Source: an uncultured bacterium (GTDB lineage Bacteria; Hydrothermota; Hydrothermia; B15-G9; WFZT01). Taken from it: 64,000 bases of DNA. Position numbers and translations under genes: made by a program. Where the stretch lies: the NCBI GenBank assembly GCA_964398355.1, contig CAYNMM010000047.1, forward strand, positions 11,738 through 75,737, read 5' to 3'. Below are positions 1-64,000 of this stretch, one piece after another; the first letter of the stretch is position 1, and each line of letters begins with the position of its first letter. The notes beneath the pieces are model-generated. The model worked only from the letters and a program-made list of their open reading frames with translations, did not search any database and was not told the DNA's origin.

Positions 1-569
1 TCCATTATTGTCCCAACTCCCATTGTAATAGCCTGGCGGGGAACCTTGCTAATATCACCGTCGAAAAATCTTGCATTATCTTCAATTGTCTCTCTTGCGA
101 GGGTTTTTATCCTCGTTCTTGAGCCAAGTGATGAACCTGGCTCATTGAATCCAATATGTCCATCCCTACCAATTCCAAGGATCTGTAAATCAATACCACC
201 AAATTTCTTTATTCTCTCTTCATACCACTGACAATACGCTTCCACATCAGGAACCGTGCCGTCAGGAATATGAACATTTGAAGGGTTCACGTTTATGTGT
301 TTAAATAAATTTTCCCACATAAAAGTGTGATAACTCTCCGGGTGATCTTTTGGTAACCCGATATATTCATCAAGGTTGAATGTTACAATTTTTGAGAAAT
401 CAAGCCCCTCCTCTTTATGCATTTTGATCAGTTCTTTGTACAGTCCAATAGGTGTAGAACCAGTTGCGAATCCAATCACAGCATCTGGCTTTTTCTCCAC
501 AAGTTCCCGCACAAATTTTGCCGCCCTCCTTGACATCGCATCGTAGTCCTTTGTGATTATCACTCTCAT
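1..569 (-). CDS. nagB: glucosamine-6-phosphate deaminase (C-terminus lies beyond window start)
   Basis: Reverse-strand translation from ATG at 567-569 gives [40 protein letters not shown]...[23 protein letters not shown]...[15 protein letters not shown], collinear with E. coli NagB motifs. Not in the ORF track because there is no in-window stop. Confidence 0.8.
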
Positions 570-652
570 CGCTTCAACCTCCGTTTTTTTATTTTTTTGA
601 GCACTGTTTATTTGGTTAACCTCCCCACTCCATACTGTCAATACGCTTAATT

Positions 653-1141
653 TTAATGAGCCATACTTGCAGGACAAGAATCACTCATTTTGCATCTGCG
701 ACAAGATTTTTTATGCCAGAACATGACTATAAATGTTAGAAGAATAAAGAGAATCCAAAGAGGAAGCAACCTGAATTCGTGCTTCCAGAAAATCATCAAA
801 AACGGGAAGATCAATGGAATCCCCACACCAATACCCCATGTAAAACCTGCAAGTTTTATTCCAAGTTCATAATTCCCGGATCCCTTTTTAAACAAAAATG
901 CGGCCCACTTGCCCCATCCGGTAGAACATCTCTTATCATAGTAATAACAATTCGTACACAGATGTTTTCTAAGTACAAATGCAAGCATTACTATCAAAAA
1001 TAAGGCATAAATTGTGGAAAGAATTGGAAAATTGGAGATTCTTACAGAAGAAAGCAAAATGGTACCAACACTAAAGTAAACAATAAAGATTAAATTCTGT
1101 CCCAGTACCCACCACGCTGGATATTTTTCATAATGTTCCAT
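653..1141 (-). CDS. hypothetical polytopic membrane protein with Cys-rich loop ([11 protein letters not shown]) and C-terminal [10 protein letters not shown] motif
   Basis: ORF 653..1234. Start placed at internal Met ([11 protein letters not shown]) at 1141, which has an AGGAGG RBS and avoids overlapping the divergent amidohydrolase start. About 4 hydrophobic segments. Confidence 0.45.
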
Positions 1142-1200
1142 TTGTAATTTAATCCTCCTTTTGTTAGAATTATACGGAATTTGATTCGTGGAGGGAAGAA

Positions 1201-2550
1201 ATGTTATTACTAAAAAACTGCAGATACGTTGCAACCTTTGACGATGAAAATCACGAATTCCAGGGATACGATATTCTTATTGACGGAAATGTAATAAAGA
1301 GGATTTCGAAAAATATTGACTCAAACATTGCCCAAAAAATTGATTGTTCAAAGCATCTTGTAATCCCGGGACTCGTTAACACACATCACCATTTTTTTCA
1401 AATACTTACGAGAAACCTAAGAGGTGCTCAGAATTTAAAACTATTTGACTGGCTTGTTTATCATTATCCTATCTGGAAGAAGATCGATGAGGAAGCGATC
1501 TATTATTCTACAAAACTCGCACTTGTGGAACTCCTGAAAACAGGAGCAACGACCGTTTCCGACCACCATTACTTACATCCAGTAGGGGTTAACTCAGACA
1601 TTATGGAAATACAGGTGGGCGTGGCAAAGGAGCTCGGAGTAAGATTTGCTCCTACAAGAGGATCTATGACAATGGGGGTTAAACAGGGGGGATTGCCTCC
1701 GGAGGAAGTTGTCGAACCAGACGCTATTGTAATCAAGGATATGCAGGACGTAATTGAGAAATTCCATGATCCATCGCCATTTTCCATGACCAGAGTAATC
1801 CTTGCCCCCTGTAGCCCGTTCAATGTAACACTTGATCTCATGAGGGAGACTGTAAAAATTGCGAGAAGTTATGGAGTTTTCATGCACACGCATCTTGCTG
1901 AGACTCTGGATGAGCAGGATTACTGCCTGAACAAATACGGCAAGAGACCACTCGCTCTTATGGAAGAGCTGGATTGGCTGGGACAGGACGTATTTTTCGC
2001 TCACGGCATCTGGTTCAACGATGAGGAGATGAAGTTATTGAAGGAGACGCGGACTGGTATCGCCCATTGTCCATCTTCAAACATGAGACTTGGGTCCGGT
2101 ATAGCAAGAATTAGAGAAATGTTAGATATGGGAATAAGAGTGGGACTTGCGGTCGATGGTTCAGCATCAAATGACTCTTCTGACATGCTGGGAGAAGTAA
2201 GAAATGCCATGTTGTTGCAGAGAGTTAAATACGGCCCAACAGGGCTGACTGCACGAGAAGCCCTGAGAATCGCAACAAGAGGTGGGGCTGACATTCTGGG
2301 ATTCGAAAAAGTGGGACAGATAAAAGAAGGATTTGCCGCTGATATTACCCTTTTCAACCTTGAAAAACTTCAGCATGCAGGTAGTTTAAGCGATCCGGTG
2401 GCATCCATAATTTTTACAGGTTACAACCACGAAGTTGACTATTCCATAATCAATGGAAAAATTGTGGTTGAAAATGGAAAGGTAAAGGGCGTTGACGAGG
2501 AAGAATTGACTCATCAAGTTAACAAAATAGCTAACGAATTATTATCATAG
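1201..2550 (+). CDS. amidohydrolase-superfamily deaminase/hydrolase (8-oxoguanine deaminase / AtzB / SsnA-like)
   Basis: 449 aa. N-terminal LIKNxRYVATFDD...DILIDG and metal-binding VNTHHHFFQ motif typical of the HxHHH amidohydrolase subgroup. GGAGGG RBS. Confidence 0.7.
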   Translation: MLLLKNCRYVATFDDENHEFQGYDILIDGNVIKRISKNIDSNIAQKIDCSKHLVIPGLVNTHHHFFQILTRNLRGAQNLKLFDWLVYHYPIWKKIDEEAIYYSTKLALVELLKTGATTVSDHHYLHPVGVNSDIMEIQVGVAKELGVRFAPTRGSMTMGVKQGGLPPEEVVEPDAIVIKDMQDVIEKFHDPSPFSMTRVILAPCSPFNVTLDLMRETVKIARSYGVFMHTHLAETLDEQDYCLNKYGKRPLALMEELDWLGQDVFFAHGIWFNDEEMKLLKETRTGIAHCPSSNMRLGSGIARIREMLDMGIRVGLAVDGSASNDSSDMLGEVRNAMLLQRVKYGPTGLTAREALRIATRGGADILGFEKVGQIKEGFAADITLFNLEKLQHAGSLSDPVASIIFTGYNHEVDYSIINGKIVVENGKVKGVDEEELTHQVNKIANELLS

Positions 2551-2775
2551 TTTGCGTAAGGGGGACGTTGAAAACGCAAAAATCTTAGAAACTTGCATTT
2601 AGAGCTGTAACACGGTCGCTGGGAACCTTGAGTGTGAAAACCGTCTATTTCTAACTCAATCTTATTCACTGCTCAAGCGTCAACTTAATTTTCAAAAGCA
2701 TCCAGAAGGACTATGTGAGACTATCCCCAGAATACTGGTTGCAATTTCCAAAAACATCAGGATCGGCTCACCCGT

Positions 2776-3513
2776 TTAAACTTCTTTTAGTAACCATTCT
2801 AACATGACTTCGCTAACCTCACGGGCTTTCTCAATCATTACCATGTGTCCAGCATCTTTTACCACGTAAAGCTTAGCCAGGGGAAGAACTTCCTTCATTT
2901 TAAGAATATCCTCTAAAGGAACAAGTTTGTCTTTTTCACCTTGTATCAATAAAACTGGATTTCCGAACTTTTGAAGCTCCTTTTCGTAATTGACATCTGA
3001 AACTGCCTTCAGATCGCATTCAAGTGCACTCTTTGACTTTGACAATATAATGTCAGCGGTTTTCAAGCACCGTTCAATTGCTTCCTCAGAATAAAACAGG
3101 TTTCGGCAAAATTCAAAAGAGCTTTCGGGAGGGTCTCTTTTTTCTATCCTATAGGAGGAGGATATCAGCACAACACCATTGGGAGTCTCTCCATTTTTAA
3201 TATATTCCTCGATAATCAAACCACCCATTGAGTGTCCAACTAACACCAGTTTATCAGTAGTCAAATTGAGTTTTCTAATAAATTCTTCGAGAAATTCTGC
3301 ATAACAGAGAATACTACTGCAAGGAGATCCACCGCTATTTCCATGACCGGGTAAATCAACTGCATAAAGGTTAAAAAAATCTTTTAGATGTTCAAGTTGA
3401 TAGTACCAGTTAAGGTGATTTCCCCCAGCTCCGTGCAAAAGTACAAGATTTTTTTGACCACCTGTTCTTACTGAATAAAAAATCCTGTTCCCCCGGACCT
3501 TTAAATATGGCAT
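2776..3513 (-). CDS. alpha/beta-fold hydrolase
   Basis: 245 aa. HGAGGNHLNW oxyanion region and GHSMGG nucleophile elbow. Confidence 0.75.
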   Translation of the reverse strand: MPYLKVRGNRIFYSVRTGGQKNLVLLHGAGGNHLNWYYQLEHLKDFFNLYAVDLPGHGNSGGSPCSSILCYAEFLEEFIRKLNLTTDKLVLVGHSMGGLIIEEYIKNGETPNGVVLISSSYRIEKRDPPESSFEFCRNLFYSEEAIERCLKTADIILSKSKSALECDLKAVSDVNYEKELQKFGNPVLLIQGEKDKLVPLEDILKMKEVLPLAKLYVVKDAGHMVMIEKAREVSEVMLEWLLKEV

Positions 3514-3701
3514 TACTCCATTTCTTCTTCGAGTTTCTCAATCTCCTTTTTAATCCTGGAAATCTTTTTGTCGATACTCTCTTCCTTTATGCGAGTTTTT
3601 TCCAGGAACTCCTCACCGGTCCAGGGGGTGACAAAAAGGGCAATTATTCCCCCAAAAAACAGTCCAAGTAAAAACCATACAAAGCTTTCTTTAAACTTCA
3701 T
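3513..3701 (-). CDS. small membrane-anchored coiled-coil protein (hypothetical)
   Basis: 62 aa with one N-terminal TM helix followed by a charged KEE-rich helix. Abuts the hydrolase start (ATG/stop overlap). Confidence 0.35.
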   Translation of the reverse strand: MKFKESFVWFLLGLFFGGIIALFVTPWTGEEFLEKTRIKEESIDKKISRIKKEIEKLEEEME

Positions 3702-3705
3702 AACC

Positions 3706-4077
3706 TTACTCCTTTCTTATTGCATTTTCTATGTATCTTATCTCGACTCTGTCCTTATTAAATTTTACACCAATTACATCAAATCTCAAATCATAGTCAT
3801 GAAATTCCGGGTGTGACTCAACGTAAAGGAGTGCAGTATTCAACAACTTATTTACCTTTGCAGGTCCAATTGTCTCAACTGGATCCATCTCCATTTTATC
3901 ACTCGAAAAACTCCTTACTTCAACAAATACGAGTGTGTGTTTCTTCTTGACGATAATATCAATCTCTCCACCCCTCCATCTGAAATTTCTATCAACGACC
4001 CTATATCCTTTATTCATCAAAAATTTCAGGGCAACATCCTCCCCTTTCCTGCCTCTATCAACCCTGGAATTTCTCAT
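3706..4077 (-). CDS. yraN: YraN-family (UPF0102) endonuclease
   Basis: 123 aa with GEIDIIV...VFVEVRS core typical of YraN. 4-nt ATGA overlap with the upstream GWxTD gene. Confidence 0.65.
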   Translation of the reverse strand: MRNSRVDRGRKGEDVALKFLMNKGYRVVDRNFRWRGGEIDIIVKKKHTLVFVEVRSFSSDKMEMDPVETIGPAKVNKLLNTALLYVESHPEFHDYDLRFDVIGVKFNKDRVEIRYIENAIRKE

Positions 4078-5369
4078 TGTCCCCGTATTTCCTCTTCAGA
4101 AATGTATCTCCTCCAATCAGGCAACCCGGGTTCATCCTTATTGGTTGAGTATATGAGTTTATAATCACCATTATTTTGAATATCTGCAAAGATGAAAACC
4201 CAATTTTCGTTGTAATAGTACCATTTCTCCATATCGGGACGTGGGCCTTCCATTGAAACTCTCTTTATCTCATCAGGTTCTCCATACTTTATCAATATTC
4301 TACCGCGATCCGTATATCTTCCCTTTTTATGGAATCTTGTATATTTCCTGTCAGCCTCTTTCACCCTTGCAATAAACTCCTCAAGAAACTCGTTCTCCGG
4401 TGTTTTCGGATCTGGATCTCTCCTGGCCCAGAATTTCTTCAAAAACAAATATTTTGCCTTCTCGTCTTTAATCTGATGATACTTTTTAAGCTCTGTCGGA
4501 CTGGCAATGTAATCAATGAATGAGATGTAATCCATTAATTCCGGAGAAATTTCCTTCTCACCAAAGGTATAGTAAAAAGGTGCTTCAATCTGAACATGCT
4601 TCTTGTGTGACAAATCTGTAAAATCAAGAACCAATGAGTACTCCCCCTCATCGTTAATGCCATCCAGTAATATTGCTCCTACACCAACATGTTTTTTATC
4701 AATCTTTATCACTTCTGGAGAATTTCTAAGGATAGGAGTACCATCCTCTCGATAAATCAGTGCATTTAATACAGCTGTGCATGTATCTTTACTGTAAATT
4801 TCGTAAAAATAAAGTAGTGTATCCTTCTGTGGGCTATAACTTCTAACAGGATTTGGTATAAAACTCAGGCCATATTTGAAAAAATCAGGTATAGTATCTT
4901 TTGTGACATTCCACAAAAATTCTATATCAGAGGTAAGGAGGGGGGCTGAAGTATCTCCATGAGATATGGATATAGTTGTATCTATAACACCTTTAGAACC
5001 ATTTAAGGAATCTTCAACAACAAATCTTACGTGATATTCTCCAGAGGTAACAAGAAGAGAGAGCTGGTCAATTAGATAATTCTGTCCTGTCCTGGCAGAG
5101 ACATGCTGTTTCCAGTGTTGCTCAACGGGTTTCTTTCCTTTCGATTCAAGGAAGAAATTGTATGTTATTGTCCTTTGACCTGAGGTGTCACTCGAGAAAC
5201 CTTGAAGTTCAACAAGGTAGTAAAACTCCAGTTTTTTGATTCCGGGAGCCTCATTAAAAACGGCATGGTCAAGATAAAATCTGATAGGCCCCTGGCTGAC
5301 TATTATGTTACTTGCATGAGGGAAACTAATTAATCCTGTCAAAAAGATCAGGTGGATAATAAAGTTCAT
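4074..5369 (-). CDS. secreted GWxTD-domain protein (paralogue 2)
   Basis: Start placed at Met12 (MNFIIHLIFLTGLISF, signal-like) with GGAGG RBS. C-terminal domain KKFWARRDPDPKTPENEFLEEFIARV...YTDRGRILIKYGEPDEI...WYYY matches the GWxTD (TIGR04514-type) domain as recalled. Confidence 0.55.
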   Translation of the reverse strand: MNFIIHLIFLTGLISFPHASNIIVSQGPIRFYLDHAVFNEAPGIKKLEFYYLVELQGFSSDTSGQRTITYNFFLESKGKKPVEQHWKQHVSARTGQNYLIDQLSLLVTSGEYHVRFVVEDSLNGSKGVIDTTISISHGDTSAPLLTSDIEFLWNVTKDTIPDFFKYGLSFIPNPVRSYSPQKDTLLYFYEIYSKDTCTAVLNALIYREDGTPILRNSPEVIKIDKKHVGVGAILLDGINDEGEYSLVLDFTDLSHKKHVQIEAPFYYTFGEKEISPELMDYISFIDYIASPTELKKYHQIKDEKAKYLFLKKFWARRDPDPKTPENEFLEEFIARVKEADRKYTRFHKKGRYTDRGRILIKYGEPDEIKRVSMEGPRPDMEKWYYYNENWVFIFADIQNNGDYKLIYSTNKDEPGLPDWRRYISEEEIRGQ

Positions 5370-6465
5370 AATCTCCAAAACCTCCTCGATCAACAAAAAC
5401 AATGGTGAGATTTTTTTCGTAATAATACCAGACCTGATAAGGGAGGGTATTTATATCAAATGGATGACTATCAATCTCATCTGGAGGCCCGAGTTTAATA
5501 TAAACCCGCCCCCGATCCGTCAGGGAACCAAGGAAACGCCCGATAGAAAAATGCTCATTTGCGTAGGTAACCCTTTCGACAAACTCTTCCTCAAGTTCGT
5601 TCTCCGGAGTCCCTGGTGTGGGATCGTGTTTTTTCCAAAACTCTTTCCATAGTTTCATCTTTTCACCAGGTGGTGCCTTCTCTATCTTTTTCACTTCACT
5701 ATAAGGAGCTACATAGACAAGAGCAGGGATGTAATTGTCGAGATTTCCAATCAACACACTCCCACCTTTTTTGAAGATAAAAAAGCCATTTCTAACAAAT
5801 CTTTTATTTTTATCAAGAACGATCTCAAACTTTGCTACATACTTACCTCTGCGTAGCGTATCCGGCATTTCAAATGATATATCAAAGGAGCTGGTCCCCA
5901 TCTTTCTTATAACAGGTGTTAAGACAACCCCCTTTATAGGGACATTAAAAGATTTTTCCTCTTCACAAAGCTCAACCTTTGCCTCTATTCTGTGGAAGGA
6001 TTTACTCACAAGAAACCTGAATCGAATACTGTCTCCTGAGAATGATGGCCAACTTACAGTGTCACCGTTGACAGGTACTGGATCACTCAGACACTCGTTA
6101 TCAAAGCAATAATTTTTTAATTTTTTTACCTCTTCATGTTCAAAAATAGTCTCTCCTGTTCGTGAATTACTAACTTTGAGTTTAATCTTGAACTTATCAA
6201 GCTTCCTGATTCTGAATCTTTCAACCTTGATGAAAGGAGACGGTGTGGTAGTGTCAAATTTCACATACCAGAAATTTCCATATATAACATCCTTTTTCCG
6301 GTCAATTTCAGCTGCTATCTCTGCGGTACCTCTCGATTTCACGCTAATAAACTGTGAGGGAACTAACGCGGCAGCAATAAAAATTTCGATAGAATCCTGG
6401 CCAATGGGGGCTACATAAACATAGGCCTGAGATTTAAAAAGAGATAGTAAAAGAAACAGTAACAA
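5326..6465 (-). CDS. secreted GWxTD-domain protein (paralogue 1)
   Basis: 379 aa, TTG start directly abutting the htpX stop, signal-like N-terminus. C-terminal FWKKHDPTPGTPENELEEEFVERV...LTDRGRVYIKLGPPDEI...WYYY is the same domain as the downstream paralogue. Confidence 0.55.
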   Translation of the reverse strand: MLLFLLLSLFKSQAYVYVAPIGQDSIEIFIAAALVPSQFISVKSRGTAEIAAEIDRKKDVIYGNFWYVKFDTTTPSPFIKVERFRIRKLDKFKIKLKVSNSRTGETIFEHEEVKKLKNYCFDNECLSDPVPVNGDTVSWPSFSGDSIRFRFLVSKSFHRIEAKVELCEEEKSFNVPIKGVVLTPVIRKMGTSSFDISFEMPDTLRRGKYVAKFEIVLDKNKRFVRNGFFIFKKGGSVLIGNLDNYIPALVYVAPYSEVKKIEKAPPGEKMKLWKEFWKKHDPTPGTPENELEEEFVERVTYANEHFSIGRFLGSLTDRGRVYIKLGPPDEIDSHPFDINTLPYQVWYYYEKNLTIVFVDRGGFGDYELYYPPDLFDRIN

Positions 6466-7431
6466 TCAGCTCACCCCCATTCTTTTAGCCATTTCTTCGA
6501 GCCTTCTTATTCTATCTTCAATTGGGGGATGGGTAGAGAATAGTGAGGTGATACCTCCGCCGCGGAATGGGGTTACTATAAATAGATGGGCAGTGGCAGG
6601 ATTTGCTGACTGAAGTGGTCTCTTAGCTGCTCCATAGGCAAGTTTTCTCAAGGCGCTTGCGAGCGCAAGTGGATCCCTTGAAATCTTTGCACCTGTAGCA
6701 TCTGCCAGATATTCCCTTGATCGTGATATTGCAAGCTGTACAATCATGGCAGCAAGTGGTGCAAGTATAGAGATCAGTAGAATGACCAGTAAATTGCCAC
6801 CCCTATCTTCATCATCACCTCCAAAACCACCAAAAATAGCGGCCCAGCGTGCCATATAGGCAAGATAAGTGATGGCTCCAGCAATTGTAGCTGCAACTGT
6901 CATAATTAGAACGTCCCTATTCCTGATATGCGAAAGCTCGTGAGACAGCACTCCCCTCAACTCTCTCTCGGTCAACAGGTTCAGTATCCCGGTTGTCACT
7001 GCTACAGCAGCATGTCCCGGTCCCCTACCCGTAGCAAAAGCATTTGGATGGTCAGTTGGTATGATATAAACCCGCGGCTTGGGGATACCTGCTGCATGTG
7101 CAAGCTCACTAACAATCCTGTGTAACTCAGGAGCTTCCTGAGGAGAGACTTCTTTCGCCCTGTACATAGCGAGAACTATTTTATCACTCCACCAGTAAGA
7201 AACAAAATTCATAACCCCTGCCATCACAAGGGCTATGGTCATCCCACTTTTTCCACCTATCAAATCTCCAATAACCACAAGCAAAATTGTTAAAAGTGCC
7301 AGCAAAAGATATGTTTTTAGTTTCGACATCGAACACCTCCAATTTTTTATCGTTCGATAATTAATATTACACCTTTCTGATGTTGTCAAGCCCTGTAAAT
7401 TAGTAAATAATTTTTCTAAAAAGGAGGTCAA
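6466..7431 (-). CDS. htpX: M48-family zinc metalloprotease HtpX
   Basis: 321 aa with TM segments, [10 protein letters not shown] (HExxH) motif and C-terminal amphipathic tail. Confidence 0.85.
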
Positions 7432-7434
7432 AAT

Positions 7435-8553
7435 ATGGCAAAATACAGGATTGCTCTCCTTCCGGGTGATGGAATTGGAAAAGATGTAATGGACGCAGCA
7501 GAAATTGTTTTACAGAAAATTGACCTGGATGCAGAGTACGTTTACGGCGACATAGGCTGGGAATTCTGGAAAAAAGAGGGAAACCCACTTCCGGATCGTA
7601 CACTGGAACTGCTCAGAAATTCAACATGCGCACTTTTCGGCGCAATAACGTCAAAACCCAAAGAAGAGGCTCAAAAAGAACTGGCCCCTGAACTTCAGGG
7701 TAAAGGTTATGAATATTTCAGCCCAATTGTAAGACTGAGACAGGAATTTGACCTTTACGTAAATTTAAGACCAGCAAAGGCCTTTAAAGGCAATCCTTTA
7801 AATTACAGAGACGACATTGACCTCGTTATTTTTAGAGAGAATACAGAAGGAATGTATGCAGGCGTTGAATTTTATCCTCTTCCAGAAGAAGTTAAACAGG
7901 TCTTATTAAAACATCATCCAAAGATGAAGAGATTCAAGGATATACCGAACGATGAAATTGCAATTTCCACGAGAATCATGACAAAAAAAGGATGTTATAG
8001 AATCGTTAAAGCAGCCTTTGAATATGCACGTAAACATGGAAGAAAATCTGTAACACTGGTTGAGAAACCAAACGTACTTAGAGAAACTGGTGGTCTCATG
8101 CTGAGAATTGCGAGAGAAATTGCTCAAGAATATCCTGATATTGAATACCGCGAAGCCAACGTTGATGCAATGGCTATGTGGCTTGTAAAAAACCCACAAG
8201 ATTACGACATTCTTGTTGCTGAAAATCTCTTCGGTGATATTATATCTGATCTTGCTGCGCAGCTCGTTGGAGGACTTGGATTCGCATCCAGTGGAAATAT
8301 CGGAGATAACTTTGCTGTGTTTGAACCCACACATGGATCGGCCCCTAAATACGCGGGGCAGTACAAAGTTAACCCAATGGCCATGTTACTCGCAGTAAAA
8401 CTTATGCTCGACTGGCTTGGTGAGCATGAGAAAGCACAGAGACTTGAAAAAGCTATAGCTGAAGTTATTGAAGAAGGTAAGGTTAGAACCTACGACATGG
8501 GGGGTACATCATCAACACTTGATGTGGCAAGAGCAGTTGCAGAGAGGATTTAG
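7435..8553 (+). CDS. isocitrate/3-isopropylmalate dehydrogenase family protein
   Basis: 372 aa. N-terminal [13 protein letters not shown] and [19 protein letters not shown] motifs of the beta-decarboxylating dehydrogenase family. LeuB versus Icd cannot be resolved by eye. Confidence 0.8.
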
Positions 8554-8591
8554 GTTAAGGGGGCGCGCCTTAAGGCGCGCCCCCTTAACCT
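8552..8591. terminator. 40-nt perfect GC-rich palindrome overlapping the stop codon (hairpin; no U-tract)
   Basis: AGGTTAAGGGGGCGCGCC-TTAA-GGCGCGCCCCCTTAACCT read directly. Sits at the 3' end of the dehydrogenase gene. Confidence 0.45.
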
Positions 8592-8937
8592 AAATCCTAA
8601 CACCTACCGCAGGTCCAAACATCTATCCCCCAGGCTTTGTACTCCATATAGACACGCTGTCGTTTTCAAAAATTGAGAGAATGTTATGTCCTGCTACTTT
8701 GCGAAAAAAATTTTTCTATATGCACTATAGACGGTTTCTTGAAACGAACCGCATTAAAAGAAGTAGGCCCCGCCTTGCAAATAGTACATACTAAACCCTG
8801 ACATCTATTAGAGCAGAACCACTATCCTGATCTTGAAAAATTCTCGCACGTCCACACTTTCGAGCTATTGACATTTTTGTTTTATTTAATTATCTCAAAT
8901 TTCATTATAAAACCTGGGTGATTGTTCAATTAAAATC

Positions 8938-10161
8938 TTGTATATTGAGGGTATGAAGAAGTTACCGAAGAATATTGTATATCTTGGTTTTGTTAGCTTT
9001 TTCACAGACTTTTCTACGGAGATGATATATCCACTGATCCCTGCGTTTCTTACAGGAGTCTTAGGGGTGGGAGCGGAGATCCTTGGTATTGTAGAGGGAG
9101 TTGCCGAAGCCACTGCGAGCATTTTGAAAGCCATTTCCGGCACTTTATCTGATAAATTTCCCCGGAGAAAGCCTCTCGTCATACTTGGATACACTTTATC
9201 GGCTCTTTCAAAGCCATTCATTGGAATTGCATCCACCTGGCAACACGTTTTGATCGCGAGATTCTCAGACAGAATAGGGAAAGGTATTAGAACCTCCCCA
9301 CGTGATGCACTTATATCAGATTCCATTTCGCCCGAGTTTCGAGGGCGTGCCTTTGGATTTCACAGATCAATGGACACACTTGGTGCTGTTTTTGGACCCC
9401 TCACGGCATTTGTCATCCTTGCTATATTTACACCCCGTCTTGGTATCTCCACAACGTATCGAATGATCTTTATCCTGTCAATAGTTCCCGGACTCACTGC
9501 AGTGGCGATTCTCACAAGGGTCAGGGAATCAGTGAGGAAAAAGGGGACTATTGACACTAAAGATTTTCTAAAAAATTATGCCATGCTGCCAAGAGGTTTC
9601 TGGGTCTTTCTCGGCATCATGCTTATATTTTCCCTGGGAAATTCATCCGATACTTTCATTCTTCTTATGGTAAAGGAGCGCGGTATTTCCGTAAAATCGA
9701 TTATGCTTCTCTACATGTTATTCAATATCGTCTACTCCTTAGTCTCGACTCCCGCAGGTATTCTTTCGGATCGGATCGGACGAAAAAATACTCTTCTCAT
9801 AGCCTTTTTAATCTACGGAATCACATATTTGTCCATAACCAGAATTTCCAGCATAGCTCATGTGATTATAATCTTCATACTTTATGGAATTTTTTATGGT
9901 TTTTACGAAGGGAGCTCAAGAGCTTTTGTGACAGATATAATTGGTAATTCTGATTTAAAAGGGACCGCTTATGGAATTTATCACATGGGAATTGGACTAA
10001 TGCTGTTACCAGCAAATTTTATCGCAGGTGTTTTATGGAAATCGTTCAATCCTGAAACAACCTTTTATTTTGGCGGGATTCTTGCTATACTATCCTTCAT
10101 CCTTCTAATCGGAGGTGCATCATGGATCAACCCGGTGAGAAATTATCCAAAGAAGAGTTAA
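8938..10161 (+). CDS. MFS transporter
   Basis: 407 aa, about 12 TM segments, MFS-type GxxSDRxGR(K) motifs (FSDRIGKG, LSDRIGRK). Confidence 0.75.
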   Translation: MYIEGMKKLPKNIVYLGFVSFFTDFSTEMIYPLIPAFLTGVLGVGAEILGIVEGVAEATASILKAISGTLSDKFPRRKPLVILGYTLSALSKPFIGIASTWQHVLIARFSDRIGKGIRTSPRDALISDSISPEFRGRAFGFHRSMDTLGAVFGPLTAFVILAIFTPRLGISTTYRMIFILSIVPGLTAVAILTRVRESVRKKGTIDTKDFLKNYAMLPRGFWVFLGIMLIFSLGNSSDTFILLMVKERGISVKSIMLLYMLFNIVYSLVSTPAGILSDRIGRKNTLLIAFLIYGITYLSITRISSIAHVIIIFILYGIFYGFYEGSSRAFVTDIIGNSDLKGTAYGIYHMGIGLMLLPANFIAGVLWKSFNPETTFYFGGILAILSFILLIGGASWINPVRNYPKKS

Positions 10162-10409
10162 AAGTTGATGAAATTCTGTCGCTTACACTTGTGCAGTTAA
10201 TTTCGAAGGCCTGGGCCTTCCTTGGGATGGTATCACATCCAGAGACGGGGAAAATAAAAAGAGACCTTGAGCAGGCCAGATTAGCCATTGACTCCATCGA
10301 GGTCATATATCCACTGATCAAGGATAAACTGGGGGATGATGAAAGAAAAGGTATCGAACTCGAGTTAACAAATTTAAGGTTAAATTTTGTCAAACAAAGG
10401 AGTGAATGA
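10122..10409 (+). CDS. small conserved hypothetical protein (DUF1844-like, tentative)
   Basis: 95 aa with GGAGG RBS. Overlaps the MFS 3' end by 40 nt and the purH start by ATGA. Confidence 0.4.
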   Translation: MDQPGEKLSKEELKVDEILSLTLVQLISKAWAFLGMVSHPETGKIKRDLEQARLAIDSIEVIYPLIKDKLGDDERKGIELELTNLRLNFVKQRSE

Positions 10410-11935
10410 TGAAGCGTGCCTTGATTTCGGTGAGTAAGAAAAGCAAGGTCGTGTCTGACTTTGCGGGTGCATTGGAGAATCTCGGATGGGAAATTCTATC
10501 TACAGGCGGAACAGCTAAATTTCTGAAATCCAGAGGAGTAAATGTTAAACTTGTAGAGGATGTCACAGGTTTTCCATCGATTATGGATGGAAGGGTAAAG
10601 ACTCTTCATCCATCTGTGTTTGCAGGTATTCTGTTTGATAGAGATAAAAAAGAGCACCGTGAAGATCTTGAGAGGGTAAACGCACTTGAAATAGAGCTTG
10701 TCTTTGTAAATTTTTATCCTTTCGAGGAGGTTGTGAAAAAGGAAGATGCATCTATTGAGGACATCATCGAAAACATTGATATTGGTGGCCCTTCACTTGT
10801 GAGAGCATCCGCAAAAAATTTCAAACACGTGACTGTAATTACCGATGAAGATGATATTCCCGCTGTTCTGGAAGAGCTAAAAACACTCGGAGGCACATCG
10901 TACGATCTCAGGAAAAAGCTTGCTGTCAAAGCGTTCGCAAGGACAGCGATCTACGATAGCGTTGTCTACAATACACTATGGGGACTTTTTATGGATAAAG
11001 AGATGCCTGACTATTTAATCAACGCCGCCACAATTGAAACCAGACTAAGATACGGAGAAAATCCCCATCAAAAAGCTGCACTGTATAAGAATGTTCTCAC
11101 AGGGCACATACTTGATAAAGTTGAAAAGCTTTGGGGAAAAGAGCTCTCATACAATAATATCGTTGACTTTTTTGCCGGTTTTGAACTTATTCAAGAATTT
11201 AACGATCCTACGGCTGTAATACTTAAACATACAAATCCATGCGGTGTTGCAACAAGGGATAATATTTACGATGCTTATGTTGAGGCATTAGCTGGTGACC
11301 CGATCTCAGCTTTTGGTGGCATTGTACTACTCAACAGGGAGGTTCACGAGGAGCTGGCTTTTAAACTCAATGAACACTTTCTTGAAATAGTCGCAGCTCC
11401 TTCATTTACCGAAAAGGCACTGGAAATACTCAAGAAGAAGAAAAATCGTAGAATCATCAAGTATCTTGAGGTTGAAACTGAAAACGCTGAATTCAAGTCA
11501 ATACCAGGAGGGTTACTACTCCAGGAAAAGGATCGAGTTCTGCTGGAAAGGGAGAAACTTGAGGTGGTATCAGGAGAACTTGACCAGGATACTCTGGATG
11601 AACTTCTTTTTGCATTTAAAGTGGTGAAACACGTGAAGTCAAACGCTATTGTAGTAGCCAGAGAGTTCAGGACACTTGGGATAGGCGCAGGACAGATGAA
11701 CAGGGTCCAGGCTGTGGAACTTGCACTGGAATCCGCAGGTGATGAGGTCCAGGGAGCCGTTCTGGCCTCCGACGCATTTTTCCCTTTCCGGGACTCCATA
11801 GATCTGGCCTCAAAATACGGGATAAAAGCTATTATCCAGCCAGGTGGCTCTGTGCGTGATAAAGAGGTTATAGAAGCTGCAAGGGAGCATGGGATTACCA
11901 TGGTCTTCACACACATGAGACATTTTAGACACTGA
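10406..11935 (+). CDS. purH: bifunctional AICAR formyltransferase / IMP cyclohydrolase
   Basis: 509 aa. MGS-like N-terminus ALISVSKK...GGTAKFL...VKTLHPSVFAGIL and AICARFT C-terminal domain. Confidence 0.9.
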   Translation: MMKRALISVSKKSKVVSDFAGALENLGWEILSTGGTAKFLKSRGVNVKLVEDVTGFPSIMDGRVKTLHPSVFAGILFDRDKKEHREDLERVNALEIELVFVNFYPFEEVVKKEDASIEDIIENIDIGGPSLVRASAKNFKHVTVITDEDDIPAVLEELKTLGGTSYDLRKKLAVKAFARTAIYDSVVYNTLWGLFMDKEMPDYLINAATIETRLRYGENPHQKAALYKNVLTGHILDKVEKLWGKELSYNNIVDFFAGFELIQEFNDPTAVILKHTNPCGVATRDNIYDAYVEALAGDPISAFGGIVLLNREVHEELAFKLNEHFLEIVAAPSFTEKALEILKKKKNRRIIKYLEVETENAEFKSIPGGLLLQEKDRVLLEREKLEVVSGELDQDTLDELLFAFKVVKHVKSNAIVVAREFRTLGIGAGQMNRVQAVELALESAGDEVQGAVLASDAFFPFRDSIDLASKYGIKAIIQPGGSVRDKEVIEAAREHGITMVFTHMRHFRH

Positions 11936-11979
11936 ATTTCACGTTGGAAAAGATTTCTCAGTGAGATTATAATTTCCGC

Positions 11980-12540
11980 ATGACAAAAAATCTACTAATT
12001 TGGTCAGGAATTTTTCTTCTAACAACTTCCTGCGGGATGTTTGAGTTGAGAAGCAGAGAGAATCCCACTTTATCCTCTGGATGGATTTTACCCGATTCAG
12101 CACAAATTGTGATTAAAAATATTCAAAACTCGTTCATAGATTTGAATATCGTTAATTATTCCAATAACTTTGACGATAGCTTTGCTTTTCACCCGGATTC
12201 AATAACCTACAGCAGGAATCCGGAGTTATTTTCCAACTGGGATAAAACGAAAGAGGTACAGAATGCAACGGTAATGTTTAGCCAGATAAGGTCAAATCCT
12301 GATGTAAATATATCAATTATGTCAGCAGATACTATTGGTGATACGGTCAATTTTCTATGTCCCTATGAAATGCAAATAATTTTTCAAAATGGAGACGCTG
12401 TACTCGTGAGGGGAAAATCACTTTTTAAGGTATATCCTCATGAAGATGGATTATACTATTTACTGGAATGGGAGGATTTTCTGCCCGATACAAACATCTC
12501 GGGAAGTATTACCTGGAGTGAGTTAAAAGCAAGATTTTAA
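11980..12540 (+). CDS. lipoprotein, hypothetical
   Basis: 186 aa, lipobox LLTTSC. Confidence 0.45.
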   Translation: MTKNLLIWSGIFLLTTSCGMFELRSRENPTLSSGWILPDSAQIVIKNIQNSFIDLNIVNYSNNFDDSFAFHPDSITYSRNPELFSNWDKTKEVQNATVMFSQIRSNPDVNISIMSADTIGDTVNFLCPYEMQIIFQNGDAVLVRGKSLFKVYPHEDGLYYLLEWEDFLPDTNISGSITWSELKARF

Positions 12541-12554
12541 AGGAGGTAAACAAA

Positions 12555-12866
12555 ATGCCGACAAGAGAAGAAGTTATAAATGTTCTTAAAGAAATTTATG
12601 ATCCTGAGATTCCGGTGGATATCTGGAATCTGGGGTTGATCTATGGGATTGAGATTGACGACGGTAAAATAAATATCAGAATGACCCTGACGGCACCAGG
12701 ATGTCCCCTCGCCAATGTTCTGGCATACAATGTTGAGGAGAAATTAAAGGAATTACCGGGAGTTGAAGAAGTAAATGTTCAGATTGTTTGGGATCCTCCA
12801 TGGTCAGTTGACAGGATCTCCGAAGAAGGGAAGAAGATTCTTCGTTCATACGGCTATCAAATTTAA
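12555..12866 (+). CDS. DUF59/MIP18-family Fe-S cluster assembly protein (SufT-like)
   Basis: 103 aa. EIYDPEIPVDIWNLGLIY...TLTAPGCP motif. GGAGG RBS. Confidence 0.7.
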   Translation: MPTREEVINVLKEIYDPEIPVDIWNLGLIYGIEIDDGKINIRMTLTAPGCPLANVLAYNVEEKLKELPGVEEVNVQIVWDPPWSVDRISEEGKKILRSYGYQI

Positions 12867-14368
12867 TGAGATACAGGGGTGTAGGCAGTTTTGCGTCAGC
12901 GACATTCGTTTCGCGAATCTTTGGTCTTATAAGGGAAAGTACTATTGCTTACATCCTTGGAGCCAGTAATTTATCCGACGCTTTTTATGTAGCCTTTAGA
13001 ATTCCAAATCTATTCAGGGATATATTTGCGGAAAATGCTGTACAGTCTGCTTTAATCCCCACATATTTTCGAGCACGTGAAAATAAAAGGGAGGAGGAAT
13101 TCCTTGGTGCTACTTTTTTGTTCATTATTGGATCGACACTGATTCTGACGGTCCTGGGCATAATTTTTGCAGATCTTGTCGTGACGATCTTTGCTTACGG
13201 ATTCAGGTCCGATCCTTCGAAATTCCACCTGACCGTAAATTTAACAAAAATTACCTTTCCTTATCTATGGTTGATTTCCTTCGCTGCCTTCCTGGGCGGA
13301 GTGTTAAACATTTATAGAAAATTTTTTGTACCGGCATTTGCACCTACATTTTTCAACCTGGGTGTAATTTTTACAGCCATACTCGGGTATAAAATTACAG
13401 GCGACCCCCTTAAAGCTCTTTACTTTATAGCCGCAGGAGTGATTGTGGGCGGACTGTTACACTCCGTATTTGAAATACCTTTTGTTCTGAGAAAAAAAGT
13501 GAGTGTGAAATTTAAAGGCTTCCATGTGCCAGAATTTAGATCGTTTTTAAAACTGCTCTCCCCGGTTTTTCTGAACACTGGCTTCACACGGTTAACCCTC
13601 TTTGTAAACACATTAATTGCATCGTTCCTGAAAGGAGGATCTATCTCCTATCTTAATTTTGCTTTTAGAATCATGCAATTACCAATAGGGCTCTTCGGTG
13701 TAGGGGTTTCAACTGTTGTTAATCCTGACATTTCAGAGAAAGTGGCAAAAAATGCTGACCCATCTCGGGAGATTATGGATGGAATAAGGTTATCACTATT
13801 TTTAACACTTCCTTTTCTCGCCATTTTTATTGCTGATGCAAGAGGTATTATCAGCGTCATTTATCAAAGGGGTCGTTTTGGAGAGGTTGCACTTGCCAAT
13901 ACATCTCTTGCATTGATTTTCTATTCTCTCTCAATAGTTCCAAACTCCATTTCCAAAATTCTTTTGTCATATTTCTTTGCCAGAAATAATGCCTCCGTAC
14001 CTAATAGAGTTTTTGCTGCGGGAACTGCGGTCAACATTTTATTTTCAATTCTGCTCGGTTTTACGATCGGTTTTTACGGGCTCGCCCTTGCCACTTCACT
14101 TGGTAGTATCACGCAACTCGGACTTTTATTCTTCTACATAAAAGATGAAATAATCACAAGGAAAGCTGACTTCATAGACATGGGCAAGATTTTTGCAGTC
14201 AACACTCTCCTGTTCTTCTATCTTTTGCTAAAAATAAGGGGTATCAGAACAGATTTACTTATAGACATCGTAGTATTTCCTGTGCTTTACATTTCGATGC
14301 TTCTGCTCCTCAAAGTTCCAGAAGTCAAGCGGATTTTACACATCATCTCCACATTTAAATCAACATAA
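12866..14368 (+). CDS. murJ: lipid II flippase MurJ (MviN)
   Basis: 500 aa polytopic. N-terminal SRIFGLIRESTIAYILGAS...SDAFYVAFRIPNLFRDIF. TAATG coupling to the upstream gene. Confidence 0.85.
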   Translation: MRYRGVGSFASATFVSRIFGLIRESTIAYILGASNLSDAFYVAFRIPNLFRDIFAENAVQSALIPTYFRARENKREEEFLGATFLFIIGSTLILTVLGIIFADLVVTIFAYGFRSDPSKFHLTVNLTKITFPYLWLISFAAFLGGVLNIYRKFFVPAFAPTFFNLGVIFTAILGYKITGDPLKALYFIAAGVIVGGLLHSVFEIPFVLRKKVSVKFKGFHVPEFRSFLKLLSPVFLNTGFTRLTLFVNTLIASFLKGGSISYLNFAFRIMQLPIGLFGVGVSTVVNPDISEKVAKNADPSREIMDGIRLSLFLTLPFLAIFIADARGIISVIYQRGRFGEVALANTSLALIFYSLSIVPNSISKILLSYFFARNNASVPNRVFAAGTAVNILFSILLGFTIGFYGLALATSLGSITQLGLLFFYIKDEIITRKADFIDMGKIFAVNTLLFFYLLLKIRGIRTDLLIDIVVFPVLYISMLLLLKVPEVKRILHIISTFKST

Positions 14369-14411
14369 ATTTAGTGGAATGGATGTTCAGAGGCTCTCGA
14401 TATTTAAAATT

Positions 14412-14427
14412 CAAGTGCAAGCACTTG
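14412..14427. terminator. short hairpin between convergent murJ and dnaN (candidate bidirectional terminator)
   Basis: CAAGTGC-AA-GCACTTG inverted repeat in the convergent gap. Confidence 0.3.
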
Positions 14428-14473
14428 CCGAACTTAGAAATTGTGGAAAACAACACCCCCTCCTTTTTGTACT

Positions 14474-15568
14474 TTAATCAAGTTTTATCGGCATCAACAA
14501 GTATAATAATTCTTCGTTCTCTCTGAAACCGACAGGCTCAATTTTAATAGCCGTGGATGGGTTGTATATACTTATTCTAATCTGCTCAGCATCAAGCTTT
14601 CTCACTATTTCAAGGAGATACTGAGCATTAAAAGCAAGTTTTGTGGTTTCTCCCTGATAAGTAGCATCAACCATTTCATCCCCCTCTCCAACATCAGGTG
14701 AAGAAGCAAAGAGTCTTAAACCATTCGTTGAAAACTCTATTTTTAAAAGGTAGGTCGGGCTTGGTGTAAAGAGAGATAATCTCTTTAGAGCGCTGAGCAA
14801 TTCATCTCTTGTTACAATCGCCACATTTTCGGTTTCTCCGGGAATTATTTCATCATATGGAGGATAAGGTCCTTCAATCTGTCTTGTTACAAGAAAAGAG
14901 TCTTTGAAAAACATACCGAGAGAATCCTTAGAAAATCTAACGTTAACCGTCTCTTCATCCTTTGATTTCAGATATTCGAATGTATGTCTTGGAACAATAG
15001 CCTGGATTGTGAAGGGTGATTCCTGCGTCATTTTCCAGAGTCCGAGTTTATGGGAATCTGTAGCAACAAGACGGAGTTCATTTTCTCGAAAATCGAGAAG
15101 TACACCCGTAAGAAATGCACGTGGGTCCTCTTTAGCTGCACAAAATGATACATAATTGCTTCCCCTGATCAGAGCGTCAGTAGAAACACTTGTTCCATCT
15201 GCTTCGTCAAATGTCTTAAAAGAGGGGAAATCTTCAGGATCAAGACCTGTTAACGTATATTCTCCCTTATCAGTTTTCATCCTTGTTGCACCGGAAGAAT
15301 GTTCGAAAGTTATCGTTATGGGTGGTAAAGTCTGAACAATATTCAGTATCAATTTTCCAGGAAGAGTAAACGAGCCATTTTCAGAGTCGTAAACAGGGAT
15401 CCAGCTTCTAATTGAGAAATCGAGGTTGGTGGCTGAGATGTAAAGTTCTCCATCTTTTACTTCAAAGAGCAAATTGTTTAATATGGGTAATGTAGTTCGG
15501 GTAGGTAATGCTTTGGAGACTTCCGACAGAGCTCTTTCAAACAACATTTTGTCAACGACAAATTTCAT
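14474..15568 (-). CDS. dnaN: DNA polymerase III beta sliding clamp
   Basis: 364 aa, MKFVVDKMLFERALSEVSKA...LPILNNLLFEV typical DnaN N-terminus. Confidence 0.9.
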   Translation of the reverse strand: MKFVVDKMLFERALSEVSKALPTRTTLPILNNLLFEVKDGELYISATNLDFSIRSWIPVYDSENGSFTLPGKLILNIVQTLPPITITFEHSSGATRMKTDKGEYTLTGLDPEDFPSFKTFDEADGTSVSTDALIRGSNYVSFCAAKEDPRAFLTGVLLDFRENELRLVATDSHKLGLWKMTQESPFTIQAIVPRHTFEYLKSKDEETVNVRFSKDSLGMFFKDSFLVTRQIEGPYPPYDEIIPGETENVAIVTRDELLSALKRLSLFTPSPTYLLKIEFSTNGLRLFASSPDVGEGDEMVDATYQGETTKLAFNAQYLLEIVRKLDAEQIRISIYNPSTAIKIEPVGFRENEELLYLLMPIKLD

Positions 15569-15695
15569 ATTAAATCCTCCACATCAGTTTCTTTAATAAT
15601 TTTAAAAATATCTGTTTTCGTTGTTGTAGAGTGTTGAAATTCTATTAAAGTCGTTCCACCTGCTTGTCTTATTTGATGTGGAAATACTGTGAAAA

Positions 15696-17048
15696 TCATT
15701 TTTCACCGAACAGTAGGTCAATTACGTTATCTATATTTTCTTTGAATTTCGGATCTGTGTAAAACAAAAATTTCCCTTGCTCGTAACTGTGGATAATTGT
15801 TGAGTGATCTCTTCCTCCGAGTGCTCTTCCGAGTTTTTTGTATGGTACATTCAAGCGGACTCTTGCAACGTAGACAAATGCATGTCTGGCTTTCATTACC
15901 TGGGCTTTTCTCGTCTTTCCCGCAATTAATTCTTTTGGTACATTGAACACGTCAGATACCACCTTCATAAGTTCGTCAAGCTCAACGGGGTTTTCATCAT
16001 GATTAAAAGTTTTTAACAGATCGACCAGGAAATGCTTCGTTATTTCTCTTCCGTCAAACTCCTGTTTGGCTTTTATGGCATTTATTATCCCTTCAAGGTC
16101 CCTTATGCTCTTTATGGGTTTATAAGCGATATAATCAACATATTCATCTTTCAGTAGAATATTTTCGCTTTTAATCCTTTCCAGGATAAATTTCTTTCTC
16201 AATTCAAAATCAACTGGTTTGATTTCAGCTACAAGGCCAGATCTCATTCGAGTACGAATCCTTTCATCAAGGGAATCAATTTTCTCCGGGCTTCTGTCAG
16301 CGGCCAGTACGACCTGTTTATTAGATCTCATTAATGAATCAATGGTGTGGAAAATCTCTTCTTGAATCATAGGTTTTGAATTGAGAAATTGGATCTCATC
16401 TATCAGGAGTATATCGATATCTCTGATTTGAGCTTTGAATTTGATCATAGATTTGCTTTTGATAGCATTGATCATCTTGGTCAGGAATTCCTCAGCAGTT
16501 ATGTAAAGAATCTTGTAATCTGTTCTGGAATTAACGAGGATATGGTTTCCAATAGCATGTAACAGATGTGTTTTTCCAACGCCAGACGGTCCGTAGATAT
16601 AAAGTGGATTAAATTTCTTTACAGGATTTTTAGCTACTTCGTAAGCGCTTTTATACGCAAATTCATTGGATGGTCCAACAACAAAATTGTTGAAACTCAG
16701 ATTTTTTATTAATCTGAATTTTTTGAATTTGTCCCCGGATTTTTGTTTCTCTTCCTTTTCTTCTTCCATGATTTCTTCACTTTCGTTTAAAGAGAAGCTA
16801 ACGGATATTTCCCCGTCGGTAACAAGCGAAACTGCTTTTTTAACTTTATCGAGATAATGATGTTCCACCCACTCAATATAGAACTCGTTAGGTGCCCCAA
16901 GGTATAGGGTATCATTCATCAAGCCGAGAGGCTCAAGATCGGAGAACCATGCCATAAAAGTTTTTTCACCAACGAGCTCTTTGAGAATTTTTGATGCATT
17001 TTCCCATATCTCAATAGCTTTGTCTGGTTCACTTAAACTTCTTACCAT
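15696..17048 (-). CDS. dnaA: chromosomal replication initiator DnaA
   Basis: 450 aa. Walker A GPSGVGKTHLLHAIGN, AAA+ core, C-terminal DNA-binding domain. Confidence 0.95.
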   Translation of the reverse strand: MVRSLSEPDKAIEIWENASKILKELVGEKTFMAWFSDLEPLGLMNDTLYLGAPNEFYIEWVEHHYLDKVKKAVSLVTDGEISVSFSLNESEEIMEEEKEEKQKSGDKFKKFRLIKNLSFNNFVVGPSNEFAYKSAYEVAKNPVKKFNPLYIYGPSGVGKTHLLHAIGNHILVNSRTDYKILYITAEEFLTKMINAIKSKSMIKFKAQIRDIDILLIDEIQFLNSKPMIQEEIFHTIDSLMRSNKQVVLAADRSPEKIDSLDERIRTRMRSGLVAEIKPVDFELRKKFILERIKSENILLKDEYVDYIAYKPIKSIRDLEGIINAIKAKQEFDGREITKHFLVDLLKTFNHDENPVELDELMKVVSDVFNVPKELIAGKTRKAQVMKARHAFVYVARVRLNVPYKKLGRALGGRDHSTIIHSYEQGKFLFYTDPKFKENIDNVIDLLFGEK

Positions 17049-17361
17049 AAAACAAACCTCCTTTTTTCAACATTGATGTGGAAAAACCCTTGATTGTCAC
17101 CCTGTGTAATATTTGAAAAAATCCAGTAAACACTGTCATTTTCGACTTTAAAGAACATAGGCTAACTCCTTTATGGTGAACATAGTTTTTGATATTGTCA
17201 ACTTCATTCTGAAAGTCCAGTTTTTGCTTACATTTACAATTGAGTAGAAATTATAAGCTTAAATAATGAAAAATACATGCTTTTGTGTTCATATTTGTAT
17301 CAATTCAATTAAAATTTTATCCCTTACCGACATCAACTCTCCGTAATTTTGTGCAAATTCG
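17049..17361. other. candidate oriC (AT-rich dnaA upstream region with DnaA-box-like TGTGGAAA/TTATCCC motifs)
   Basis: 313-bp ORF-free AT-rich region 5' of dnaA, flanked by divergently transcribed genes. Contains TTGATGTGGAAA (17073-17084) and TTATCCCTT (17317-17325). Confidence 0.5.
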
Positions 17362-18447
17362 TTGAAAAAATTCCGCCTAAAGTGTAATTTAACTCTCATG
17401 GAAATATTTCCATACGAAGTGGTTTATAAGCATTTCATTCCGAAGAACGAACTGGTGACGGAAGACGGTGCCTACTTTATTGGGACGTTTAGGAATGATC
17501 CAGACACGGAAGCAGAGGACCTTTCAAAAGAGCTCCTTTCGCTTAATTTTGTGCCTGTCATTCGAAAAACGCCTGAGGGGTATTATGAAATTTTTGTTAG
17601 AAAAGGGGGGTATATACCACCTGAGAGGCACTGGATCAACATTATTTTATTTCTTTTAACTATCGTCTCTACGCTCGTTGTAGGTGCTCTACATGCTGGT
17701 ATGAATCCACTTAAAAACCCGGCGAATCTGATTTACGGTGTCCCTTTTTCACTATCTCTTATTGCTATTCTTGGTAGCCATGAGCTTGGTCATTACACCC
17801 TATCAAAAATTCACAAAGTCCGGGCTACTTTACCGTATTTTATCCCTGTTCCGCATCCACTTGTTGGTACTCTTGGGGCTTTTATAAAGATAAAATCCCC
17901 TATCCCATCTCGTAGAGCACTGCTTGATATAGGTGCAGCTGGTCCATTAACAGGTTTTATTGTTGCCATTCCTATAACTTTTATTGGGTTAAAACTATCC
18001 GCGGTTGTACCCAAATCCTCAGCTGGTGGCTTGTTTCTTGGCGAGCCTTTAATTTTTAAATTCCTCTCTTTTATAGCTGGTATCCACGTACCTTCCAACA
18101 TGGATCTTTACCTTCATCCGATGGCGTTTGCTGGATGGATAGGCTTCTTTGTTACAGGATTGAATCTCATCCCCATAGGACAGCTTGACGGTGGACACAT
18201 CTCCTTTGCTCTCTTTGGTAAGCATCATACAAAGATAGCTTTTGCCTCTCTTTTTGCTCTTGTCGCACTCGGTTTTCTATGGGCTGGATGGTGGACCTGG
18301 GCGATACTCGTCGTAATTCTTGGCCTAAGACATCCTGCACCTTTAAACGAAGTTTCCCGTCTTGATCGCAAGCGTCTCCTCATTGGTATTATTTCTATTC
18401 TGATTTTTGTCCTTACTTTTATCCCGCGCCCGTTTTTTGTCAAATAA
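17362..18447 (+). CDS. site-2 protease family (M50) membrane metalloprotease
   Basis: HELGHY (HExxH) and LDGGH motifs in TM context. Start ambiguous (TTG 17362 or ATG 17398). Confidence 0.7.
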   Translation: MKKFRLKCNLTLMEIFPYEVVYKHFIPKNELVTEDGAYFIGTFRNDPDTEAEDLSKELLSLNFVPVIRKTPEGYYEIFVRKGGYIPPERHWINIILFLLTIVSTLVVGALHAGMNPLKNPANLIYGVPFSLSLIAILGSHELGHYTLSKIHKVRATLPYFIPVPHPLVGTLGAFIKIKSPIPSRRALLDIGAAGPLTGFIVAIPITFIGLKLSAVVPKSSAGGLFLGEPLIFKFLSFIAGIHVPSNMDLYLHPMAFAGWIGFFVTGLNLIPIGQLDGGHISFALFGKHHTKIAFASLFALVALGFLWAGWWTWAILVVILGLRHPAPLNEVSRLDRKRLLIGIISILIFVLTFIPRPFFVK

Positions 18448-18502
18448 AAGTTGATAGATTGAAAGTTTTAGCTAAAAATTTACAAAAATGGAGGTTTTTG
18501 AA

Positions 18503-19087
18503 ATGCAAGAAGAATTAGGAGGCTGGGAAGCCCTTCTTGGAATGGAAGAATCCGAGGAAAATTATGGAATTTTTGTGTTGATTGAAAAATTCGATGAGTC
18601 TAACTTTGAAAAATGTACAAGACTGATTACCCCGGCACTGAGTTTGAAGGATGAACTTGGTCACCCGGTGAGCCTGATTTTAATAGGTAATACAACTGAT
18701 GGAGATATTGAAAAGCTGAAGGCTTTTCCTGTTTCTACGATACATGTGAAAAAGCTTCAGAAACCTGATGAAACGCTTGATTTCCTGAAGGAATTTATTT
18801 CTGAAATTAAGCCATTTGTTCTCATCGGTAGCTCGGATGGAATAGCTTCGGACGTGTTCCCTTATCTTGCACAATCTGATGATGTCGGGTATCTTGGCGG
18901 TGGTATTCAGCTGAGTCTTAATTCTGAGGATAATAAAATTCTTGTTAAAAGGAAAATTTACGGTGGATTGTTGATTGAAACGGTGAAAAATTTGAAACAG
19001 GGAGTCCAATTTGTTACTCTTAGATCGGATTACTTTGAAGAGCCAATGGGTGGAGAAAATACCGATGTGGAGGTGAAAACCTGGTGA
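18503..19087 (+). CDS. ETF-alpha N-terminal-domain-like protein (no FAD-binding C-domain)
   Basis: About 194 aa. PFVLIGSSDGIASDVFPYLAQSDDVGYLGGGIQL...RKIYGGLLIETVK is collinear with the ETF-alpha domain I pattern (PDLVLxGATSxGRDLAPRxAARL...RPxYGGK). Start at second ATG with GGAGG RBS. Stop overlaps the panB GTG start. Confidence 0.45.
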   Translation: MQEELGGWEALLGMEESEENYGIFVLIEKFDESNFEKCTRLITPALSLKDELGHPVSLILIGNTTDGDIEKLKAFPVSTIHVKKLQKPDETLDFLKEFISEIKPFVLIGSSDGIASDVFPYLAQSDDVGYLGGGIQLSLNSEDNKILVKRKIYGGLLIETVKNLKQGVQFVTLRSDYFEEPMGGENTDVEVKTW

Positions 19088-19905
19088 AGAAGGTCACCGT
19101 GCGTACTTTTATAAAGAAAAAGAAAGAAGGCGAAAAGATAACAATGCTTACTGCTTATGACTACCCATCTGCCAGACTACTTGATGAGGCTGGCATCGAT
19201 GCAATACTTGTTGGCGATTCTCTGGGTATGGTTATTCAAGGTCATGAAACTACACTTCCTGTGACAGTTGAAGAGATGCTCTACCATGTGAAAGCTGTAA
19301 GACGTGGTGTCAGGAGAGCGATGGTTATTGCTGATATGCCATTTCTTTCCTATCAGGTTAGTGAGCAAGAGGCTGTGAGAAATGCTGGATTGATGCTTAA
19401 AGAAGGTGGAGCAGATGCTGTCAAGCTTGAAGGTGGTCGCCGTATCGCTCCCCTCGTAAAAAAGCTTGTGGAAACTGGTATTCCTATCATGGGTCATATT
19501 GGATTAACCCCACAGTCTGTCCATGTCTTCGGTGGCTACAGAGTTCAGGGACGGACAGAGGATGATATAAGAAGATTAAAAGAGGATGCAAAAATACTTG
19601 AAGAATCAGGTGTCTTTTCAATTGTACTGGAAAGTGTACCTGTAGAGGTAGCAAAAGAAATAACTGATAGTCTTTCTATCCCCACAATCGGGATTGGGGC
19701 TGGATCCCACACTGATGGCCAGGTTCTTGTTTTTCATGACTATCTTGGGTTGTTTGAGGATATCAAGCCAAGGTTTGTTAAACGTTATAGAGAACTCGGG
19801 AAGGAGATCATTCAGGCTACAAAGGAATATATTGAAGATGTTAAATCCGGGAAATTTCCCGCTCCAGAGCACTCTTTTTTCCTCGATAAACTGAAAAAAG
19901 ATTGA
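19084..19905 (+). CDS. panB: 3-methyl-2-oxobutanoate hydroxymethyltransferase
   Basis: 273 aa. ITMLTAYDYPSARLLDEAGIDAILVGDSLGMVIQGHETTLPVTVEEMLYH matches the PanB core. GTG start. Confidence 0.9.
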   Translation: MKKVTVRTFIKKKKEGEKITMLTAYDYPSARLLDEAGIDAILVGDSLGMVIQGHETTLPVTVEEMLYHVKAVRRGVRRAMVIADMPFLSYQVSEQEAVRNAGLMLKEGGADAVKLEGGRRIAPLVKKLVETGIPIMGHIGLTPQSVHVFGGYRVQGRTEDDIRRLKEDAKILEESGVFSIVLESVPVEVAKEITDSLSIPTIGIGAGSHTDGQVLVFHDYLGLFEDIKPRFVKRYRELGKEIIQATKEYIEDVKSGKFPAPEHSFFLDKLKKD

Positions 19906-19953
19906 AAAATTAAACACCTGTCTTATCCTATGAACCAAAAAGGAGGTTTAGGT

Positions 19954-20436
19954 ATGGAGTTCAAAATTGTTAAAGTAGAGAAACCTGAAGAAGTGAATGT
20001 CATTCTTGGACAATCCCATTTTATAAAAACTGTTGAAGATCTCTATGAAGCTCTTGTTACAAGTGTTCCTGGCATTAAATTTGGTCTGGCTTTTTGTGAG
20101 TCATCCGGTCCACGACTTGTAAGATGGGCTGGTAACGATGACGAGTTACTTGAACTTGCCAGGAAGAATGCTCTAAACATAGGTGCAGGCCATTCTTTCA
20201 TCATCCTTCTCCGCAACGTATTCCCTATCAATGTTATGAAGGCCATCAAGAACGTAGATGAGGTTGTAAATATATATGCTGCAACTGCAAATCCCCTTGA
20301 GGTTGTGATTGCAGAAACAGAACAGGGTAGAGGAATAATGGGTGTTATTGATGGTGAGCCCCCTCTTGGTGTGGAGGGTGATGAAGATATAGCAAAGCGT
20401 AAAGAATTTCTGAGAAAGATAGGATACAAAATTTAA
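19954..20436 (+). CDS. PF04008/DUF355-like protein (annotated in databases as adenosine-specific kinase family), tentative
   Basis: About 160 aa. [35 protein letters not shown]...[10 protein letters not shown] recalled as this mostly archaeal family. GGAGG RBS. TAATG coupling to the next gene. Confidence 0.4.
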
Positions 20437-22022
20437 TGTCTATAAAACAATTAGAGAAAATTTTACCCCTGCTATTCCTATTCATTTCGTCATGCTCTAT
20501 TACCCCATACTACCACGGAGTAACTGACCAGGGTGCCGTGCTTGTCCCTGTAGAAATAGAAGACACTCTTCTTCCTCGAATACCGGAGAAGAAAGTTGAA
20601 TCTATGAAGAATGTCAACCTGAGTCCAAGGGAAAGTCTTTATGTGGAAATAGAAGAAAAGAAACTCGGAATTTCAGTTCCAGATAACCGCAAGGAAATAG
20701 CTAAATGGATAAAGTACTATTCCAGGAATCCCTTTGGACGTCACTGGCTGAAGGCCTCCATAAAGAGAGGAGCTCCATTCATACCGATAATAAAAGATAA
20801 GCTCAAAAAAGCCGGCTTACCGGAGGAGCTGGCATATTTACCAATTATTGAAAGCGGATTTAAACCACTTGCCCGATCCAGAGCTGGTGCAGTTGGTATA
20901 TGGCAGTTTATCCCTGGAAGTGCAAGGAAGTTTGGCCTAACTGTGAACTGGTGGATTGATGAGAGGCGTGATCCAATAAAGTCTACTGATGCAGCGATCA
21001 AATATTTAAAGGAACTTTACGGAATGTTTGGGAAGTGGGACCTCGCACTTTCTGCTTACAACTACGGTGAAGGCAAATTGAAGAGGAAGATAAAAAGAAT
21101 GAAGACAAATAACTTCTGGAGGTTAAAACGTCGGCTACCACGAGAGACGAGGAACTATGTACCACAGTTTTTTGCGGTCCTCACAATCCTGAATCATCCT
21201 GAAATTTACGGAATTTCTGTTCCCTCTAATCCTGATCCGTTTGTTTATGATTCAGTCAGAATGCCGGGGCCTGTATCTCTCGATGTCGCAGCGAAGTGGG
21301 CAGGAGTGCCTCTTGCTGAGATGGTAAAGTATAATCTGGCCTTCAAGAGAGGTATGGCTCCACCTGATTATCGAAACTACTATTTACGTATACCACCAGG
21401 TACCAGGGATAGATTTGTTGCCAATATGAAAAAGACGCCGAGAAACAAATGGTATACGATAACCTACCACAGGATTCGTAGAGGCGAAAATCTTTATGTC
21501 ATCGCGAGAAGGTATGGTGTTAGCGTAAAAGAATTGATGAGGATTAATAGGATAAGAAATCCAAGAAGAATAAGAAGGGGACGGGTTCTTGTTATCCCGA
21601 TTAGTTCCGGCTATGCCAGATACCTTACAGAAAATGTTGACCTTCAAATTGTAAATAAACATCATGATACACGTGTTGTTTATTATCGGGTGAAAAGGGG
21701 TGATAGTCTCAAACGCATCTCAAGAAAATTTGGTGTTTCCGTAAAAAATTTAAAGAGATGGAATGGTCTGAGGTCCTCGAGAATCAGACCCGGTCAGAAA
21801 TTAATTGTGTATAAAAAAGATGGAAAGACAAATAAGAGACATGTCAGTAAAAGGGGAAAGAAGGAAAAATATTATCCCTATAGAGTCAAGAAAGGTGATA
21901 CACTTTACGATATTTCGTTAAGGTTTAAAGTGGATATCAGAGACCTTATGAAAATAAACAATATAAAGAATCCCCGCCAGTTGAGAGTTGGTACAGTAGT
22001 TAAAATTCCGGCGGATATTTGA
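20436..22022 (+). CDS. mltD: membrane-bound lytic murein transglycosylase D-like (SLT domain + 3 LysM)
   Basis: 528 aa. SLT motif LPIIESGFKP...AGAVGIWQFIPGSARKFGL and three LysM repeats (YHRIRRGENLYVIARRYGV, YYRVKRGDSLKRISRKFGV, YRVKKGDTLYDISLRF). Confidence 0.8.
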   Translation: MSIKQLEKILPLLFLFISSCSITPYYHGVTDQGAVLVPVEIEDTLLPRIPEKKVESMKNVNLSPRESLYVEIEEKKLGISVPDNRKEIAKWIKYYSRNPFGRHWLKASIKRGAPFIPIIKDKLKKAGLPEELAYLPIIESGFKPLARSRAGAVGIWQFIPGSARKFGLTVNWWIDERRDPIKSTDAAIKYLKELYGMFGKWDLALSAYNYGEGKLKRKIKRMKTNNFWRLKRRLPRETRNYVPQFFAVLTILNHPEIYGISVPSNPDPFVYDSVRMPGPVSLDVAAKWAGVPLAEMVKYNLAFKRGMAPPDYRNYYLRIPPGTRDRFVANMKKTPRNKWYTITYHRIRRGENLYVIARRYGVSVKELMRINRIRNPRRIRRGRVLVIPISSGYARYLTENVDLQIVNKHHDTRVVYYRVKRGDSLKRISRKFGVSVKNLKRWNGLRSSRIRPGQKLIVYKKDGKTNKRHVSKRGKKEKYYPYRVKKGDTLYDISLRFKVDIRDLMKINNIKNPRQLRVGTVVKIPADI

Positions 22023-22104
22023 TTTCTAACATTTTTACCTTTTTGATATTTGACAGATTTACAGGTGGAAGGTAAAATTGAACTGAAAAAATGGAGGTGA
22101 TAAT

Positions 22105-23271
22105 ATGAAGAAGGTAGTTGCACTTGCTCTTGTTGTAAGTCTTGTGGCGGGTTTTGGATGGGCAAAACCCAGGAAAGCAAATTTAAAGGGTGCGATCAAG
22201 ATTGGTTTCTTCTCTCCTCTTACAGGATTTGCTGCTGCTGATGGTCTCTCTGCACTTCGGGGTGCTAAACTCGCAGTTGAAGAGATCAACAAAAGTGGAG
22301 GCCTCCTCGGTAAAAAAGTTGTTCTTGTCAATTACGATGACCGTGTAAAGTCCTCCGAGGCTGTTGCAATTGCTCGTAAACTTGTAACAAAGGATAGAGT
22401 TGTTGCAGCAGTAAGTGGCTCGTACTCAGGCCCTACGAGAGCCGCAGCCCCCATATTCCAGCAGTTTAAAATTCCTATGATCTCAGCCTACGCCGTACAT
22501 CCTGAAATTACCAAAGCCGGAAATTATATTTTCAGAAACGGTTTCCTCGGTACAGTTGAAGGGAAAGCTATGGGCGAGGTTGCTCTCAAATTTTTGAGAG
22601 CAAAGAGAATAGCTCTGCTTGTGATCGATAACGACTATGGTCATTCTCTTGCTGAGGGTGTTAAAATGCGGATTCGCCAGCTTGGCGGCGCAAAAATCGT
22701 TTACGAAAAGGCTTATTCCATAGGTGAAAAAGATTTTACTCCACTTTTAACGGCTGCAAAAGCTCAAAAGCCTGATCTTCTAATTGCTACTGCCTATTAT
22801 AATGAGGCCGCTCAAATTGCAAGGCAGGTAAAGCAGATGGGATGGAGGATTCAGATCCTTGGAGAGGAGGGGTATGATTCTCCTAAATTCCTTGAACTTG
22901 CCGGTGATGCAGCTGAGGGTGTTATTATTACGACAAATTTAAACAGGGACGATCTCAGCTCCATAACCCAGAATTTTATCAAGAATTTCAAGGCCAGATA
23001 CAATGAAGATCCTGACATGGTTGGAGCTTCTTCTTATGACGCGATCATGCTTCTTGCGAAGGCCATAAAGAAAGCGCACAGTACAAATCCAGCGAGGATA
23101 AGAGACGCTCTTCAGTCATTACAAAACGAGGTGCTTGCAACAGGTGTCCTCTACAGGTTTACACAGGGAAGGGAAGTGGTAAAGCCTGTCCAGGTGCAGA
23201 TTGTGAAGAATGGAGAGTTCCATTATTATGGTATTATAGCCGATCCTGATGTTGTAACACCACCATGGTGA
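22105..23271 (+). CDS. livK: branched-chain amino acid ABC transporter substrate-binding protein
   Basis: 388 aa, signal peptide, IKIGFFSPLTGFAAADG periplasmic-binding-protein type I start. Confidence 0.8.
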   Translation: MKKVVALALVVSLVAGFGWAKPRKANLKGAIKIGFFSPLTGFAAADGLSALRGAKLAVEEINKSGGLLGKKVVLVNYDDRVKSSEAVAIARKLVTKDRVVAAVSGSYSGPTRAAAPIFQQFKIPMISAYAVHPEITKAGNYIFRNGFLGTVEGKAMGEVALKFLRAKRIALLVIDNDYGHSLAEGVKMRIRQLGGAKIVYEKAYSIGEKDFTPLLTAAKAQKPDLLIATAYYNEAAQIARQVKQMGWRIQILGEEGYDSPKFLELAGDAAEGVIITTNLNRDDLSSITQNFIKNFKARYNEDPDMVGASSYDAIMLLAKAIKKAHSTNPARIRDALQSLQNEVLATGVLYRFTQGREVVKPVQVQIVKNGEFHYYGIIADPDVVTPPW

Positions 23272-23280
23272 TAATGAGGG

Positions 23281-23318
23281 GAGGGGTGCGGTCGAAAAAT
23301 TTTTCGACCGCACCCCTC
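23281..23318 (+). terminator. 38-nt perfect palindromic hairpin between binding-protein and permease genes (intra-operon attenuator/terminator)
   Basis: GAGGGGTGCGGTCGAAAAA/TTTTTCGACCGCACCCCTC read directly. The 3' arm begins with a T-run. Confidence 0.5.
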
Positions 23319-23346
23319 CTATAGATCTTATAAGTCCTTCTTTGAT

Positions 23347-24201
23347 ATGTTACTTCAGCAGATTATAAATGGTCTTGCGTCTGGGGGAATTTACACACTC
23401 GTAGCTCTTGGGCTTACCCTCGTTTACGGAGTTTTAAAAATCTTGCATATTGCTCATGCTGGTATTTATGCTCTCGGTGCCTATATGGCGCTTATTGCAT
23501 ACAAAATTTACCCGAACATTTATTTTGCCTTTTTCTTTGCAATGGTTAGCACGGCCCTGGCCGGTTACCTTGTCCAAAAGTATCTCTACTGGCCAATTAT
23601 TGATCAGCCGAGGATTGTGCCTTTGATTGCTTCAATCGGTCTGTTTCTTGCACTTGAAGAGCTTTACCGTTTGATATGGGGACCATACGTGATACCGTTT
23701 CCACAGAAATTTCACTGGAAGACTTACACAATCGGCAAAATTCGGTTGCCTGGTGCTGATCTTTTTGTTTTTGCTCTTTCCCTGATTTTTCTTGCAATTT
23801 TATACTGGATAGTGAATAGGACCAGGATTGGTCTTGCAATGAGGGCTGTGGCAGATGATAAGGAAGTTGCAGAGGCATCTGGGATAAATTCAAAATGGAC
23901 TATCGCGCTTTCTTTTATTATTGGTTCTGCCCTTGCCGGTGCAGCTGGTCTTATGGTAGGGGTTTATTACAACTCTATTTATCCCACCATGGGAGACGTT
24001 CCTGCTTACAAAAGTCTTGCTGTAATAGTGGTTGGAGGGATGGGGAGTATAGAGGGTACGGTGGTTGCAGGTTTTGGACTTGGTCTTCTCGAAGCCCTTT
24101 TGCTTGGTTTTTTGCCATTTGCTTTTCCCAGGGATGCGCTCGCATTTATTGCAATGATCATTTTCTTACTGATCAAACCGGAGGGATTATTTGGTAGATG
24201 A
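23347..24201 (+). CDS. livH: branched-chain amino acid ABC transporter permease
   Basis: 284 aa polytopic. LivH-like N-terminus LLQQIINGLASGGIYTLVALGLTLVYG. Confidence 0.85.
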   Translation: MLLQQIINGLASGGIYTLVALGLTLVYGVLKILHIAHAGIYALGAYMALIAYKIYPNIYFAFFFAMVSTALAGYLVQKYLYWPIIDQPRIVPLIASIGLFLALEELYRLIWGPYVIPFPQKFHWKTYTIGKIRLPGADLFVFALSLIFLAILYWIVNRTRIGLAMRAVADDKEVAEASGINSKWTIALSFIIGSALAGAAGLMVGVYYNSIYPTMGDVPAYKSLAVIVVGGMGSIEGTVVAGFGLGLLEALLLGFLPFAFPRDALAFIAMIIFLLIKPEGLFGR

Positions 24202-25064
24202 ATTACTACCTGACGATACTGATTTATATTGGGATTAATTCGATTCTTGCTTTAAGTTTGAATATTATTGTTGGTTACGCTGGTCAAATTTCACTTGGTC
24301 ATGCGGCTTTTTATGGGATAGGGGCATACTCTTCAGCTTTGATTGCGACAAAACTTGGAGTATCTTTCTGGGTGGCCTTACCGTCTGCTATAGTCATCAC
24401 TGCAATTGTTGGAGCCATCCTTGGCCTTCCTTCGTTGAGGGTGAGTGAAGATTTTCTTGCAATAACAACAATTGGGATAAATTTTGTTGTCCAGGCTGTT
24501 TTTAAATATGTGAAGTTTTTTGGTGGTGCTCTGGGTGTTAGTGGTATCCCATTTCCGTCTCTGGGTGGTCATAGATTTTCACTCGCTGCTTTTGCCGTTA
24601 TGACAGCTATTTTTACTGTTATTTCTGCCTTAGTGGCCCATTTGATAAATACATCCTGGATAGGATTGGGGTTGAAAGCAGTGAGAGAGGACGAACTTGC
24701 CGCCTCATCCAGTGGAGTAAATGTTTATAAGTTCAAAGTTCTTGCCTTTGTTCTTGGATCTGCCCTTGCCGGTCTTGCTGGTAGTTTGTATGCCCATTTT
24801 ATGATGTTCATAACTGCTGATGATTTTGGGTTTCCACTTTCTATTGCAATACTTTCAATGATAGTGATTGGAGGAATTGGTACGGTAAGAGGCGCCTTCC
24901 TTGGTGCATTACTTCTTACGATTATGCCAGAAGTTTTTCGTCCCCTCTCAGATTACAGAATGCTTGTCTATGCCATCCTTCTCATTCTTTTCATGCGCTT
25001 CCTGCCTGAAGGCTTGATTGGAGACGAAAGTATTGTGTGGAAGAAAATAAGGGGTAAGGCGTGA
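24198..25064 (+). CDS. livM: branched-chain amino acid ABC transporter permease
   Basis: 288 aa polytopic, ATGA-coupled to livH. Confidence 0.85.
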
Positions 25065-25813
25065 GCACGATACTTGAGGTTAAAAATGTAAAAAAGAGAT
25101 TTGGTGGAATTGAAGCTTTGAAAGGTGTTTCTATTGCTCTATCGAAGGGAGAAATTCTTGGTCTTATCGGTCCAAATGGTGCGGGGAAGACAACATTATT
25201 TAACTGTATTGCCGGTGTATATCATCCTGATGATGGGGAGATCCTTTTTAAAAATAGAAGGATAGACATGTTACCACCTCATCGAGTTGCTGAACTTGGT
25301 ATTGCAAGGACGTTTCAGATTGTGAGACCATTTAAAACACTTTCCGTGATTGACAATGTACTTGTCGCATTGGGTTTGAAAAATTATATTGGATACAAAA
25401 ATTTGTTTAAAAAACCTGGAGCCAATGATTTTAAGAAGGCTATTGAGCTCTTGAAAGCTGTGGGGCTTGAGTCCAAAAAAGATGAAGTATCCGAGAATTT
25501 GAGTCTCGGAGAATTGAGGAGACTCGAGGTGGCGAGGGCACTTGCACTTGACCCTGAAATTATTCTTCTTGATGAACCTTACGCAGGTTTGAGGCGCCAT
25601 GAAGAGGGTAGAATTTCAGATATGATCAGGGAGTTACACAGTAGAGGACTCTCTATTATCATTGTGGAACACAGGGTGAGGTTATTGATGGAACTTGTTG
25701 AGCGAGTTGTGGTACTTGATATGGGTGAGCTAATAGCAGAGGGTTCTCCCGATGAAGTTAGGAATAATCCTCGGGTTATAAAAGCTTATCTCGGGGAGGA
25801 AGAGGTTGCTTAG
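25061..25813 (+). CDS. livG: branched-chain amino acid ABC transporter ATP-binding protein
   Basis: Walker [25 protein letters not shown] signature, GTG start. Confidence 0.85.
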
Positions 25814-26507
25814 AGTAGAAGATTTGAATGTTTATTACGATCGATTACATGTTTTGAAAGATATAAACTTTGATGTTAAAGATGGAGAAATTTATGCCAT
25901 AATAGGTGCGAATGGGGCGGGTAAGACTACTTTGTTAAGGTCGATAATGGGTCTGAAAGAAATTGTAAGTGGCAGGATAATTTTTAAAGATAGAGATGTT
26001 ACGTCTTTGAGTGCCCATGAGAGAGCGAGACTTGGTATTTCACTCTCCTTTGAGGGAGGGAGAATTTTGAGATCGTTGAGTGTGGAGGATAATCTGAAGC
26101 TTGGCGCATACCTTGTAAACAGAGAGAAGTACCAGGAGAAACTTGATTTTATTTACGATTTGTTTCCCAGGCTTAAGGAGAGGAGAAAGCAGATAGCAGG
26201 TTCTCTTTCTGGTGGGGAGAGACAGATGCTTTCTATTTCGAGGGCACTTATGAGTGAGCCTTCACTTCTCATGCTTGATGAACCAAGTTTTGGTCTTGCT
26301 CCCAAAATTGTCATAGAGATTTTCCACGTACTGGAAAAATTGAATAAAGAGACAGGTCTTACAATGCTACTTGTTGAGCAGAATGTGAAGCAGGCTTTGA
26401 AAATTGCCTCTCGAGCGATGGTCATTGAAGCCGGTTATGAAGTTACAAGGGGGACACCTAAAGATATACTGAGTAATAAAGAAGTGATAGAAGCCTATCT
26501 CGGCTAA
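25806..26507 (+). CDS. livF: branched-chain amino acid ABC transporter ATP-binding protein
   Basis: Walker [19 protein letters not shown] signature, TTG start overlapping livG. Confidence 0.85.
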   Translation: MLRVEDLNVYYDRLHVLKDINFDVKDGEIYAIIGANGAGKTTLLRSIMGLKEIVSGRIIFKDRDVTSLSAHERARLGISLSFEGGRILRSLSVEDNLKLGAYLVNREKYQEKLDFIYDLFPRLKERRKQIAGSLSGGERQMLSISRALMSEPSLLMLDEPSFGLAPKIVIEIFHVLEKLNKETGLTMLLVEQNVKQALKIASRAMVIEAGYEVTRGTPKDILSNKEVIEAYLG

Positions 26508-26629
26508 TAACTTCCAATTTACGGCTCAGAACAATCCCGGCTGGTGCCGTTGGGTAATTTTTTCTGTAGTGTACATGAAAGGATTAAATCAGGCGTTATT
26601 GACAGTATTTCCCGAAATTTCAGCCAATT

Positions 26630-28435
26630 TTAATCTCCATGGAGGTGATAATAGATTTTGCGAGCGAGTTTTGCCCCAATTCCTTCAACTCTCTCGATTT
26701 CCTCGATAGATGCCGACATCAATCTGGATAGACTTCCAAAATAAGTAATAAGGGCTCTTTTTCTTTTCTCGCCAATATCCGGAATGGTGTCAAGAAAGGA
26801 GATAAAACCTTCCTTTGTTCTTAGATCTCTATGAAAGGTTATAGCGAATCTATGTGCTTCATTTCTGAGCCTCTGGATGAGTCGCAGGGCTTCGGATCTT
26901 CTTGGTAGCATCAGGACTTTACCATCCTGGGTGTAGAGCTCATCAAATCTTTTCGCTATGGCAAGGAAATAGACGTTGTTGATACCAAGTTCGCGTGCGG
27001 CAGCCAATGCCTGATTTAACTGGCCAATCCCTCCATCAATAACAAAGATATCCGGTAATCTCTTGCCCTCTTTGAGGAGTCGTCTTAATCTTCTTTTTAC
27101 AACCTCATTGATCATGCTGAAATCATCTATTCCCTGTATGGTCTTTATTCGGTATTTCCGATATTCAGACTTTTTTGGAAAGCCTTTTTCAAACACTACG
27201 ATACTCCCGACTGGATTGTTGCCGAATGTGTGTGATATATCGACAGCTTCGATTCTTTCAGGGATATTTTCGAGTTTTAAGAGATCTTTTAACTCAAAGA
27301 GTGCAGGGTGGATGGCCCTATCTTCGATTTTTAACTTAGAAAGCTCTATTTCGAGTTCCTTGGAGGCGTTTTCCATGGCTAACTTTATCAAAGAATGTTC
27401 ATCTGCCACAGGTTTTCTAATTTTCACCTTTCGCTCAGTTTTTTTCTCAAGATAGGCTCTGAGAAGGTCCACACTGGGTGGTAGTTCAGGGACCACGATG
27501 AGCTCTGTCCAGAGTGTCGCGGTCGAATAATATTGCCAGAGGAATTTCTCAAATGCCTCAATTTCCGTTAATCCTGGTTCTGTATCAACAAAGAAAGTTT
27601 CCTTATAAACGAGTTTGCCTCTTTTAACATTCAGGACGACAAAAACGCCGAAATTGTGTGAGAGAGAAAATCCCCACAATTCAAGGTCTTTTCCATTAGG
27701 TGTAATCACACTCTGGGGTGATAGAAGTTCTCTCAATGCAAGAAGATTGTCTCTAATTTTTGCAGCTCTTTCGAATTCAAGGTTTTCTGCTGCCTTTTTC
27801 ATTTCTTCTTCGAGAATTTTTTCAACCCTATTGGTTCGTCCAGAGAGTAGCTCCACTATCCCATCGACGAGTCGCATGTATTCTTCTCTGGGGATATCAA
27901 GAACGCAGGGGCCTACACATTTTCCAATATGATAGTCAATACATGCAGGGAATCTTTTGCCGGGTTTAAGTTTGTAAGTGCATGTTCTTACCGGGAAGAG
28001 ATTCCTTACCATTCTAATGGTTTTCCTCAAAGCTTTTGCTGATGTGTAGGGGCCGAAATAGATGGCGCTACGGTCACTCAGGTCTCTCGTAGCAAATATT
28101 CCAGGATAATAATCTTTAACTGTAATTTTCAGATAGGGATACTTCTTGTCATCCTTGAGTCTTATGTTGTAATAGGGTTTAAACTGTTTTATCAGGTTGG
28201 CCTCAAGAAGTAAGGCTTCGGATTCAGAGCCTGTGAGTATAATCTGTAAATCCCTGATCTTTGAAACCATAACACGTAAACGTGGATTTTCCTGTGGCTG
28301 AAGATAACTTCTGAGCCTATTTCTGAGATTTTTGGCTTTGCCAACATACAAAACATGACCATTTCTGTCCTTAAAAATGTAAACACCTGGTTTTTCTGGT
28401 ATGTTTTTTACCTTTTCCAGCAAGAATTCATTCAT
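26630..28435 (-). CDS. uvrC: excinuclease ABC subunit C
   Basis: 601 aa. GIY-YIG N-terminus (PGVYIFKDRNGHVLYVGKAKNLRNRLRSY), UvrBC and HhH C-terminus. Confidence 0.9.
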   Translation of the reverse strand: MNEFLLEKVKNIPEKPGVYIFKDRNGHVLYVGKAKNLRNRLRSYLQPQENPRLRVMVSKIRDLQIILTGSESEALLLEANLIKQFKPYYNIRLKDDKKYPYLKITVKDYYPGIFATRDLSDRSAIYFGPYTSAKALRKTIRMVRNLFPVRTCTYKLKPGKRFPACIDYHIGKCVGPCVLDIPREEYMRLVDGIVELLSGRTNRVEKILEEEMKKAAENLEFERAAKIRDNLLALRELLSPQSVITPNGKDLELWGFSLSHNFGVFVVLNVKRGKLVYKETFFVDTEPGLTEIEAFEKFLWQYYSTATLWTELIVVPELPPSVDLLRAYLEKKTERKVKIRKPVADEHSLIKLAMENASKELEIELSKLKIEDRAIHPALFELKDLLKLENIPERIEAVDISHTFGNNPVGSIVVFEKGFPKKSEYRKYRIKTIQGIDDFSMINEVVKRRLRRLLKEGKRLPDIFVIDGGIGQLNQALAAARELGINNVYFLAIAKRFDELYTQDGKVLMLPRRSEALRLIQRLRNEAHRFAITFHRDLRTKEGFISFLDTIPDIGEKRKRALITYFGSLSRLMSASIEEIERVEGIGAKLARKIYYHLHGD

Positions 28436-28508
28436 AGGTAATTAAATTTACAATGGATTCCATGAGAATGCCATTGAGAGATGAGAATGGAATTTAAATC
28501 TATCGGAT

Positions 28509-31268
28509 TTATTTTTCTCCTTTAATTTGATTCATGATAACCTCAATGGCTTTTTGAAGCTGAAAATCTTTGTCAGGCTGATTTGGATCATTTTCTACGT
28601 AGAAATCGGGTTTTACGCCAAGTCCCTCGAGGTTCGTGCCGTCAGGTAAGTACCAACCTGTGAAGGGAACGTTGAGGGTAGAACCATCGGGTAGTTTAAC
28701 GTGATCCGTACCGATAACACCGCCTCCGGTGGGGACACCAACGAGTTTTCCAAGTTTGAGATACTTAATAGCTGCCGGAAAGATCTCCGCGTCGGAGAAT
28801 GAAAATTCATTAATTAAAACGACGAGGGGTTTACCCCACCTGAGGGGCGGCTGGTAACGAGGTTTCTGTCCCCGTGGGACGTATTTTGCATAGACCTTTC
28901 TGGTGAGGATATCGAGTAACTGGGGATGAATATTGCCACCAGGGTTGTATCTGACATCAAGAATAAGCCCCTTCTTATGCTGTTTTAAGAATCTTGAGAT
29001 AGCAATCTGGAAACGTCTGAGTTCTTTTTGATTCATTGCTCGAATATGATGATAGGCCACCTGTCCATTTGTAAGACTGTCCACAATAGCACTGTTTTTG
29101 GCTTCCCAGTCCTCCCATACAAAGGTTTTTGCTGTGTCTGTGGGAAGTATTTTTATGGTAAGTCCCCTCTCGTCGATTGTTTCAATTTTTACGCTATCTT
29201 TATTCAACAGGTCTTTGTAAATGTTATAATTCGGATCGGATGTTTTGTGTCCGTTGATTTTGACTATTATGTCTCCCAATTTTAACCCGGCCGAATCTGC
29301 AGGAGAATTTTTGTAGACTTTTGTTACCATAAGGCCATTTTCTACTTTCCGAACCCTGAAACCTGCGAATCCCTTAATTTTGAAGGTATCTTTTGGTGGT
29401 TGTATACCCATGTGGGACGCTCGAAGCTCTCCTGTCATGTAGAGTATGGTCTTTCTCAGCTCGCTGTAAGTTTCAATGTAATTTAAGAGTGGTTCGTAGT
29501 ATTTTTTGACTGAATCCCAATCCACTCCATTCATTGTCGAATCGTAGAAGCGAGTCTTCAGGGTTGTCCAGGCCATGTCAAAAATTCTCTTGAAGTCCTC
29601 ACGTCTATCAACAAGCTCTTCCGCGGTAAAATTTACAGTTTTTGGTAAAATTATTTCCTCTGGTCCCCTAATTTTCTTAATATCACCTTTGAGTACGTAA
29701 ACGATATACTTTTCGTTCCATTGGGGGCTTCTTCCTTCCGCGAGCTGTATATGATGAATCCCGTTATTATCCATTACGTATATCTGGGTTTTTCGTCCCG
29801 ACGATACTTCGTATGCGACCAGTTTGCCGTTCGGGGAGACGGAGGGTACTTGTTTGTAGCCACTTCCATCCGTTAATTTAACAGGTTCTCCAGCCGGTTT
29901 GCCGTCGTTGAAGGCGATTTTATAAATTTCTCCGTTTCCGCTCCTCTGAGAATCGAAGTAGATCCATCTGCCGTCCGGTGAGAAACAGCCATCATCGTCA
30001 GCCTTCTCATTTTTTGTAATCTGGAAAACCTTTTTATCTTTGAGTCTAATTACAAAGATGTCCTTATTTCCCTTTCTTGTGGAGGTAAAGACGATGTATT
30101 TTCCGTCTGGAGACCAGTTTTCAAAGAAATCATCAGCCTTATTTTTTGTTATTTGCTCCGGCTCTCCCCCTTCAATTGATATAACGAAGATGTCATTATT
30201 CCCATTTCTATCTGAAAAGTAGGCTATTTTCTTCCCATCCGGGGAGAATCTTGGCCATTGATCGTGGTAAGAGTCATTGGTTAAGTTTCTTGCCCTGCCG
30301 CCAGAAGAAGGTATGATCCATATATCACCTCTCATGGAAAAGGCAATATAACGTCCATCAGGTGAAAGCGCTGGGGCTTCCGCCCTATCCTTAAATTCTC
30401 TCACAAATTTCTCTGGTAACTTGTCATCCGTCTGAATAAAAATTTTTAAAGGTTCAACTTTATTATTGGTGAGATCCAGTTTGTACAACGTTAATTTATG
30501 CTCAAAGACGGCGTATTTCCCATCTTTTGAAACGGTCAGGTGTAGGGCATCACCTGTCTTTAAATGAGTAATCTTTTTCGGCTTCCCATTCTGGTACCTG
30601 TAAATCTGGAATCCATTATCATCCTCTCTGATAAAATACAGGTTACCATTTTTATCAACGGCCGGATCCCTATCTGTTCCAATGTAATTAGTGATTCTGA
30701 AGAATTTGCCGCCTTTTAAATGGTAAATTTCACCGTTGGTTGATCCTTTATAACCCTTTCTGAAATAAGAGACGCCATCCTTCACAAAATATATAGAACC
30801 GTCGTGAGCGAAGACACCACTGTGAGAGTCGAAAAACGTGACTCTGACGGGTATTCCTCCTTCCCTGTGGATTTTAAATATCTCAAAGAACATACCATCA
30901 CGGTAAGAATAGAAAAGAATGGTGTCCCCCTGCCAATCTGTGGGAATATCTGTGGAAGTATTGAATGTTAGCTGTCTGGGTATACCACCTTTGAATGGGA
31001 CGAGCCAGATGTCGTAATTTCCCTTTCTTCTTGATGCAAATGCAATATATTTTCCATCTGGAGACCAGACAGGTTTTGTATCAACTGAATCGTGGAGTGT
31101 GACCCTCCAGCTTGATTTTTTTAGTGTATCATATACCCAGATGTCCCCCCTGAATGTGAAGGCAATTTTTTGTCCATCCGGAGATATCGATGGGTAAAAC
31201 AGTCCAAGAGTTCCTGAGTTGGGATTATGTGTAATGGATAGCAAAAAGAGTAAGAGATACTTTATCAT
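28509..31268 (-). CDS. tricorn protease homolog (beta-propeller + PDZ + S41 peptidase)
   Basis: Repeated TolB-like blades (SPDGKYIAF...DIW), PDZ (GLKLGDIIVKINGH), S41-like C-terminus (GLILDVRYNPGG). Start reassigned to Met84 (MIKYLLLFLLSI signal, AGGAGG RBS) because the longest ORF would overlap the divergent aminotransferase gene. Confidence 0.7.
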   Translation of the reverse strand: MIKYLLLFLLSITHNPNSGTLGLFYPSISPDGQKIAFTFRGDIWVYDTLKKSSWRVTLHDSVDTKPVWSPDGKYIAFASRRKGNYDIWLVPFKGGIPRQLTFNTSTDIPTDWQGDTILFYSYRDGMFFEIFKIHREGGIPVRVTFFDSHSGVFAHDGSIYFVKDGVSYFRKGYKGSTNGEIYHLKGGKFFRITNYIGTDRDPAVDKNGNLYFIREDDNGFQIYRYQNGKPKKITHLKTGDALHLTVSKDGKYAVFEHKLTLYKLDLTNNKVEPLKIFIQTDDKLPEKFVREFKDRAEAPALSPDGRYIAFSMRGDIWIIPSSGGRARNLTNDSYHDQWPRFSPDGKKIAYFSDRNGNNDIFVISIEGGEPEQITKNKADDFFENWSPDGKYIVFTSTRKGNKDIFVIRLKDKKVFQITKNEKADDDGCFSPDGRWIYFDSQRSGNGEIYKIAFNDGKPAGEPVKLTDGSGYKQVPSVSPNGKLVAYEVSSGRKTQIYVMDNNGIHHIQLAEGRSPQWNEKYIVYVLKGDIKKIRGPEEIILPKTVNFTAEELVDRREDFKRIFDMAWTTLKTRFYDSTMNGVDWDSVKKYYEPLLNYIETYSELRKTILYMTGELRASHMGIQPPKDTFKIKGFAGFRVRKVENGLMVTKVYKNSPADSAGLKLGDIIVKINGHKTSDPNYNIYKDLLNKDSVKIETIDERGLTIKILPTDTAKTFVWEDWEAKNSAIVDSLTNGQVAYHHIRAMNQKELRRFQIAISRFLKQHKKGLILDVRYNPGGNIHPQLLDILTRKVYAKYVPRGQKPRYQPPLRWGKPLVVLINEFSFSDAEIFPAAIKYLKLGKLVGVPTGGGVIGTDHVKLPDGSTLNVPFTGWYLPDGTNLEGLGVKPDFYVENDPNQPDKDFQLQKAIEVIMNQIKGEK

Positions 31269-31316
31269 TAGAAAAACCTCCTTTTCAAAAATTTTTGTTA
31301 GTTTAAGGTAGTCAAA

Positions 31317-32480
31317 ATGGAATTTCAAAAAAGCATGATAGCAAGAAGGAATAGAAGTATTACCTCCTTCATAGTGATGGAAATACTGGAGAAAGCCCAC
31401 CGTCTCGAAAGGGAGGGAAGGGATATTATTCATCTTGAGATAGGGGAGCCAGACTTTGACACTCCAGAACCTATAGTGGAGGCTGGGATTAAAGCGTTGA
31501 AGAATGGGAGAACGCATTATACCCCAAGTCTTGGTATTCCTGAATTAAGAGAGAAAATTGCGGCTTTCTATTACAGTTACTATGGAGTAGAAATTTCTCC
31601 TGAGAGAGTAGTTGTGACAAACGGTACCTCTGGCGCCTTTCTCCTCATAATGGCAGCAATTCTTGATATTGGTGACGAATTAATCTTCACCGACCCGGGA
31701 TACCCCTGCTATCCTAACTTTGCACGGGCTTTTGATGCCAATCCTGTTTTTGTTCCGGTTTATGAGGAGGAGAATTTTGAAGTATCACCATCAAGGTTGA
31801 GATCAGCTTTATCGTCACGGACCAAGGCCATCCTTATAGCTTCGCCTGCCAATCCTACAGGGACACTTACACGACCGGAAGTTTTAAAGGAAGCGATAGA
31901 AATGGCTCCATTTTTCATTTCTGATGAAATTTATCATGGTCTCGTTTATGAAGGGAAGGAGCATACTGCACTTGAATTTTCAGATGACGTTATCGTTATA
32001 AACGGTTTTTCGAAACTTTTTGCCATGACAGGATGGAGACTTGGATGGATGATTGTTCCTCAGAAGCTTTTAAGAACGGTTCACAAACTTGCCCAGAATT
32101 TATTTATCTGTCCAAGCTCTATAGCACAATACGCGGCACTGGCGGCATTTAATGAAAGCTGGTCTTATGTGCTCGAAATGAAAGAAGAGTATGATGCGAG
32201 ACGGAAAGTCATTGTTAATGGATTAAGAAAACTGGGATTTGGAATCAAGTCGAGTCCCGCAGGTGCTTTTTATGTATTTGCAAATATTTCCAATTTCTCA
32301 AGTGATTCATTCAAATTTGCCCATGAGATACTGGACGAGGCAGGGGTTGCTGTAACCCCAGGGGTTGATTTTGGATCAAACAGGACGGAGAATTACATCA
32401 GATTTTCTTATGCAAACTCGCTTGAGAATATAAGAGAGGCATTAAGAAGACTCGAAAAATTTTTGAGGGAGAGAAAATGA
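31317..32480 (+). CDS. class I/II pyridoxal-phosphate aminotransferase (aspartate aminotransferase-like)
   Basis: 387 aa. DIIHLEIGEPDFDTP, SKLFAMTGWRLGW (PLP-Lys region). Confidence 0.8.
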   Translation: MEFQKSMIARRNRSITSFIVMEILEKAHRLEREGRDIIHLEIGEPDFDTPEPIVEAGIKALKNGRTHYTPSLGIPELREKIAAFYYSYYGVEISPERVVVTNGTSGAFLLIMAAILDIGDELIFTDPGYPCYPNFARAFDANPVFVPVYEEENFEVSPSRLRSALSSRTKAILIASPANPTGTLTRPEVLKEAIEMAPFFISDEIYHGLVYEGKEHTALEFSDDVIVINGFSKLFAMTGWRLGWMIVPQKLLRTVHKLAQNLFICPSSIAQYAALAAFNESWSYVLEMKEEYDARRKVIVNGLRKLGFGIKSSPAGAFYVFANISNFSSDSFKFAHEILDEAGVAVTPGVDFGSNRTENYIRFSYANSLENIREALRRLEKFLRERK

Positions 32481-32911
32481 GATTATTAACACGCTCAAGA
32501 TATGCTGTGAGAGCCATCCTTGATCTTGCCATGAATCAGGATGGTAGACCGGTTTTCATTAGAGAAATAGCTGAGCGTGAGGGTCTTTCTGAGCGGTATT
32601 TAGAAAATCTTTTTCTCCAATTGAAAAGAGCAGGTATCCTTGAGAGTTCAAAGGGGAGAGGAGGAGGTTTTAGACTCGCAAAAAATCCAGCGAATATCAC
32701 GCTTCTTGAAATTGTTGAGGCAGTCGAAGGGCATATAAGCCTTGTCGAATGTGTGGCTGATGAATCAAGTTGCGATAAAGTTAATATCTGCGCCCCGCAC
32801 GATCTCTGGAAAGAACTCGCCCAAAATATTCGTGATTTTTTGAAACAGTACACACTCCAGGACCTCATCCTGCTACAGAAGGAAAAATTACAAAAAGTAG
32901 CAGATTACTGA
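32477..32911 (+). CDS. Rrf2-family transcriptional regulator (IscR-like)
   Basis: 144 aa. MRLLTRSRYAVRAILDLA...GRGGGFRLAK wHTH. Cys cluster CVADESSCDKVNIC. ATGA-coupled to the aminotransferase. Confidence 0.8.
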   Translation: MRLLTRSRYAVRAILDLAMNQDGRPVFIREIAEREGLSERYLENLFLQLKRAGILESSKGRGGGFRLAKNPANITLLEIVEAVEGHISLVECVADESSCDKVNICAPHDLWKELAQNIRDFLKQYTLQDLILLQKEKLQKVADY

Positions 32912-33075
32912 CGTCTTCAACCCATAGATGTAAACACCAGAATCCCTCCGTTCCATTATGGGGGTATACCCTTTAATTGGTGAGTTACCAGAGTGAGGAT
33001 AAGGTGTGTTCGATGGTTAAAGTAATTATTATCCCTTTAGTTAAGCCATGTTTTTACAGAAGGGAACAGCCAGAT

Positions 33076-33089
33076 GTTTCACGTGAAAC
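33076..33089. promoter_or_regulatory. 14-nt perfect palindrome GTTTCACGTGAAAC in the convergent gap
   Basis: Read directly. Located 3' of the hldD stop. Confidence 0.25.
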
Positions 33090-33092
33090 TTT

Positions 33093-34067
33093 CTAATCAC
33101 CCAGGTGTTTCTCTTGTTCGATGTAGTCTTTTATATATTCTCTAACAGCATTCTCAAAGGTGTAAAATTTTCCCGGATAACCGAGGCGTCTTAACTTTGA
33201 TATTTTGGCCTCTGTGTAATACTGATAGCGTGGTTTTAGCCAGTCTGGCATGTCTACGAATTCGATTTCAGGTTTCATCTCAAGGGCGTCAAAAACTGCA
33301 TGGGCGAGTTCAAGCCAGGAGTGAGCTTTCCCTGTCCCAACATTGTAAATTCCGTATGCGTGTGGGGTTTTAAAAAGATACATCACAACCTCAACAACAT
33401 CCTTAATATAGATAAAGTCTCTCTTTTGCTCTCCATCACGATATTTCGGATTGTACGATTTGAAGAGTTTTATTTTGCCCGTCTGTTTGATTTCCTCATA
33501 GGCCTTTAAGATCTTACTTCGCATCTCCCCTTTGTGGTATTCATTAGGGCCATAAACGTTGAAAAACTTGAGTCCGATTGTGTGGCGATGAAGATTGTTC
33601 TCATACAGCCACAGGTCGAAGATGTGTTTGGAAAATGCATACGGGTTGAGAGGGCGGAGTGAATGCAGAAGAACCTCGTTGTCATCGAATCCAAGGTTTC
33701 CACTTCCATAAGTTGCTGCACTTGAAGCATAGATAAATTTTATTCCTCGGTTGATAGCATAGGTGGCAAGTTTCTGTGAATATCTGAAGTTGTTTTCAAT
33801 GAGAAAACTCATATTCTTTTCCAATGTATCACTACGAGCCCCCATGTGAATAATAGCCTCCAGCTCAGGGATATCCTTATCCTGTTCGATGATTTTTAAG
33901 AATTCGTCCTTTTCAAGATAGTCTTTATAGTAAAGCGGAGATAGATTTTTCCACTTATCCGAGCTTCCAAGGTGATCCACGATTAAAATGTCTCTTCGGT
34001 CCTCCTGATTTAATCTCCACACTATTGCACTCCCTATAAAACCCGCTCCACCTGTAACTATGATCAT
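33093..34067 (-). CDS. hldD: ADP-L-glycero-D-manno-heptose-6-epimerase
   Basis: 324 aa. MIIVTGGAGFIGS, YASSAATYG, FNVYGPNEYHKG, KRDFIYI, RYQYYT all collinear with E. coli HldD/RfaD. Confidence 0.85.
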   Translation of the reverse strand: MIIVTGGAGFIGSAIVWRLNQEDRRDILIVDHLGSSDKWKNLSPLYYKDYLEKDEFLKIIEQDKDIPELEAIIHMGARSDTLEKNMSFLIENNFRYSQKLATYAINRGIKFIYASSAATYGSGNLGFDDNEVLLHSLRPLNPYAFSKHIFDLWLYENNLHRHTIGLKFFNVYGPNEYHKGEMRSKILKAYEEIKQTGKIKLFKSYNPKYRDGEQKRDFIYIKDVVEVVMYLFKTPHAYGIYNVGTGKAHSWLELAHAVFDALEMKPEIEFVDMPDWLKPRYQYYTEAKISKLRRLGYPGKFYTFENAVREYIKDYIEQEKHLGD

Positions 34068-34221
34068 GCTTTAACCTTAAAACAAATGTGAAAATTTTTC
34101 AACGTGCCACCGAAGAAATTTAGTCAGATTGCCCAAATTTCGAAATTGATTTCCCGGACCAGGAGATTTATACAAAATTCTCATTGATGAAAATTCAAAT
34201 GAGTTGGGGTAAATTTGAAGT

Positions 34222-35268
34222 ATGATCAAAATTGACGGAAGTTACGGTGAAGGCGGTGGCCAGATATTAAGAACTGCCCTTTTTCTATCTCTTGTTACGT
34301 CCACGCCTTTCAAAATATTCAACATCAGGTCCTCTCGAAAGAATCCAGGCTTGAAGAGGCAGCATCTAACTATAATCAGGGCTCTAAAAATGCTCACAAC
34401 TTCTGATGTCGTTGGTGACAAATTGGGTAGTAGGGAATTGGAGTTTATACCAGGAAATATCTTTGGGGGAAATATTGATCTTGATGTAGAAACGGCAGGT
34501 AGTATTCCACTTGTTCTTCAAACCCTCATCCCCGTTCTCCTCTTTGCCCGTAATTCCTCCAAATTGATAGTCTACGGTGGTACTGATGTTTCGGGTGGAA
34601 TGACCATGGATTACATGCATTATGTACTTATACCACATCTCTCCCGATTTGTGAATAAAATCTCCATCAATGTATGGAGGAGAGGATACTATCCGCGGGG
34701 AAATGGAAAGGTAGAGATTGAAATAATCCCACGGTATCACACCTTCGGAGATGTTAGACGTGAAGTTTCTCCGTTGAAGCTTGATTCTTGTGGAAAATTG
34801 AAGTCCGTATCAGTGTATTCTGTTTCTTCAACCAGGCTTAGGGGAAGAAAGGTAGCGGAAAGACAGGTCGAAGGTGTACTGAGGGTCCTTTCAGAATTGC
34901 TTTCGAGAACAGGAATTTCACCCGAAATTTATGTTAGATACGAGAGGAGTTTTTCACCTGGATGTTCCATTCTTATTACTGGCAATCTGGGAAAAAATTA
35001 TACAATTGGTAGCGACGGGATCGGTAAGCTGGGAGTTCCTGCTGAGAAGATCGGCGAGGAAGCGGCAAAGAAGTTTGTTTATGAAATTGAGCAGGGAGCA
35101 TGTGTGGATCGTCACCTCCAGGACAATCTAATCCCGTTCCTTGGAATAGTGGGAGGCAGAATGCGAGTGTCAGAAGTTACCACTCACACGAAGTCCAACA
35201 TCTGGGTAACCGAAAAATTTTTACCCGTGAAATTTGAGGTCAGGGGCAATCTCATCGTATCTCGATAA
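34222..35268 (+). CDS. rtcA: RNA 3'-terminal phosphate cyclase
   Basis: 348 aa. [24 protein letters not shown]-terminus typical of RtcA. Confidence 0.85.
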
Positions 35269-35320
35269 GTCCCTGTCCCGGTCAATTATTTTCCATTATG
35301 ATATTAATCTGGAGGTTAAG

Positions 35321-36604
35321 ATGTTTGAGGAAAAACTTTTTAACACAGATAGAGATATTTTTGAGGCGATCCTCAATGAGACCAGGAGACAGAGTGAAGG
35401 TCTTGAGCTGATAGCTTCGGAAAATTTCACATCTGACGCTGTTCTTGCTGCACTTGGAAGTGTTCTGACCAATAAATACGCAGAAGGTTATCCTGGAAAG
35501 AGGTACTACGGGGGATGCGAATTTGTTGATGTTGTTGAGAGACTTGCGATAGAACGTGCCAGGGAGCTTTTTGGAGCAGAGCATGCGAATGTACAGCCAC
35601 ATTCAGGTTCTCAAGCAAATATGGCTGTCTACTTTGCCGTTTTGAAGCCAGGTGACACCATTCTGTCAATGGACCTTTCCTGTGGTGGTCACCTTTCACA
35701 CGGTAGCAGGGTCTCATTTTCGGGCAAGTTATACAACGTTGTTTATTATGGCGTTGATCGGGAGACGGAGTATATTGATTTTGATGAAGTTGCAAAACTT
35801 ACCAGGGAATACAGGCCAAGACTAATTATTACAGGTTATTCAGCATATCCACGCAGGATAGATTTTGCAAAGTTCAGGGAAATTGCTGATAGTGTGGGGG
35901 CATATCTCATGGCTGACATTGCCCACATTGCGGGGCTGGTTGTGGGGAAAGTACATCCGGATCCGGTGCCTTATGCTCATTTTGTCACTACCACAACTCA
36001 CAAGACTTTAAGGGGGCCAAGAGGCGGATTGATACTAACATCAAAAGAATTTGCAAAAGCCATTGATAAGGCGGTTTTCCCTGGAATGCAAGGAGGTCCA
36101 CTTGAGCATGTTATTGCTGCTAAGGCCGTTGCATTCAAGGAAGCAATGAGACCAGAATTCGTTGAATATCAAAAGAAAATTGTGGAAAATGCGAGAGCAC
36201 TCGCGGAAACATTGCTCTCCAATGGTCTTAGACTGGTTTCCGGGGGTACTGACAACCATCTCATGCTGGTGGATACACGCAGTGTGAAAATGACCGGTAA
36301 GGTAGCTGAAGCGCTACTTGCTGAGGTGAACATCACGGTCAACAAAAACTCTATCCCTTACGATCCAGAAAAGCCTACTGTTACAAGTGGAATCAGAATC
36401 GGGGTTCCTGCAATTACAACCAGAGGTATGGGAAAAGATGAGATGAGAATTATAGGTAAAATCATTGCAGACGTGCTGAAGTATCCTGATGACGAAGAAG
36501 TCAAGAAAAAAGCTCGCAGTAGAGTCCAGGAGCTTGTTAGGGCCTTCCCACTCTATCGAGAAAGAATTGACGTTATGGAAAAAATTGTGGAACTTCAGGG
36601 ATGA
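35321..36604 (+). CDS. glyA: serine hydroxymethyltransferase
   Basis: Start at Met30 of the track ORF (GGAGG RBS). [42 protein letters not shown] motifs. Confidence 0.95.
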
Positions 36605-37281
36605 GTCTTTCAGAGAAATTGATCAGGGAAAACAGTATCACCTGGAACAGTATCTTCTCTCATCCTTTCGTTCTCAGTATTGGCAGGGGTGATTTGCCAT
36701 TTGAAAAGTACATTTTTTTCCTGAAGGAGGATTATTTTTACCTGAAGGAATATTCTCGTGTACTTGCTATTGCTTCAGCGAAGGCGCCAGGTGAGGATCT
36801 TCAGAAATTTTTTGCCGAATTTCTCCATTCTACCATGACATTTGAAATGGAACTACATCGCAGAACGTGTGAGAATCTGGGGGTTTCCCGGGAAGTGCTG
36901 GATAGGCACGAGCCCACGGTTTTGACCCTTTCATATACCAATTTTCTCATAAAGACAGCCTACGAGGGCGATATTGTAGAAATTCTCGCATCCCTTTTCC
37001 CGTGTGAGTACAGCTATTGGGAAATAGGAAAATTTTTGAAAGAAAAAGGAATGCCGGAAAAAGCTGTTTATAAAGACTGGATTGAAACTTATTCTTCAGA
37101 AGAGTTTGGCAGGATAGCTTCTAAACTAAAGGAATTTCTTGATAAATTTTCAGAATCTGTGGGTGATAAAAAGTTTGAACGGATAAATGAGGTTTTCAGA
37201 GAAAGTCTGAGGTTTGAACTTTACTTCTGGGAAAATGCTTATAGGGAGGGGCTTATCAGGGATATTTTTAGCAAAAAATGA
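36601..37281 (+). CDS. tenA: TenA/THI-4 family aminopyrimidine aminohydrolase (thiaminase II)
   Basis: 226 aa. [28 protein letters not shown] typical TenA N-terminus. ATGA-coupled to glyA. Confidence 0.75.
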
Positions 37282-38162
37282 GAGTTGTCATACTTGGAGC
37301 CGGGCATGCAGGTATAACCCTTGCATATTTTTTCAAAAAAGCAGGTATGGATGTGACAGTTGTTGAAAAGGATTTTGTAGGTAGTGGTGAAACAGGCTAT
37401 TCCACTGGTATTTTCCCGATGGAGCAGAGCATTTTTGATTTTTACCGGAAAATAGAGGACTACACACTTCATTACTTCAGACCTGTAGTCTATGACCATA
37501 TAAAAGGAACCGAGAGAGGAAGGAGCATCTATGTAGATGGCTACAACTATGCTTATTACACCTCCATTGTGCTTGAAAAAGAGAGCGTAAAATTTGAAGT
37601 GTTGAGCCCCTATCAGGGAATTGAATTCGATGGAGAGAAAATTACGGGAATTAAAACCAACAGAGGAGTTTTTGGTGGTGATATTTTCATTGTTGCGGCG
37701 GGTGGATCAACCCCGTTTATTGTCCAGGAATTTGAAAATCTGGATGGAGTTAAATTTAAATGGGTGAGGTCCCTCCTTTTGAAACCAGTCGACCAGTTCC
37801 CCCGTCTTGTTATTTACGACGATAAATTTGTTATTAAGCCTGAGGGGAGGGATAGGTTGATTCTGAGGGAGAATGAGGGAATAGAAGTTGAGCCTGAGAA
37901 AGACATCGTGAATAAAAAACGGGGAGTAGATGAGAATTTTTATACGATCGTGTATGAATATTTCGAGAAGAAATATCCAGAATTGATGGACTCATCTATA
38001 GAAAGAGGATGGGCAACCCTATGTATGGAATCTAAAAAACCTGTGAAGAGATTAGACAGAATAAGAAATCTTTACATTTTTGCAGGATTTGGATGTATGG
38101 GGTTCAGCATTATTCCAAAGATGGCAGATAAACTCGTAAAGGAGGTTTTGAGAAATGGTTGA
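37278..38162 (+). CDS. FAD-dependent oxidoreductase, DAO family (short ThiO/glycine-oxidase-like)
   Basis: 294 aa. VVILGAGHAGITLAYFF...VTVVEK dinucleotide fold and C-terminal IFAGFGCMGFSIIP. ATGA-coupled to tenA. Confidence 0.6.
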   Translation: MRVVILGAGHAGITLAYFFKKAGMDVTVVEKDFVGSGETGYSTGIFPMEQSIFDFYRKIEDYTLHYFRPVVYDHIKGTERGRSIYVDGYNYAYYTSIVLEKESVKFEVLSPYQGIEFDGEKITGIKTNRGVFGGDIFIVAAGGSTPFIVQEFENLDGVKFKWVRSLLLKPVDQFPRLVIYDDKFVIKPEGRDRLILRENEGIEVEPEKDIVNKKRGVDENFYTIVYEYFEKKYPELMDSSIERGWATLCMESKKPVKRLDRIRNLYIFAGFGCMGFSIIPKMADKLVKEVLRNG

Positions 38163-38607
38163 CGACAGGTTTTTTGATCTCGAACTTTACGGTATTTATA
38201 AAGCTGTGAACGAGCAGCTTGGTGAGAAGACTTGGGAAATTGTCTGGAGATCTGGCAAAATAGTTCTTGATGAGATTTGGAGTGAGATAAACCCACAAGA
38301 TACAGACGACGTCTTCCTTGTTCTAAAAAATCTGGGGAACTACCTTTCAAAGGTTGGATACGTTGACTACATCGAAGTTGAGAAAGAGACAGAAACGAGG
38401 GTGAAATATACCATGGGAAAACCAGTTATTCTTCCAGGTGCTGAGAAGCTGATCAGAGAGGGGATGGTCCCGCCTCACATCTCGACAGCGTTGATGTTTG
38501 CTGCACTCAATAAACTTGGATATAAGGCGGAGATGGTCGGTGAGCCTGAATTTCTTGAAAATGATGTTGCTATTGAAGTCTGGGAAATAAAGCCACTTGA
38601 GGGTTGA
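38155..38607 (+). CDS. hypothetical 150-aa cytoplasmic protein (Cys-free; family not recognised)
   Basis: 8-nt overlap with the upstream oxidoreductase gene. No TM segment or signal peptide. Confidence 0.4.
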   Translation: MVDDRFFDLELYGIYKAVNEQLGEKTWEIVWRSGKIVLDEIWSEINPQDTDDVFLVLKNLGNYLSKVGYVDYIEVEKETETRVKYTMGKPVILPGAEKLIREGMVPPHISTALMFAALNKLGYKAEMVGEPEFLENDVAIEVWEIKPLEG

Positions 38608-38678
38608 TAGACAGCCTTAAAAAGTAGTTCTCGTGGTTTCCATAATTGATGCTGGGCTGGAGAGGGTTTTCAGAATGT

Positions 38679-39782
38679 CTATTCTTGATTCGATTTTTCT
38701 CTCGTCATTTCCTCAAGGAATTTCAACAATTTTCCTGCATTGTTGTTACAGTCGAAGTGTTTTGACCAGGCAAGTGCTCTGGAAGATAGAGTTTCACGTA
38801 ATTCCTTGTCTGTCAAAATGCGGATAATCTCTTTTGCTAACTTCTGAATATCTCCATAGGGATAGAGTATCCCGGTTTCCCCGTTTTTAACAGAATCTTT
38901 GAGACCGGGAGAATTGGCAGCAATGACAGGAGTCCCACAGGCATTGGCCTCGATCACTGTAAGACCCCATCCTTCTTTAATTGATGGATTCACGACGACC
39001 CAGCTTCTATTTAAAATCTCTATCTTTTTTTCTTCAGGAACAAACCCTGTGAATTCCACGTTCAACCCCTGGGCATAATTCATGAGTTTTCCCCTGTAAG
39101 GACCTTCTCCTACAATGGTCAATTTTGCATCAGGAACGTCTCTTTTCACAATCCTGAAAGCGTCTATCAGGTGGTCGATGGATTTGTATTTTGTTATTCT
39201 ACCGAGATAGGTAACCGATGGGTACGGGGTTTTAGGGATCCCAAGGACATGAAACTTTTCGCTGTCAACACAGTTGTAAATTATTCTCACATGTTTCACT
39301 CCTCTCTTCTTGAGCTCTTCAGCCGTACTCGGAGAGACTGCGATAAAAGGTATGTTTCTCGCAAATTTAAAGAATAAAAGTTCGGTGAGATAAACGTAGA
39401 GTGCCATTGGTCGAGGCACCTCAAGGAAAATGGATTTTCCGAACAGATGGTGAGCTATCCCCACTTTTGGCTTTTTCTCAAGAAGCAGTGTAAAGAAGGG
39501 TATTTTGTTAATGTCAAGGACTATAACATCAAAGTCTATCCTGTGAAATTTTGTCCAGTAGAAAAAGGGTAGAACAAAGTTAAAATAATTCCTGCCTCCG
39601 ATTCGGTAGAATTTCATACCATCGATAGTTTCTTCCTTTGGAGCTCCTTTGAAGCCTGAAACAATGACTGTTACTTCATGTCCCATACGGGCAATTCTAC
39701 CGAAAAAATCATGTAAGTGCACCTCTGCACCACCGGCACGAGGGTTTTTTATATCCTGCCAGTTTATTACCAGTATCTTCAT
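38679..39782 (-). CDS. glycosyltransferase family 4 (GT-B)
   Basis: 367 aa. MKILVINWQDIKNPRAGGAEVH and EGWGLTVIEANACGTPVIA motifs. Confidence 0.75.
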   Translation of the reverse strand: MKILVINWQDIKNPRAGGAEVHLHDFFGRIARMGHEVTVIVSGFKGAPKEETIDGMKFYRIGGRNYFNFVLPFFYWTKFHRIDFDVIVLDINKIPFFTLLLEKKPKVGIAHHLFGKSIFLEVPRPMALYVYLTELLFFKFARNIPFIAVSPSTAEELKKRGVKHVRIIYNCVDSEKFHVLGIPKTPYPSVTYLGRITKYKSIDHLIDAFRIVKRDVPDAKLTIVGEGPYRGKLMNYAQGLNVEFTGFVPEEKKIEILNRSWVVVNPSIKEGWGLTVIEANACGTPVIAANSPGLKDSVKNGETGILYPYGDIQKLAKEIIRILTDKELRETLSSRALAWSKHFDCNNNAGKLLKFLEEMTREKSNQE

Positions 39783-39856
39783 TGAGCTTGAATTTTAATC
39801 TGCGGATAATTTGTATGTCTATCCTTATAATTCTCGGAAAGTTTAAATGGAGGTGA

Positions 39857-41413
39857 ATGATGACAATTTTACTTGCTCTTATTCTTTTCAACCCTATGAA
39901 ACCACTTGCGCTATATGAACCTGGCAAGATATTGGTAAAGGGTGGAAAAGATACGGTAATCACGGATTATCTAAATATTCGAATCAATAGTGTCACAACA
40001 AATATTCAGAACGAAGAGCAGATTGTTATTAATCCACTTGATTCTTTGAATATGGTGGCAGTGTGGAGGGATTTTAGACTTGGATATCGACAGGTGGCTT
40101 TCGGCTATACCTTTGATGGTGGGAACACCTGGCATGATACACTTTTTGCTGGAACTCCATACGCATGGGACAGCGATCCAGGTGTAACGGTTGATGATTC
40201 AGGAAATTTTTATGCAGTTGTACTTTCCCTCCCACCAGACGCTTCGACCTCTGGAATCTTTGTTTTTAAATCCAGAGACGGGGGGATGACCTGGGAAGGT
40301 CCCTATACTGTTATTGATGCTCACTCGTCAGCATTCGAGGACAAAGAATTGATAACAGCAGATAATGTTCAAAACTCACCGTTTCGTGGCAATTTGTATG
40401 TTGTATGGACCAGGTTTTACGATTACACAAATGGTGGAATAAATATATCCGTTTCCAGTGATCACGGACTCACCTGGTCTTCACCTTTGCATATAAGTAC
40501 CCTAAGTTACGGGGTTCAATGGCCGGTTGTTACCGTAGGAGATTCTGGAATTGTTTATGTGGGCTGGCTTAATTACATGCTGGGCAGACTTGAGTTGGCG
40601 AAATCTTTCGACGGTGGCCAATCTTTCACCTCTCCCGTACCTATTACGGATGTTAATGGTGGATGGTATACGCTTAATCCCCAGCTTGAAGTTATTTCCT
40701 ACCCTGCACTTGCGACCGATGCAAACCCCGGGAGCCCATATTATGGAAACCTCTACGTAGTTTACATGGATTCGACTGATACCAGTGGGACAGACATATT
40801 TTTCAGAAAGTCTACTGATAGGGGCGAAAGCTGGACAAACCCCATTAGATTGAACGATGACTCAAGGAGGGCTACCACGGACCAATTCCATCCCTGGATA
40901 GATGTAGATCAGCACGGTGTCATAACAGTGATTTTCTATGACCGCCGAAATGATCCCAATAACATTCTGATGGATGTTTACCTGACCCAATCCTATGATG
41001 GAGGAGAAACATGGACGCCCAATGTTCGTGTAACGTCAGTTTCAAGCAATCCGGCAGCTGGAAAGTCCGGTCTCATCGGAGAATATATCGGGCTTGATAC
41101 GTGGAACGCAAAACCGTTTATGGTGTGGACAGATACACGTGAAGGAACACAGGATGTATATTTTGGAAAGGACACGACGACGGCACTCGTTGGAGAAAAT
41201 TTCCAGCAATTCAGTAAATGCCTACGCTCCAACATTGTGAAAAATTACATTGAACTGACGAAGCCTGTCCACTCCACGGTCAAAATAGTATCTGCTACTG
41301 GAAGGATCGTAAGGGAGTTTACAGGGAGGGAGGCTTACATAGGTGATTTATCGCAGGGAGTTTATTTCTTGAAGGGTAAAAAGATTCTGGACAGATTCGT
41401 TAAAATACGATAG
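39857..41413 (+). CDS. secreted BNR/Asp-box repeat protein with T9SS (Por) C-terminal sorting domain
   Basis: Signal peptide. Five SxDxGxTW-type Asp-boxes (SRDGGMTW, SSDHGLTW, SFDGGQSF, STDRGESW, SYDGGETW). C-terminal about 80 aa beta-rich tail ending ...GVYFLKGKKILDRFVKIR, typical of Por secretion tails. Confidence 0.65.
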   Translation: MMTILLALILFNPMKPLALYEPGKILVKGGKDTVITDYLNIRINSVTTNIQNEEQIVINPLDSLNMVAVWRDFRLGYRQVAFGYTFDGGNTWHDTLFAGTPYAWDSDPGVTVDDSGNFYAVVLSLPPDASTSGIFVFKSRDGGMTWEGPYTVIDAHSSAFEDKELITADNVQNSPFRGNLYVVWTRFYDYTNGGINISVSSDHGLTWSSPLHISTLSYGVQWPVVTVGDSGIVYVGWLNYMLGRLELAKSFDGGQSFTSPVPITDVNGGWYTLNPQLEVISYPALATDANPGSPYYGNLYVVYMDSTDTSGTDIFFRKSTDRGESWTNPIRLNDDSRRATTDQFHPWIDVDQHGVITVIFYDRRNDPNNILMDVYLTQSYDGGETWTPNVRVTSVSSNPAAGKSGLIGEYIGLDTWNAKPFMVWTDTREGTQDVYFGKDTTTALVGENFQQFSKCLRSNIVKNYIELTKPVHSTVKIVSATGRIVREFTGREAYIGDLSQGVYFLKGKKILDRFVKIR

Positions 41414-41490
41414 GCCAATTTTAATCTGAGTGTTAGGTTACCCGAGTTGGGAATGGATTTGCCCCGAAAGTCCAATAAGGTTAAAGGGAA

Positions 41491-44325
41491 TCATCTCCTG
41501 CGGACTTTTTTTGATGGAATATGGAGCTCTTCTTTCAGAAATTTCCCTGTAATAGATGCAGGCGTGGAGGCTATAACTTCTGGTGGTCCTTCGGCAATGA
41601 CCTTGCCACCTTTATCACCCCCCTCAGGTCCAAGATCAATAATCCAGTCGGCGGATTTTATAACGTCGAGATTATGTTCAATTACCAGGACGGTGTTTCC
41701 CCTTTCAACAAGTTTTTTCAATACCTTTATGAGTTTTTTTACATCGTCAAAATGCAGCCCTGTTGTTGGCTCGTCGAGGATGTAAAGTGTTTTACCAGTT
41801 GCCACTTTTGAGAGTTCTTTTGCGAGTTTTACCCTCTGAGCCTCACCGCCTGATAGGGTTGTGGCGGGTTGTCCCAATTTAATGTATCCGAGTCCAACTT
41901 CTTTGAGCAATTTCAGTTTTCTCTCTATTTGTGGTATTTCCTTGAAAAGCTCGTATGCTTCATCCACACTCATATCGAGTACATCTGCTATAGATTTCCC
42001 CTTGAATTTGACTTCGAGTGTCTCACGATTGTACCTTTTCCCTTTACAGACTTCGCACGGGATGTATACGTCCGGGAGAAATTGCATCTCGATTTTTACA
42101 AATCCCTCTCCCTGACATGCTTCGCATCTACCACCTCTTACGTTGAAGGAGAACCTTCCAGGTGCATAACCTCGCATTCTGGCCTCTGGCAATGAAGCAA
42201 AAAGTTCTCTTATAGGGGTGAAGGCTGAGGTGTAAGTGGCAGGGTTTGAACGAGGTGTCCTTCCAATAGGTGATTGGTCTATATCCACAACTTTATCAAT
42301 ATATTCAACTCCAAGAATTTCATCGTGCTCGCCAACTTCGACTCTTGAGTTATAGAAGAACCTCATTAGTGCATTTTTTAATGTGTCCTGGACGAGAGTG
42401 GATTTTCCTGATCCTGAGACACCAGTTACCACGACAAAGAGGCCAATAGGAATTCTTACTGTGATGTTTTTAAGGTTGTTTGCACGTGCTCCCTTGATTA
42501 TCAGCCATTTATCCGATGGTCTCTTCCTAACAGTCGGGACGGGGATACTTTTCTTTCCCGCCAGATATTTCCCGGTGAGAGACTTTGAACTCTTTTTAAT
42601 CTTCTCTGGTGTACCTGTAGCTGTTACATATCCACCTTTCTCGCCTGCACCGGGTCCAAGATCTATGACAAAGTCAGCATGTTCGATGGTATATCTATCG
42701 TGCTCTACAACAATTACAGTATTCCCCAGGTCTCTCAGTTTCAGCAGGGTATTAACCAGTCTCGCTGTGTCTCTCGGATGCAGCCCTATTGTGGGCTCGT
42801 CAAGCACATAGAGGACTCCAGTCAGGCCAGAGCCTATTTGAGTGGCAAGCCTCACCCTCTGATCCTCGCCCGCAGAGAGTGTTTCAGTCGGTCTGTCCAG
42901 TGTAAGATAATCAAGGCCAACATCGAGTAAGAATCCAAGTCGTGCTCGGATCTCTTTTAGAATCTGTTTGGCAATAATTCCAGCTTTGCCGGTCGGATTG
43001 AAATTCATGAAAAAATCGTAGGCCGCCTTGATCGTCATTTGGGTAATGTCATGTATTGATTTTCCGTCAATTTTTACAGAAAGAGCTTCTCTCTTTAGTC
43101 TTGAACCCCCGCATACCGGGCATGTTCTTTTTACCATATAACTTTCGATTTCATTCTTTACCCAATCGGATTCGGTACTTCTGTATCTACGCCATAAGTG
43201 TGGGATGATACCTTCATAGAAAAAATACTCAGATTCAAAGTCTTCTGAGTTCAGCGAATATTCTCTCGGATCTTCGGTACCGTAAATTATTACGTTTCGA
43301 AATTCAATCGGCAGGTCCCTCCAGGGTTTATTCAGGTCAACGTTGTAAATGGATGCGAGTTTCTCAAGCTTTGTCTCGATAAAGGGATTTGGTACGCCCC
43401 AGGGCCTAAGAGCTCCTTCAAAAATAGACAGTTCAGGATTGGAAATTAGAAGCTGTGGATCAATTTCAAGTTTTACTCCGAGACCGTTACAGGCTGGACA
43501 TGCGCCGTAGGGAGAGTTGAAGGAAAAGAGTCTTGGCTCCGGTTCCGGCATGGAGAATCCGCATATTGGACACATAAGCTTTTCACTAAAGATTTCCTCC
43601 TTTCCATCCTCAAAAATGACTGTAACAAGTCCATCTGCGACCTTTAAGGCCTGTTCTATAGAGTCGGCGAGTCGAGAGCGGATACCTTCTTTTAATTTGA
43701 TGCGGTCAACAATAATCTCAATCGTATGATTTTTATATTTTTCGAGATCAGGTACATTCTCCAGACGGTAAATCTTTCCATCCACCCTCACTCTTACAAA
43801 TCCGAGTTTTCTTATTCTTTCAAAAAGATCTTTAAACTCTCCCTTTCTGCCTCTAACCATGGGAGCGAGTATCTGAATTTTCTCTCCCTCTCTATGTTTT
43901 AAGATAACATCAACAATTTCATCAACGGTCTGAGATTTAAGGGGTATGTCATGTTCGGGACAATGTGGAATCCCGATTCTTGCGAACAGGAGTCTCAGGT
44001 AGTCATAAATTTCAGTAACTGTGGAGACGGTAGAGCGAGGATTTTTGGATGCCTTTCTGGGCTCTATAGCAATGGCAGGGGAAAGGCCTTCTATAAGATC
44101 CACATCAGGCTTTTCCATTAAGCCGAGAAACTGTCTTGCATAGGCCGAGAGAGATTCAACATATCTTCTCTGACCCTCGGCGTACAATGTATCAAACGCA
44201 AGGGATGATTTACCGGAGCCTGAGAGTCCGGTAATGACAACAAACTTATCCCGAGGAATCTCAACATTTATATTCTTCAGGTTATGAACTCTTGCGCCTC
44301 GAACAATGATTTTCTCTGCTGGCAT
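41491..44325 (-). CDS. uvrA: excinuclease ABC subunit A
   Basis: 944 aa. Two ABC modules ([23 protein letters not shown]), zinc-finger Cys pairs. Confidence 0.95.
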
Positions 44326-44634
44326 AAGTGGATTATTTTATGGAATTTTTCATCTTTGGCAAGTTGTCACCTGGATACTGCTACAGCAGTATTTCACGGC
44401 AAAAGAAAATTACAGTATATAGTATGTGACCAATTCAGGGTCTTTTTAACGGGGTCTTCACAGGAGCAGTCCAATTGATAGAGGGAAAATACTCGTGGAA
44501 TTTGATATTTATAATAGAATCACAGACTCTTTTAGAGAAGACCTTCCCGTGTTCATTGGTTGATCGGAAGATGTGAATATTTTGATTGCTTGGGCAGATT
44601 AATTTTATCATAAAATTTTGAGGTATGTAGCCAC

Positions 44635-44663
44635 TTGACAAAAAATGAGGAGACGTTATTAAT
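44635..44663 (+). promoter_or_regulatory. candidate sigma-70 promoter of ssrA
   Basis: TTGACA, then a 17-nt spacer, then ATTAAT, about 22 nt upstream of the mature tmRNA 5' end. Confidence 0.35.
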
Positions 44664-44685
44664 AGAATGCGTTCTTTGAAAAAGT

Positions 44686-45050
44686 GGGGGCGTAAGGATT
44701 CGACGGGGGTAGCGTGGTCCAGGAGGTGCATGCCGAGGTGCCGTCACCTCGTAAAACAGGCGGCGAAAAACAATTCCCGAGTACAACTATGCAATGGCTG
44801 CCTAATTGATCGGCAGCCCGCCCTGTGGAGAGGTTGGCTCCCGACTCGCCACAAGGGTGTCATAGACAGGGAGCTTGGCCCTGATTCTCGCTCCGGTTGG
44901 GTCAGGGCGACAGTATAAACCGGAGGGACCTCCAGAATCTCCCTCGCCTGCCAGGGAGCTGGAGGCTCCACAGTAAAAGGCAGGCTAAGCATGTAGGACC
45001 TTCTGGGTCATTACCCCCGGACGCGGGTTCGATTCCCGCCGCCTCCACCA
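44686..45050 (+). ncRNA. ssrA: transfer-messenger RNA (tmRNA)
   Basis: 5' GGGGGCGUAAGGAUUCGACGGGGG and 3' GGACGCGGGUUCGAUUCCCGCCGCCUCCACCA read directly. Acceptor stem pairs with a G3-U70 wobble. Internal tag frame ends ...IPEYNYAMAA-TAA. The overlapping ORFs in the track are artefacts. Confidence 0.9.
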
Positions 45051-45110
45051 AAATTGCAATTCATACCTCTCTGGACTATCATTTACCTTACTTAAACAAG
45101 GAGGTTGGTT

Positions 45111-45869
45111 ATGTTCTATTTAACCTTATTAATCATTATCCTGATCCTATTTTCCTCTATGATCAGGATACTCCGCGAGTACGAGAGAGGTGTTATTTTC
45201 AGACTCGGAAGATTAATCGGTGTTAAAGGGCCGGGTTTGATTATTTTGATCCCTTTCGTTGACAAAATGGTTAAGGTCTCTTTAAGAACCATTGTTCTTG
45301 ATGTCCCGCCTCAGGACGTTATTACGAAAGACAATGTTTCTGTTAAAGTTAATGCAGTTGTTTATTTCAGGGTGCTTGACCCTGCAAAGAGTGTTGTCGA
45401 AGTGGAAGATTATTACTATGCAACTTCTCAAATCGCTCAGACGACCCTCAGAAGTGTACTTGGTGAGGTAGAGCTTGATGAATTGTTATCTCAGAGAGAA
45501 AAATTGAATCAGAGACTTCAGAGAATTATCGATGAGCAAACTGACCCGTGGGGTGTAAAAGTGTCGGCTGTAGAGATTAAACATGTGGATCTCCCGCAGG
45601 AAATGCAGAGAGCTATGGCACGTCAGGCTGAGGCCGAAAGAGAAAGAAGAGCAAAGATTATCAATGCAGAGGGTGAATATCAGGCAGCGGAGAAACTTTC
45701 CTCGGCCGCAGATATTCTTGCAAGAAACCCCATTACTTTACAACTCCGTTTCCTTCAGACGGTTAGAGAAATATCCTCTGAAAATACATCCACGATCGTA
45801 TTCCCATTGCCTCTTGAAATGTTCCAGGCCTTTTACGATTCATACAGAAAGTCAAAAGAAGAAAAATAA
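45111..45869 (+). CDS. SPFH/band-7 (stomatin-like) membrane protein
   Basis: N-terminal TM, then [15 protein letters not shown]...[33 protein letters not shown] core. AAGGAGG RBS 8 nt upstream of the ATG. Confidence 0.8.
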
Positions 45870-45891
45870 GAATGTGTAGGAGGGGTTTTAG

Positions 45892-47457
45892 TTGTTCTCG
45901 AAGGTCCTTTCATCAGCAGTATTGGGGGTGGAAGGTTATATAGTTGAGGTGGAAATAGACCTTTCACCGGGATTACCATCGTTTGTCACAGTGGGACTTC
46001 CAGAAGGAGCGGTTAGAGAATCTAAAGAAAGAGTGCAATCTGCACTGAAAAATTCTGGTTTCAGCATACCGGTAAAACGTGTTAGAATAAATCTTGCTCC
46101 TGCAGATGTCAGAAAGGAAGGGTCGTCGTTTGATTTACCCATTGCAATTGGTATTTTGAGGGCTACAGGTGAAATCCCGAACTCAGATTTTTTTGAGAGG
46201 AACATTTTCGTTGGGGAACTCTCACTCGATGGATCTATCAGGCGAGTTAAAGGTGTATTACCAATGGTGTTATCTGCCAGGTCTCGTGGTATGGAAGGGG
46301 TAATATTACCCGAAGAGAATGTGATTGAGGGAGCCATTGTCGAGGGAATAAAAATCTACCCTGTGAAGACATTGTTCGAGGTAGTAAGGTTTCTCAGAGG
46401 GGAGTTTGAAATAGAGTCTGCACACGTAGAAATGAGTGAACTATTTTCAACACACTCCAGCTACAGCGTAGATTTTTCTGAGGTTAAAGGGCAGGAGCAG
46501 GTCAAGAGGGCGTTGGAAGTTGCAGCTGCCGGTGGACATAACATTTTAATGATCGGACCACCAGGCTCCGGTAAGACAATGCTCGCCAGGAGAGTGCCCA
46601 CTATTTTACCACGCATGACAGTTGATGAAGCACTTGAAACAACAAAGATATACTCTGTTGCTGGCAATTTAAAAGGTACCATTGTTGCAACCAGACCTTT
46701 CAGGGCTCCACATCATACAATCTCGGATGCCGGTCTCATTGGGGGCGGTGCCAATCCGAGACCTGGTGAGGTAAGTCTTGCCCATAACGGTGTGCTTTTC
46801 CTGGACGAGCTACCTGAGTTTAATAGAAATGTGCTTGAAGTTTTGAGACAACCTTTAGAGGACGGTGTTGTCACAATCTCCCGCGCCAAAATGTCCGTTA
46901 CATATCCGGCCAGATTTATGCTTGTAGCTGCCATGAATCCATGTCCATGTGGATATCTCACTGATCCCTATCATGAGTGTACGTGTACACCTTCGATGAT
47001 CCAGAGATATCACTCGAAGGTCTCTGGTCCTCTTCTTGATCGAATAGATATTCACATTGAGGTGCCCCCTCTGAGATTTGATGAACTGAGAAAGGAGAGT
47101 GAAGGTGAACCGTCATCTAAAATCCGGGAACGTGTGGAAAAAGCGAGAGAAATACAACGTGAAAGATATGCAAATCTCAAAGGTGTCCATAGTAATTCCC
47201 AGATTGGTCCTAAAGAGATAAAGAGGTATTGCAGGATCGATAAAAATTCCGAAGAACTTCTACGGACTGCCATTGAGAAGTTTGGATTTTCATCAAGAGC
47301 ATATCATAGAATTCTGAAAGTAGCGAGGACCATAGCCGATCTCGATGAAAGTATAGAAATCAGGACACATCACGTGGCTGAGGCCATACAATATAGAGCC
47401 CTTGATAGAAGTAACTGGTTTACAGGAGTCATCTATCAGAAATGGCCAGAGCATTAA
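45892..47457 (+). CDS. comM: YifB/ComM-family Mg-chelatase-like AAA+ ATPase
   Basis: 521 aa. N-terminal Lon-like domain, Walker A GPPGSGKTMLA, C-terminal Mg-chelatase domain. TTG start with AGGAGG RBS. Confidence 0.85.
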   Translation: MFSKVLSSAVLGVEGYIVEVEIDLSPGLPSFVTVGLPEGAVRESKERVQSALKNSGFSIPVKRVRINLAPADVRKEGSSFDLPIAIGILRATGEIPNSDFFERNIFVGELSLDGSIRRVKGVLPMVLSARSRGMEGVILPEENVIEGAIVEGIKIYPVKTLFEVVRFLRGEFEIESAHVEMSELFSTHSSYSVDFSEVKGQEQVKRALEVAAAGGHNILMIGPPGSGKTMLARRVPTILPRMTVDEALETTKIYSVAGNLKGTIVATRPFRAPHHTISDAGLIGGGANPRPGEVSLAHNGVLFLDELPEFNRNVLEVLRQPLEDGVVTISRAKMSVTYPARFMLVAAMNPCPCGYLTDPYHECTCTPSMIQRYHSKVSGPLLDRIDIHIEVPPLRFDELRKESEGEPSSKIRERVEKAREIQRERYANLKGVHSNSQIGPKEIKRYCRIDKNSEELLRTAIEKFGFSSRAYHRILKVARTIADLDESIEIRTHHVAEAIQYRALDRSNWFTGVIYQKWPEH

Positions 47458-48227
47458 GAGACTTTCGTTACATAGCGTGGATATTTGCCGCTGTCTTTTT
47501 TATCGCGGCGATTATTCCAGTTGGTAACCTTGGAGGTACAGGGAATTTTGATAAGGTTCTTCACTTCATCGGATTTTATTTTTTGATCATATTTTTTCTC
47601 CATGGTTATCAAAATAGAAGCTGGATTACCATGCTAATAATTTCCCTCGGAATAGGATTCCTGGTTGAGGTAGTTCAAGCTGGTATCCCATACAGGACCT
47701 TTAGTTTGTATGACTTTCTTGCCGATGCTGTGGGAGCTGTTTGTGGCTATATTTCCTACAAACTTATAGGTGATGTAAATATTGAACTGATAGGGACGTT
47801 TGGTTTTATTGGAAAAATTCCCATAGGCCCCGGTACAATTGCAAGCTTTATCTTCATCCTCCTTGTCCATCACTTTAAATTCACAAATGAATTCGTCACA
47901 CTTTTTATTGTTACTGCCTCGATAGTAGGTGTATGGGTCTCAAGTTATCTTGAGGAAAAATGGGGTGAAGACCCTTCCGAGGTTGTTATCGATGAAGTTG
48001 TTGGAGTAGGCTTTGCTATATTGTTTCACAAGTTTACATTCCCTGTTCTTCTATCTGGATTCCTATTTTTCAGATTTTTTGATATAGTGAAGCCCTGGCC
48101 TATTAAATATTTTGAAAAACTTCCATCAGGTATTGGTGTGATGTCAGATGACATTGTAGCAGGTATAATGGCCAATATCTTGTTGACTTTTTTATCGAGT
48201 GGCTTAATTAATATAAGTGGAATTTAA
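47442..48227 (+). CDS. VanZ-like domain fused to phosphatidylglycerophosphatase A (PgpA)
   Basis: N-terminal half matches the VanZ family, C-terminal half (GTFGFIGKIP...DEVVGVGFAIL...DIVKPWPIKYFEKLPSGIGVMSDDIVAGI) matches PgpA. 16-nt overlap with comM. Confidence 0.5.
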   Translation: MARALRDFRYIAWIFAAVFFIAAIIPVGNLGGTGNFDKVLHFIGFYFLIIFFLHGYQNRSWITMLIISLGIGFLVEVVQAGIPYRTFSLYDFLADAVGAVCGYISYKLIGDVNIELIGTFGFIGKIPIGPGTIASFIFILLVHHFKFTNEFVTLFIVTASIVGVWVSSYLEEKWGEDPSEVVIDEVVGVGFAILFHKFTFPVLLSGFLFFRFFDIVKPWPIKYFEKLPSGIGVMSDDIVAGIMANILLTFLSSGLINISGI

Positions 48228-48245
48228 ACTTAAAGGAGGTTGCTT

Positions 48246-48539
48246 ATGAAGATCAGCATTCAGGGGAAAAACCTGGAAATAACCAACGGATTGAGGCAGT
48301 ATGCAGAAAAACGACTTAGTACACTCGATAGATATTCCAGAAATATTATCGATAGCGAACTGGTACTTGAAGAAGAGAAGGGGAGAGTTAAGGGAGAAAT
48401 GATTGTAAAAGTGAAAGGGAGCACTCTGAAAGTTTCATCCGTTGGTAAGGATGCGTTTAATGCTATTGATGAATTGAAAGATAAGATTAAGTCCCAGTTA
48501 AAGAAATACGAAGAAAAGTTAAAGGACAGAAGGGTCTGA
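48246..48539 (+). CDS. hpf: ribosome hibernation promoting factor (HPF/RaiA, short form)
   Basis: MKISIQGKNLEITNGLRQYAEKRL... typical HPF start. GGAGG RBS. Confidence 0.8.
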   Translation: MKISIQGKNLEITNGLRQYAEKRLSTLDRYSRNIIDSELVLEEEKGRVKGEMIVKVKGSTLKVSSVGKDAFNAIDELKDKIKSQLKKYEEKLKDRRV

Positions 48540-49481
48540 TTGGATCCACTAAGAGTTAGAGATTTAATAGAAAAAGACTTCTTAAAATTAGACTTAATTA
48601 CAGGAAGTAGTGAGAGGATAATTTTTACAACCGAGATCTATATTCCGGGATTGTTCCTCTCAGGAAAAGTTGATGATATTCCTGACGATGTAATCCTTCT
48701 TTTCACCCCCATTGAATGTAAATTTATCGAACAGATGAAATCTCATACTAAATTGTTGAACAGATTGAAGGATAAACAGATCCCTGTTTTCATCTTCTCT
48801 GACGGTTGTATTCCCCCGGATAGATTCAAGAAAGTAGCAGATGATCTTGGTATACCGATCCTGAGTACACCACATAACTCTACACGCATAACTTTGCTTC
48901 TCGGTGACTATCTTAGATTTATACTTGCCAGGCGCCAGAAAATTCACGGGACACTTGTAGATGTTTACGGAGTTGGCATACTTTTTAAAGGAGAGAGTGG
49001 TGTTGGAAAGTCAGAGTGTGCACTGGATCTCGTGAGAAAAGGACACAGACTCGTGGGAGACGATTTTATAGAAATAATAGCTTATCCAGAGGGGAAAATA
49101 CTTGGTAGGTCAGGGGCACCTTCACCTGAGCTGAGATTTTTGATGGAATTGAGAGGGGTGGGATTTATTGATGTTCTGAAATCTTTTGGTGTTGCCTCTG
49201 TTGAGGAGACAAAATTTGTAGATATGGTCGTAGAATTGAAAAGTGTGGAGGATAATCCTTTTGATAGATTGGGATTTGAATTTGAAAAAACACAACTTCT
49301 TGGGGTGGAACTACCTTACGTTAGATTGCCAGTTATTCCGGGTAAAAATATTTCCACAGTTGTGGAGTCACTTGCACTCAAGTATCTCATTAGAAAAATG
49401 GGTAAACATCCTGAAAAATTGATAGAAGAGATTTTTATCGATAGATTGAAGGAAAAAGATGATAAAGAAACTACCGGATGA
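48540..49481 (+). CDS. hprK: HPr kinase/phosphorylase
   Basis: 313 aa. P-loop GESGVGKSECALDLVRKGHRLVGDD. TTG start directly after the hpf stop. Confidence 0.85.
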   Translation: MDPLRVRDLIEKDFLKLDLITGSSERIIFTTEIYIPGLFLSGKVDDIPDDVILLFTPIECKFIEQMKSHTKLLNRLKDKQIPVFIFSDGCIPPDRFKKVADDLGIPILSTPHNSTRITLLLGDYLRFILARRQKIHGTLVDVYGVGILFKGESGVGKSECALDLVRKGHRLVGDDFIEIIAYPEGKILGRSGAPSPELRFLMELRGVGFIDVLKSFGVASVEETKFVDMVVELKSVEDNPFDRLGFEFEKTQLLGVELPYVRLPVIPGKNISTVVESLALKYLIRKMGKHPEKLIEEIFIDRLKEKDDKETTG

Positions 49482-51147
49482 GGTCATAAGAAAAATTGCA
49501 GCGGGTGAAGTTATTGAAAGCCCGGCCTCGGTTGTAAGAGAACTTGTTGAAAATGCCATTGATGCTGGTGCTAAAAATATACGTATTATCGCTGAAGAGA
49601 GTGGGAAAAGGTTGATTCTTGTGGAAGATGATGGGGTAGGGATGTCCAGGGAGGAAATCTTACTCGCTGTAGAACGGTTCACAACCAGTAAGATAAGTTC
49701 AGAGGAGGACCTTGAGGCCATTTCTACCCTTGGCTTTAGAGGAGAAGCCCTCCATTCAATCGCAACAGTCTCAAAACTTATCATCAGATCGGGAACAGAA
49801 GAAGAGAGTGAAAATAGCTGGGAAGTCACCTTTAATCAAGCTACACCTGAGAGTATAAAACCTGCACCTTATAGAAAAGGGACAACAGTGATTGTCAGGG
49901 ATCTTTTTTATAATTTTCCGGTTAGAAGAAAATTCTTGAGTGGAGACTTGTACGAGGGCAGAAGAATAATCGAGGTTGTGACGACTTACGCTCTCTGGAA
50001 TTACAGTATTGGATTTGAATTGATAATCAACGGAAATGAGGTGTACAACCTTCGGCCAGTGGCATCTTACAATGAGCGTATCAAGGACATTTATGGAGAA
50101 GATTTTATCGAAGAAACTTTAGAGATCAAAAGTAAGTTCGGTGAATCACTTGAAATAACCGGTAGAATAACGAGACCGGAAAAAATGAAGGTTAGACCTG
50201 TCATTCAGCTCATACTTGTTAATGGAAGAAGTGTAAAGAGTGACCAGATTAGAGCAGCTATTTATAAAGCTTTAATGGAAGTAAAAAATTATCCAGAATA
50301 CATAATTTTTGTCAAAGTGGATCCTCGCCTGATAGATTTCAATATTCATCCCCAGAAAAAAGATGTTAGATTCTCAAAATCACTCAGGATATTTGAGAGA
50401 TTCTATAGGAGTATTAGAGAAGTTCTTGAGACAACGAAATCATCGTATCTCCCGGTCCATTCTACCTCCCAGACCATTTTAAAACTTACTCAGGAAAGAG
50501 TTCCAGTTTCCAATGAAGAGACAAGAAATGCGAGACAACTTGAGCTTGGAGAAATGAATATACAGACTCAACCAGAGGAGAGTGAGGAAGAAGGAATAAT
50601 CCCGGTCGCTGTATGGCAGGCTCACAATAGCTACATAATTGCTGAGGTAAAAACGGGAATAATAATAATTGATCAACATGCTGCGCACGAAAGGGTGATT
50701 TATGAGCAGTTGTTGAGCAGAAAAGTGGGAACCCAGAATTTGCTGTTCCCTGTAACTGTTCATCTCACACCACAGGAGATGCAAATTTTTAATGAGTACA
50801 AAGAGATTCTCGAGAATTTTGGCTTCAAAATAAGAAAATTTTCACAGACAACCGTGGTCATAGAAGGAATTCCAAACATATTTTCTGCTATAACCAAGGA
50901 TGAGTTTAAAGAGATTCTTGGAGAACTGGAAACAAGAAAATCACTTCCTGACCGTTTTCAGTATTCTGTAAAGACCATTGCCTGTAAAGCTGCAATTAAA
51001 GCTGGTGAGCCACTGACCAATGAGGAAATGCTCTCTTTGATAAATCAGCTTTTTCATTGTAAAAATCCGTATTTTTGCCCTCATGGACGTCCCACCATCA
51101 TTAAGATCGGCCTCGACGAACTCGAAAGAAAATTTGGCAGACACTGA
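49459..51147 (+). CDS. mutL: DNA mismatch repair protein MutL
   Basis: 562 aa. GHKL ATPase N-terminus IRKIAAGEVIESPASVVRELVENAIDAGA. C-terminal dimerisation domain. 23-nt overlap with hprK. Confidence 0.9.
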   Translation: MIKKLPDEVIRKIAAGEVIESPASVVRELVENAIDAGAKNIRIIAEESGKRLILVEDDGVGMSREEILLAVERFTTSKISSEEDLEAISTLGFRGEALHSIATVSKLIIRSGTEEESENSWEVTFNQATPESIKPAPYRKGTTVIVRDLFYNFPVRRKFLSGDLYEGRRIIEVVTTYALWNYSIGFELIINGNEVYNLRPVASYNERIKDIYGEDFIEETLEIKSKFGESLEITGRITRPEKMKVRPVIQLILVNGRSVKSDQIRAAIYKALMEVKNYPEYIIFVKVDPRLIDFNIHPQKKDVRFSKSLRIFERFYRSIREVLETTKSSYLPVHSTSQTILKLTQERVPVSNEETRNARQLELGEMNIQTQPEESEEEGIIPVAVWQAHNSYIIAEVKTGIIIIDQHAAHERVIYEQLLSRKVGTQNLLFPVTVHLTPQEMQIFNEYKEILENFGFKIRKFSQTTVVIEGIPNIFSAITKDEFKEILGELETRKSLPDRFQYSVKTIACKAAIKAGEPLTNEEMLSLINQLFHCKNPYFCPHGRPTIIKIGLDELERKFGRH

Positions 51148-51187
51148 TAAATTTCTGTAATTTTGAATTAATAAAAAGTACTATTAT

Positions 51188-51216
51188 TTGCAATTTCTGA
51201 ATTGTTCGTTTATACT
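51188..51216 (+). promoter_or_regulatory. candidate sigma-70 promoter of the mscS-like gene
   Basis: TTGCAA, then a 17-nt spacer, then TATACT, followed by a GGAGG RBS and the ATG at 51243. Confidence 0.35.
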
Positions 51217-51242
51217 CACCACTTAAAATCAGGAGGTAAAGT

Positions 51243-52055
51243 ATGGCTGATAAGTTGCAGTTGCTGACAGGCCTGATTATAAGTTATGGCCTCAAAATTC
51301 TCGGTGCCATTGTAATTTTTATAATTGGAAAATGGTTATCGAAGAAGCTTGCAAAAATTAGCGATAATATTCTAAAGAAAAGCAAAGTAGACGAAACCCT
51401 CAGCATATTTCTAAGTAAGGTAATCTATACTCTTCTCCTTATTCTTGTCATCATAGTGGCTCTCGGGACACTTGGATTTCAGACAACTTCGTTTGTAGCT
51501 GTTCTTGGTGCTGCAACTCTGGCTATCGGTCTTGCTTTACAGAGTAATCTTTCGAATTTTGGTGCAGGGGTGATGATCCTGCTCCTGAGACCATTCAAAA
51601 TAGGTGATGCTGTAGAAGCCGGAGGAGCCACTGGAATTGTGGAAGATATTGGAATTTTTAACGTAAAAATAAAGACGTTTGATAATCGTGTCATTATAGT
51701 CCCCAATTCCAATATTATTGGTTCCAATATCACTAATTACTCAGAAAAAGAGATTAGAAGAGTGGATCTTGTGATAGGCGTGGGTTATGAGGATGATCTG
51801 AGGAAAGTTAAGGAGGAGCTCTGGAACATTTTAAAAGAGGATGAAAGGATACTTGAAGATCCTGCTCCTACGGTTGCGGTGTCTGAACTCGCTGACAGTA
51901 GTGTGAATTTCGTTGTAAGGCCGTGGGTTAAGGTGGAAGACTACTGGGGGGTGTACTTTGATCTTCTCGAGAAGATAAAGACAAGATTTGACGAAAAGGG
52001 TATTTCTATTCCGTATCCGCAGATGGATGTTCACCTCAAAAAGGCTGAGTCCTGA
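51243..52055 (+). CDS. small-conductance mechanosensitive channel (MscS family)
   Basis: 270 aa, 3 TM segments, conserved LRPFKIGDAVEAGGATGIVEDIGIFNVKIKTFDNRVIIVPNS beta-domain. Confidence 0.8.
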   Translation: MADKLQLLTGLIISYGLKILGAIVIFIIGKWLSKKLAKISDNILKKSKVDETLSIFLSKVIYTLLLILVIIVALGTLGFQTTSFVAVLGAATLAIGLALQSNLSNFGAGVMILLLRPFKIGDAVEAGGATGIVEDIGIFNVKIKTFDNRVIIVPNSNIIGSNITNYSEKEIRRVDLVIGVGYEDDLRKVKEELWNILKEDERILEDPAPTVAVSELADSSVNFVVRPWVKVEDYWGVYFDLLEKIKTRFDEKGISIPYPQMDVHLKKAES

Positions 52056-52097
52056 TGTAAGAGGTGAGAGAGAGCATTGTTTGAAGAATTGATTAAA

Positions 52098-52136
52098 AGA
52101 TGTGGCGGGGGGCATAGCCCCCCGCCACATCTTTTC
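52098..52136 (+). terminator. intrinsic terminator (16-bp GC-rich stem, 3-nt loop, T-tract)
   Basis: AGATGTGGCGGGGGGC-ATA-GCCCCCCGCCACATCT followed by TTTT, 45 nt after the mscS stop. Confidence 0.6.
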
Positions 52137-52267
52137 CCACTATCCTCGATGACATTTGATCTCTCTCCGTATAAATTTGACCATAACGGGTTAAATAGTT
52201 AAAATGGATTATTGACATGTTCCGTCAAAAAATTTTATCATTCCCATAAAATTTCGGGAGGTTGTAG

Positions 52268-52819
52268 ATGAGTAACGTAAAAAAGTCATTGGTGCTTGGT
52301 ATTATTATCGGAGCAGTAGTTGCTTTTGTTATTTCTCTCATAGCTGCCCAGATTGTGCAGGTCACCTCTACACCTGAATTTTGCGCATCCTGTCACGAGA
52401 TGAAACCCATGTACGAGACCTGGCTTACAGGTCCACATGGTCCTAATTACGAAAATGGAAGAGGTGTAGAGCGTGCGAAATGTACAGATTGTCACCTTCC
52501 ACATGGTACAAATGTCATAAATTATCTTATTGCCAAGGGTATTAGTGGAACCAAAGATTATGTTGTGCATCTGACTGGCGCTGGACGTGTAGATTGGGAG
52601 AAAAAACTCGATGAGCCTGAAAAATACGTTTACGTGAAAAGTTGTCTTCATTGTCATACAAATCTGACTGATGCACCTGGATTAAGTGACGATGCTAAGG
52701 AGTCTCATAGAGATGCTTTTAAAGAAAGTAAGTATCCAAACTGTCTTGAATGCCACGATTACGCAGGCCACGGAGAAGACTTTGCAGACAAACTCCAGGA
52801 ATATTTGAAAAAGAAATAA
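52268..52819 (+). CDS. NapC/NirT/NrfH-family membrane-anchored tetraheme cytochrome c
   Basis: 183 aa, N-terminal TM helix, four CxxCH motifs (CASCH, CTDCH, CLHCH, CLECH). Confidence 0.75.
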   Translation: MSNVKKSLVLGIIIGAVVAFVISLIAAQIVQVTSTPEFCASCHEMKPMYETWLTGPHGPNYENGRGVERAKCTDCHLPHGTNVINYLIAKGISGTKDYVVHLTGAGRVDWEKKLDEPEKYVYVKSCLHCHTNLTDAPGLSDDAKESHRDAFKESKYPNCLECHDYAGHGEDFADKLQEYLKKK

Positions 52820-52994
52820 GACCGAGCCTGGCTTGAAGGGGATGGATTAGAGGTTAAATTAGTTTTTATTGAGATGTAACTGTAGAATGCGGAGATAGAA
52901 ATTTGTATTTTAAAAATTTTTTCAGTTCTTGTGGGTGTTTAAGGCAAAATTAGATTGCTGTCATTTAGGAGATTGTCAGTGAGACTCAAAGAAT

Positions 52995-53690
52995 TCAGGA
53001 AGATGAGAATTTCCCGTCAGGAATGAGTTTCCCATCGAGTAGTTTGTAGGATTTTTTAAAAAATTTTTTAAGTTCGTCATTGTGAGTTACCAGTACAATC
53101 GTAACTCCTCTTTCATTCAGCGATTTGAGGAGTTCCATTAGCAGGTCAGCATTATCTCTATCAAGGTTACCAGTGGGTTCATCTGCGAGTATGATATCCG
53201 GGTTTGTAATCAGAGCTCTTGCGACTGCGATTCTCTGTCTTTCGCCTCCTGATAATTCTGATGGAAAATGGTGATGTCTGTCTTTGAGTCCAAGTTGATC
53301 AAGTAGTCCAAGGGCTTTTTTTCGAGCTTCATCTGAATTTATCCCCCTGAGTATGAGTGGAAGCATCACATTTTCCAGAGCAGTAAATTCTGGCAGGAGA
53401 TTATAAAACTGAAAAACGAAGCCGATTTTCTTATTTCTTAAATCGGAAATCGCTTCATCTGAGAGGCCGTTTATCGAGATATCTCCATATAAGATCTCGC
53501 CACTGTCTGGATTTTCGAGTGTCCCCATGATGCTTAGAAGAGTGGATTTTCCTGATCCTGATGGTCCGGTGATTCCTATAAAATCACCTCTAATAACCTG
53601 AAGATCAATTCCACGGAGCACATGAATAGTAGTGTTTCCTGAAGGATAGCTTTTTTTTACGTCTTTGAGTGTCACAATCGCGTTATTCAT
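52995..53690 (-). CDS. lolD: ABC transporter ATP-binding protein, LolD-like
   Basis: Walker [12 protein letters not shown], signature LSGGERQRIAVARAL, typical LolD/MacB-type N-terminus. Confidence 0.8.
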   Translation of the reverse strand: MNNAIVTLKDVKKSYPSGNTTIHVLRGIDLQVIRGDFIGITGPSGSGKSTLLSIMGTLENPDSGEILYGDISINGLSDEAISDLRNKKIGFVFQFYNLLPEFTALENVMLPLILRGINSDEARKKALGLLDQLGLKDRHHHFPSELSGGERQRIAVARALITNPDIILADEPTGNLDRDNADLLMELLKSLNERGVTIVLVTHNDELKKFFKKSYKLLDGKLIPDGKFSSS

Positions 53691-54894
53691 TTCTTATGGC
53701 CTCCTGCGGGCTCAGAGATGCGGCTCTATGAGCTGGATAAAGAGTCGCCAGAAAAATTATCAAGAATGTTGCCACAATGATTGTTAAAACGTCTGAAAAT
53801 TTTGTTTGAACGGGAAGGTGATCAACGAAATAGACATCCGGAGGTAGAGAGATCAGTTTATATTTACCGATCAGGAAATTCACAATTACGCCAAAAAAAC
53901 CACCTCCAACTGCACCAAATAGTCCAACAAATCCACCAACCATCATAAAAATTCTTTTAATACCTCTGGAGGTAACTCCGAGTGTTCGTAAAATTCCTAT
54001 ATCTCTCGTTTTCTGGACCACGAGAAGCATTAGCATTGCCACGATAGAGAAGGAGGCAACTACGATGATCAAGATCAGAATAACAAACATTGCAATCTTT
54101 TCGAGTTTTAGAGCCGAAAACAAGCTCCGGTTCATTTCAATCCAGGTGACAATTCGGTAGTCTATGGGGAGAAGCTTTGAGATTTTCCTGGCAAATTCAT
54201 TGGCGCTGTACGGATTTTTCAATTCTACTTCTACGCCCGAAACTCCGGTAGAAATACCGGAGACATTTCTCGCTCCTGCAAGGTCTGTGAGTACAATGCT
54301 TGTGTTAAAGTCGTATATCCCAAAGTCAACAACGCCTGTGACTTCCATATTTCTCGCCCTTATACCGGAGAGGAGATTTGTAGATTTACCCCTGAAGGTT
54401 AGAATAGTAATCGTGTCGCCCGGATATGCATTCATATCTGAGGCAAGGAGAGTTCCAAGCACGACCTTATCTTTACCCAGGTCAAATTCTCCTGTAACCA
54501 CAGAGTTTTCCAACTCTAATAAGCGTGGGTCTTTGAGGAAATCCACTCCTTTAAGTACTACACCGTCGGCCTTATCTCCCTTTTTAACGACACATTTAAC
54601 CATAATGTAGGGATTTGCTGACTTGACCTCACGGAATTTTTTGAGGATGTTGATAATTGAATCCGGGTGTTCAACGGGATTTCCATAGTAGTTTGTGATA
54701 ATGATATGCGGATTTATCCCCAGTATGCGTTTTTTTAATTCCTGATGCATACCAGACATCACGCCAATCACAATTACAAGGGCAGCAACTCCCAGGAATA
54801 CCCCGAGAATTGAGAAAAATGACAGGTACGATAGTACACCCTTACCGGTTAACTTGAGATATCGAAGGGCAATAAAGAGCTCAGCTTTCTTCAT
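53683..54894 (-). CDS. LolC/LolE-family (FtsX-like) lipoprotein-release permease
   Basis: 403 aa. N-terminal FIALRYLK, large periplasmic loop, 4 TM. Confidence 0.8.
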   Translation of the reverse strand: MKKAELFIALRYLKLTGKGVLSYLSFFSILGVFLGVAALVIVIGVMSGMHQELKKRILGINPHIIITNYYGNPVEHPDSIINILKKFREVKSANPYIMVKCVVKKGDKADGVVLKGVDFLKDPRLLELENSVVTGEFDLGKDKVVLGTLLASDMNAYPGDTITILTFRGKSTNLLSGIRARNMEVTGVVDFGIYDFNTSIVLTDLAGARNVSGISTGVSGVEVELKNPYSANEFARKISKLLPIDYRIVTWIEMNRSLFSALKLEKIAMFVILILIIVVASFSIVAMLMLLVVQKTRDIGILRTLGVTSRGIKRIFMMVGGFVGLFGAVGGGFFGVIVNFLIGKYKLISLPPDVYFVDHLPVQTKFSDVLTIIVATFLIIFLATLYPAHRAASLSPQEAIRNE

Positions 54895-56378
54895 TCCTTT
54901 TTGGGACGCAGTTGTGGAAACAGTATTACATCTCTTATGGAAGGTTGATTGGTCAGGAGCATAACAATTCTATCAATTCCATAGCCAATTCCACCGGCTG
55001 GAGGCATTCCTACTTCAAGTGCCTTCAAGAAATCTTCATCAATTTCTGCCGGTATTTCAGCATCACCCAGTTTCCTCAGTTCAACCTGTTTTTCGAATCT
55101 TTCTCTCTGGTCAATAGGATCGTTCAACTCAGAGAATGCATTTGCTATTTCCATTCCGAGAATAAAAAGTTCAAATCTTTCGGTCACTCCTGGTATTTGC
55201 CTGTGTTTCTTTGCCAGTGGTGATATTTCAACAGGATGGTTGATAACGAATGCTGGATCTTTTATATGATCTCCTATAAGTTTGTCAAAGAGTTTGTCCA
55301 TGAGCTTATGCCGGGGAAGTTTATCATACTTGTCAACTTCATGAAGTTTAGCCGCGTTTCTGAGTTTATCCTCATCTGCGTCGAGTGGGTTAAATCCGAG
55401 GTGGTCGCTCAGTGATTCAACGTAGTCAATCCTTTTGAAGGGTGGTTTGAATGATATTTTCTCACCCTGGAATTCAATTTCGTATGACCCCTTAATTTCC
55501 AGGGCAAGTGAGGATAAAAGTTCTTCGGTCATGTTGAGCATATCATTGTAATCCCAATAGGCTGCATAGGCCTCAAGAAGGGTAAATTCAGGGTAGTGAA
55601 GACGGTCGATCCCCTCGTTACGGAAATCCTTTGAGAACTCGTAGACCTTCTCAAAACCTCCGACGAGTAACCTTTTCAGGTACAACTCGTTTGAGATTCT
55701 AAGGTAAAGTTTTGTGCCGAGAACGTTGGAATATGTCTCAAAAGGTTTAGCCATTGCTCCACCATAAATGGGCTGGAGCACCGGAGTCTCCATCTCGAGA
55801 AATCCCTTTGAATTGAGGAAATTTCTTATAAAGTTAATAATTTTCACACGTGTTCTGAAAACTACTCTTGAATCCGGATTTACGATCAGGTCTACATATC
55901 TTTCTCTGTAGCGAAGTTCTTTATCCTGGAGGCCATGCCACTTTTCAGGCAGAGGGAGGAGAGCCTTGGACAGAATTTGAATTTCTTTCGCAAGTACACT
56001 TATTTCACCAGTTTTTGTTTTGAAAACTTCACCAGTGACACCCAGGATGTCGCCTGTATCAACGAATTTTTTGAAAAATTTCGAACCGTCCTCTTCCTGT
56101 GAAAGTCCAGCAACTTTTGTTACTCCTCTTTGAGTAACTATTTGGATGTCACCCTGTTCATCCCTGATGTGTGCGAAGTTTAATTTTCCAAAGATCCTTC
56201 TGGTGATGATCCTGCCAGCAATACGGACATCTTTGCCCTCAAGCTTGTCAAAATTTTCCTTGATCTCCATTGAATGGTGGGAAACGTTGAATTTGTACGG
56301 ATAAGGCTCAATTCCTATTTCTCGCAGCTTTTTAACCTTTTCTTTCCGAATAAAAAATTCCTCCGGATAACTTCTCAC
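54891..56378 (-). CDS. lysS: lysine--tRNA ligase (class II)
   Basis: 495 aa. OB-fold N-domain and class II motifs (FRNEG, GGIGYGIDR). Confidence 0.9.
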   Translation of the reverse strand: MRSYPEEFFIRKEKVKKLREIGIEPYPYKFNVSHHSMEIKENFDKLEGKDVRIAGRIITRRIFGKLNFAHIRDEQGDIQIVTQRGVTKVAGLSQEEDGSKFFKKFVDTGDILGVTGEVFKTKTGEISVLAKEIQILSKALLPLPEKWHGLQDKELRYRERYVDLIVNPDSRVVFRTRVKIINFIRNFLNSKGFLEMETPVLQPIYGGAMAKPFETYSNVLGTKLYLRISNELYLKRLLVGGFEKVYEFSKDFRNEGIDRLHYPEFTLLEAYAAYWDYNDMLNMTEELLSSLALEIKGSYEIEFQGEKISFKPPFKRIDYVESLSDHLGFNPLDADEDKLRNAAKLHEVDKYDKLPRHKLMDKLFDKLIGDHIKDPAFVINHPVEISPLAKKHRQIPGVTERFELFILGMEIANAFSELNDPIDQRERFEKQVELRKLGDAEIPAEIDEDFLKALEVGMPPAGGIGYGIDRIVMLLTNQPSIRDVILFPQLRPKKE

Positions 56379-56455
56379 TTTTCGCTCCTCCCTATTGGAA
56401 TGACAAAATTTTAACTCAAAATACTAAAATATTCACCTAATGATAGGATGTCTCT

Positions 56456-57625
56456 CTACTCTCCAGTGTTCCCCTCAGAATCTGTTTTTATCAGTAAAAT
56501 GTCTCCAGTGTTATTGGTGAAATTCAGATCTTTGACACCGGTTAAAATATACCCTCCGTCATCTGCACAAAATACACTGTATCCTGCATCGTCCGAAGTT
56601 CCTCCAAAGGTTTTAGTCCACTGGATGTCACCACTTGAATTTGTTTTCAGGAGGTAAACATCACTTCCACCTGCACCAAAAGATCTTGTTTTCCCCACGA
56701 TGATGAAGCTTCCATCGTCGAGCACCTTTATTGAGTACCCCACATCGTCACTACTTCCACCGTAAACCCTCTGTAGAATTAAGGAGCCTGTGGAGTCGGT
56801 TTTGATCAAGGCAACGTTTTCAACGTATGTTTCGGTCCCCATAAAACCGGTTATAACAAGATCACCATCAGGAGTTTGCTGGATAGAATAAGCTCCATCA
56901 TGGGTAGATCCTCCATAATTGTGTTGCCATAGAAGGTTCCCCTGATTGTCAGTAATCACGAGATAGATTTGTACCCTGTTCCCGAAGGAGTAGGTCAATC
57001 CAGCGATAGCGTACCACCCATTTCTCATCTGAATAACACTGTAACCTATGTCTCTGTCCGAACCGCCAAATGTCCTCTGCCATTGAACGTTGCCGAATCC
57101 GTCTGTCTTAACCAGATAGACATCACCATTTCCGGCACCGTATGAATAGGTGTAACCGCAGATGATGTAACCGCCATCATTTGTCAGCGAAATGGATTTA
57201 CCGGCATCTATTCCACTACCACCAATGGATTTCTGCCATTGTAAATTTCCCTGAGAATCAATTTTAATAAGTAAAACATCAGTTGAGTTTTCACCTACAA
57301 CTATATATCCGCCGTCTGGAGTCTGTCTAATTTCATGAGCTTCTTCATTATCAGTCCCTCCTATTGATCTTTCCCAGAGTGGGTTTCCTTTAGAGTCTAC
57401 TTTTATAACATAAACATTTTTATCTGTAGTTGAGTTTTCTATATATCCGGCGAGTACGTACCCTCCATCTGAGGATTGAATTACAGATTTCCCTTCATCG
57501 ATAAACTGACCACCAAAGGTTTTGACAAAAGTAACCTGTTCCTGCGGATTTGTAGTTTTTTCACAGGCAACAGATATGAGTGAAACTATTAACCCTGTAA
57601 GAATTACATATTTACTCATACTCAC
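56456..57625 (-). CDS. lipoprotein built from seven tandem ~50-aa repeats (predicted beta-propeller)
   Basis: Lipobox LISVAC. Seven copies of FGGxxxDxGxSVxQTxDGGYIIxGxTxSFGxGxxDVYLIKTDxxGNxxWxKTF read in the translation. Confidence 0.5.
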   Translation of the reverse strand: MSMSKYVILTGLIVSLISVACEKTTNPQEQVTFVKTFGGQFIDEGKSVIQSSDGGYVLAGYIENSTTDKNVYVIKVDSKGNPLWERSIGGTDNEEAHEIRQTPDGGYIVVGENSTDVLLIKIDSQGNLQWQKSIGGSGIDAGKSISLTNDGGYIICGYTYSYGAGNGDVYLVKTDGFGNVQWQRTFGGSDRDIGYSVIQMRNGWYAIAGLTYSFGNRVQIYLVITDNQGNLLWQHNYGGSTHDGAYSIQQTPDGDLVITGFMGTETYVENVALIKTDSTGSLILQRVYGGSSDDVGYSIKVLDDGSFIIVGKTRSFGAGGSDVYLLKTNSSGDIQWTKTFGGTSDDAGYSVFCADDGGYILTGVKDLNFTNNTGDILLIKTDSEGNTGE

Positions 57626-57766
57626 CTCCTTATTATTCTTATAATAAGCTAATTTTACGGTTTATTTATCTTTTGTAAAAGGTTTTCCTGCATAATTGTT
57701 CCTAAATAAAAAATTGGATCATTGTATTATAAGATTTTGATCATAGGAAGTAATTACTACGTGGGT

Positions 57767-58834
57767 TCATCGGGAGATTTTAATATTTTTTAGAAGTGTA
57801 GCGATTAACAAAGCGTCAGAAAGGTCAATGTATCCCATGTGGCCGATGCGAAAGATTTCCCCTTTCATACTCCCCTGACCAGGGGCAATTTTGATTCCAT
57901 GGTCTTCAAAATACGTGAGAATTTCTACATCTGTCAGGTTTTCTGGTATTTTTATGGCCGTTAGGTTTATTGATGGCTTTTGTGAGAATAGTTTAAAACC
58001 AGCGTTATGTGCTCCATTCCTTACGATTTTTGCGATTTGACGATGTCTTTCCTCTACTCTATCAATCCCCTCTTTAAGTATTAATTCAAGTGCCTTATCA
58101 AGGCCTAAGATCAGGTTAACGGCAGGAGTAAATAGAGGACGTGCTTTCATCTGTGCTTCAAATTCTTTCTGAACATCGAAATAATATTTCGGAAACGCAG
58201 ATTTTGACATGAAACTTTCAGCTTTTTGAGAGAACCACAAAAATGATAAACCGGGTGGAAGCATAAGCCCTTTCTGTGAACCCCAGACGAGGACATCGAT
58301 CTTTAATTCTTCAGGAAATATTTTGTAAACACCAAAACTGGATACTGCGTCTACTACAAGTAATGTATTTTCAGGCACTATAGAGCCAAGAAACTTGATA
58401 TCGTGTTCTGTGCCAGTTGACGTTTCTGTGTGCTGCACAAAGATTCCGGAGTATGAATTCTCTCTGAGTTCGTGCATGACCACGGATTTGTCAAATGTGT
58501 GTCCATAAGGATAGTGAAGGCATTTCACGTCAAGTTCGTATGTCTTTGCAATTTCACACCACCTTTCTCCAAATTTCCCGGCGGAGATAACAAGTACTTT
58601 ATCACCGGGTGAAAAGAAATTTATCACTGCTGCCACCATCGCACCTGTACCGGATGACGAGAAGATTACAGCATCTCTTGAAGTTTTCATCAAATCTTTC
58701 AGTTTCCCCCTTACTCTGAAGAAAATCTCTTTAAATTCGGGCTTTCTATGGTGCGGGATAGGTGAGCCGAGAACTTTCAACACCTCTGGTGGAATCTCTG
58801 TTGGGCCTGGAGTGAAAAGTCTCTGCTTTTTCAT
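57767..58834 (-). CDS. serC: class V aminotransferase (probable phosphoserine aminotransferase, archaeal/AGXT type)
   Basis: 355 aa. LFTPGPTEIPPEVL N-terminus of the class V fold. ATGA-coupled downstream of serA. Confidence 0.6.
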   Translation of the reverse strand: MKKQRLFTPGPTEIPPEVLKVLGSPIPHHRKPEFKEIFFRVRGKLKDLMKTSRDAVIFSSSGTGAMVAAVINFFSPGDKVLVISAGKFGERWCEIAKTYELDVKCLHYPYGHTFDKSVVMHELRENSYSGIFVQHTETSTGTEHDIKFLGSIVPENTLLVVDAVSSFGVYKIFPEELKIDVLVWGSQKGLMLPPGLSFLWFSQKAESFMSKSAFPKYYFDVQKEFEAQMKARPLFTPAVNLILGLDKALELILKEGIDRVEERHRQIAKIVRNGAHNAGFKLFSQKPSINLTAIKIPENLTDVEILTYFEDHGIKIAPGQGSMKGEIFRIGHMGYIDLSDALLIATLLKNIKISR

Positions 58835-60405
58835 AATGATACGTAGGCAACGTTTGTTATATATTCAAGATTTTTTAGCTCGTTCAGGAGATCCTTTTCA
58901 GGCTTTTTGTTCAACTTCAGGATACCGAGTCCAAATTTCCTTCGTGTAAAGTAACGTAGATCTGAGATGTTGTATCCTCTCGAAGCTATTTTATATCCAA
59001 TTTCGCCAATAATTCCGGGTGCGTCGATGGTTTCGAAGAATAAAAGTTCACCGCGTGGCTCAATTTCAAACCAGAAGTCTTTTATATTGAGAATTCTGTA
59101 ATATTTCTCGTCGAATACACTACCGGCCATCTTATTTTTACTACCGTTGTATCCCTTTACAAAAATAATGTTTTTAAAATTATGGAGGCCATCTCCAGTT
59201 TTTATTATAACTTCGATTCCCTTATCTTTGGCAAGATATGGAGCATTAATTTCATTAACATGAGCATCTGTTATCTGTGTGAGAAGTCCCTTCAGAAAAT
59301 AGGCCTTGACAATGTCTGTGAGATTCTTAGCAGAACCAAGGAGCTCGATCTCAATAACCGGTGTTTTAAGGCCAAAAAGTGCGGGGAAGAGTTTGCCCAT
59401 TCTTTCAGCGAGTTTTTTATAGGCTTTGACAAACGGAGTCGCTGCAGATTCCTGAAGCGGAAAGTTTACAGGACTTTTAACCTCACGTCCTCTTAAAGCA
59501 TTTATAACATCTGTGACGACCATACTTGCAACATTTTCCATGGCTTCCTGTGTGTTCGCACCGATATGGGGTGTGAGACTCATAAAAGGAAACTCTTTGA
59601 TAGGAAAATCTGTAGGGGGTTCTTCAGGATATACATCAAGGGCAAAAGCCCCCACCTTTCCGTTTTTGACCGCCTTGAAGAGTGCATCATGGTCGATGAT
59701 ACCACCACGTGCGATGTTTAGAATAACCACTCCATCCTTCATTTTTTCAAACTCTTTATGAGAAATCATGCCGCGCGTCTCCTCTGTAAGAGGAGCGTGT
59801 ATTGTTATCACATCAGCAATTTCAAGGAGTTCATCGAGAGTCTTTAGAAGTTTTACACTGAGTTTCTCCGCCTTTGACTGAGGAATATACGGATCATAGG
59901 CGTAGAGTTTCATACCAAAAGCCAGTGCCCGTCGCGCTACTTCAGAGCCAATCCTTCCAAGCCCAATGATTCCAAGCTTCTTTCTGTAAAGTTCGTGTCC
60001 AAATAATTTTTTCTTGTGCCATTTACCATTGAGAATCCCATGGTGGCCGTACGGTATGCCACGGACACACGAAATCATGTGTGCGATGGTCAATTCTGCA
60101 ACCGAGATGCGGTTTCCACCAGCGGTGTTCACAACGAGTATTCCACGTTTCGAAGCTTCCTCTATATCGATACTGTCTACACCGACACCAGCACGTCCGA
60201 TTACCTTTAGTTTCCTCGCCCTTTCAAGTAGTTCCTTTGTTACTGGTGTCCTGCTTCTTGTTATAATGCCGTCATAATTTTTAATAATCTCCAGGAGTTC
60301 GTCCCATGGGATTCCGGGTCTGTAATCATACTCAACCCCCTCTTTGCTGAATATTCCGAATGTCTGTTCCGGCAGGGTGTCAGTGATTAAAACTTTTAGC
60401 TTCAT
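58831..60405 (-). CDS. serA: D-3-phosphoglycerate dehydrogenase (with C-terminal ACT domain)
   Basis: 524 aa. NAD-binding [17 protein letters not shown]-terminal ACT-like region. Confidence 0.85.
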
Positions 60406-61679
60406 TTTGGTTCAATTATTTCAAGGCCACCCATATAGGGTCTTAAAACTTCTGGTATAACTACACTACCATCTTTTTGTTGATAATTTTCAAGAATGGC
60501 AATAAAAACACGTGGAGTTGCAAGACCTGAGCCGTTTAGGGTATGCATGAATTCAACCTTGCCATTTTTCCTTCTAAATCTTGCATTTGCACGTCTGGCC
60601 TGAAAATCCTCTGTATTTGAAACCGAGGATACCTCAAGCCATCTGTTGAGCCCGGGTGCCCATGCCTCAATGTCATAAGTCTTTGTCGCTGCAAATCCAA
60701 GATCACCGGTGCATAGTTCGACGATTCTATAAGGGATTTCAAGCATCTGGAGAATTCTTTCTGCATCTTTCAACATGGATTCGAGTTCCTCATAAGAGTC
60801 TTCTGGCTTTGTATACTTGAAAAGTTCCACTTTGTTAAACTGGTGAACCCGTATCATCCCTCTAACGTCTTTTCCATAGGATCCGGCCTCACGCCTGAAG
60901 CAGGAGGTATAAGCCACATATTTTTTTGTGAGTTCTTTCTCAGGCAAAATCTCGTCTCTGTGGAGATTAGCGAGTACAACTTCTGCAGTTGGAATTAGGA
61001 ACAGCTTATCTTCAGATGCAAAATACATCTCTTCGCGGAATTTTGGTAGATGCCCTGATGCATACATCGACTCCTCTCTAACGAGATATGGAGGATAAAT
61101 CTCCTCATACCCATGCTCTTTGGTATGAACATTCAGGAAGAAATTTATAAGGGCCCTCTCGAGCAAGGCTCCCTCTTTCCTGTAAATAACAAATCGCGAG
61201 CCTGATATTTTTCCTGCCCTTTCAAAATCCAGAATACCAAGAATTTCCCCAAGATCCCAGTGGGGTTTGGGATTGAAATCAAATTCTCGTTTCTCTCCCC
61301 AGTGTCGGGTTACCACATTCTCGGTCTCATCCTTACCTATAGGAACACTTTCATGTGGGATATTAGGAAGTTCCAGAAGCTTTCTATTAAAAATTTCTTC
61401 TACTTTCTTCCTCTCTTCCGCGAGAAGCTTAATTTTGTCTCCAATACCACGAACTTCTTCGATAATTGAAGTTGCATCACCACCAGATTTTTTTATTCTG
61501 GATACCTCTTTTGATTTCTCGTTTCTGACTTTTCTGAGTGAGTCCTCTTCTTTAATAATCTCTCTCCGCTTTCGATCAAGCTCAAGTAGAACGTCCACTA
61601 CGTCGGTTTCATAACCCCGTTTTTTTAATGCATTCCTGATGATGTCCGGATTTTCTCTCAACAGTTTTATATTTATCAT
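60402..61679 (-). CDS. serS: serine--tRNA ligase
   Basis: 425 aa. N-terminal coiled coil, class II motifs ([29 protein letters not shown]). Confidence 0.95.
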
Positions 61680-61739
61680 GAATTAAACCTCCAATGCTAA
61701 GTTTGCATAATTATAGCAGAAAAACTGTATAATTACACC

Positions 61740-62666
61740 ATGAAATTTATACTCGGGGACCTTAACCTCGATGAATATCAAAGATTACTTGATAATTCAA
61801 ATTATAAACGTATCTACAGGTCTTCTCAATTTCTTGACGTATGGGTGAAGGGTCTCTCCAATGTTTATTTGAAGTTTCTCATTTCAGATATAACTGTCAT
61901 ACCGACACTAATTTTCAATCGAGGACCACTCAAAGCACTCTATTCATTACCATATCAAACCTTTGGCGGTCCCGTTGGAAATCCACATCGGGAAATTGAA
62001 CTTACTTACGATTTTCGGAAATTCAGTGAGGTAGCAATTGATGATCCTGAACATCTCCTCATAATACCGGGAATGAAACTTACAACTGCAAAAGAGGCAT
62101 TTCTTCGCATAGATAGTAACTACTCTGAAATCCTCTCCCATTATTCTCCGTCTCGTAGAAAAATCGTCAGAAAATTTGAAAAAAATCCTCCTGATGTCAG
62201 GGAGTTTAAAGGTATAAGCGATGTTCCCCTAATTTATCCACTTTACCGTGAGTTTGCTCTGACCAGAAGTATACAGGTCTTCCCTCAGAAATTTTTTAGT
62301 GTACTCGTGGAAAATCTCTTTCCTGATAACCTATACGGGTTTGTCGCTTTTTCAAAGGGTAAGCCCGTGGGATACATACTAAACCTGTATGGATACGGGG
62401 AAGCAATTTCCTTTTCTCATGTTTGGCATAAGAAGATAAAGAATCTTTCCACATTCCTCATCGATCTTTCGATCAGACGGGCTATTGAGCTTGGATTAAA
62501 AGAATTCTCCCTTGGTTTAACAGATGAACCACTGAGAGGTGTTCTTGTTTTTAAAAGAAGCTTTGGCGTAGATTTTAGACCCATGAGAACATATTGGAAA
62601 AGGACTTTTTACCATAATCTTGCAAGAGATATTAAGACAGGTTTACGAAAATGGCTAAGATTTTAA
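61740..62666 (+). CDS. hypothetical protein, possibly FemAB/BioF2-like GNAT-fold acyltransferase (tentative)
   Basis: 308 aa. Weak resemblance only. 16-nt overlap with the downstream GT4 gene. Confidence 0.3.
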   Translation: MKFILGDLNLDEYQRLLDNSNYKRIYRSSQFLDVWVKGLSNVYLKFLISDITVIPTLIFNRGPLKALYSLPYQTFGGPVGNPHREIELTYDFRKFSEVAIDDPEHLLIIPGMKLTTAKEAFLRIDSNYSEILSHYSPSRRKIVRKFEKNPPDVREFKGISDVPLIYPLYREFALTRSIQVFPQKFFSVLVENLFPDNLYGFVAFSKGKPVGYILNLYGYGEAISFSHVWHKKIKNLSTFLIDLSIRRAIELGLKEFSLGLTDEPLRGVLVFKRSFGVDFRPMRTYWKRTFYHNLARDIKTGLRKWLRF

Positions 62667-63769
62667 TTCTCACCTGCTGGGATGACGATTTTGACCTTGA
62701 AACTGTGAGAGGTACCCCTGAAACTGCATATTTGCTATATTATCTCAGAAAGTATGGGATTGAGTATACGGTCTGTTTCCCTTCAAAAAATAGGAGTTTT
62801 CCCGGAGATTTTGTTCCGGTGAAGGTGAAACTTCTACCATCCCGGAGGATAATCAGATTTGTAACACTTCCCCTAAATTATTTCTTGCTGAATTTCGCAA
62901 TTCTGAGAAAGACCAGGAGCCTAAATGAAAAGTACAACCTCGTTTATTCACTATGTAGTTCAACATCTTTTGCTGCATGGAAAATCTCGAAAGAACTGGG
63001 AATACCTTATGTGCAGAAGTTCTCTGGACTCATTTTTTATGGAAAGTATGGAAAGTTTGAGCGATGGTTACAGGATTTTCATACCGCATTTACTCTAAAG
63101 CTCAGGCCAGATCTGACTTTTGTGGTCGATGATGGCTCTGGTGGAGGAAGACTACTTATCGACTCAGGATTACCTAAAGAGAGCGTTGTCACACTCCCGA
63201 ATCCTGTTCCTGAGAAAATATTCCCAAAGAAGAGAAATTCATCCCCTGTGGTTGGATGGGTTGGGAGGTTCAACAGGCTCAAAGGGGTGAATTTTCTGCC
63301 AGATATTGCTGCGGGTGTTCTGGAAATGATGCCCGATGTGAAATTTAGAATTGTGGGATTTGGCCCTTATAGATCATTTCTTGAGAAAAAGCTGAGTAAA
63401 TTCAGGCAGAATGTCACTATTGAGAAAGGGGGAACATATTTCGAGACACTCAAAATCTACGGGGAGATTGATCTTTTTATTTCCACGAATATTTATGCCA
63501 ATTATACACTACCCGTGCTGGAAGCACTTGCTCACGGGACACCTGTTGTGGCTTTCGATGTTCCAGGTACGAGGAGATTGATAGTAGATGGGAAGAATGG
63601 GTACATCGTGCCAACCTTTGATACAGGGTTATTTTCTAAAAGAGTTGTAGATGCATTGGTGAGACTTGATGAGATGGTTGAGCCAGCGAGGGAGGCCGTT
63701 AACGGCCTCCCTCGCTGGCTCAACCGCATGAACCTCGAAATCACGATGCTAAAAAGACTTATGGACTGA
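62651..63769 (+). CDS. glycosyltransferase family 4 (GT-B)
   Basis: 372 aa. C-terminal EALAHGTPVVAFDVPGTRRLIVDGKNGYIV motif. Confidence 0.7.
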   Translation: MAKILILTCWDDDFDLETVRGTPETAYLLYYLRKYGIEYTVCFPSKNRSFPGDFVPVKVKLLPSRRIIRFVTLPLNYFLLNFAILRKTRSLNEKYNLVYSLCSSTSFAAWKISKELGIPYVQKFSGLIFYGKYGKFERWLQDFHTAFTLKLRPDLTFVVDDGSGGGRLLIDSGLPKESVVTLPNPVPEKIFPKKRNSSPVVGWVGRFNRLKGVNFLPDIAAGVLEMMPDVKFRIVGFGPYRSFLEKKLSKFRQNVTIEKGGTYFETLKIYGEIDLFISTNIYANYTLPVLEALAHGTPVVAFDVPGTRRLIVDGKNGYIVPTFDTGLFSKRVVDALVRLDEMVEPAREAVNGLPRWLNRMNLEITMLKRLMD

Positions 63770-63877
63770 GAAGCTGAGCAAAAAATCCCGATTTTTGAAT
63801 CGATAGCTACCGGAGAGCCTTATTTGAAGGCAAAAGAGGAGGCTCCTCGGTTCAAGATGGACAATACATCAGACTAT

Positions 63878-64000
63878 GATTTCGTACATTTTTACGTTTA
63901 ACTCGGGGTGTCACGGGGGATTAAGGTCGAGTCAACATACGATTTCGTACCATTTTTACTTCCCACTCCAAAATAGTTGAACTATTTTGGAGTCAGGGGT
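63878..64000. repeat. degenerate ~63-bp direct repeat pair plus 27-nt perfect inverted repeat, truncated by window edge
   Basis: GATTTCGTAC(C)ATTTTTAC at 63878-63895 and 63941-63959. CTCCAAAATAGTT-G-AACTATTTTGGAG at 63966-63992. Confidence 0.3.

Follow-up and report, generated by a model that had tools for sequence, protein, structure and literature searches.

A tandem pair of GWxTD-domain genes conserved across phyla and its clade-specific linkage to htpX in candidate division WOR-3

Analysis of a 64,000-nucleotide stretch of DNA (hereafter the window) from a lineage of candidate division WOR-3 revealed two tandem genes, GWxTD-A and GWxTD-B, directly downstream of htpX, and sequence comparison established that the unit conserved across phyla is this A-then-B pair and not its linkage to htpX. 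The genome is thus neither an FCB nor an Ignavibacteria genome. The best reading of the data is that GWxTD-A and GWxTD-B may constitute a module of two proteins outside the cytoplasm whose membrane partner differs from lineage to lineage. We give an even chance to the proposal that they form an autonomous two-gene cassette, encoding an exported envelope pair whose membrane partners are interchangeable.

The genes of interest lie in an operon of six genes on the minus strand, upstream of which is a divergent dehydrogenase gene. The first, htpX (6466-7329), encodes by homology an M48 inner-membrane zinc metalloprotease. Its reading frame (6466-7431) is open up to a TTG at 7431, and the real start is likely to be the ATG at 7329, which has a GGAGGTG four nucleotides upstream. 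The product matched PF01435 (1.8e-39, 135.9 bits) and the HtpX equivalog NF002826 (386.8 bits, cutoff 369, the alignment beginning at ORF residue 35) and carries HELSH as its HEXXH zinc site, whereas the M56 model PF05569 remained below its cutoff (17.2 against 31 bits). The orthologue in locus L001, from a 63%-identical relative, is 286 amino acids (aa) long. As the earlier note had described, the TGA of htpX abuts the TTG start of GWxTD-A (5326-6465, 379 aa), the two genes being in the same frame, and the 3' end of the htpX gene contains a Shine-Dalgarno-like GGGGGTGA (6471-6478), 5 nt ahead of this TTG. The 44-nt overlap of GWxTD-B (4074-5369, 431 aa, ATG at 5369) with GWxTD-A was likewise confirmed, together with its own ribosome-binding site, GGAGG, within the 3' end of GWxTD-A (5382-5386), and the same 44-nt overlap is called in L001. 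The ATG of yraN (3706-4077; UPF0102, nuclease-like fold; PF02021 1.9e-23; NF009150 92.4 bits against a cutoff of 81) overlaps the GWxTD-B stop as ATGA, again as previously noted. The operon goes on past yraN with genes for a 62-aa single-pass membrane protein (3513-3701), weakly YtxH-like (PF12732 1.1e-4, under its cutoff), and for an alpha/beta hydrolase (2776-3513; PF00561 7.1e-28, PF12697 8.1e-23), the last gene of the block. L001 has a 62-aa gene at the corresponding position, and there is a match in L007, while the hydrolase is kept after the GWxTD pair in L001, L004, L005 and L007; yraN follows the pair in eight WOR-3/Hydrothermota loci among the best 80 of more than 524 matches. Across the window, which is ~94% coding, 23 of 40 same-strand neighbour pairs (58%) abut or overlap. 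Since overlap is the norm here, close spacing by itself says little in favour of a functional unit.

Profile searches confirmed that both proteins belong to the GWxTD family, with scores above the curated cutoffs for TIGR04514 (101.2 bits for GWxTD-A and 91.5 bits for GWxTD-B; cutoff 28) and PF20094 (34.9 and 45.4 bits, respectively; cutoff 26.9). The GWxTD domain of GWxTD-A is encoded at 5419-5724 on the minus strand (residues 248-349; TIGR04514 model positions 5-105 of 105) and that of GWxTD-B at 4212-4523 on the same strand (residues 294-397 of a 442-aa ORF; positions 4-105 of 105); the latter carries a B-type C-terminal extension. Both contain the family motifs FW-x3-DP-x-P-x-TP-x-NE, G-x-x-TD-x-G, G-P-PD and W-Y-Y, as well as the motif set FW..DP.P.T..NE, G.xTD.G, G.P, W.Y, F.D and G.Y.L, and all invariant columns of an 18-sequence alignment (A1) are present in each; the G-W-x-T-D site reads G-S-L-T-D in GWxTD-A and G-R-Y-T-D in GWxTD-B. 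Their length and architecture match the dominant form of the family (~420-450 aa). Orthologues of GWxTD-A were represented by P0017-P0034, and P0001, a 431-aa protein called by JGI, is 100% identical to GWxTD-B.

BLASTP aligned GWxTD-A with GWxTD-B over the C-terminal ~165 residues only (36% identity, E 7e-24), in line with the previous statement that the two share nothing but this domain. However, profile-profile comparison of independent, N-terminal-only orthologue alignments of the two proteins matched the N-terminal halves as well (93.8% probability, E 1.7e-7, 180 columns), so that GWxTD-A and GWxTD-B are, by sequence, homologous over their full length. The AlphaFold2 models of GWxTD-A (m347cac23fed8, pLDDT 85.6) and GWxTD-B (mcd9197f4519a, pLDDT 90.3) each display two beta-sandwiches followed by a C-terminal alpha/beta domain. 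Structural matches to matrix and adaptor proteins with tandem beta-sandwiches (RbmA, Spo0M/arrestin-like proteins, transglutaminase C-terminal barrels and macroglobulin MG domains) have 5-15% identity and large rmsd and exclude the GWxTD domain; they reflect a similar general fold and do not place the proteins in these families. To assign the fold of the GWxTD domain, PDB sequences were searched with a profile, which gave no match at E values up to 10, and a permissive Pfam scan of the isolated GWxTD domains and the N-terminal halves gave no second family. The N-termini of the two proteins (MLLFLLLSLFKSQA / MNFIIHLIFLTGLISFPHAS) are signal-like in that each is a short hydrophobic stretch, but neither has a basic n-region; they are conserved in the orthologues and modelled at low pLDDT, with putative sites between SQA and Y and between HAS and N. 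Taken at face value, both look like Sec-exported soluble proteins.

To survey the family in other genomes, a six-sequence alignment (A2) was used as query against GTDB species genomes other than that of the window, and the 80 best-scoring GWxTD loci of more than 524 matches were inspected, a sample biased by the A-type query. A tandem GWxTD pair was present in 48 of these 80 loci, with representatives in WOR-3, Hydrothermota, Zixibacteria, UBP2 and Acidobacteriota. The C-terminal domain of the first gene was closer to GWxTD-A of the window in all 48 pairs and that of the second closer to GWxTD-B in 45 of 48, and a B-specific C-terminal tail is common to the second genes, including those from other phyla. 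The two genes nearly always abut or overlap; in many lineages they share 4 nt or are separated by a few nucleotides. The window conforms to this pattern, its A-type gene and the B-type gene behind it being co-directional and overlapping. Adjacent co-directional paralogues with BLAST similarity in the C-terminal domain only might also be read as the product of a recent tandem duplication confined to one lineage, with copies that drift apart and have no paired function, but the separate conservation of A and B types, whose order is retained in 45-48 of the 48 pairs from the five groups named above, makes this hardly credible, and we rejected it on the grounds of cross-phylum A/B orthology. The pair is thus widespread, and its sequences identify an ancient paralogy instead of a local duplication, given that retention of both types in the same order across phyla places the duplication before the WOR-3, Hydrothermota, Zixibacteria, UBP2 and Acidobacteriota lineages.

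Linkage to htpX proved to be of another order. Among the best 80 of more than 524 matches, htpX lies upstream of the pair in nine other species-level loci of WOR-3 type (L004-L007 and L009-L013), showing that the adjacency recurs beyond a single genome, and is absent from the remaining 71, including four from WOR-3 and two from Hydrothermota. Conversely, when close homologues of HtpX were surveyed, GWxTD genes lay downstream in only one of 62 informative loci, and this locus belongs to the window's own lineage, so that the htpX-GWxTD linkage is a peculiarity of the WOR-3 clade. The "fixed linkage" of the earlier note does not hold for the family, in which the A/B pair is what is conserved across phyla. 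Within the clade, all ten linked loci (the window and the other nine) keep GWxTD-A closely coupled to htpX, variously as a stop codon followed directly by TTG, an ATGA overlap or a 3-nt gap, and a GGGG(G/A)T motif precedes the A start in 10/10. Stop-codon read-through fusing HtpX to GWxTD-A was considered because the TGA and TTG are in frame in the window; it was ruled out given a stop codon at the junction in every linked locus (10/10) and the layout of five loci, four with an out-of-frame ATGA and one (L009) with the 3-nt gap before a separate ATG.

It is quite possible, if somewhat short of an even chance, that HtpX has no functional tie to the pair, the cassette having landed beside htpX in the ancestor of one WOR-3 clade and having been kept there by the crowding of unrelated genes into common transcription units in a streamlined genome. 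The rarity of the combination in both directions (71/80 GWxTD loci and 61/62 HtpX loci), the proportion of abutting neighbours in the window and the presence of yraN, the small membrane protein and the hydrolase in the same operon all agree with such an origin, as does the finding that elsewhere in WOR-3 the pair comes after genes with housekeeping roles, e.g. those for tRNA synthetases and YceD. On the other hand, the linked loci form three deep subclades with A proteins 28-30% identical to that of the window, between which the flanks differ (on the upstream side genes for an isocitrate-dehydrogenase-like protein, for topoisomerase I or for other proteins, on the downstream side yraN or a gene for an ABC ATPase), so htpX-A-B has outlived replacement of both flanks; the coupled htpX-to-A layout was retained throughout, and GWxTD domains have been independently fused to M56, a related class of membrane zinc protease. 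The prevalence of gene overlap, the housekeeping neighbours in other WOR-3 genomes and the unrelated-looking yraN and hydrolase genes in the operon also count against the preferred reading of a cassette with interchangeable partners, since adjacency may reflect packing and not partnership.

The earlier note had further suggested that the two are envelope proteins matured or controlled by HtpX, which would make GWxTD-A and GWxTD-B substrates that HtpX matures or degrades in envelope biogenesis. Their place in one operon with htpX and their coupled translation in the WOR-3 clade would fit, and HtpX is described as responding to envelope and secretion stress (PMC8831704). However, HtpX is described as acting from a cytosolic active site on misfolded cytoplasmic-membrane proteins (Shimohata et al. 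2002, cited in PMC8831704), whereas GWxTD-A and GWxTD-B are predicted by the models to be soluble and beta-rich beyond the short N-terminal hydrophobic segment, and in most lineages the pair has no htpX nearby. Maturation by HtpX is accordingly very unlikely. For HtpX of the window, an inner-membrane topology with the active site facing the cytoplasm was assumed by homology with the E. coli enzyme (M48B; Shimohata et al. 2002, cited in PMC8831704), which it resembles in reaching the equivalog threshold and in its HEXXH site and from which it differs in its gene context, GWxTD genes being downstream only in the window's lineage among the 62 HtpX loci. Among metagenomic contigs, those of its own lineage encode homologues with identities of up to 86%, and many from other lineages encode homologues with 54-65%. 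The periplasmic loops of HtpX are short, so that a physical contact with GWxTD-A or GWxTD-B is not obvious.

Other membrane proteins accompany the pair elsewhere. Among the best 80 of more than 524 matches, a MacB/FtsX permease gene is directly upstream of the pair in 26 loci and within four genes of it in 29, the typical order before the pair being HlyD, ABC ATPase and two MacB-PCD/FtsX permeases. These 26 loci resemble transporter clusters of the MacAB-TolC, LolCDE and FtsEX-EnvC kind (type VII), with genes for an extracytoplasmic partner or substrate. We know of no GWxTD protein described as a MacB partner or substrate. The window differs in having htpX upstream of the pair and no HlyD/ATPase/permease set; no MacB-type transporter lies beside the pair, and the only MacB-like permease and ATPase genes of the window are at 52995-54894, ~46 kb away. 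Fusions of Peptidase_M56 with GWxTD made up 13 of the top 120 short-form GWxTD matches, the BlaR1-type fusion being seen only in acidobacterial relatives. The GWxTD domain is C-terminal to the M56 domain; in P0117 a hydrophobic stretch precedes it. Two of the fusion genes, those for P0154 and P0166, were inspected in context, and both overlap an upstream gene for a Penicillinase_R (BlaI-type) repressor. Further GWxTD fusions, with Poly_export, YfiO/BamD-like and TPR domains, are also envelope-related.

The recurrent M56 fusions offer indirect support for a link between GWxTD and membrane zinc proteases, and the comparison with BlaR1/MecR1-BlaI is close in two respects: the acidobacterial GWxTD domain occupies the sensor position of the M56 protein, encoded directly after a BlaI-type repressor gene, and the window links GWxTD proteins to a membrane-embedded HEXXH zinc protease. 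Unlike that system, the protease of the window is an M48 HtpX and not M56, its GWxTD proteins are separate ORFs predicted to be secreted and not a sensor covalently fused behind the last transmembrane helix, and no BlaI/MecI (Penicillinase_R) repressor gene is found among the six operon genes. We regard as rather unlikely, although worth stating, the possibility that GWxTD is a so far unrecognised extracytoplasmic sensor or adaptor that controls membrane machines, acting in cis on BlaR1-type M56 proteases and in trans, as a secreted A/B heterodimer, on HtpX in WOR-3 or on MacB-type ABC transporters in Zixibacteria and relatives. If this is true, the operon of the window would encode an HtpX together with its own pair of periplasmic sensor proteins that regulate it, a form of control which, to our knowledge, has no counterpart in model bacteria.

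Returning to the cassette reading, it is proposed that GWxTD-A and GWxTD-B are two subunits of an ancient two-gene cassette for exported envelope proteins, each subunit consisting of a signal-like N-terminus, two Ig/FnIII-like beta-sandwiches and a ~110-residue alpha/beta GWxTD domain. The two would be made in fixed proportion and may act as a heteromer, either in the periplasm or on the cytoplasmic membrane at its outer side, where the GWxTD domain, with its many invariant aromatic and acidic residues, could bind or sense some component of the envelope. The genomic partner would be an interchangeable membrane machine: presumably, Zixibacteria-type genomes use a MacB-type ABC transporter and its HlyD adaptor, Acidobacteria a BlaR1-type M56 zinc protease to which the domain is fused in cis, with a BlaI repressor alongside, and the WOR-3 clade of the window HtpX. 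The htpX linkage most likely reflects co-expression of the cassette with an envelope-stress protease, which GWxTD-A and GWxTD-B would possibly modulate or report to without being processed by it.

For TIGR04514/PF20094 the databases describe a domain only, and our search found no paper on GWxTD, PF20094 or TIGR04514, in keeping with the earlier note's remark that no such unit had been described, and nothing useful on HtpX in WOR-3. The A/B cassette, the double beta-sandwich N-terminal half and the MacB, M56 and HtpX associations are all absent from the literature found. The family comprises ~20,900 clusters at 50% identity in a profile search and is concentrated in WOR-3, Zixibacteria, Eisenbacteria, Acidobacteriota and FCB relatives, which are poorly studied phyla. 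The htpX linkage is real but clade-specific and by itself of modest interest; the A/B pair as the core genomic unit, the three-domain architecture of the predicted exported proteins and the repeated adjacency or fusion to MacB transporters and to M56 and M48 proteases provide starting points for the function of GWxTD proteins.

Six tightly packed genes occupy the minus strand of the window at 2776-7431. The htpX open reading frame runs from 7431 to 6466 with its TGA at 6466-6468, and since HtpX models align only from residue 35, an ATG at 7329 just preceded by GGAGGTG, the gene most likely spans 6466-7329 (-) and encodes 287 aa. Its product scored 386.8 bits against a threshold of 369 for the NCBIfam HtpX equivalog and carries the HELSH zinc motif. 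GWxTD-A (hereafter A; 5326-6465, -; 379 aa), the first of two paralogous genes behind htpX, begins with a TTG at 6465 that abuts the htpX TGA, and a GGGGGTGA motif is located within the htpX 3' end near this start. GWxTD-B (B; 4074-5369, -; 431 aa from the ATG at 5369) overlaps A by 44 nt and has a GGAGG at 5382-5386; exactly the same 431-aa product, P0001, was called by JGI on another contig. The block continues on the same strand with yraN (UPF0102; 3706-4077), which shares an ATGA overlap with the B stop, a 62-aa single-pass membrane protein with weak likeness to YtxH (3513-3701) and, as the last gene, an alpha/beta hydrolase (2776-3513). The arrangement of htpX, A, B and yraN described in the earlier note was thus right in every concrete detail (ORFs, junctions, GGAGG and domain matches), and an HMM search placed A and B far above the cut-offs of both TIGR04514 and PF20094. 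Divergent from htpX lies a gene of the isocitrate/isopropylmalate-dehydrogenase family (7435-8553, +), with a shared intergenic region of ~105 bp; this divergent arrangement (7330-8553) is kept only in the window's own subclade (comparison loci L001 and L004-L007). The yraN gene is found directly 3' of the GWxTD pair in WOR-3/Hydrothermota loci with or without htpX (L005-L009, L012 and L075 by neighbour clustering, L052 by phmmer), and in E. coli, too, yraN has envelope genes (lpoA, dolP) around it.

The same note had held that A and B share only their C-terminal domain. This is what BLASTP returns (36% identity over the C-terminal ~165 residues only), but comparison of profiles built from A-orthologue-only and B-orthologue-only alignments, with the C-terminal domain removed from each, matched the N-terminal halves over 180 columns (93.8% probability, E 1.7e-7), and A and B are therefore full-length paralogues. 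AlphaFold2 models (pLDDT 85.6 for A and 90.3 for B) support this with a common plan, in which a disordered hydrophobic N-terminus is followed by two beta-sandwich domains and a C-terminal domain of ~five helices and then a four-stranded sheet. Structural matches of the models cover the tandem beta-sandwich part only, at 5-15% identity, which points to a scaffold of generic Ig/FnIII-like type. Orthologues keep the N-termini, MLLFLLLSLFKSQA|Y in A and MNFIIHLIFLTGLISFPHAS|N in B, which resemble short signal peptides without a basic n-region, and distant homologues carry ordinary MKK-type signal peptides; both proteins are probably exported. No counterpart of the GWxTD domain was found in the sequence searches (a profile search against PDB sequences and a Pfam scan). 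Aromatic and acidic or amide residues (W, Y, F, D, N, E, R, G, P) make up most of the positions that are invariant in the alignment, and no Cys, His or Ser is conserved there; such a composition suits a binding module more than a hydrolase, and the domain may accordingly serve in binding.

Conservation of the tandem arrangement was examined in GTDB species-representative genomes, using 80 GWxTD loci with 10-kb flanks in which ORFs were called and searched with a GWxTD profile and the window's neighbouring proteins. Two adjacent co-directional GWxTD genes were present in 48 of these 80 loci, which are the best of >524 matches to an A-type query, so that the tandem pair is conserved well beyond the window. 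The C-terminal domain of the first gene was closer to window A in all 48 pairs, first genes being A-like by selection, and that of the second gene was closer to window B in 45 of 48, a result independent of the A-type selection; second genes also have a B-specific tail, [HY]S...E....W, in common. Pair-bearing lineages include WOR-3, Hydrothermota, Zixibacteria, MAGs labelled Ignavibacteria, UBP2 and Acidobacteriota, and the two genes of a pair commonly overlap by 4 nt or stand a few nucleotides apart. The A/B cassette, with the same three-domain architecture in both proteins, is therefore kept across phyla. Recurrence of the A-then-B order across phyla means that the duplication is ancient and that the cassette has stayed intact, the pattern expected for two subunits in a fixed ratio. 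The wider family, searched with a full-length profile, comprises 20,899 clusters at 50% identity at E <=1e-3 and 5,286 at E <=1e-30, most of them 420-450 aa long and matching the profile end to end.

The reach of the htpX linkage is narrower. Nine of the 80 loci (L004-L007 and L009-L013) have htpX directly upstream of the pair; eight of them are labelled WOR-3, and L012, labelled only 'uncultured bacterium', clusters with the WOR-3 MAG L009. The A proteins of these loci fall into three deep subclades when placed in a neighbour-joining tree, window A being 28-30% identical to the A proteins of htpX-linked loci outside its own. What flanks the trio differs by subclade, with a divergent isocitrate-dehydrogenase-like gene, topoisomerase I or something else on the upstream side and yraN or an ABC ATPase on the downstream side. 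An htpX-A-B order that recurs in nine further loci, three subclades and differing flanks goes beyond chance synteny in one genome. Coupling of htpX to A is seen at the junction in each of the ten loci, the window included (stop|TTG in five, ATGA overlap in four, a 3-nt gap in one), and every one has a G-rich Shine-Dalgarno-like motif inside the htpX 3' end. Outside this set, htpX was absent at four other WOR-3 loci (L024, L052, L058 and L075) and two Hydrothermota loci (L008 and L016), where the pair or a single gene follows a tRNA synthetase, YceD, OmpA-family or other gene, and no M48 gene was found beside the pair in other phyla of the 80-locus survey. A reverse survey of 80 metagenomic loci with HtpX 54-86% identical to the window's, 62 of them with at least 600 nt downstream, gave GWxTD genes behind htpX in one of the 62, and that locus belongs to the window's own lineage. 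The fixed unit proposed earlier thus holds within one WOR-3 clade and not elsewhere: attachment of the cassette to htpX is translationally coupled and a feature of that clade.

Tight junctions alone say little on function here, because gene overlap is the rule in the window, where 23 of 40 same-strand neighbour pairs abut or overlap, mostly as 4-nt ATGA overlaps, and ~94% of the sequence is coding by longest-ORF calling. The main alternative, in which the position next to htpX is functionally meaningless, draws on this habit of most neighbouring genes in the genome to overlap, and we give it somewhat less than an even chance. Nearest relatives of the genome are MAGs labelled candidate division WOR-3 (A-domain identity 81-85%), and the genome is not one of Ignavibacteria or FCB. 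A tmRNA gene is located at 44686-45050 (+; Rfam RF00023, 197.5 bits); its tag peptide according to ARAGORN, GEKQFPSTTMQWLPN followed by a stop, ends without the usual Ala-Ala-type degradation signal, so either the tag is atypical or its resume codon has been set wrongly.

Genes up to four positions away from the GWxTD block on either side were clustered, and annotation of cluster representatives showed that elsewhere one pattern of partners dominates. In 26 loci the pair is immediately preceded by a MacB_PCD/FtsX permease gene, and in 29 such a gene lies within four genes, usually in the order HlyD adaptor, ABC ATPase, two MacB permeases, A and B; behind the pair, several of these loci have genes for a SpoIIE-GAF phosphatase and an ECF-type sigma factor, or for an ABC-2 transporter. 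In loci of the Zixibacteria type (L021, L022, L026-L028, L030, L034, L046, L050, L054, L059, L061 and others; e.g. L059:7799-11846) the MacB/A/B block, often with one of these sets of genes behind it, looks like a larger conserved envelope locus. Most single-copy A-like genes have recurrent upstream neighbours of their own. A MiaB/RimO-like radical-SAM methylthiotransferase precedes single-copy A-like genes in several FCB-type MAGs (eight of the ten loci that have such a neighbour); it occurs at L014, L017, L019, L039, L041, L044, L067 and L077, the last of which carries a pair. In Eisenbacteria such genes follow a large LVIVD-repeat protein with a FlgD-Ig-like domain (L055, L056, L066, L076, L081 and L082).

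A second association, independent of the MacB pattern, is fusion of a Peptidase_M56 (BlaR1-type) domain to a C-terminal GWxTD domain, seen in 13 of the best 120 short-form GWxTD matches; two more of the 120 contain two GWxTD domains. In both cases examined, P0154 and P0166, the fusion gene has a 4-nt overlap with an upstream Penicillinase_R (BlaI-type) repressor gene; this layout is found in the acidobacterial loci L084 (5618-7458), L085 and L086 (5618-7464). Within the fusions GWxTD comes after M56 (in P0117 with a hydrophobic stretch between the two), at the place where BlaR1 has its extracellular sensor domain. Other fusions (P0171, P0173, P0252 and P0013) involve Poly_export (Wza-like) with Y_Y_Y, a YfiO/BamD-like region and long TPR arrays; in five further proteins (P0100, P0102, P0110, P0114 and P0121) the N-terminus is extended by ~230 unannotated residues that include a transmembrane segment. 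Attachment to MacB-type transporters and fusion to M56 proteases are thus recurrent outside the window's clade, and since all these contexts are extracytoplasmic, they support the view that the stand-alone proteins are exported and that GWxTD has a role in binding or sensing. The window operon resembles these systems in layout only. Unlike BlaR1/BlaI, it has no M56 domain, fusion or repressor, and its nearest MacB-like genes (52995-54894), an ABC ATPase (52995-53690, -) and its MacB/LolC-like permease (53683-54894, -), are ~46 kb from the pair and unlinked to it.

Taken together, A and B would be exported and act jointly at the periplasmic face, where the GWxTD domain may bind or sense an envelope component and the neighbouring membrane machine would be the functional partner. 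In the window itself, the simplest supposition is that the cassette and the envelope-stress protease HtpX are expressed together and that the cassette may modulate or inform the protease. A true functional coupling of A and B to HtpX seems to us rather unlikely. The maturation of A and B by HtpX suggested earlier conflicts with the role given in PMC8831704 (citing Shimohata et al. 2002), where HtpX breaks down misfolded proteins of the inner membrane by means of an active site in the cytosol. The GWxTD family was not mentioned in the literature searched, and the A/B cassette and its partner associations are consequently not described there either. With HtpX assigned to HtpX/M48 and both paralogues to the GWxTD family, A and B add two members to a family that is catalogued but uncharacterised, and the finding provides a useful lead into this large group of proteins.

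Follow-up and report, generated by a model that had tools for sequence, protein, structure and literature searches.

A stand-alone ETF-alpha domain I gene overlapping panB in a compact, composite gene cluster of an uncultured 'candidate division WOR-3' lineage

Positions 18503-22022 of the window, by which we mean the whole 64-kb stretch of DNA that was analysed, hold four co-directional genes that encode a protein made of ETF-alpha domain I only (hereafter the orphan), PanB, a PF04008 protein and an MltD-like lipoprotein with SLT and three LysM domains. Profile searches and reading of the sequence recovered all of the features that the original prediction had placed here, at the same coordinates, and the domain matches are highly significant. 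The genes and the signals around them are as follows.

18451..18479, + strand: promoter-like site, TTGATA, 17 nt, AAAAAT (consensus scan and conservation)
18490..18494, + strand: Shine-Dalgarno GGAGG, 8 nt ahead of the ATG at 18503 (sequence; invariant in the alignment of relatives)
18503..19087, + strand: ETF-alpha-domain-I-only orphan, 194 aa (PF01012, no PF00766)
18503..18568, + strand: N-terminal tail of the orphan, residues 1-22, MQEELGGWEALLGMEESEENYG (conservation, predicted disorder)
19069..19074, + strand: panB Shine-Dalgarno GGAGGT inside the orphan's Val-Glu-Val codons (sequence; conserved in relatives)
19084..19905, + strand: panB, 3-methyl-2-oxobutanoate (ketopantoate) hydroxymethyltransferase, 273 aa (PF02548, NF001452, TIGR00222)
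19954..20436, + strand: PF04008 protein ('adenosine-specific kinase' family), 160 aa (full-profile match)
20436..22022, + strand: MltD-like lytic transglycosylase, 528 aa (SLT, LysM, NF008050)
22050..22078, + strand: promoter-like site, TTGACA, 17 nt, TAAAAT, before livK (consensus scan, 11/12)

The upstream promoter-like site matches 9 of the 12 consensus positions and lies in a 55-nt gap after an M50 peptidase gene. Five diverged relatives have retained its TTGA and AAAAT cores, as well as the AAAAATGGAGG that comes next, and judged by these signals the site is likely the start of a four-gene transcription unit. The site at 22050-22078, the best match in a 6.5-kb scan, probably marks the 3' boundary of this unit, a boundary that we infer in this way because no terminator-like hairpin was detected; sequence scans found no terminator-like site and no Rfam element inside the unit. 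The genes themselves adjoin as originally described, with the orphan ending in TGG-TGA and the GTG of panB at 19084 forming a 4-nt GTGA overlap, a 48-nt spacer between panB and the PF04008 gene, and a TAATG at 20434-20438 in which the PF04008 stop and the transglycosylase ATG have one base in common. GGAGG also precedes the ATG of the PF04008 gene, at 19942-19946. The spacing between the GGAGGT embedded in the orphan and the panB start is unchanged in all eight junctions from relatives. In relatives the start codon of panB, ATG or GTG, lies one codon further upstream and overlaps the codon for the terminal Trp. These overlaps had been read as translational coupling. They are real, but the special meaning attached to them does not stand, since gene calls on the contig show overlaps in 11 of 18 same-strand neighbour pairs, including unrelated genes (SHMT/TenA, FtsX/LysRS, serA/serS), and overlap is thus this genome's default. 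Other operons nearby in the window likewise bring unrelated genes together.

The first gene was expected to encode the N-terminal domain of ETF-alpha by itself, and its ORF (18488/18503-19087) matched only Pfam PF01012 (45.8 bits against a cut-off of 26.7; E 8e-12), with ORF residues 45-196 aligned to profile positions 19-175 of 181. The start at 18503, giving 194 aa, is favoured over 18488 because GGAGG precedes it at 18490-18494 and because the genes of all relatives are called in this way. No PF00766 match was found and the protein ends at residue 194 directly after domain I, in line with the predicted lack of the FAD C-domain. The AF2 model (pLDDT 82.8, with a confident domain) revealed Foldseek matches on ETF-alpha domain I with TMq of 0.74-0.79, as against 0.59-0.70 for ETF-beta chains, the best being ETF-alpha chains from EtfAB complexes. 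PDB profile matches were likewise to the N-domains of LctC, CarE and EtfA (7qh2_A, 6fah_A, 5ol2_A, 3ih5_A), and the orphan's C-terminal strand motif KRKIYGGLLxETV aligned with a conserved ETF-alpha strand. Compared with EtfA, FixB, LctC and CarE, the orphan has the fold of domain I and detectable sequence homology to it, but is without domain II (PF00766) and hence the alpha-FAD site, has no adjacent ETF-beta gene and bears an extra invariant 22-residue N-terminal peptide. The stand-alone ETF-alpha-related protein Ta0212 (PDB 3fet), a significant Foldseek match, similarly consists of an ETF-type alpha/beta domain without an FAD domain, but was not found by sequence search with the orphan. Electron transfer by the orphan would not be expected, because the flavin domain is missing and domain I of the known ETF fold does not bind flavin. 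Established ETF structures hold their nucleotide (AMP or beta-FAD) in the beta subunit, and the orphan is closer to alpha domain I than to beta, such that its fold does not suggest the nucleotide binding originally proposed for it.

Comparison with relatives shows that the orphan is a real, fast-evolving gene under purifying selection. Its identity to relatives is 54-61%, as against 71-93% for neighbour genes, which makes it the fastest-evolving gene of the block. The reading frame is intact, at 193-194 codons, in 10 of 11 clusters, with the eleventh (164 aa) missing the C-terminal end, and purifying selection extends over the full length of the gene (pN 0.13 versus pS 0.67 against one relative, L013, and 0.20 versus 0.70 in a second comparison, with synonymous divergence saturated). 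Invariant residues, 62 in all, are scattered along the fold. Conservation of the C-terminal 'VEVKxW' coincides with the GGAGGT and the overlapping panB start, and is explained in part by this embedded panB signal.

Conservation peaks at the N-terminus of the protein, where columns 1-23 are invariant or near-invariant and the peptide MQEELGGWEAFLG is invariant. Synonymous differences among relatives place the constraint on this peptide at the protein level. The tail is predicted to be disordered (pLDDT < 50 at residues 1-19 of the AF2 model), and we regard residues 1-22 as a candidate short linear binding motif. A regex scan and alignment revealed that the same motif opens archaeal ETF-alpha-like proteins of ~350 aa (P0200, P0135, P0157), which are labelled as Thermoplasmatota or Halobacteriales 'FAD-binding protein' or 'ETF alpha subunit'. 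Like these, the orphan carries an acidic Gly-Trp motif, (L)GGW/GWGF, at its extreme N-terminus (MADDLGGWGALY / MSDDGWGFADIYGMDD versus MQEELGGWEAFLGMEE) followed by domain I, and hhalign of the orphan against the archaeal family was collinear from residue 1 to 191 with 97% probability. The archaeal proteins differ in their length (344-364 aa with a C-terminal PF00766, versus 194 aa without it) and in a ~25-residue linker after the motif, and identity across domain I is only ~22-25%, which is not above that to bacterial ETF-alpha. The collinearity of motif and domain I points to the origin of the orphan, which on these alignments is probably the truncated descendant of an ETF-alpha-like gene such as those now found in Thermoplasmatota and Halobacteria. 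In the full-length archaeal model the motif is predicted to be disordered too, as expected of a peptide that would bind a partner in trans. Because full-length archaeal proteins have this motif as well, its function probably predates PanB association and is independent of PanB.

The second gene is a canonical panB. It matched PF02548 with 403.5 bits over profile positions 1-258 of 259, and scored 360.4 bits on TIGR00222 (cut-off 207.55) and 410.7 on NF001452 (cut-off 272), both full length, so that by curated equivalog cut-offs its product is assigned as ketopantoate hydroxymethyltransferase. PanB aligns with its family profile over the whole length and has no additional segment hinting at a docking site. 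In a classical pantothenate operon panB has panC, panD or panE beside it, and these neighbours are missing here: no Pantoate_ligase, Asp_decarbox or ketopantoate reductase was found among the ORFs of the window. None of 13 distant panB loci has an orphan, PF04008 or SLT/LysM neighbour; panC or a reductase-like Rossmann plus DUF2520 gene flanks panB there instead (as in L019, L020, L026 and L028).

The third gene was assigned to PF04008, and the assignment holds with 261.1 bits over profile positions 1-154 of 154. The original description of the family as mostly archaeal looks wrong, as organism-level names were all bacterial among the best 120 of at least 8000 matches (70-100% identical), a sample that does not speak to the archaeal share. 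The protein is very conserved and widespread, with identities of 84-94% within the clade and 70-83% to proteins of several bacterial phyla, at least 8000 homologues at E<=1e-10, and an abundant presence of the family in bacteria. Three other members of PF04008 have been studied: PAE2307 of Pyrobaculum aerophilum was reported to bind adenosine/AMP and to carry phospho-His, and the Thermus thermophilus protein to have ADPase activity, but neither kinase nor phosphatase activity was found for that of Thermotoga maritima, and the function of the family is disputed (PMC10248530). The same paper makes no mention of the pairing with peptidoglycan hydrolases that recurs here. The fourth gene has, as predicted, one SLT domain (104 bits) and LysM in three stretches (164 bits), and its translation begins with a lipoprotein-type signal and the lipobox …LLFLFISSC. 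It shares with the membrane-bound lytic murein transglycosylase MltD such a signal, an SLT catalytic domain and C-terminal LysM repeats, but its best NCBIfam model, MltD NF008050, scored 273.6 bits, below the equivalog cut-off of 508, and for this reason and its three LysM domains we call it MltD-like.

Searches for the orphan revealed a narrow distribution. Among 1.84 billion representatives only one 50%-identity cluster corresponded to it, and at 90% identity there were 11; the next matches were ordinary ETF-alpha N-domains at E~1e-11. The orphan is confined to one WOR-3 subclade and there occurs only ahead of panB, within a syntenic block of ~20 kb (MurJ|dnaN-dnaA|M50-ETF-panB-PF04008-MltD-livKHMGF). 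Both profile assignments were supported and the gene pair does recur: in every gene-bearing relative the orphan and panB are kept together with the embedded ribosome-binding site and the overlapping start, although only in this one narrow clade. Conservation of the pair goes no further than the synteny of the ~20-kb neighbourhood as a whole, so it cannot count as a separate argument for a functional link, and adjacency says little about function. In other WOR-3 lineages (L015-L018) the PF04008 gene is followed by an SLT/LysM gene with neither panB nor an ETF-like gene present. The suggestion that the cluster is not a known operon architecture therefore needs qualifying, as the four-gene order is present as described but amounts to two modules side by side, the orphan with panB and the PF04008 gene with the MltD-like lipoprotein, the second of which stands separately elsewhere. 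The locus is very probably a compact operon particular to one lineage of uncultured 'candidate division WOR-3' bacteria, in which two separable modules have been joined.

What the orphan does in this operon is a matter of weighing several explanations. The best overall, which we put forward tentatively, combines a compact composite operon with an orphan that serves as a non-catalytic protein-binding partner whose client is PanB. The orphan is most likely a non-redox protein-binding subunit, and it would act through protein-protein contacts made by the surface of domain I and by the invariant, disordered acidic/Trp N-terminal peptide. It would share its mRNA with PanB, with translation of the two probably coupled, and would be a scaffold or modulator with PanB as the single most likely client. 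A role as partner or regulator of PanB is possible, and the identification of PanB itself as client is somewhat doubtful when taken alone. Obligate subunits of highly conserved enzymes do not usually evolve faster than all their gene neighbours, as the orphan does within its block, which counts against PanB as client. Our literature search found no link between ETF domains and PanB, and we know of no protein partner of PanB. The nearest parallel is PanZ/PanM of Enterobacteria, a small regulatory protein of the GNAT fold that binds CoA and acts on PanD. The likeness is one of concept only, that of a small non-catalytic protein regulating an enzyme of pantothenate biosynthesis, as PanZ/PanM acts on PanD rather than PanB and has no homology to the orphan. 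Narrower still, and distinctly unlikely in our estimate, is that PanB acquired a dedicated non-catalytic subunit or regulator, translated along with it, from a truncated ETF-alpha domain. This domain might then dock via the acidic/Trp peptide and, in these thermophilic WOR-3 bacteria, modulate pantothenate/CoA synthesis at its first committed step.

It is also possible, if rather doubtful, that the orphan is tied to neither PanB nor any ETF and has a lineage-specific role, for example as a small regulator or adaptor, in a tolerated slot near oriC, with the operon reflecting compaction only. Such a role fits the orphan's narrow distribution and fast evolution, a genome in which compaction and overlaps are the default, and a cluster that mixes vitamin synthesis, a PF04008 protein and a cell-wall hydrolase much as neighbouring operons are mixed. 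It fits less well with purifying selection over the whole of the gene, or with an orphan that owns a conserved promoter-like element and carries the ribosome-binding site and start of panB, an arrangement that physically ties its translation to panB expression in all relatives.

Alternatively, the orphan could be the alpha-like half of a 'base-only' ETF-type module whose ETF-beta-like partner, or an ETF client dehydrogenase, is encoded elsewhere, the position next to panB being incidental. The normal role of domain I in established ETF structures is to pair with domain III of ETF-beta, the best fold matches of the orphan are alpha chains of EtfAB, and the N-terminal motif is common to full-length archaeal ETF-alpha-like proteins. 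Short ETF-only pairs also exist in nature: at two loci (L011, L012) an alpha-like protein of 182 aa is encoded with a beta-like one of 195 aa beside a canonical etfB-etfA-fixC. This mini-alpha stops at the same structural point as the orphan, but scores against it like any ETF-alpha, with no close sequence kinship; it is paired with a beta-like gene next to etfBA-fixC, and neither the mini-ETF nor 3fet is next to panB. ETF subunit genes are normally adjacent, as at these two loci, whereas here the predicted lack of a nearby ETF-beta was borne out: the window encodes none, ORFs without Pfam hits included, and has no FAD domain either, tblastn with ETF-beta, ETF-alpha and mini-ETF queries found no other ETF-like sequence in it, and no ETF-beta-like gene was found in the ~12-20 kb annotated around five relatives. 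We consider such a module unlikely. A decaying etfA remnant, or leader ORF, kept only for the panB start context at its 3' end and the promoter at its 5' end would account for the coincidence of 'VEVKxW' with the GGAGGT and overlapping start and for the orphan being the least conserved gene of the block, but is very improbable and largely refuted by the selection data, with pN far below pS, frames intact in nearly all clusters, invariant residues along a confidently modelled fold and an N-terminal peptide retained despite synonymous changes.

As it stands, the finding is mostly that of an ordinary compact operon of an uncultured lineage, accurately described. If the orphan does bind PanB, an ETF domain would have found a new use in a vitamin-biosynthesis enzyme, as its regulatory or scaffolding subunit, adding a control point in CoA synthesis that is unknown in model organisms, and if the recruitment reading is true PanB would gain its first described protein partner. 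Even with no tie to PanB, it offers a clean example of a multi-domain redox subunit reduced to a non-redox module in which a conserved, putative N-terminal docking peptide is retained. A by-product may prove more useful, as genes of the PF04008 family repeatedly adjoin and overlap those of peptidoglycan hydrolases, which gives this family a concrete and testable context.

Four genes run in the same direction through 18503-22022, at the coordinates that the original prediction had given, as seen in both the six-frame ORF list and the raw sequence:

18503-19087: ETF-like gene (the orphan), 194 aa; longest ORF from 18488, with GGAGG at 18490-18494, 8 nt before the ATG at 18503
19084-19905: panB, with a GTG start that has GTGA in common with the upstream stop
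19954-20436: PF04008 gene, after a 48-nt spacer from panB, with GGAGG at 19942-19946
20436-22022: MltD-like gene, in a TAATG overlap with the PF04008 gene

The raw sequence bears out both overlaps and the spacer as originally described, and MQEELGG forms the N-terminus of the orphan in every relative and gene call. Searches against Pfam and NCBIfam gave PF01012 as the only match of the orphan protein (45.8 bits), whereas PanB is full-length (PF02548, 403 bits; TIGR00222, 360 bits), and the third protein matches PF04008 over its full length (261 bits), as had been proposed. Pfam likewise recovered the predicted transglycosylase with one SLT and three LysM domains, which we call MltD-like since MltD is its best NCBIfam model but scores below the equivalog cut-off. 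Neither an ETF-beta nor a second ETF-alpha, panC, panD or panE turned up anywhere in the 64-kb window, nor did a hidden ETF-beta among its Pfam-less ORFs at E<=5, which extends the reported lack of a nearby ETF-beta to the whole window. The original description is accurate, its domain calls and the conservation of its gene pair both holding up on the tests proposed with it.

The AF2 model of the orphan has a confident alpha/beta domain at residues 20-194 (mean pLDDT 82.8) behind a disordered stretch (residues 1-19), and Foldseek against the PDB ranked ETF-alpha chains highest, at TMq 0.74-0.79 (LctC, EtfA from several species, the N-domain of BT 3ih5), with ETF-beta chains below them (TMq 0.59-0.70). 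Because a profile search of PDB sequences also returned only N-domains, of LctC, CarE and EtfA, the assignment to ETF-alpha domain I without the FAD domain is correct. A word-indexed search of 5.8 billion proteins recovered the orphan in just 11 clusters (54-100% identity). When 1.84 billion representatives at 50% identity were searched exhaustively with its profile, one cluster alone came out below E 1e-30, and the next-best scores, at E ~1e-11, belonged to N-terminal domains of ordinary ETF-alpha; the family is thus limited to one narrow clade, labelled in genome collections as MAGs of 'candidate division WOR-3'. Closest-pair comparisons gave pN of 0.13-0.20 against pS of 0.67-0.70, reported in place of dN/dS since dS is saturated even in the closest pair. 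The 193-194-codon frame is kept in 10 of the 11 clusters, the eleventh being a 164-aa sequence without the C-terminal end, and 62 residues of the alignment are invariant. This substitution pattern indicates that the gene is under purifying selection, and the selection data essentially exclude a pseudogene or leader ORF. The orphan is the fastest-evolving gene of its block, with 54-61% identity between genome pairs in which M50, panB, PF04008, MltD, livK, dnaA and dnaN are 71-93% identical. Recent horizontal acquisition of the ETF-like/panB pair was also rejected, with composition checked coarsely (GC 0.41 at 18-20 kb against 0.37-0.44 in neighbouring 2-kb windows).

The ETF-like-panB pair is conserved in relatives: the order M50, ETF-like, panB, PF04008, MltD-like and livKHMGF is identical in five diverged genomes, which also keep MurJ and dnaN-dnaA upstream. 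This conservation is not independent evidence for the pair, however, because wherever the orphan occurs, synteny extends over all of the ~20-kb neighbourhood. At all eight junctions examined, GGAGGT lies within Val-Glu-Val codons of the orphan and the panB start (ATG or GTG) overlaps its terminal Trp codon and stop, so that part of the orphan's C-terminal conservation is owed to the embedded ribosome-binding site and start of panB. A promoter-like TTGAxA-17-AAAAAT with AAAAATGGAGG is conserved upstream of the orphan, the region's best promoter-like site (11/12) precedes livK, no terminator-like site was detected inside the four genes, and an Rfam search for a riboswitch or leader at 17000-22500 returned only a chance snoRNA match (E 0.49); together these make it likely that the four genes are transcribed as one unit headed by the orphan. 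The predicted translational coupling stands as far as the overlap and embedded ribosome-binding site go, but not in its special significance: of the 18 same-strand pairs of neighbouring genes called on the contig, 11 overlap, among the window's unrelated pairs SHMT/TenA, FtsX/LysRS and serA/serS do so too, and overlapping junctions are this genome's default, which makes the orphan-panB coupling generic.

Several neighbouring features were recorded alongside. On the minus strand, dnaN and dnaA (14474-17400) diverge from the M50/ETF-like/panB unit across an AT-rich spacer of ~310 nt (17049-17361) with several promoter-like matches, and this spacer is the probable oriC region; the minimum of the cumulative GC skew is found a little further upstream, at ~6-10 kb of the window. 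Directly downstream of the cluster is a complete branched-chain amino-acid-type ABC importer (livK-H-M-G-F homologues, 22105-26507) with a strong promoter-like site of its own. Valine is the precursor of the PanB substrate alpha-ketoisovalerate, and the closeness of importer and panB may have a meaning or be chance. PanB's methylene-THF comes from SHMT, which is encoded at 35234-36604, within a further functionally mixed compact operon (34222-38607; RtcA, the RNA 3'-phosphate cyclase, then SHMT, TenA/THI-4, a DAO-type FAD oxidoreductase and an unknown 150-aa ORF) with 4-8-nt overlaps. The minus strand at 4074-6465 encodes a pair of neighbouring GWxTD-domain paralogues (442 and 379 aa), beside an M48 peptidase gene.

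The most conserved part of the orphan is residues 1-22 (MQEELGGWEAFLGxEExEENYG), which are conserved as protein sequence although their codons vary synonymously. A motif of this kind also stands at the start of a ~350-aa ETF-alpha-like family labelled Thermoplasmatota/Halobacteriales (MADDLGGWGALY… or MSDDGWGFADIYGMDD…), which keeps the PF00766 domain that the orphan lacks; in an unbiased profile search, the only two motif carriers among 124 generic ETF matches both belonged to this family. Alignment by hhalign was collinear from residue 1 through domain I (97% probability), and the orphan is most simply explained as a truncated relative of an ETF-alpha of this archaeal type. As its domain I is not measurably closer to the archaeal family than to bacterial ETF-alpha, the relationship is either old or the motif convergent. 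The motif is predicted to be disordered in the archaeal protein too (AF2 model, 40 sequences), which would be consistent with the peptide binding a partner in trans. It is strongly conserved at the extreme N-terminus of this family (P0200, P0135, P0157 and ~35 other proteins), whose C-terminal domain differs by eye at several aligned positions from that of the bacterial ETF-alpha P0012; a plasmid search for the family returned ordinary FixB/EtfA only, at <30% identity.

Other ETF-domain-only proteins are known, and to this theme the orphan adds a new version restricted to one clade. Ta0212 (PDB 3fet) likewise stands alone, whereas 'mini-ETF' pairs adjoin canonical etfBA-fixC; neither lies near panB. 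A special tie to the mini-ETF alpha family was rejected, mini-alpha scoring no better than generic ETF-alpha. Each pair consists of a beta-like protein of 195-214 aa and an alpha-domain-I-like one of 182 aa, both with PF01012 only and encoded with a 4-nt overlap. The pairs resemble an ETF module reduced to its base, lacking the flavin head domain, and their genes come immediately before canonical etfB-etfA-fixC and a gene for an acyl-CoA ligase:

L011, 5417-6549: mini-ETF pair
L012, 944-2133: mini-ETF pair

Two more short ETF-alpha-domain-I-only proteins, P0015 (203 aa) and P0017 (190 aa), share the orphan's structural end point, P0015 also bearing an N-terminal Trp-containing extension (…YDFWGAS…).

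With no flavin domain, no beta partner nearby and a conserved N-terminal peptide predicted to be disordered, the orphan would be a non-redox, protein-binding module. That PanB is its client is a tentative reading: the orphan gene follows a conserved promoter-like element, has the orientation of the canonical panB after it and is joined to that gene by a start/stop overlap, but such overlaps are generic here, PanB itself is canonical and the motif is common to archaeal ETFs. An unrelated role is possible to a similarly limited degree, being in keeping with the narrow distribution, fast evolution and compact mixed operons, although panB's ribosome-binding site and start lie within the orphan. 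An ETF-beta-like partner encoded elsewhere, which the logic of the fold and the N-terminal motif in common with the archaeal family would favour, is only a little less likely than these two, the lack of an adjacent beta gene speaking against it. As for the original suggestion of a nucleotide-binding regulator of PanB, there is no positive evidence beyond adjacency. Literature searches found no link between ETF domains and PanB, and nothing relevant on Ta0212 or on WOR-3 with pantothenate.

Comparison with other loci revealed the cluster to be composite. A search with PF04008 returned at least 8000 proteins at E<=1e-10, and the family's description as mostly archaeal looks inaccurate, since 70-76% identical proteins named Hydrothermae, Kryptonia, Gemmatimonadetes, Armatimonadota and WOR-3 are among the matches listed, which do not sample the archaeal share. 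The nearest PF04008 outside the clade among these matches (83% identity; L015/L016) follows an Amidase_3 gene and precedes an SLT+LysM gene, then GHMP kinase, ROK, RuvX and YceG/MltG, while in another WOR-3 lineage (71% identity; L017/L018) it has a 4-nt overlap with the SLT+LysM gene, within a neighbourhood of quite another kind; neither panB nor an ETF-like gene is present at these loci. A metagenome scan with the window's PanB, which served as a baseline, gave only distant panB among the matches listed (49-66% identity), and 13 such loci held no ETF-like, PF04008 or MltD gene, their neighbours, where examined, being panC, a Rossmann+DUF2520 gene or folK. Because PF04008 and SLT/LysM genes occur together without panB, and panB without the other three, the cluster is an [ETF-like + panB] set placed before a pre-existing [PF04008 + MltD-like] pair. 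The unusual architecture that had been reported is real in its genes, but its claimed significance shrinks, the operon being a lineage-specific juxtaposition in a compacted genome. At L019, the panB locus of highest full-length identity (60%) among the scan matches listed, the slot upstream of panB that the orphan takes in the WOR-3 clade is held by a Rossmann-like + DUF2520 gene (4023-4967, 4-nt gap), from the family to which PanG, the alternative ketopantoate reductase, belongs.

In four different neighbourhoods, PF04008 lies directly before, and often overlaps, a peptidoglycan hydrolase gene:

Window, 19954-22022: MltD-like SLT+LysM
L015/L016, 5954-10084: MltD-like SLT+LysM, also with Amidase_3 upstream and ROK kinase and YceG/MltG downstream
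L017/L018, 8001-9919: MltD-like SLT+LysM
L032, 5001-6754: SH3+NlpC/P60, in Kryptobacter

The partner is thus MltD-like in three WOR-3 lineages. In two other lineages the neighbours are unrelated; the pairing is absent at an Armatimonadota locus, where PF04008 follows hemE-hemH-hemY, and at L034, where the PF04008 gene is directly followed by a tandem array of six DUF5618 genes that overlap one another and encode 150-157 aa each (5492-8130). The most reusable lead of this analysis is an incidental one, namely the recurrent pairing of PF04008 with peptidoglycan hydrolases. It might point to a function connected with the cell wall for these proteins, whose biochemical role is a matter of continuing dispute.
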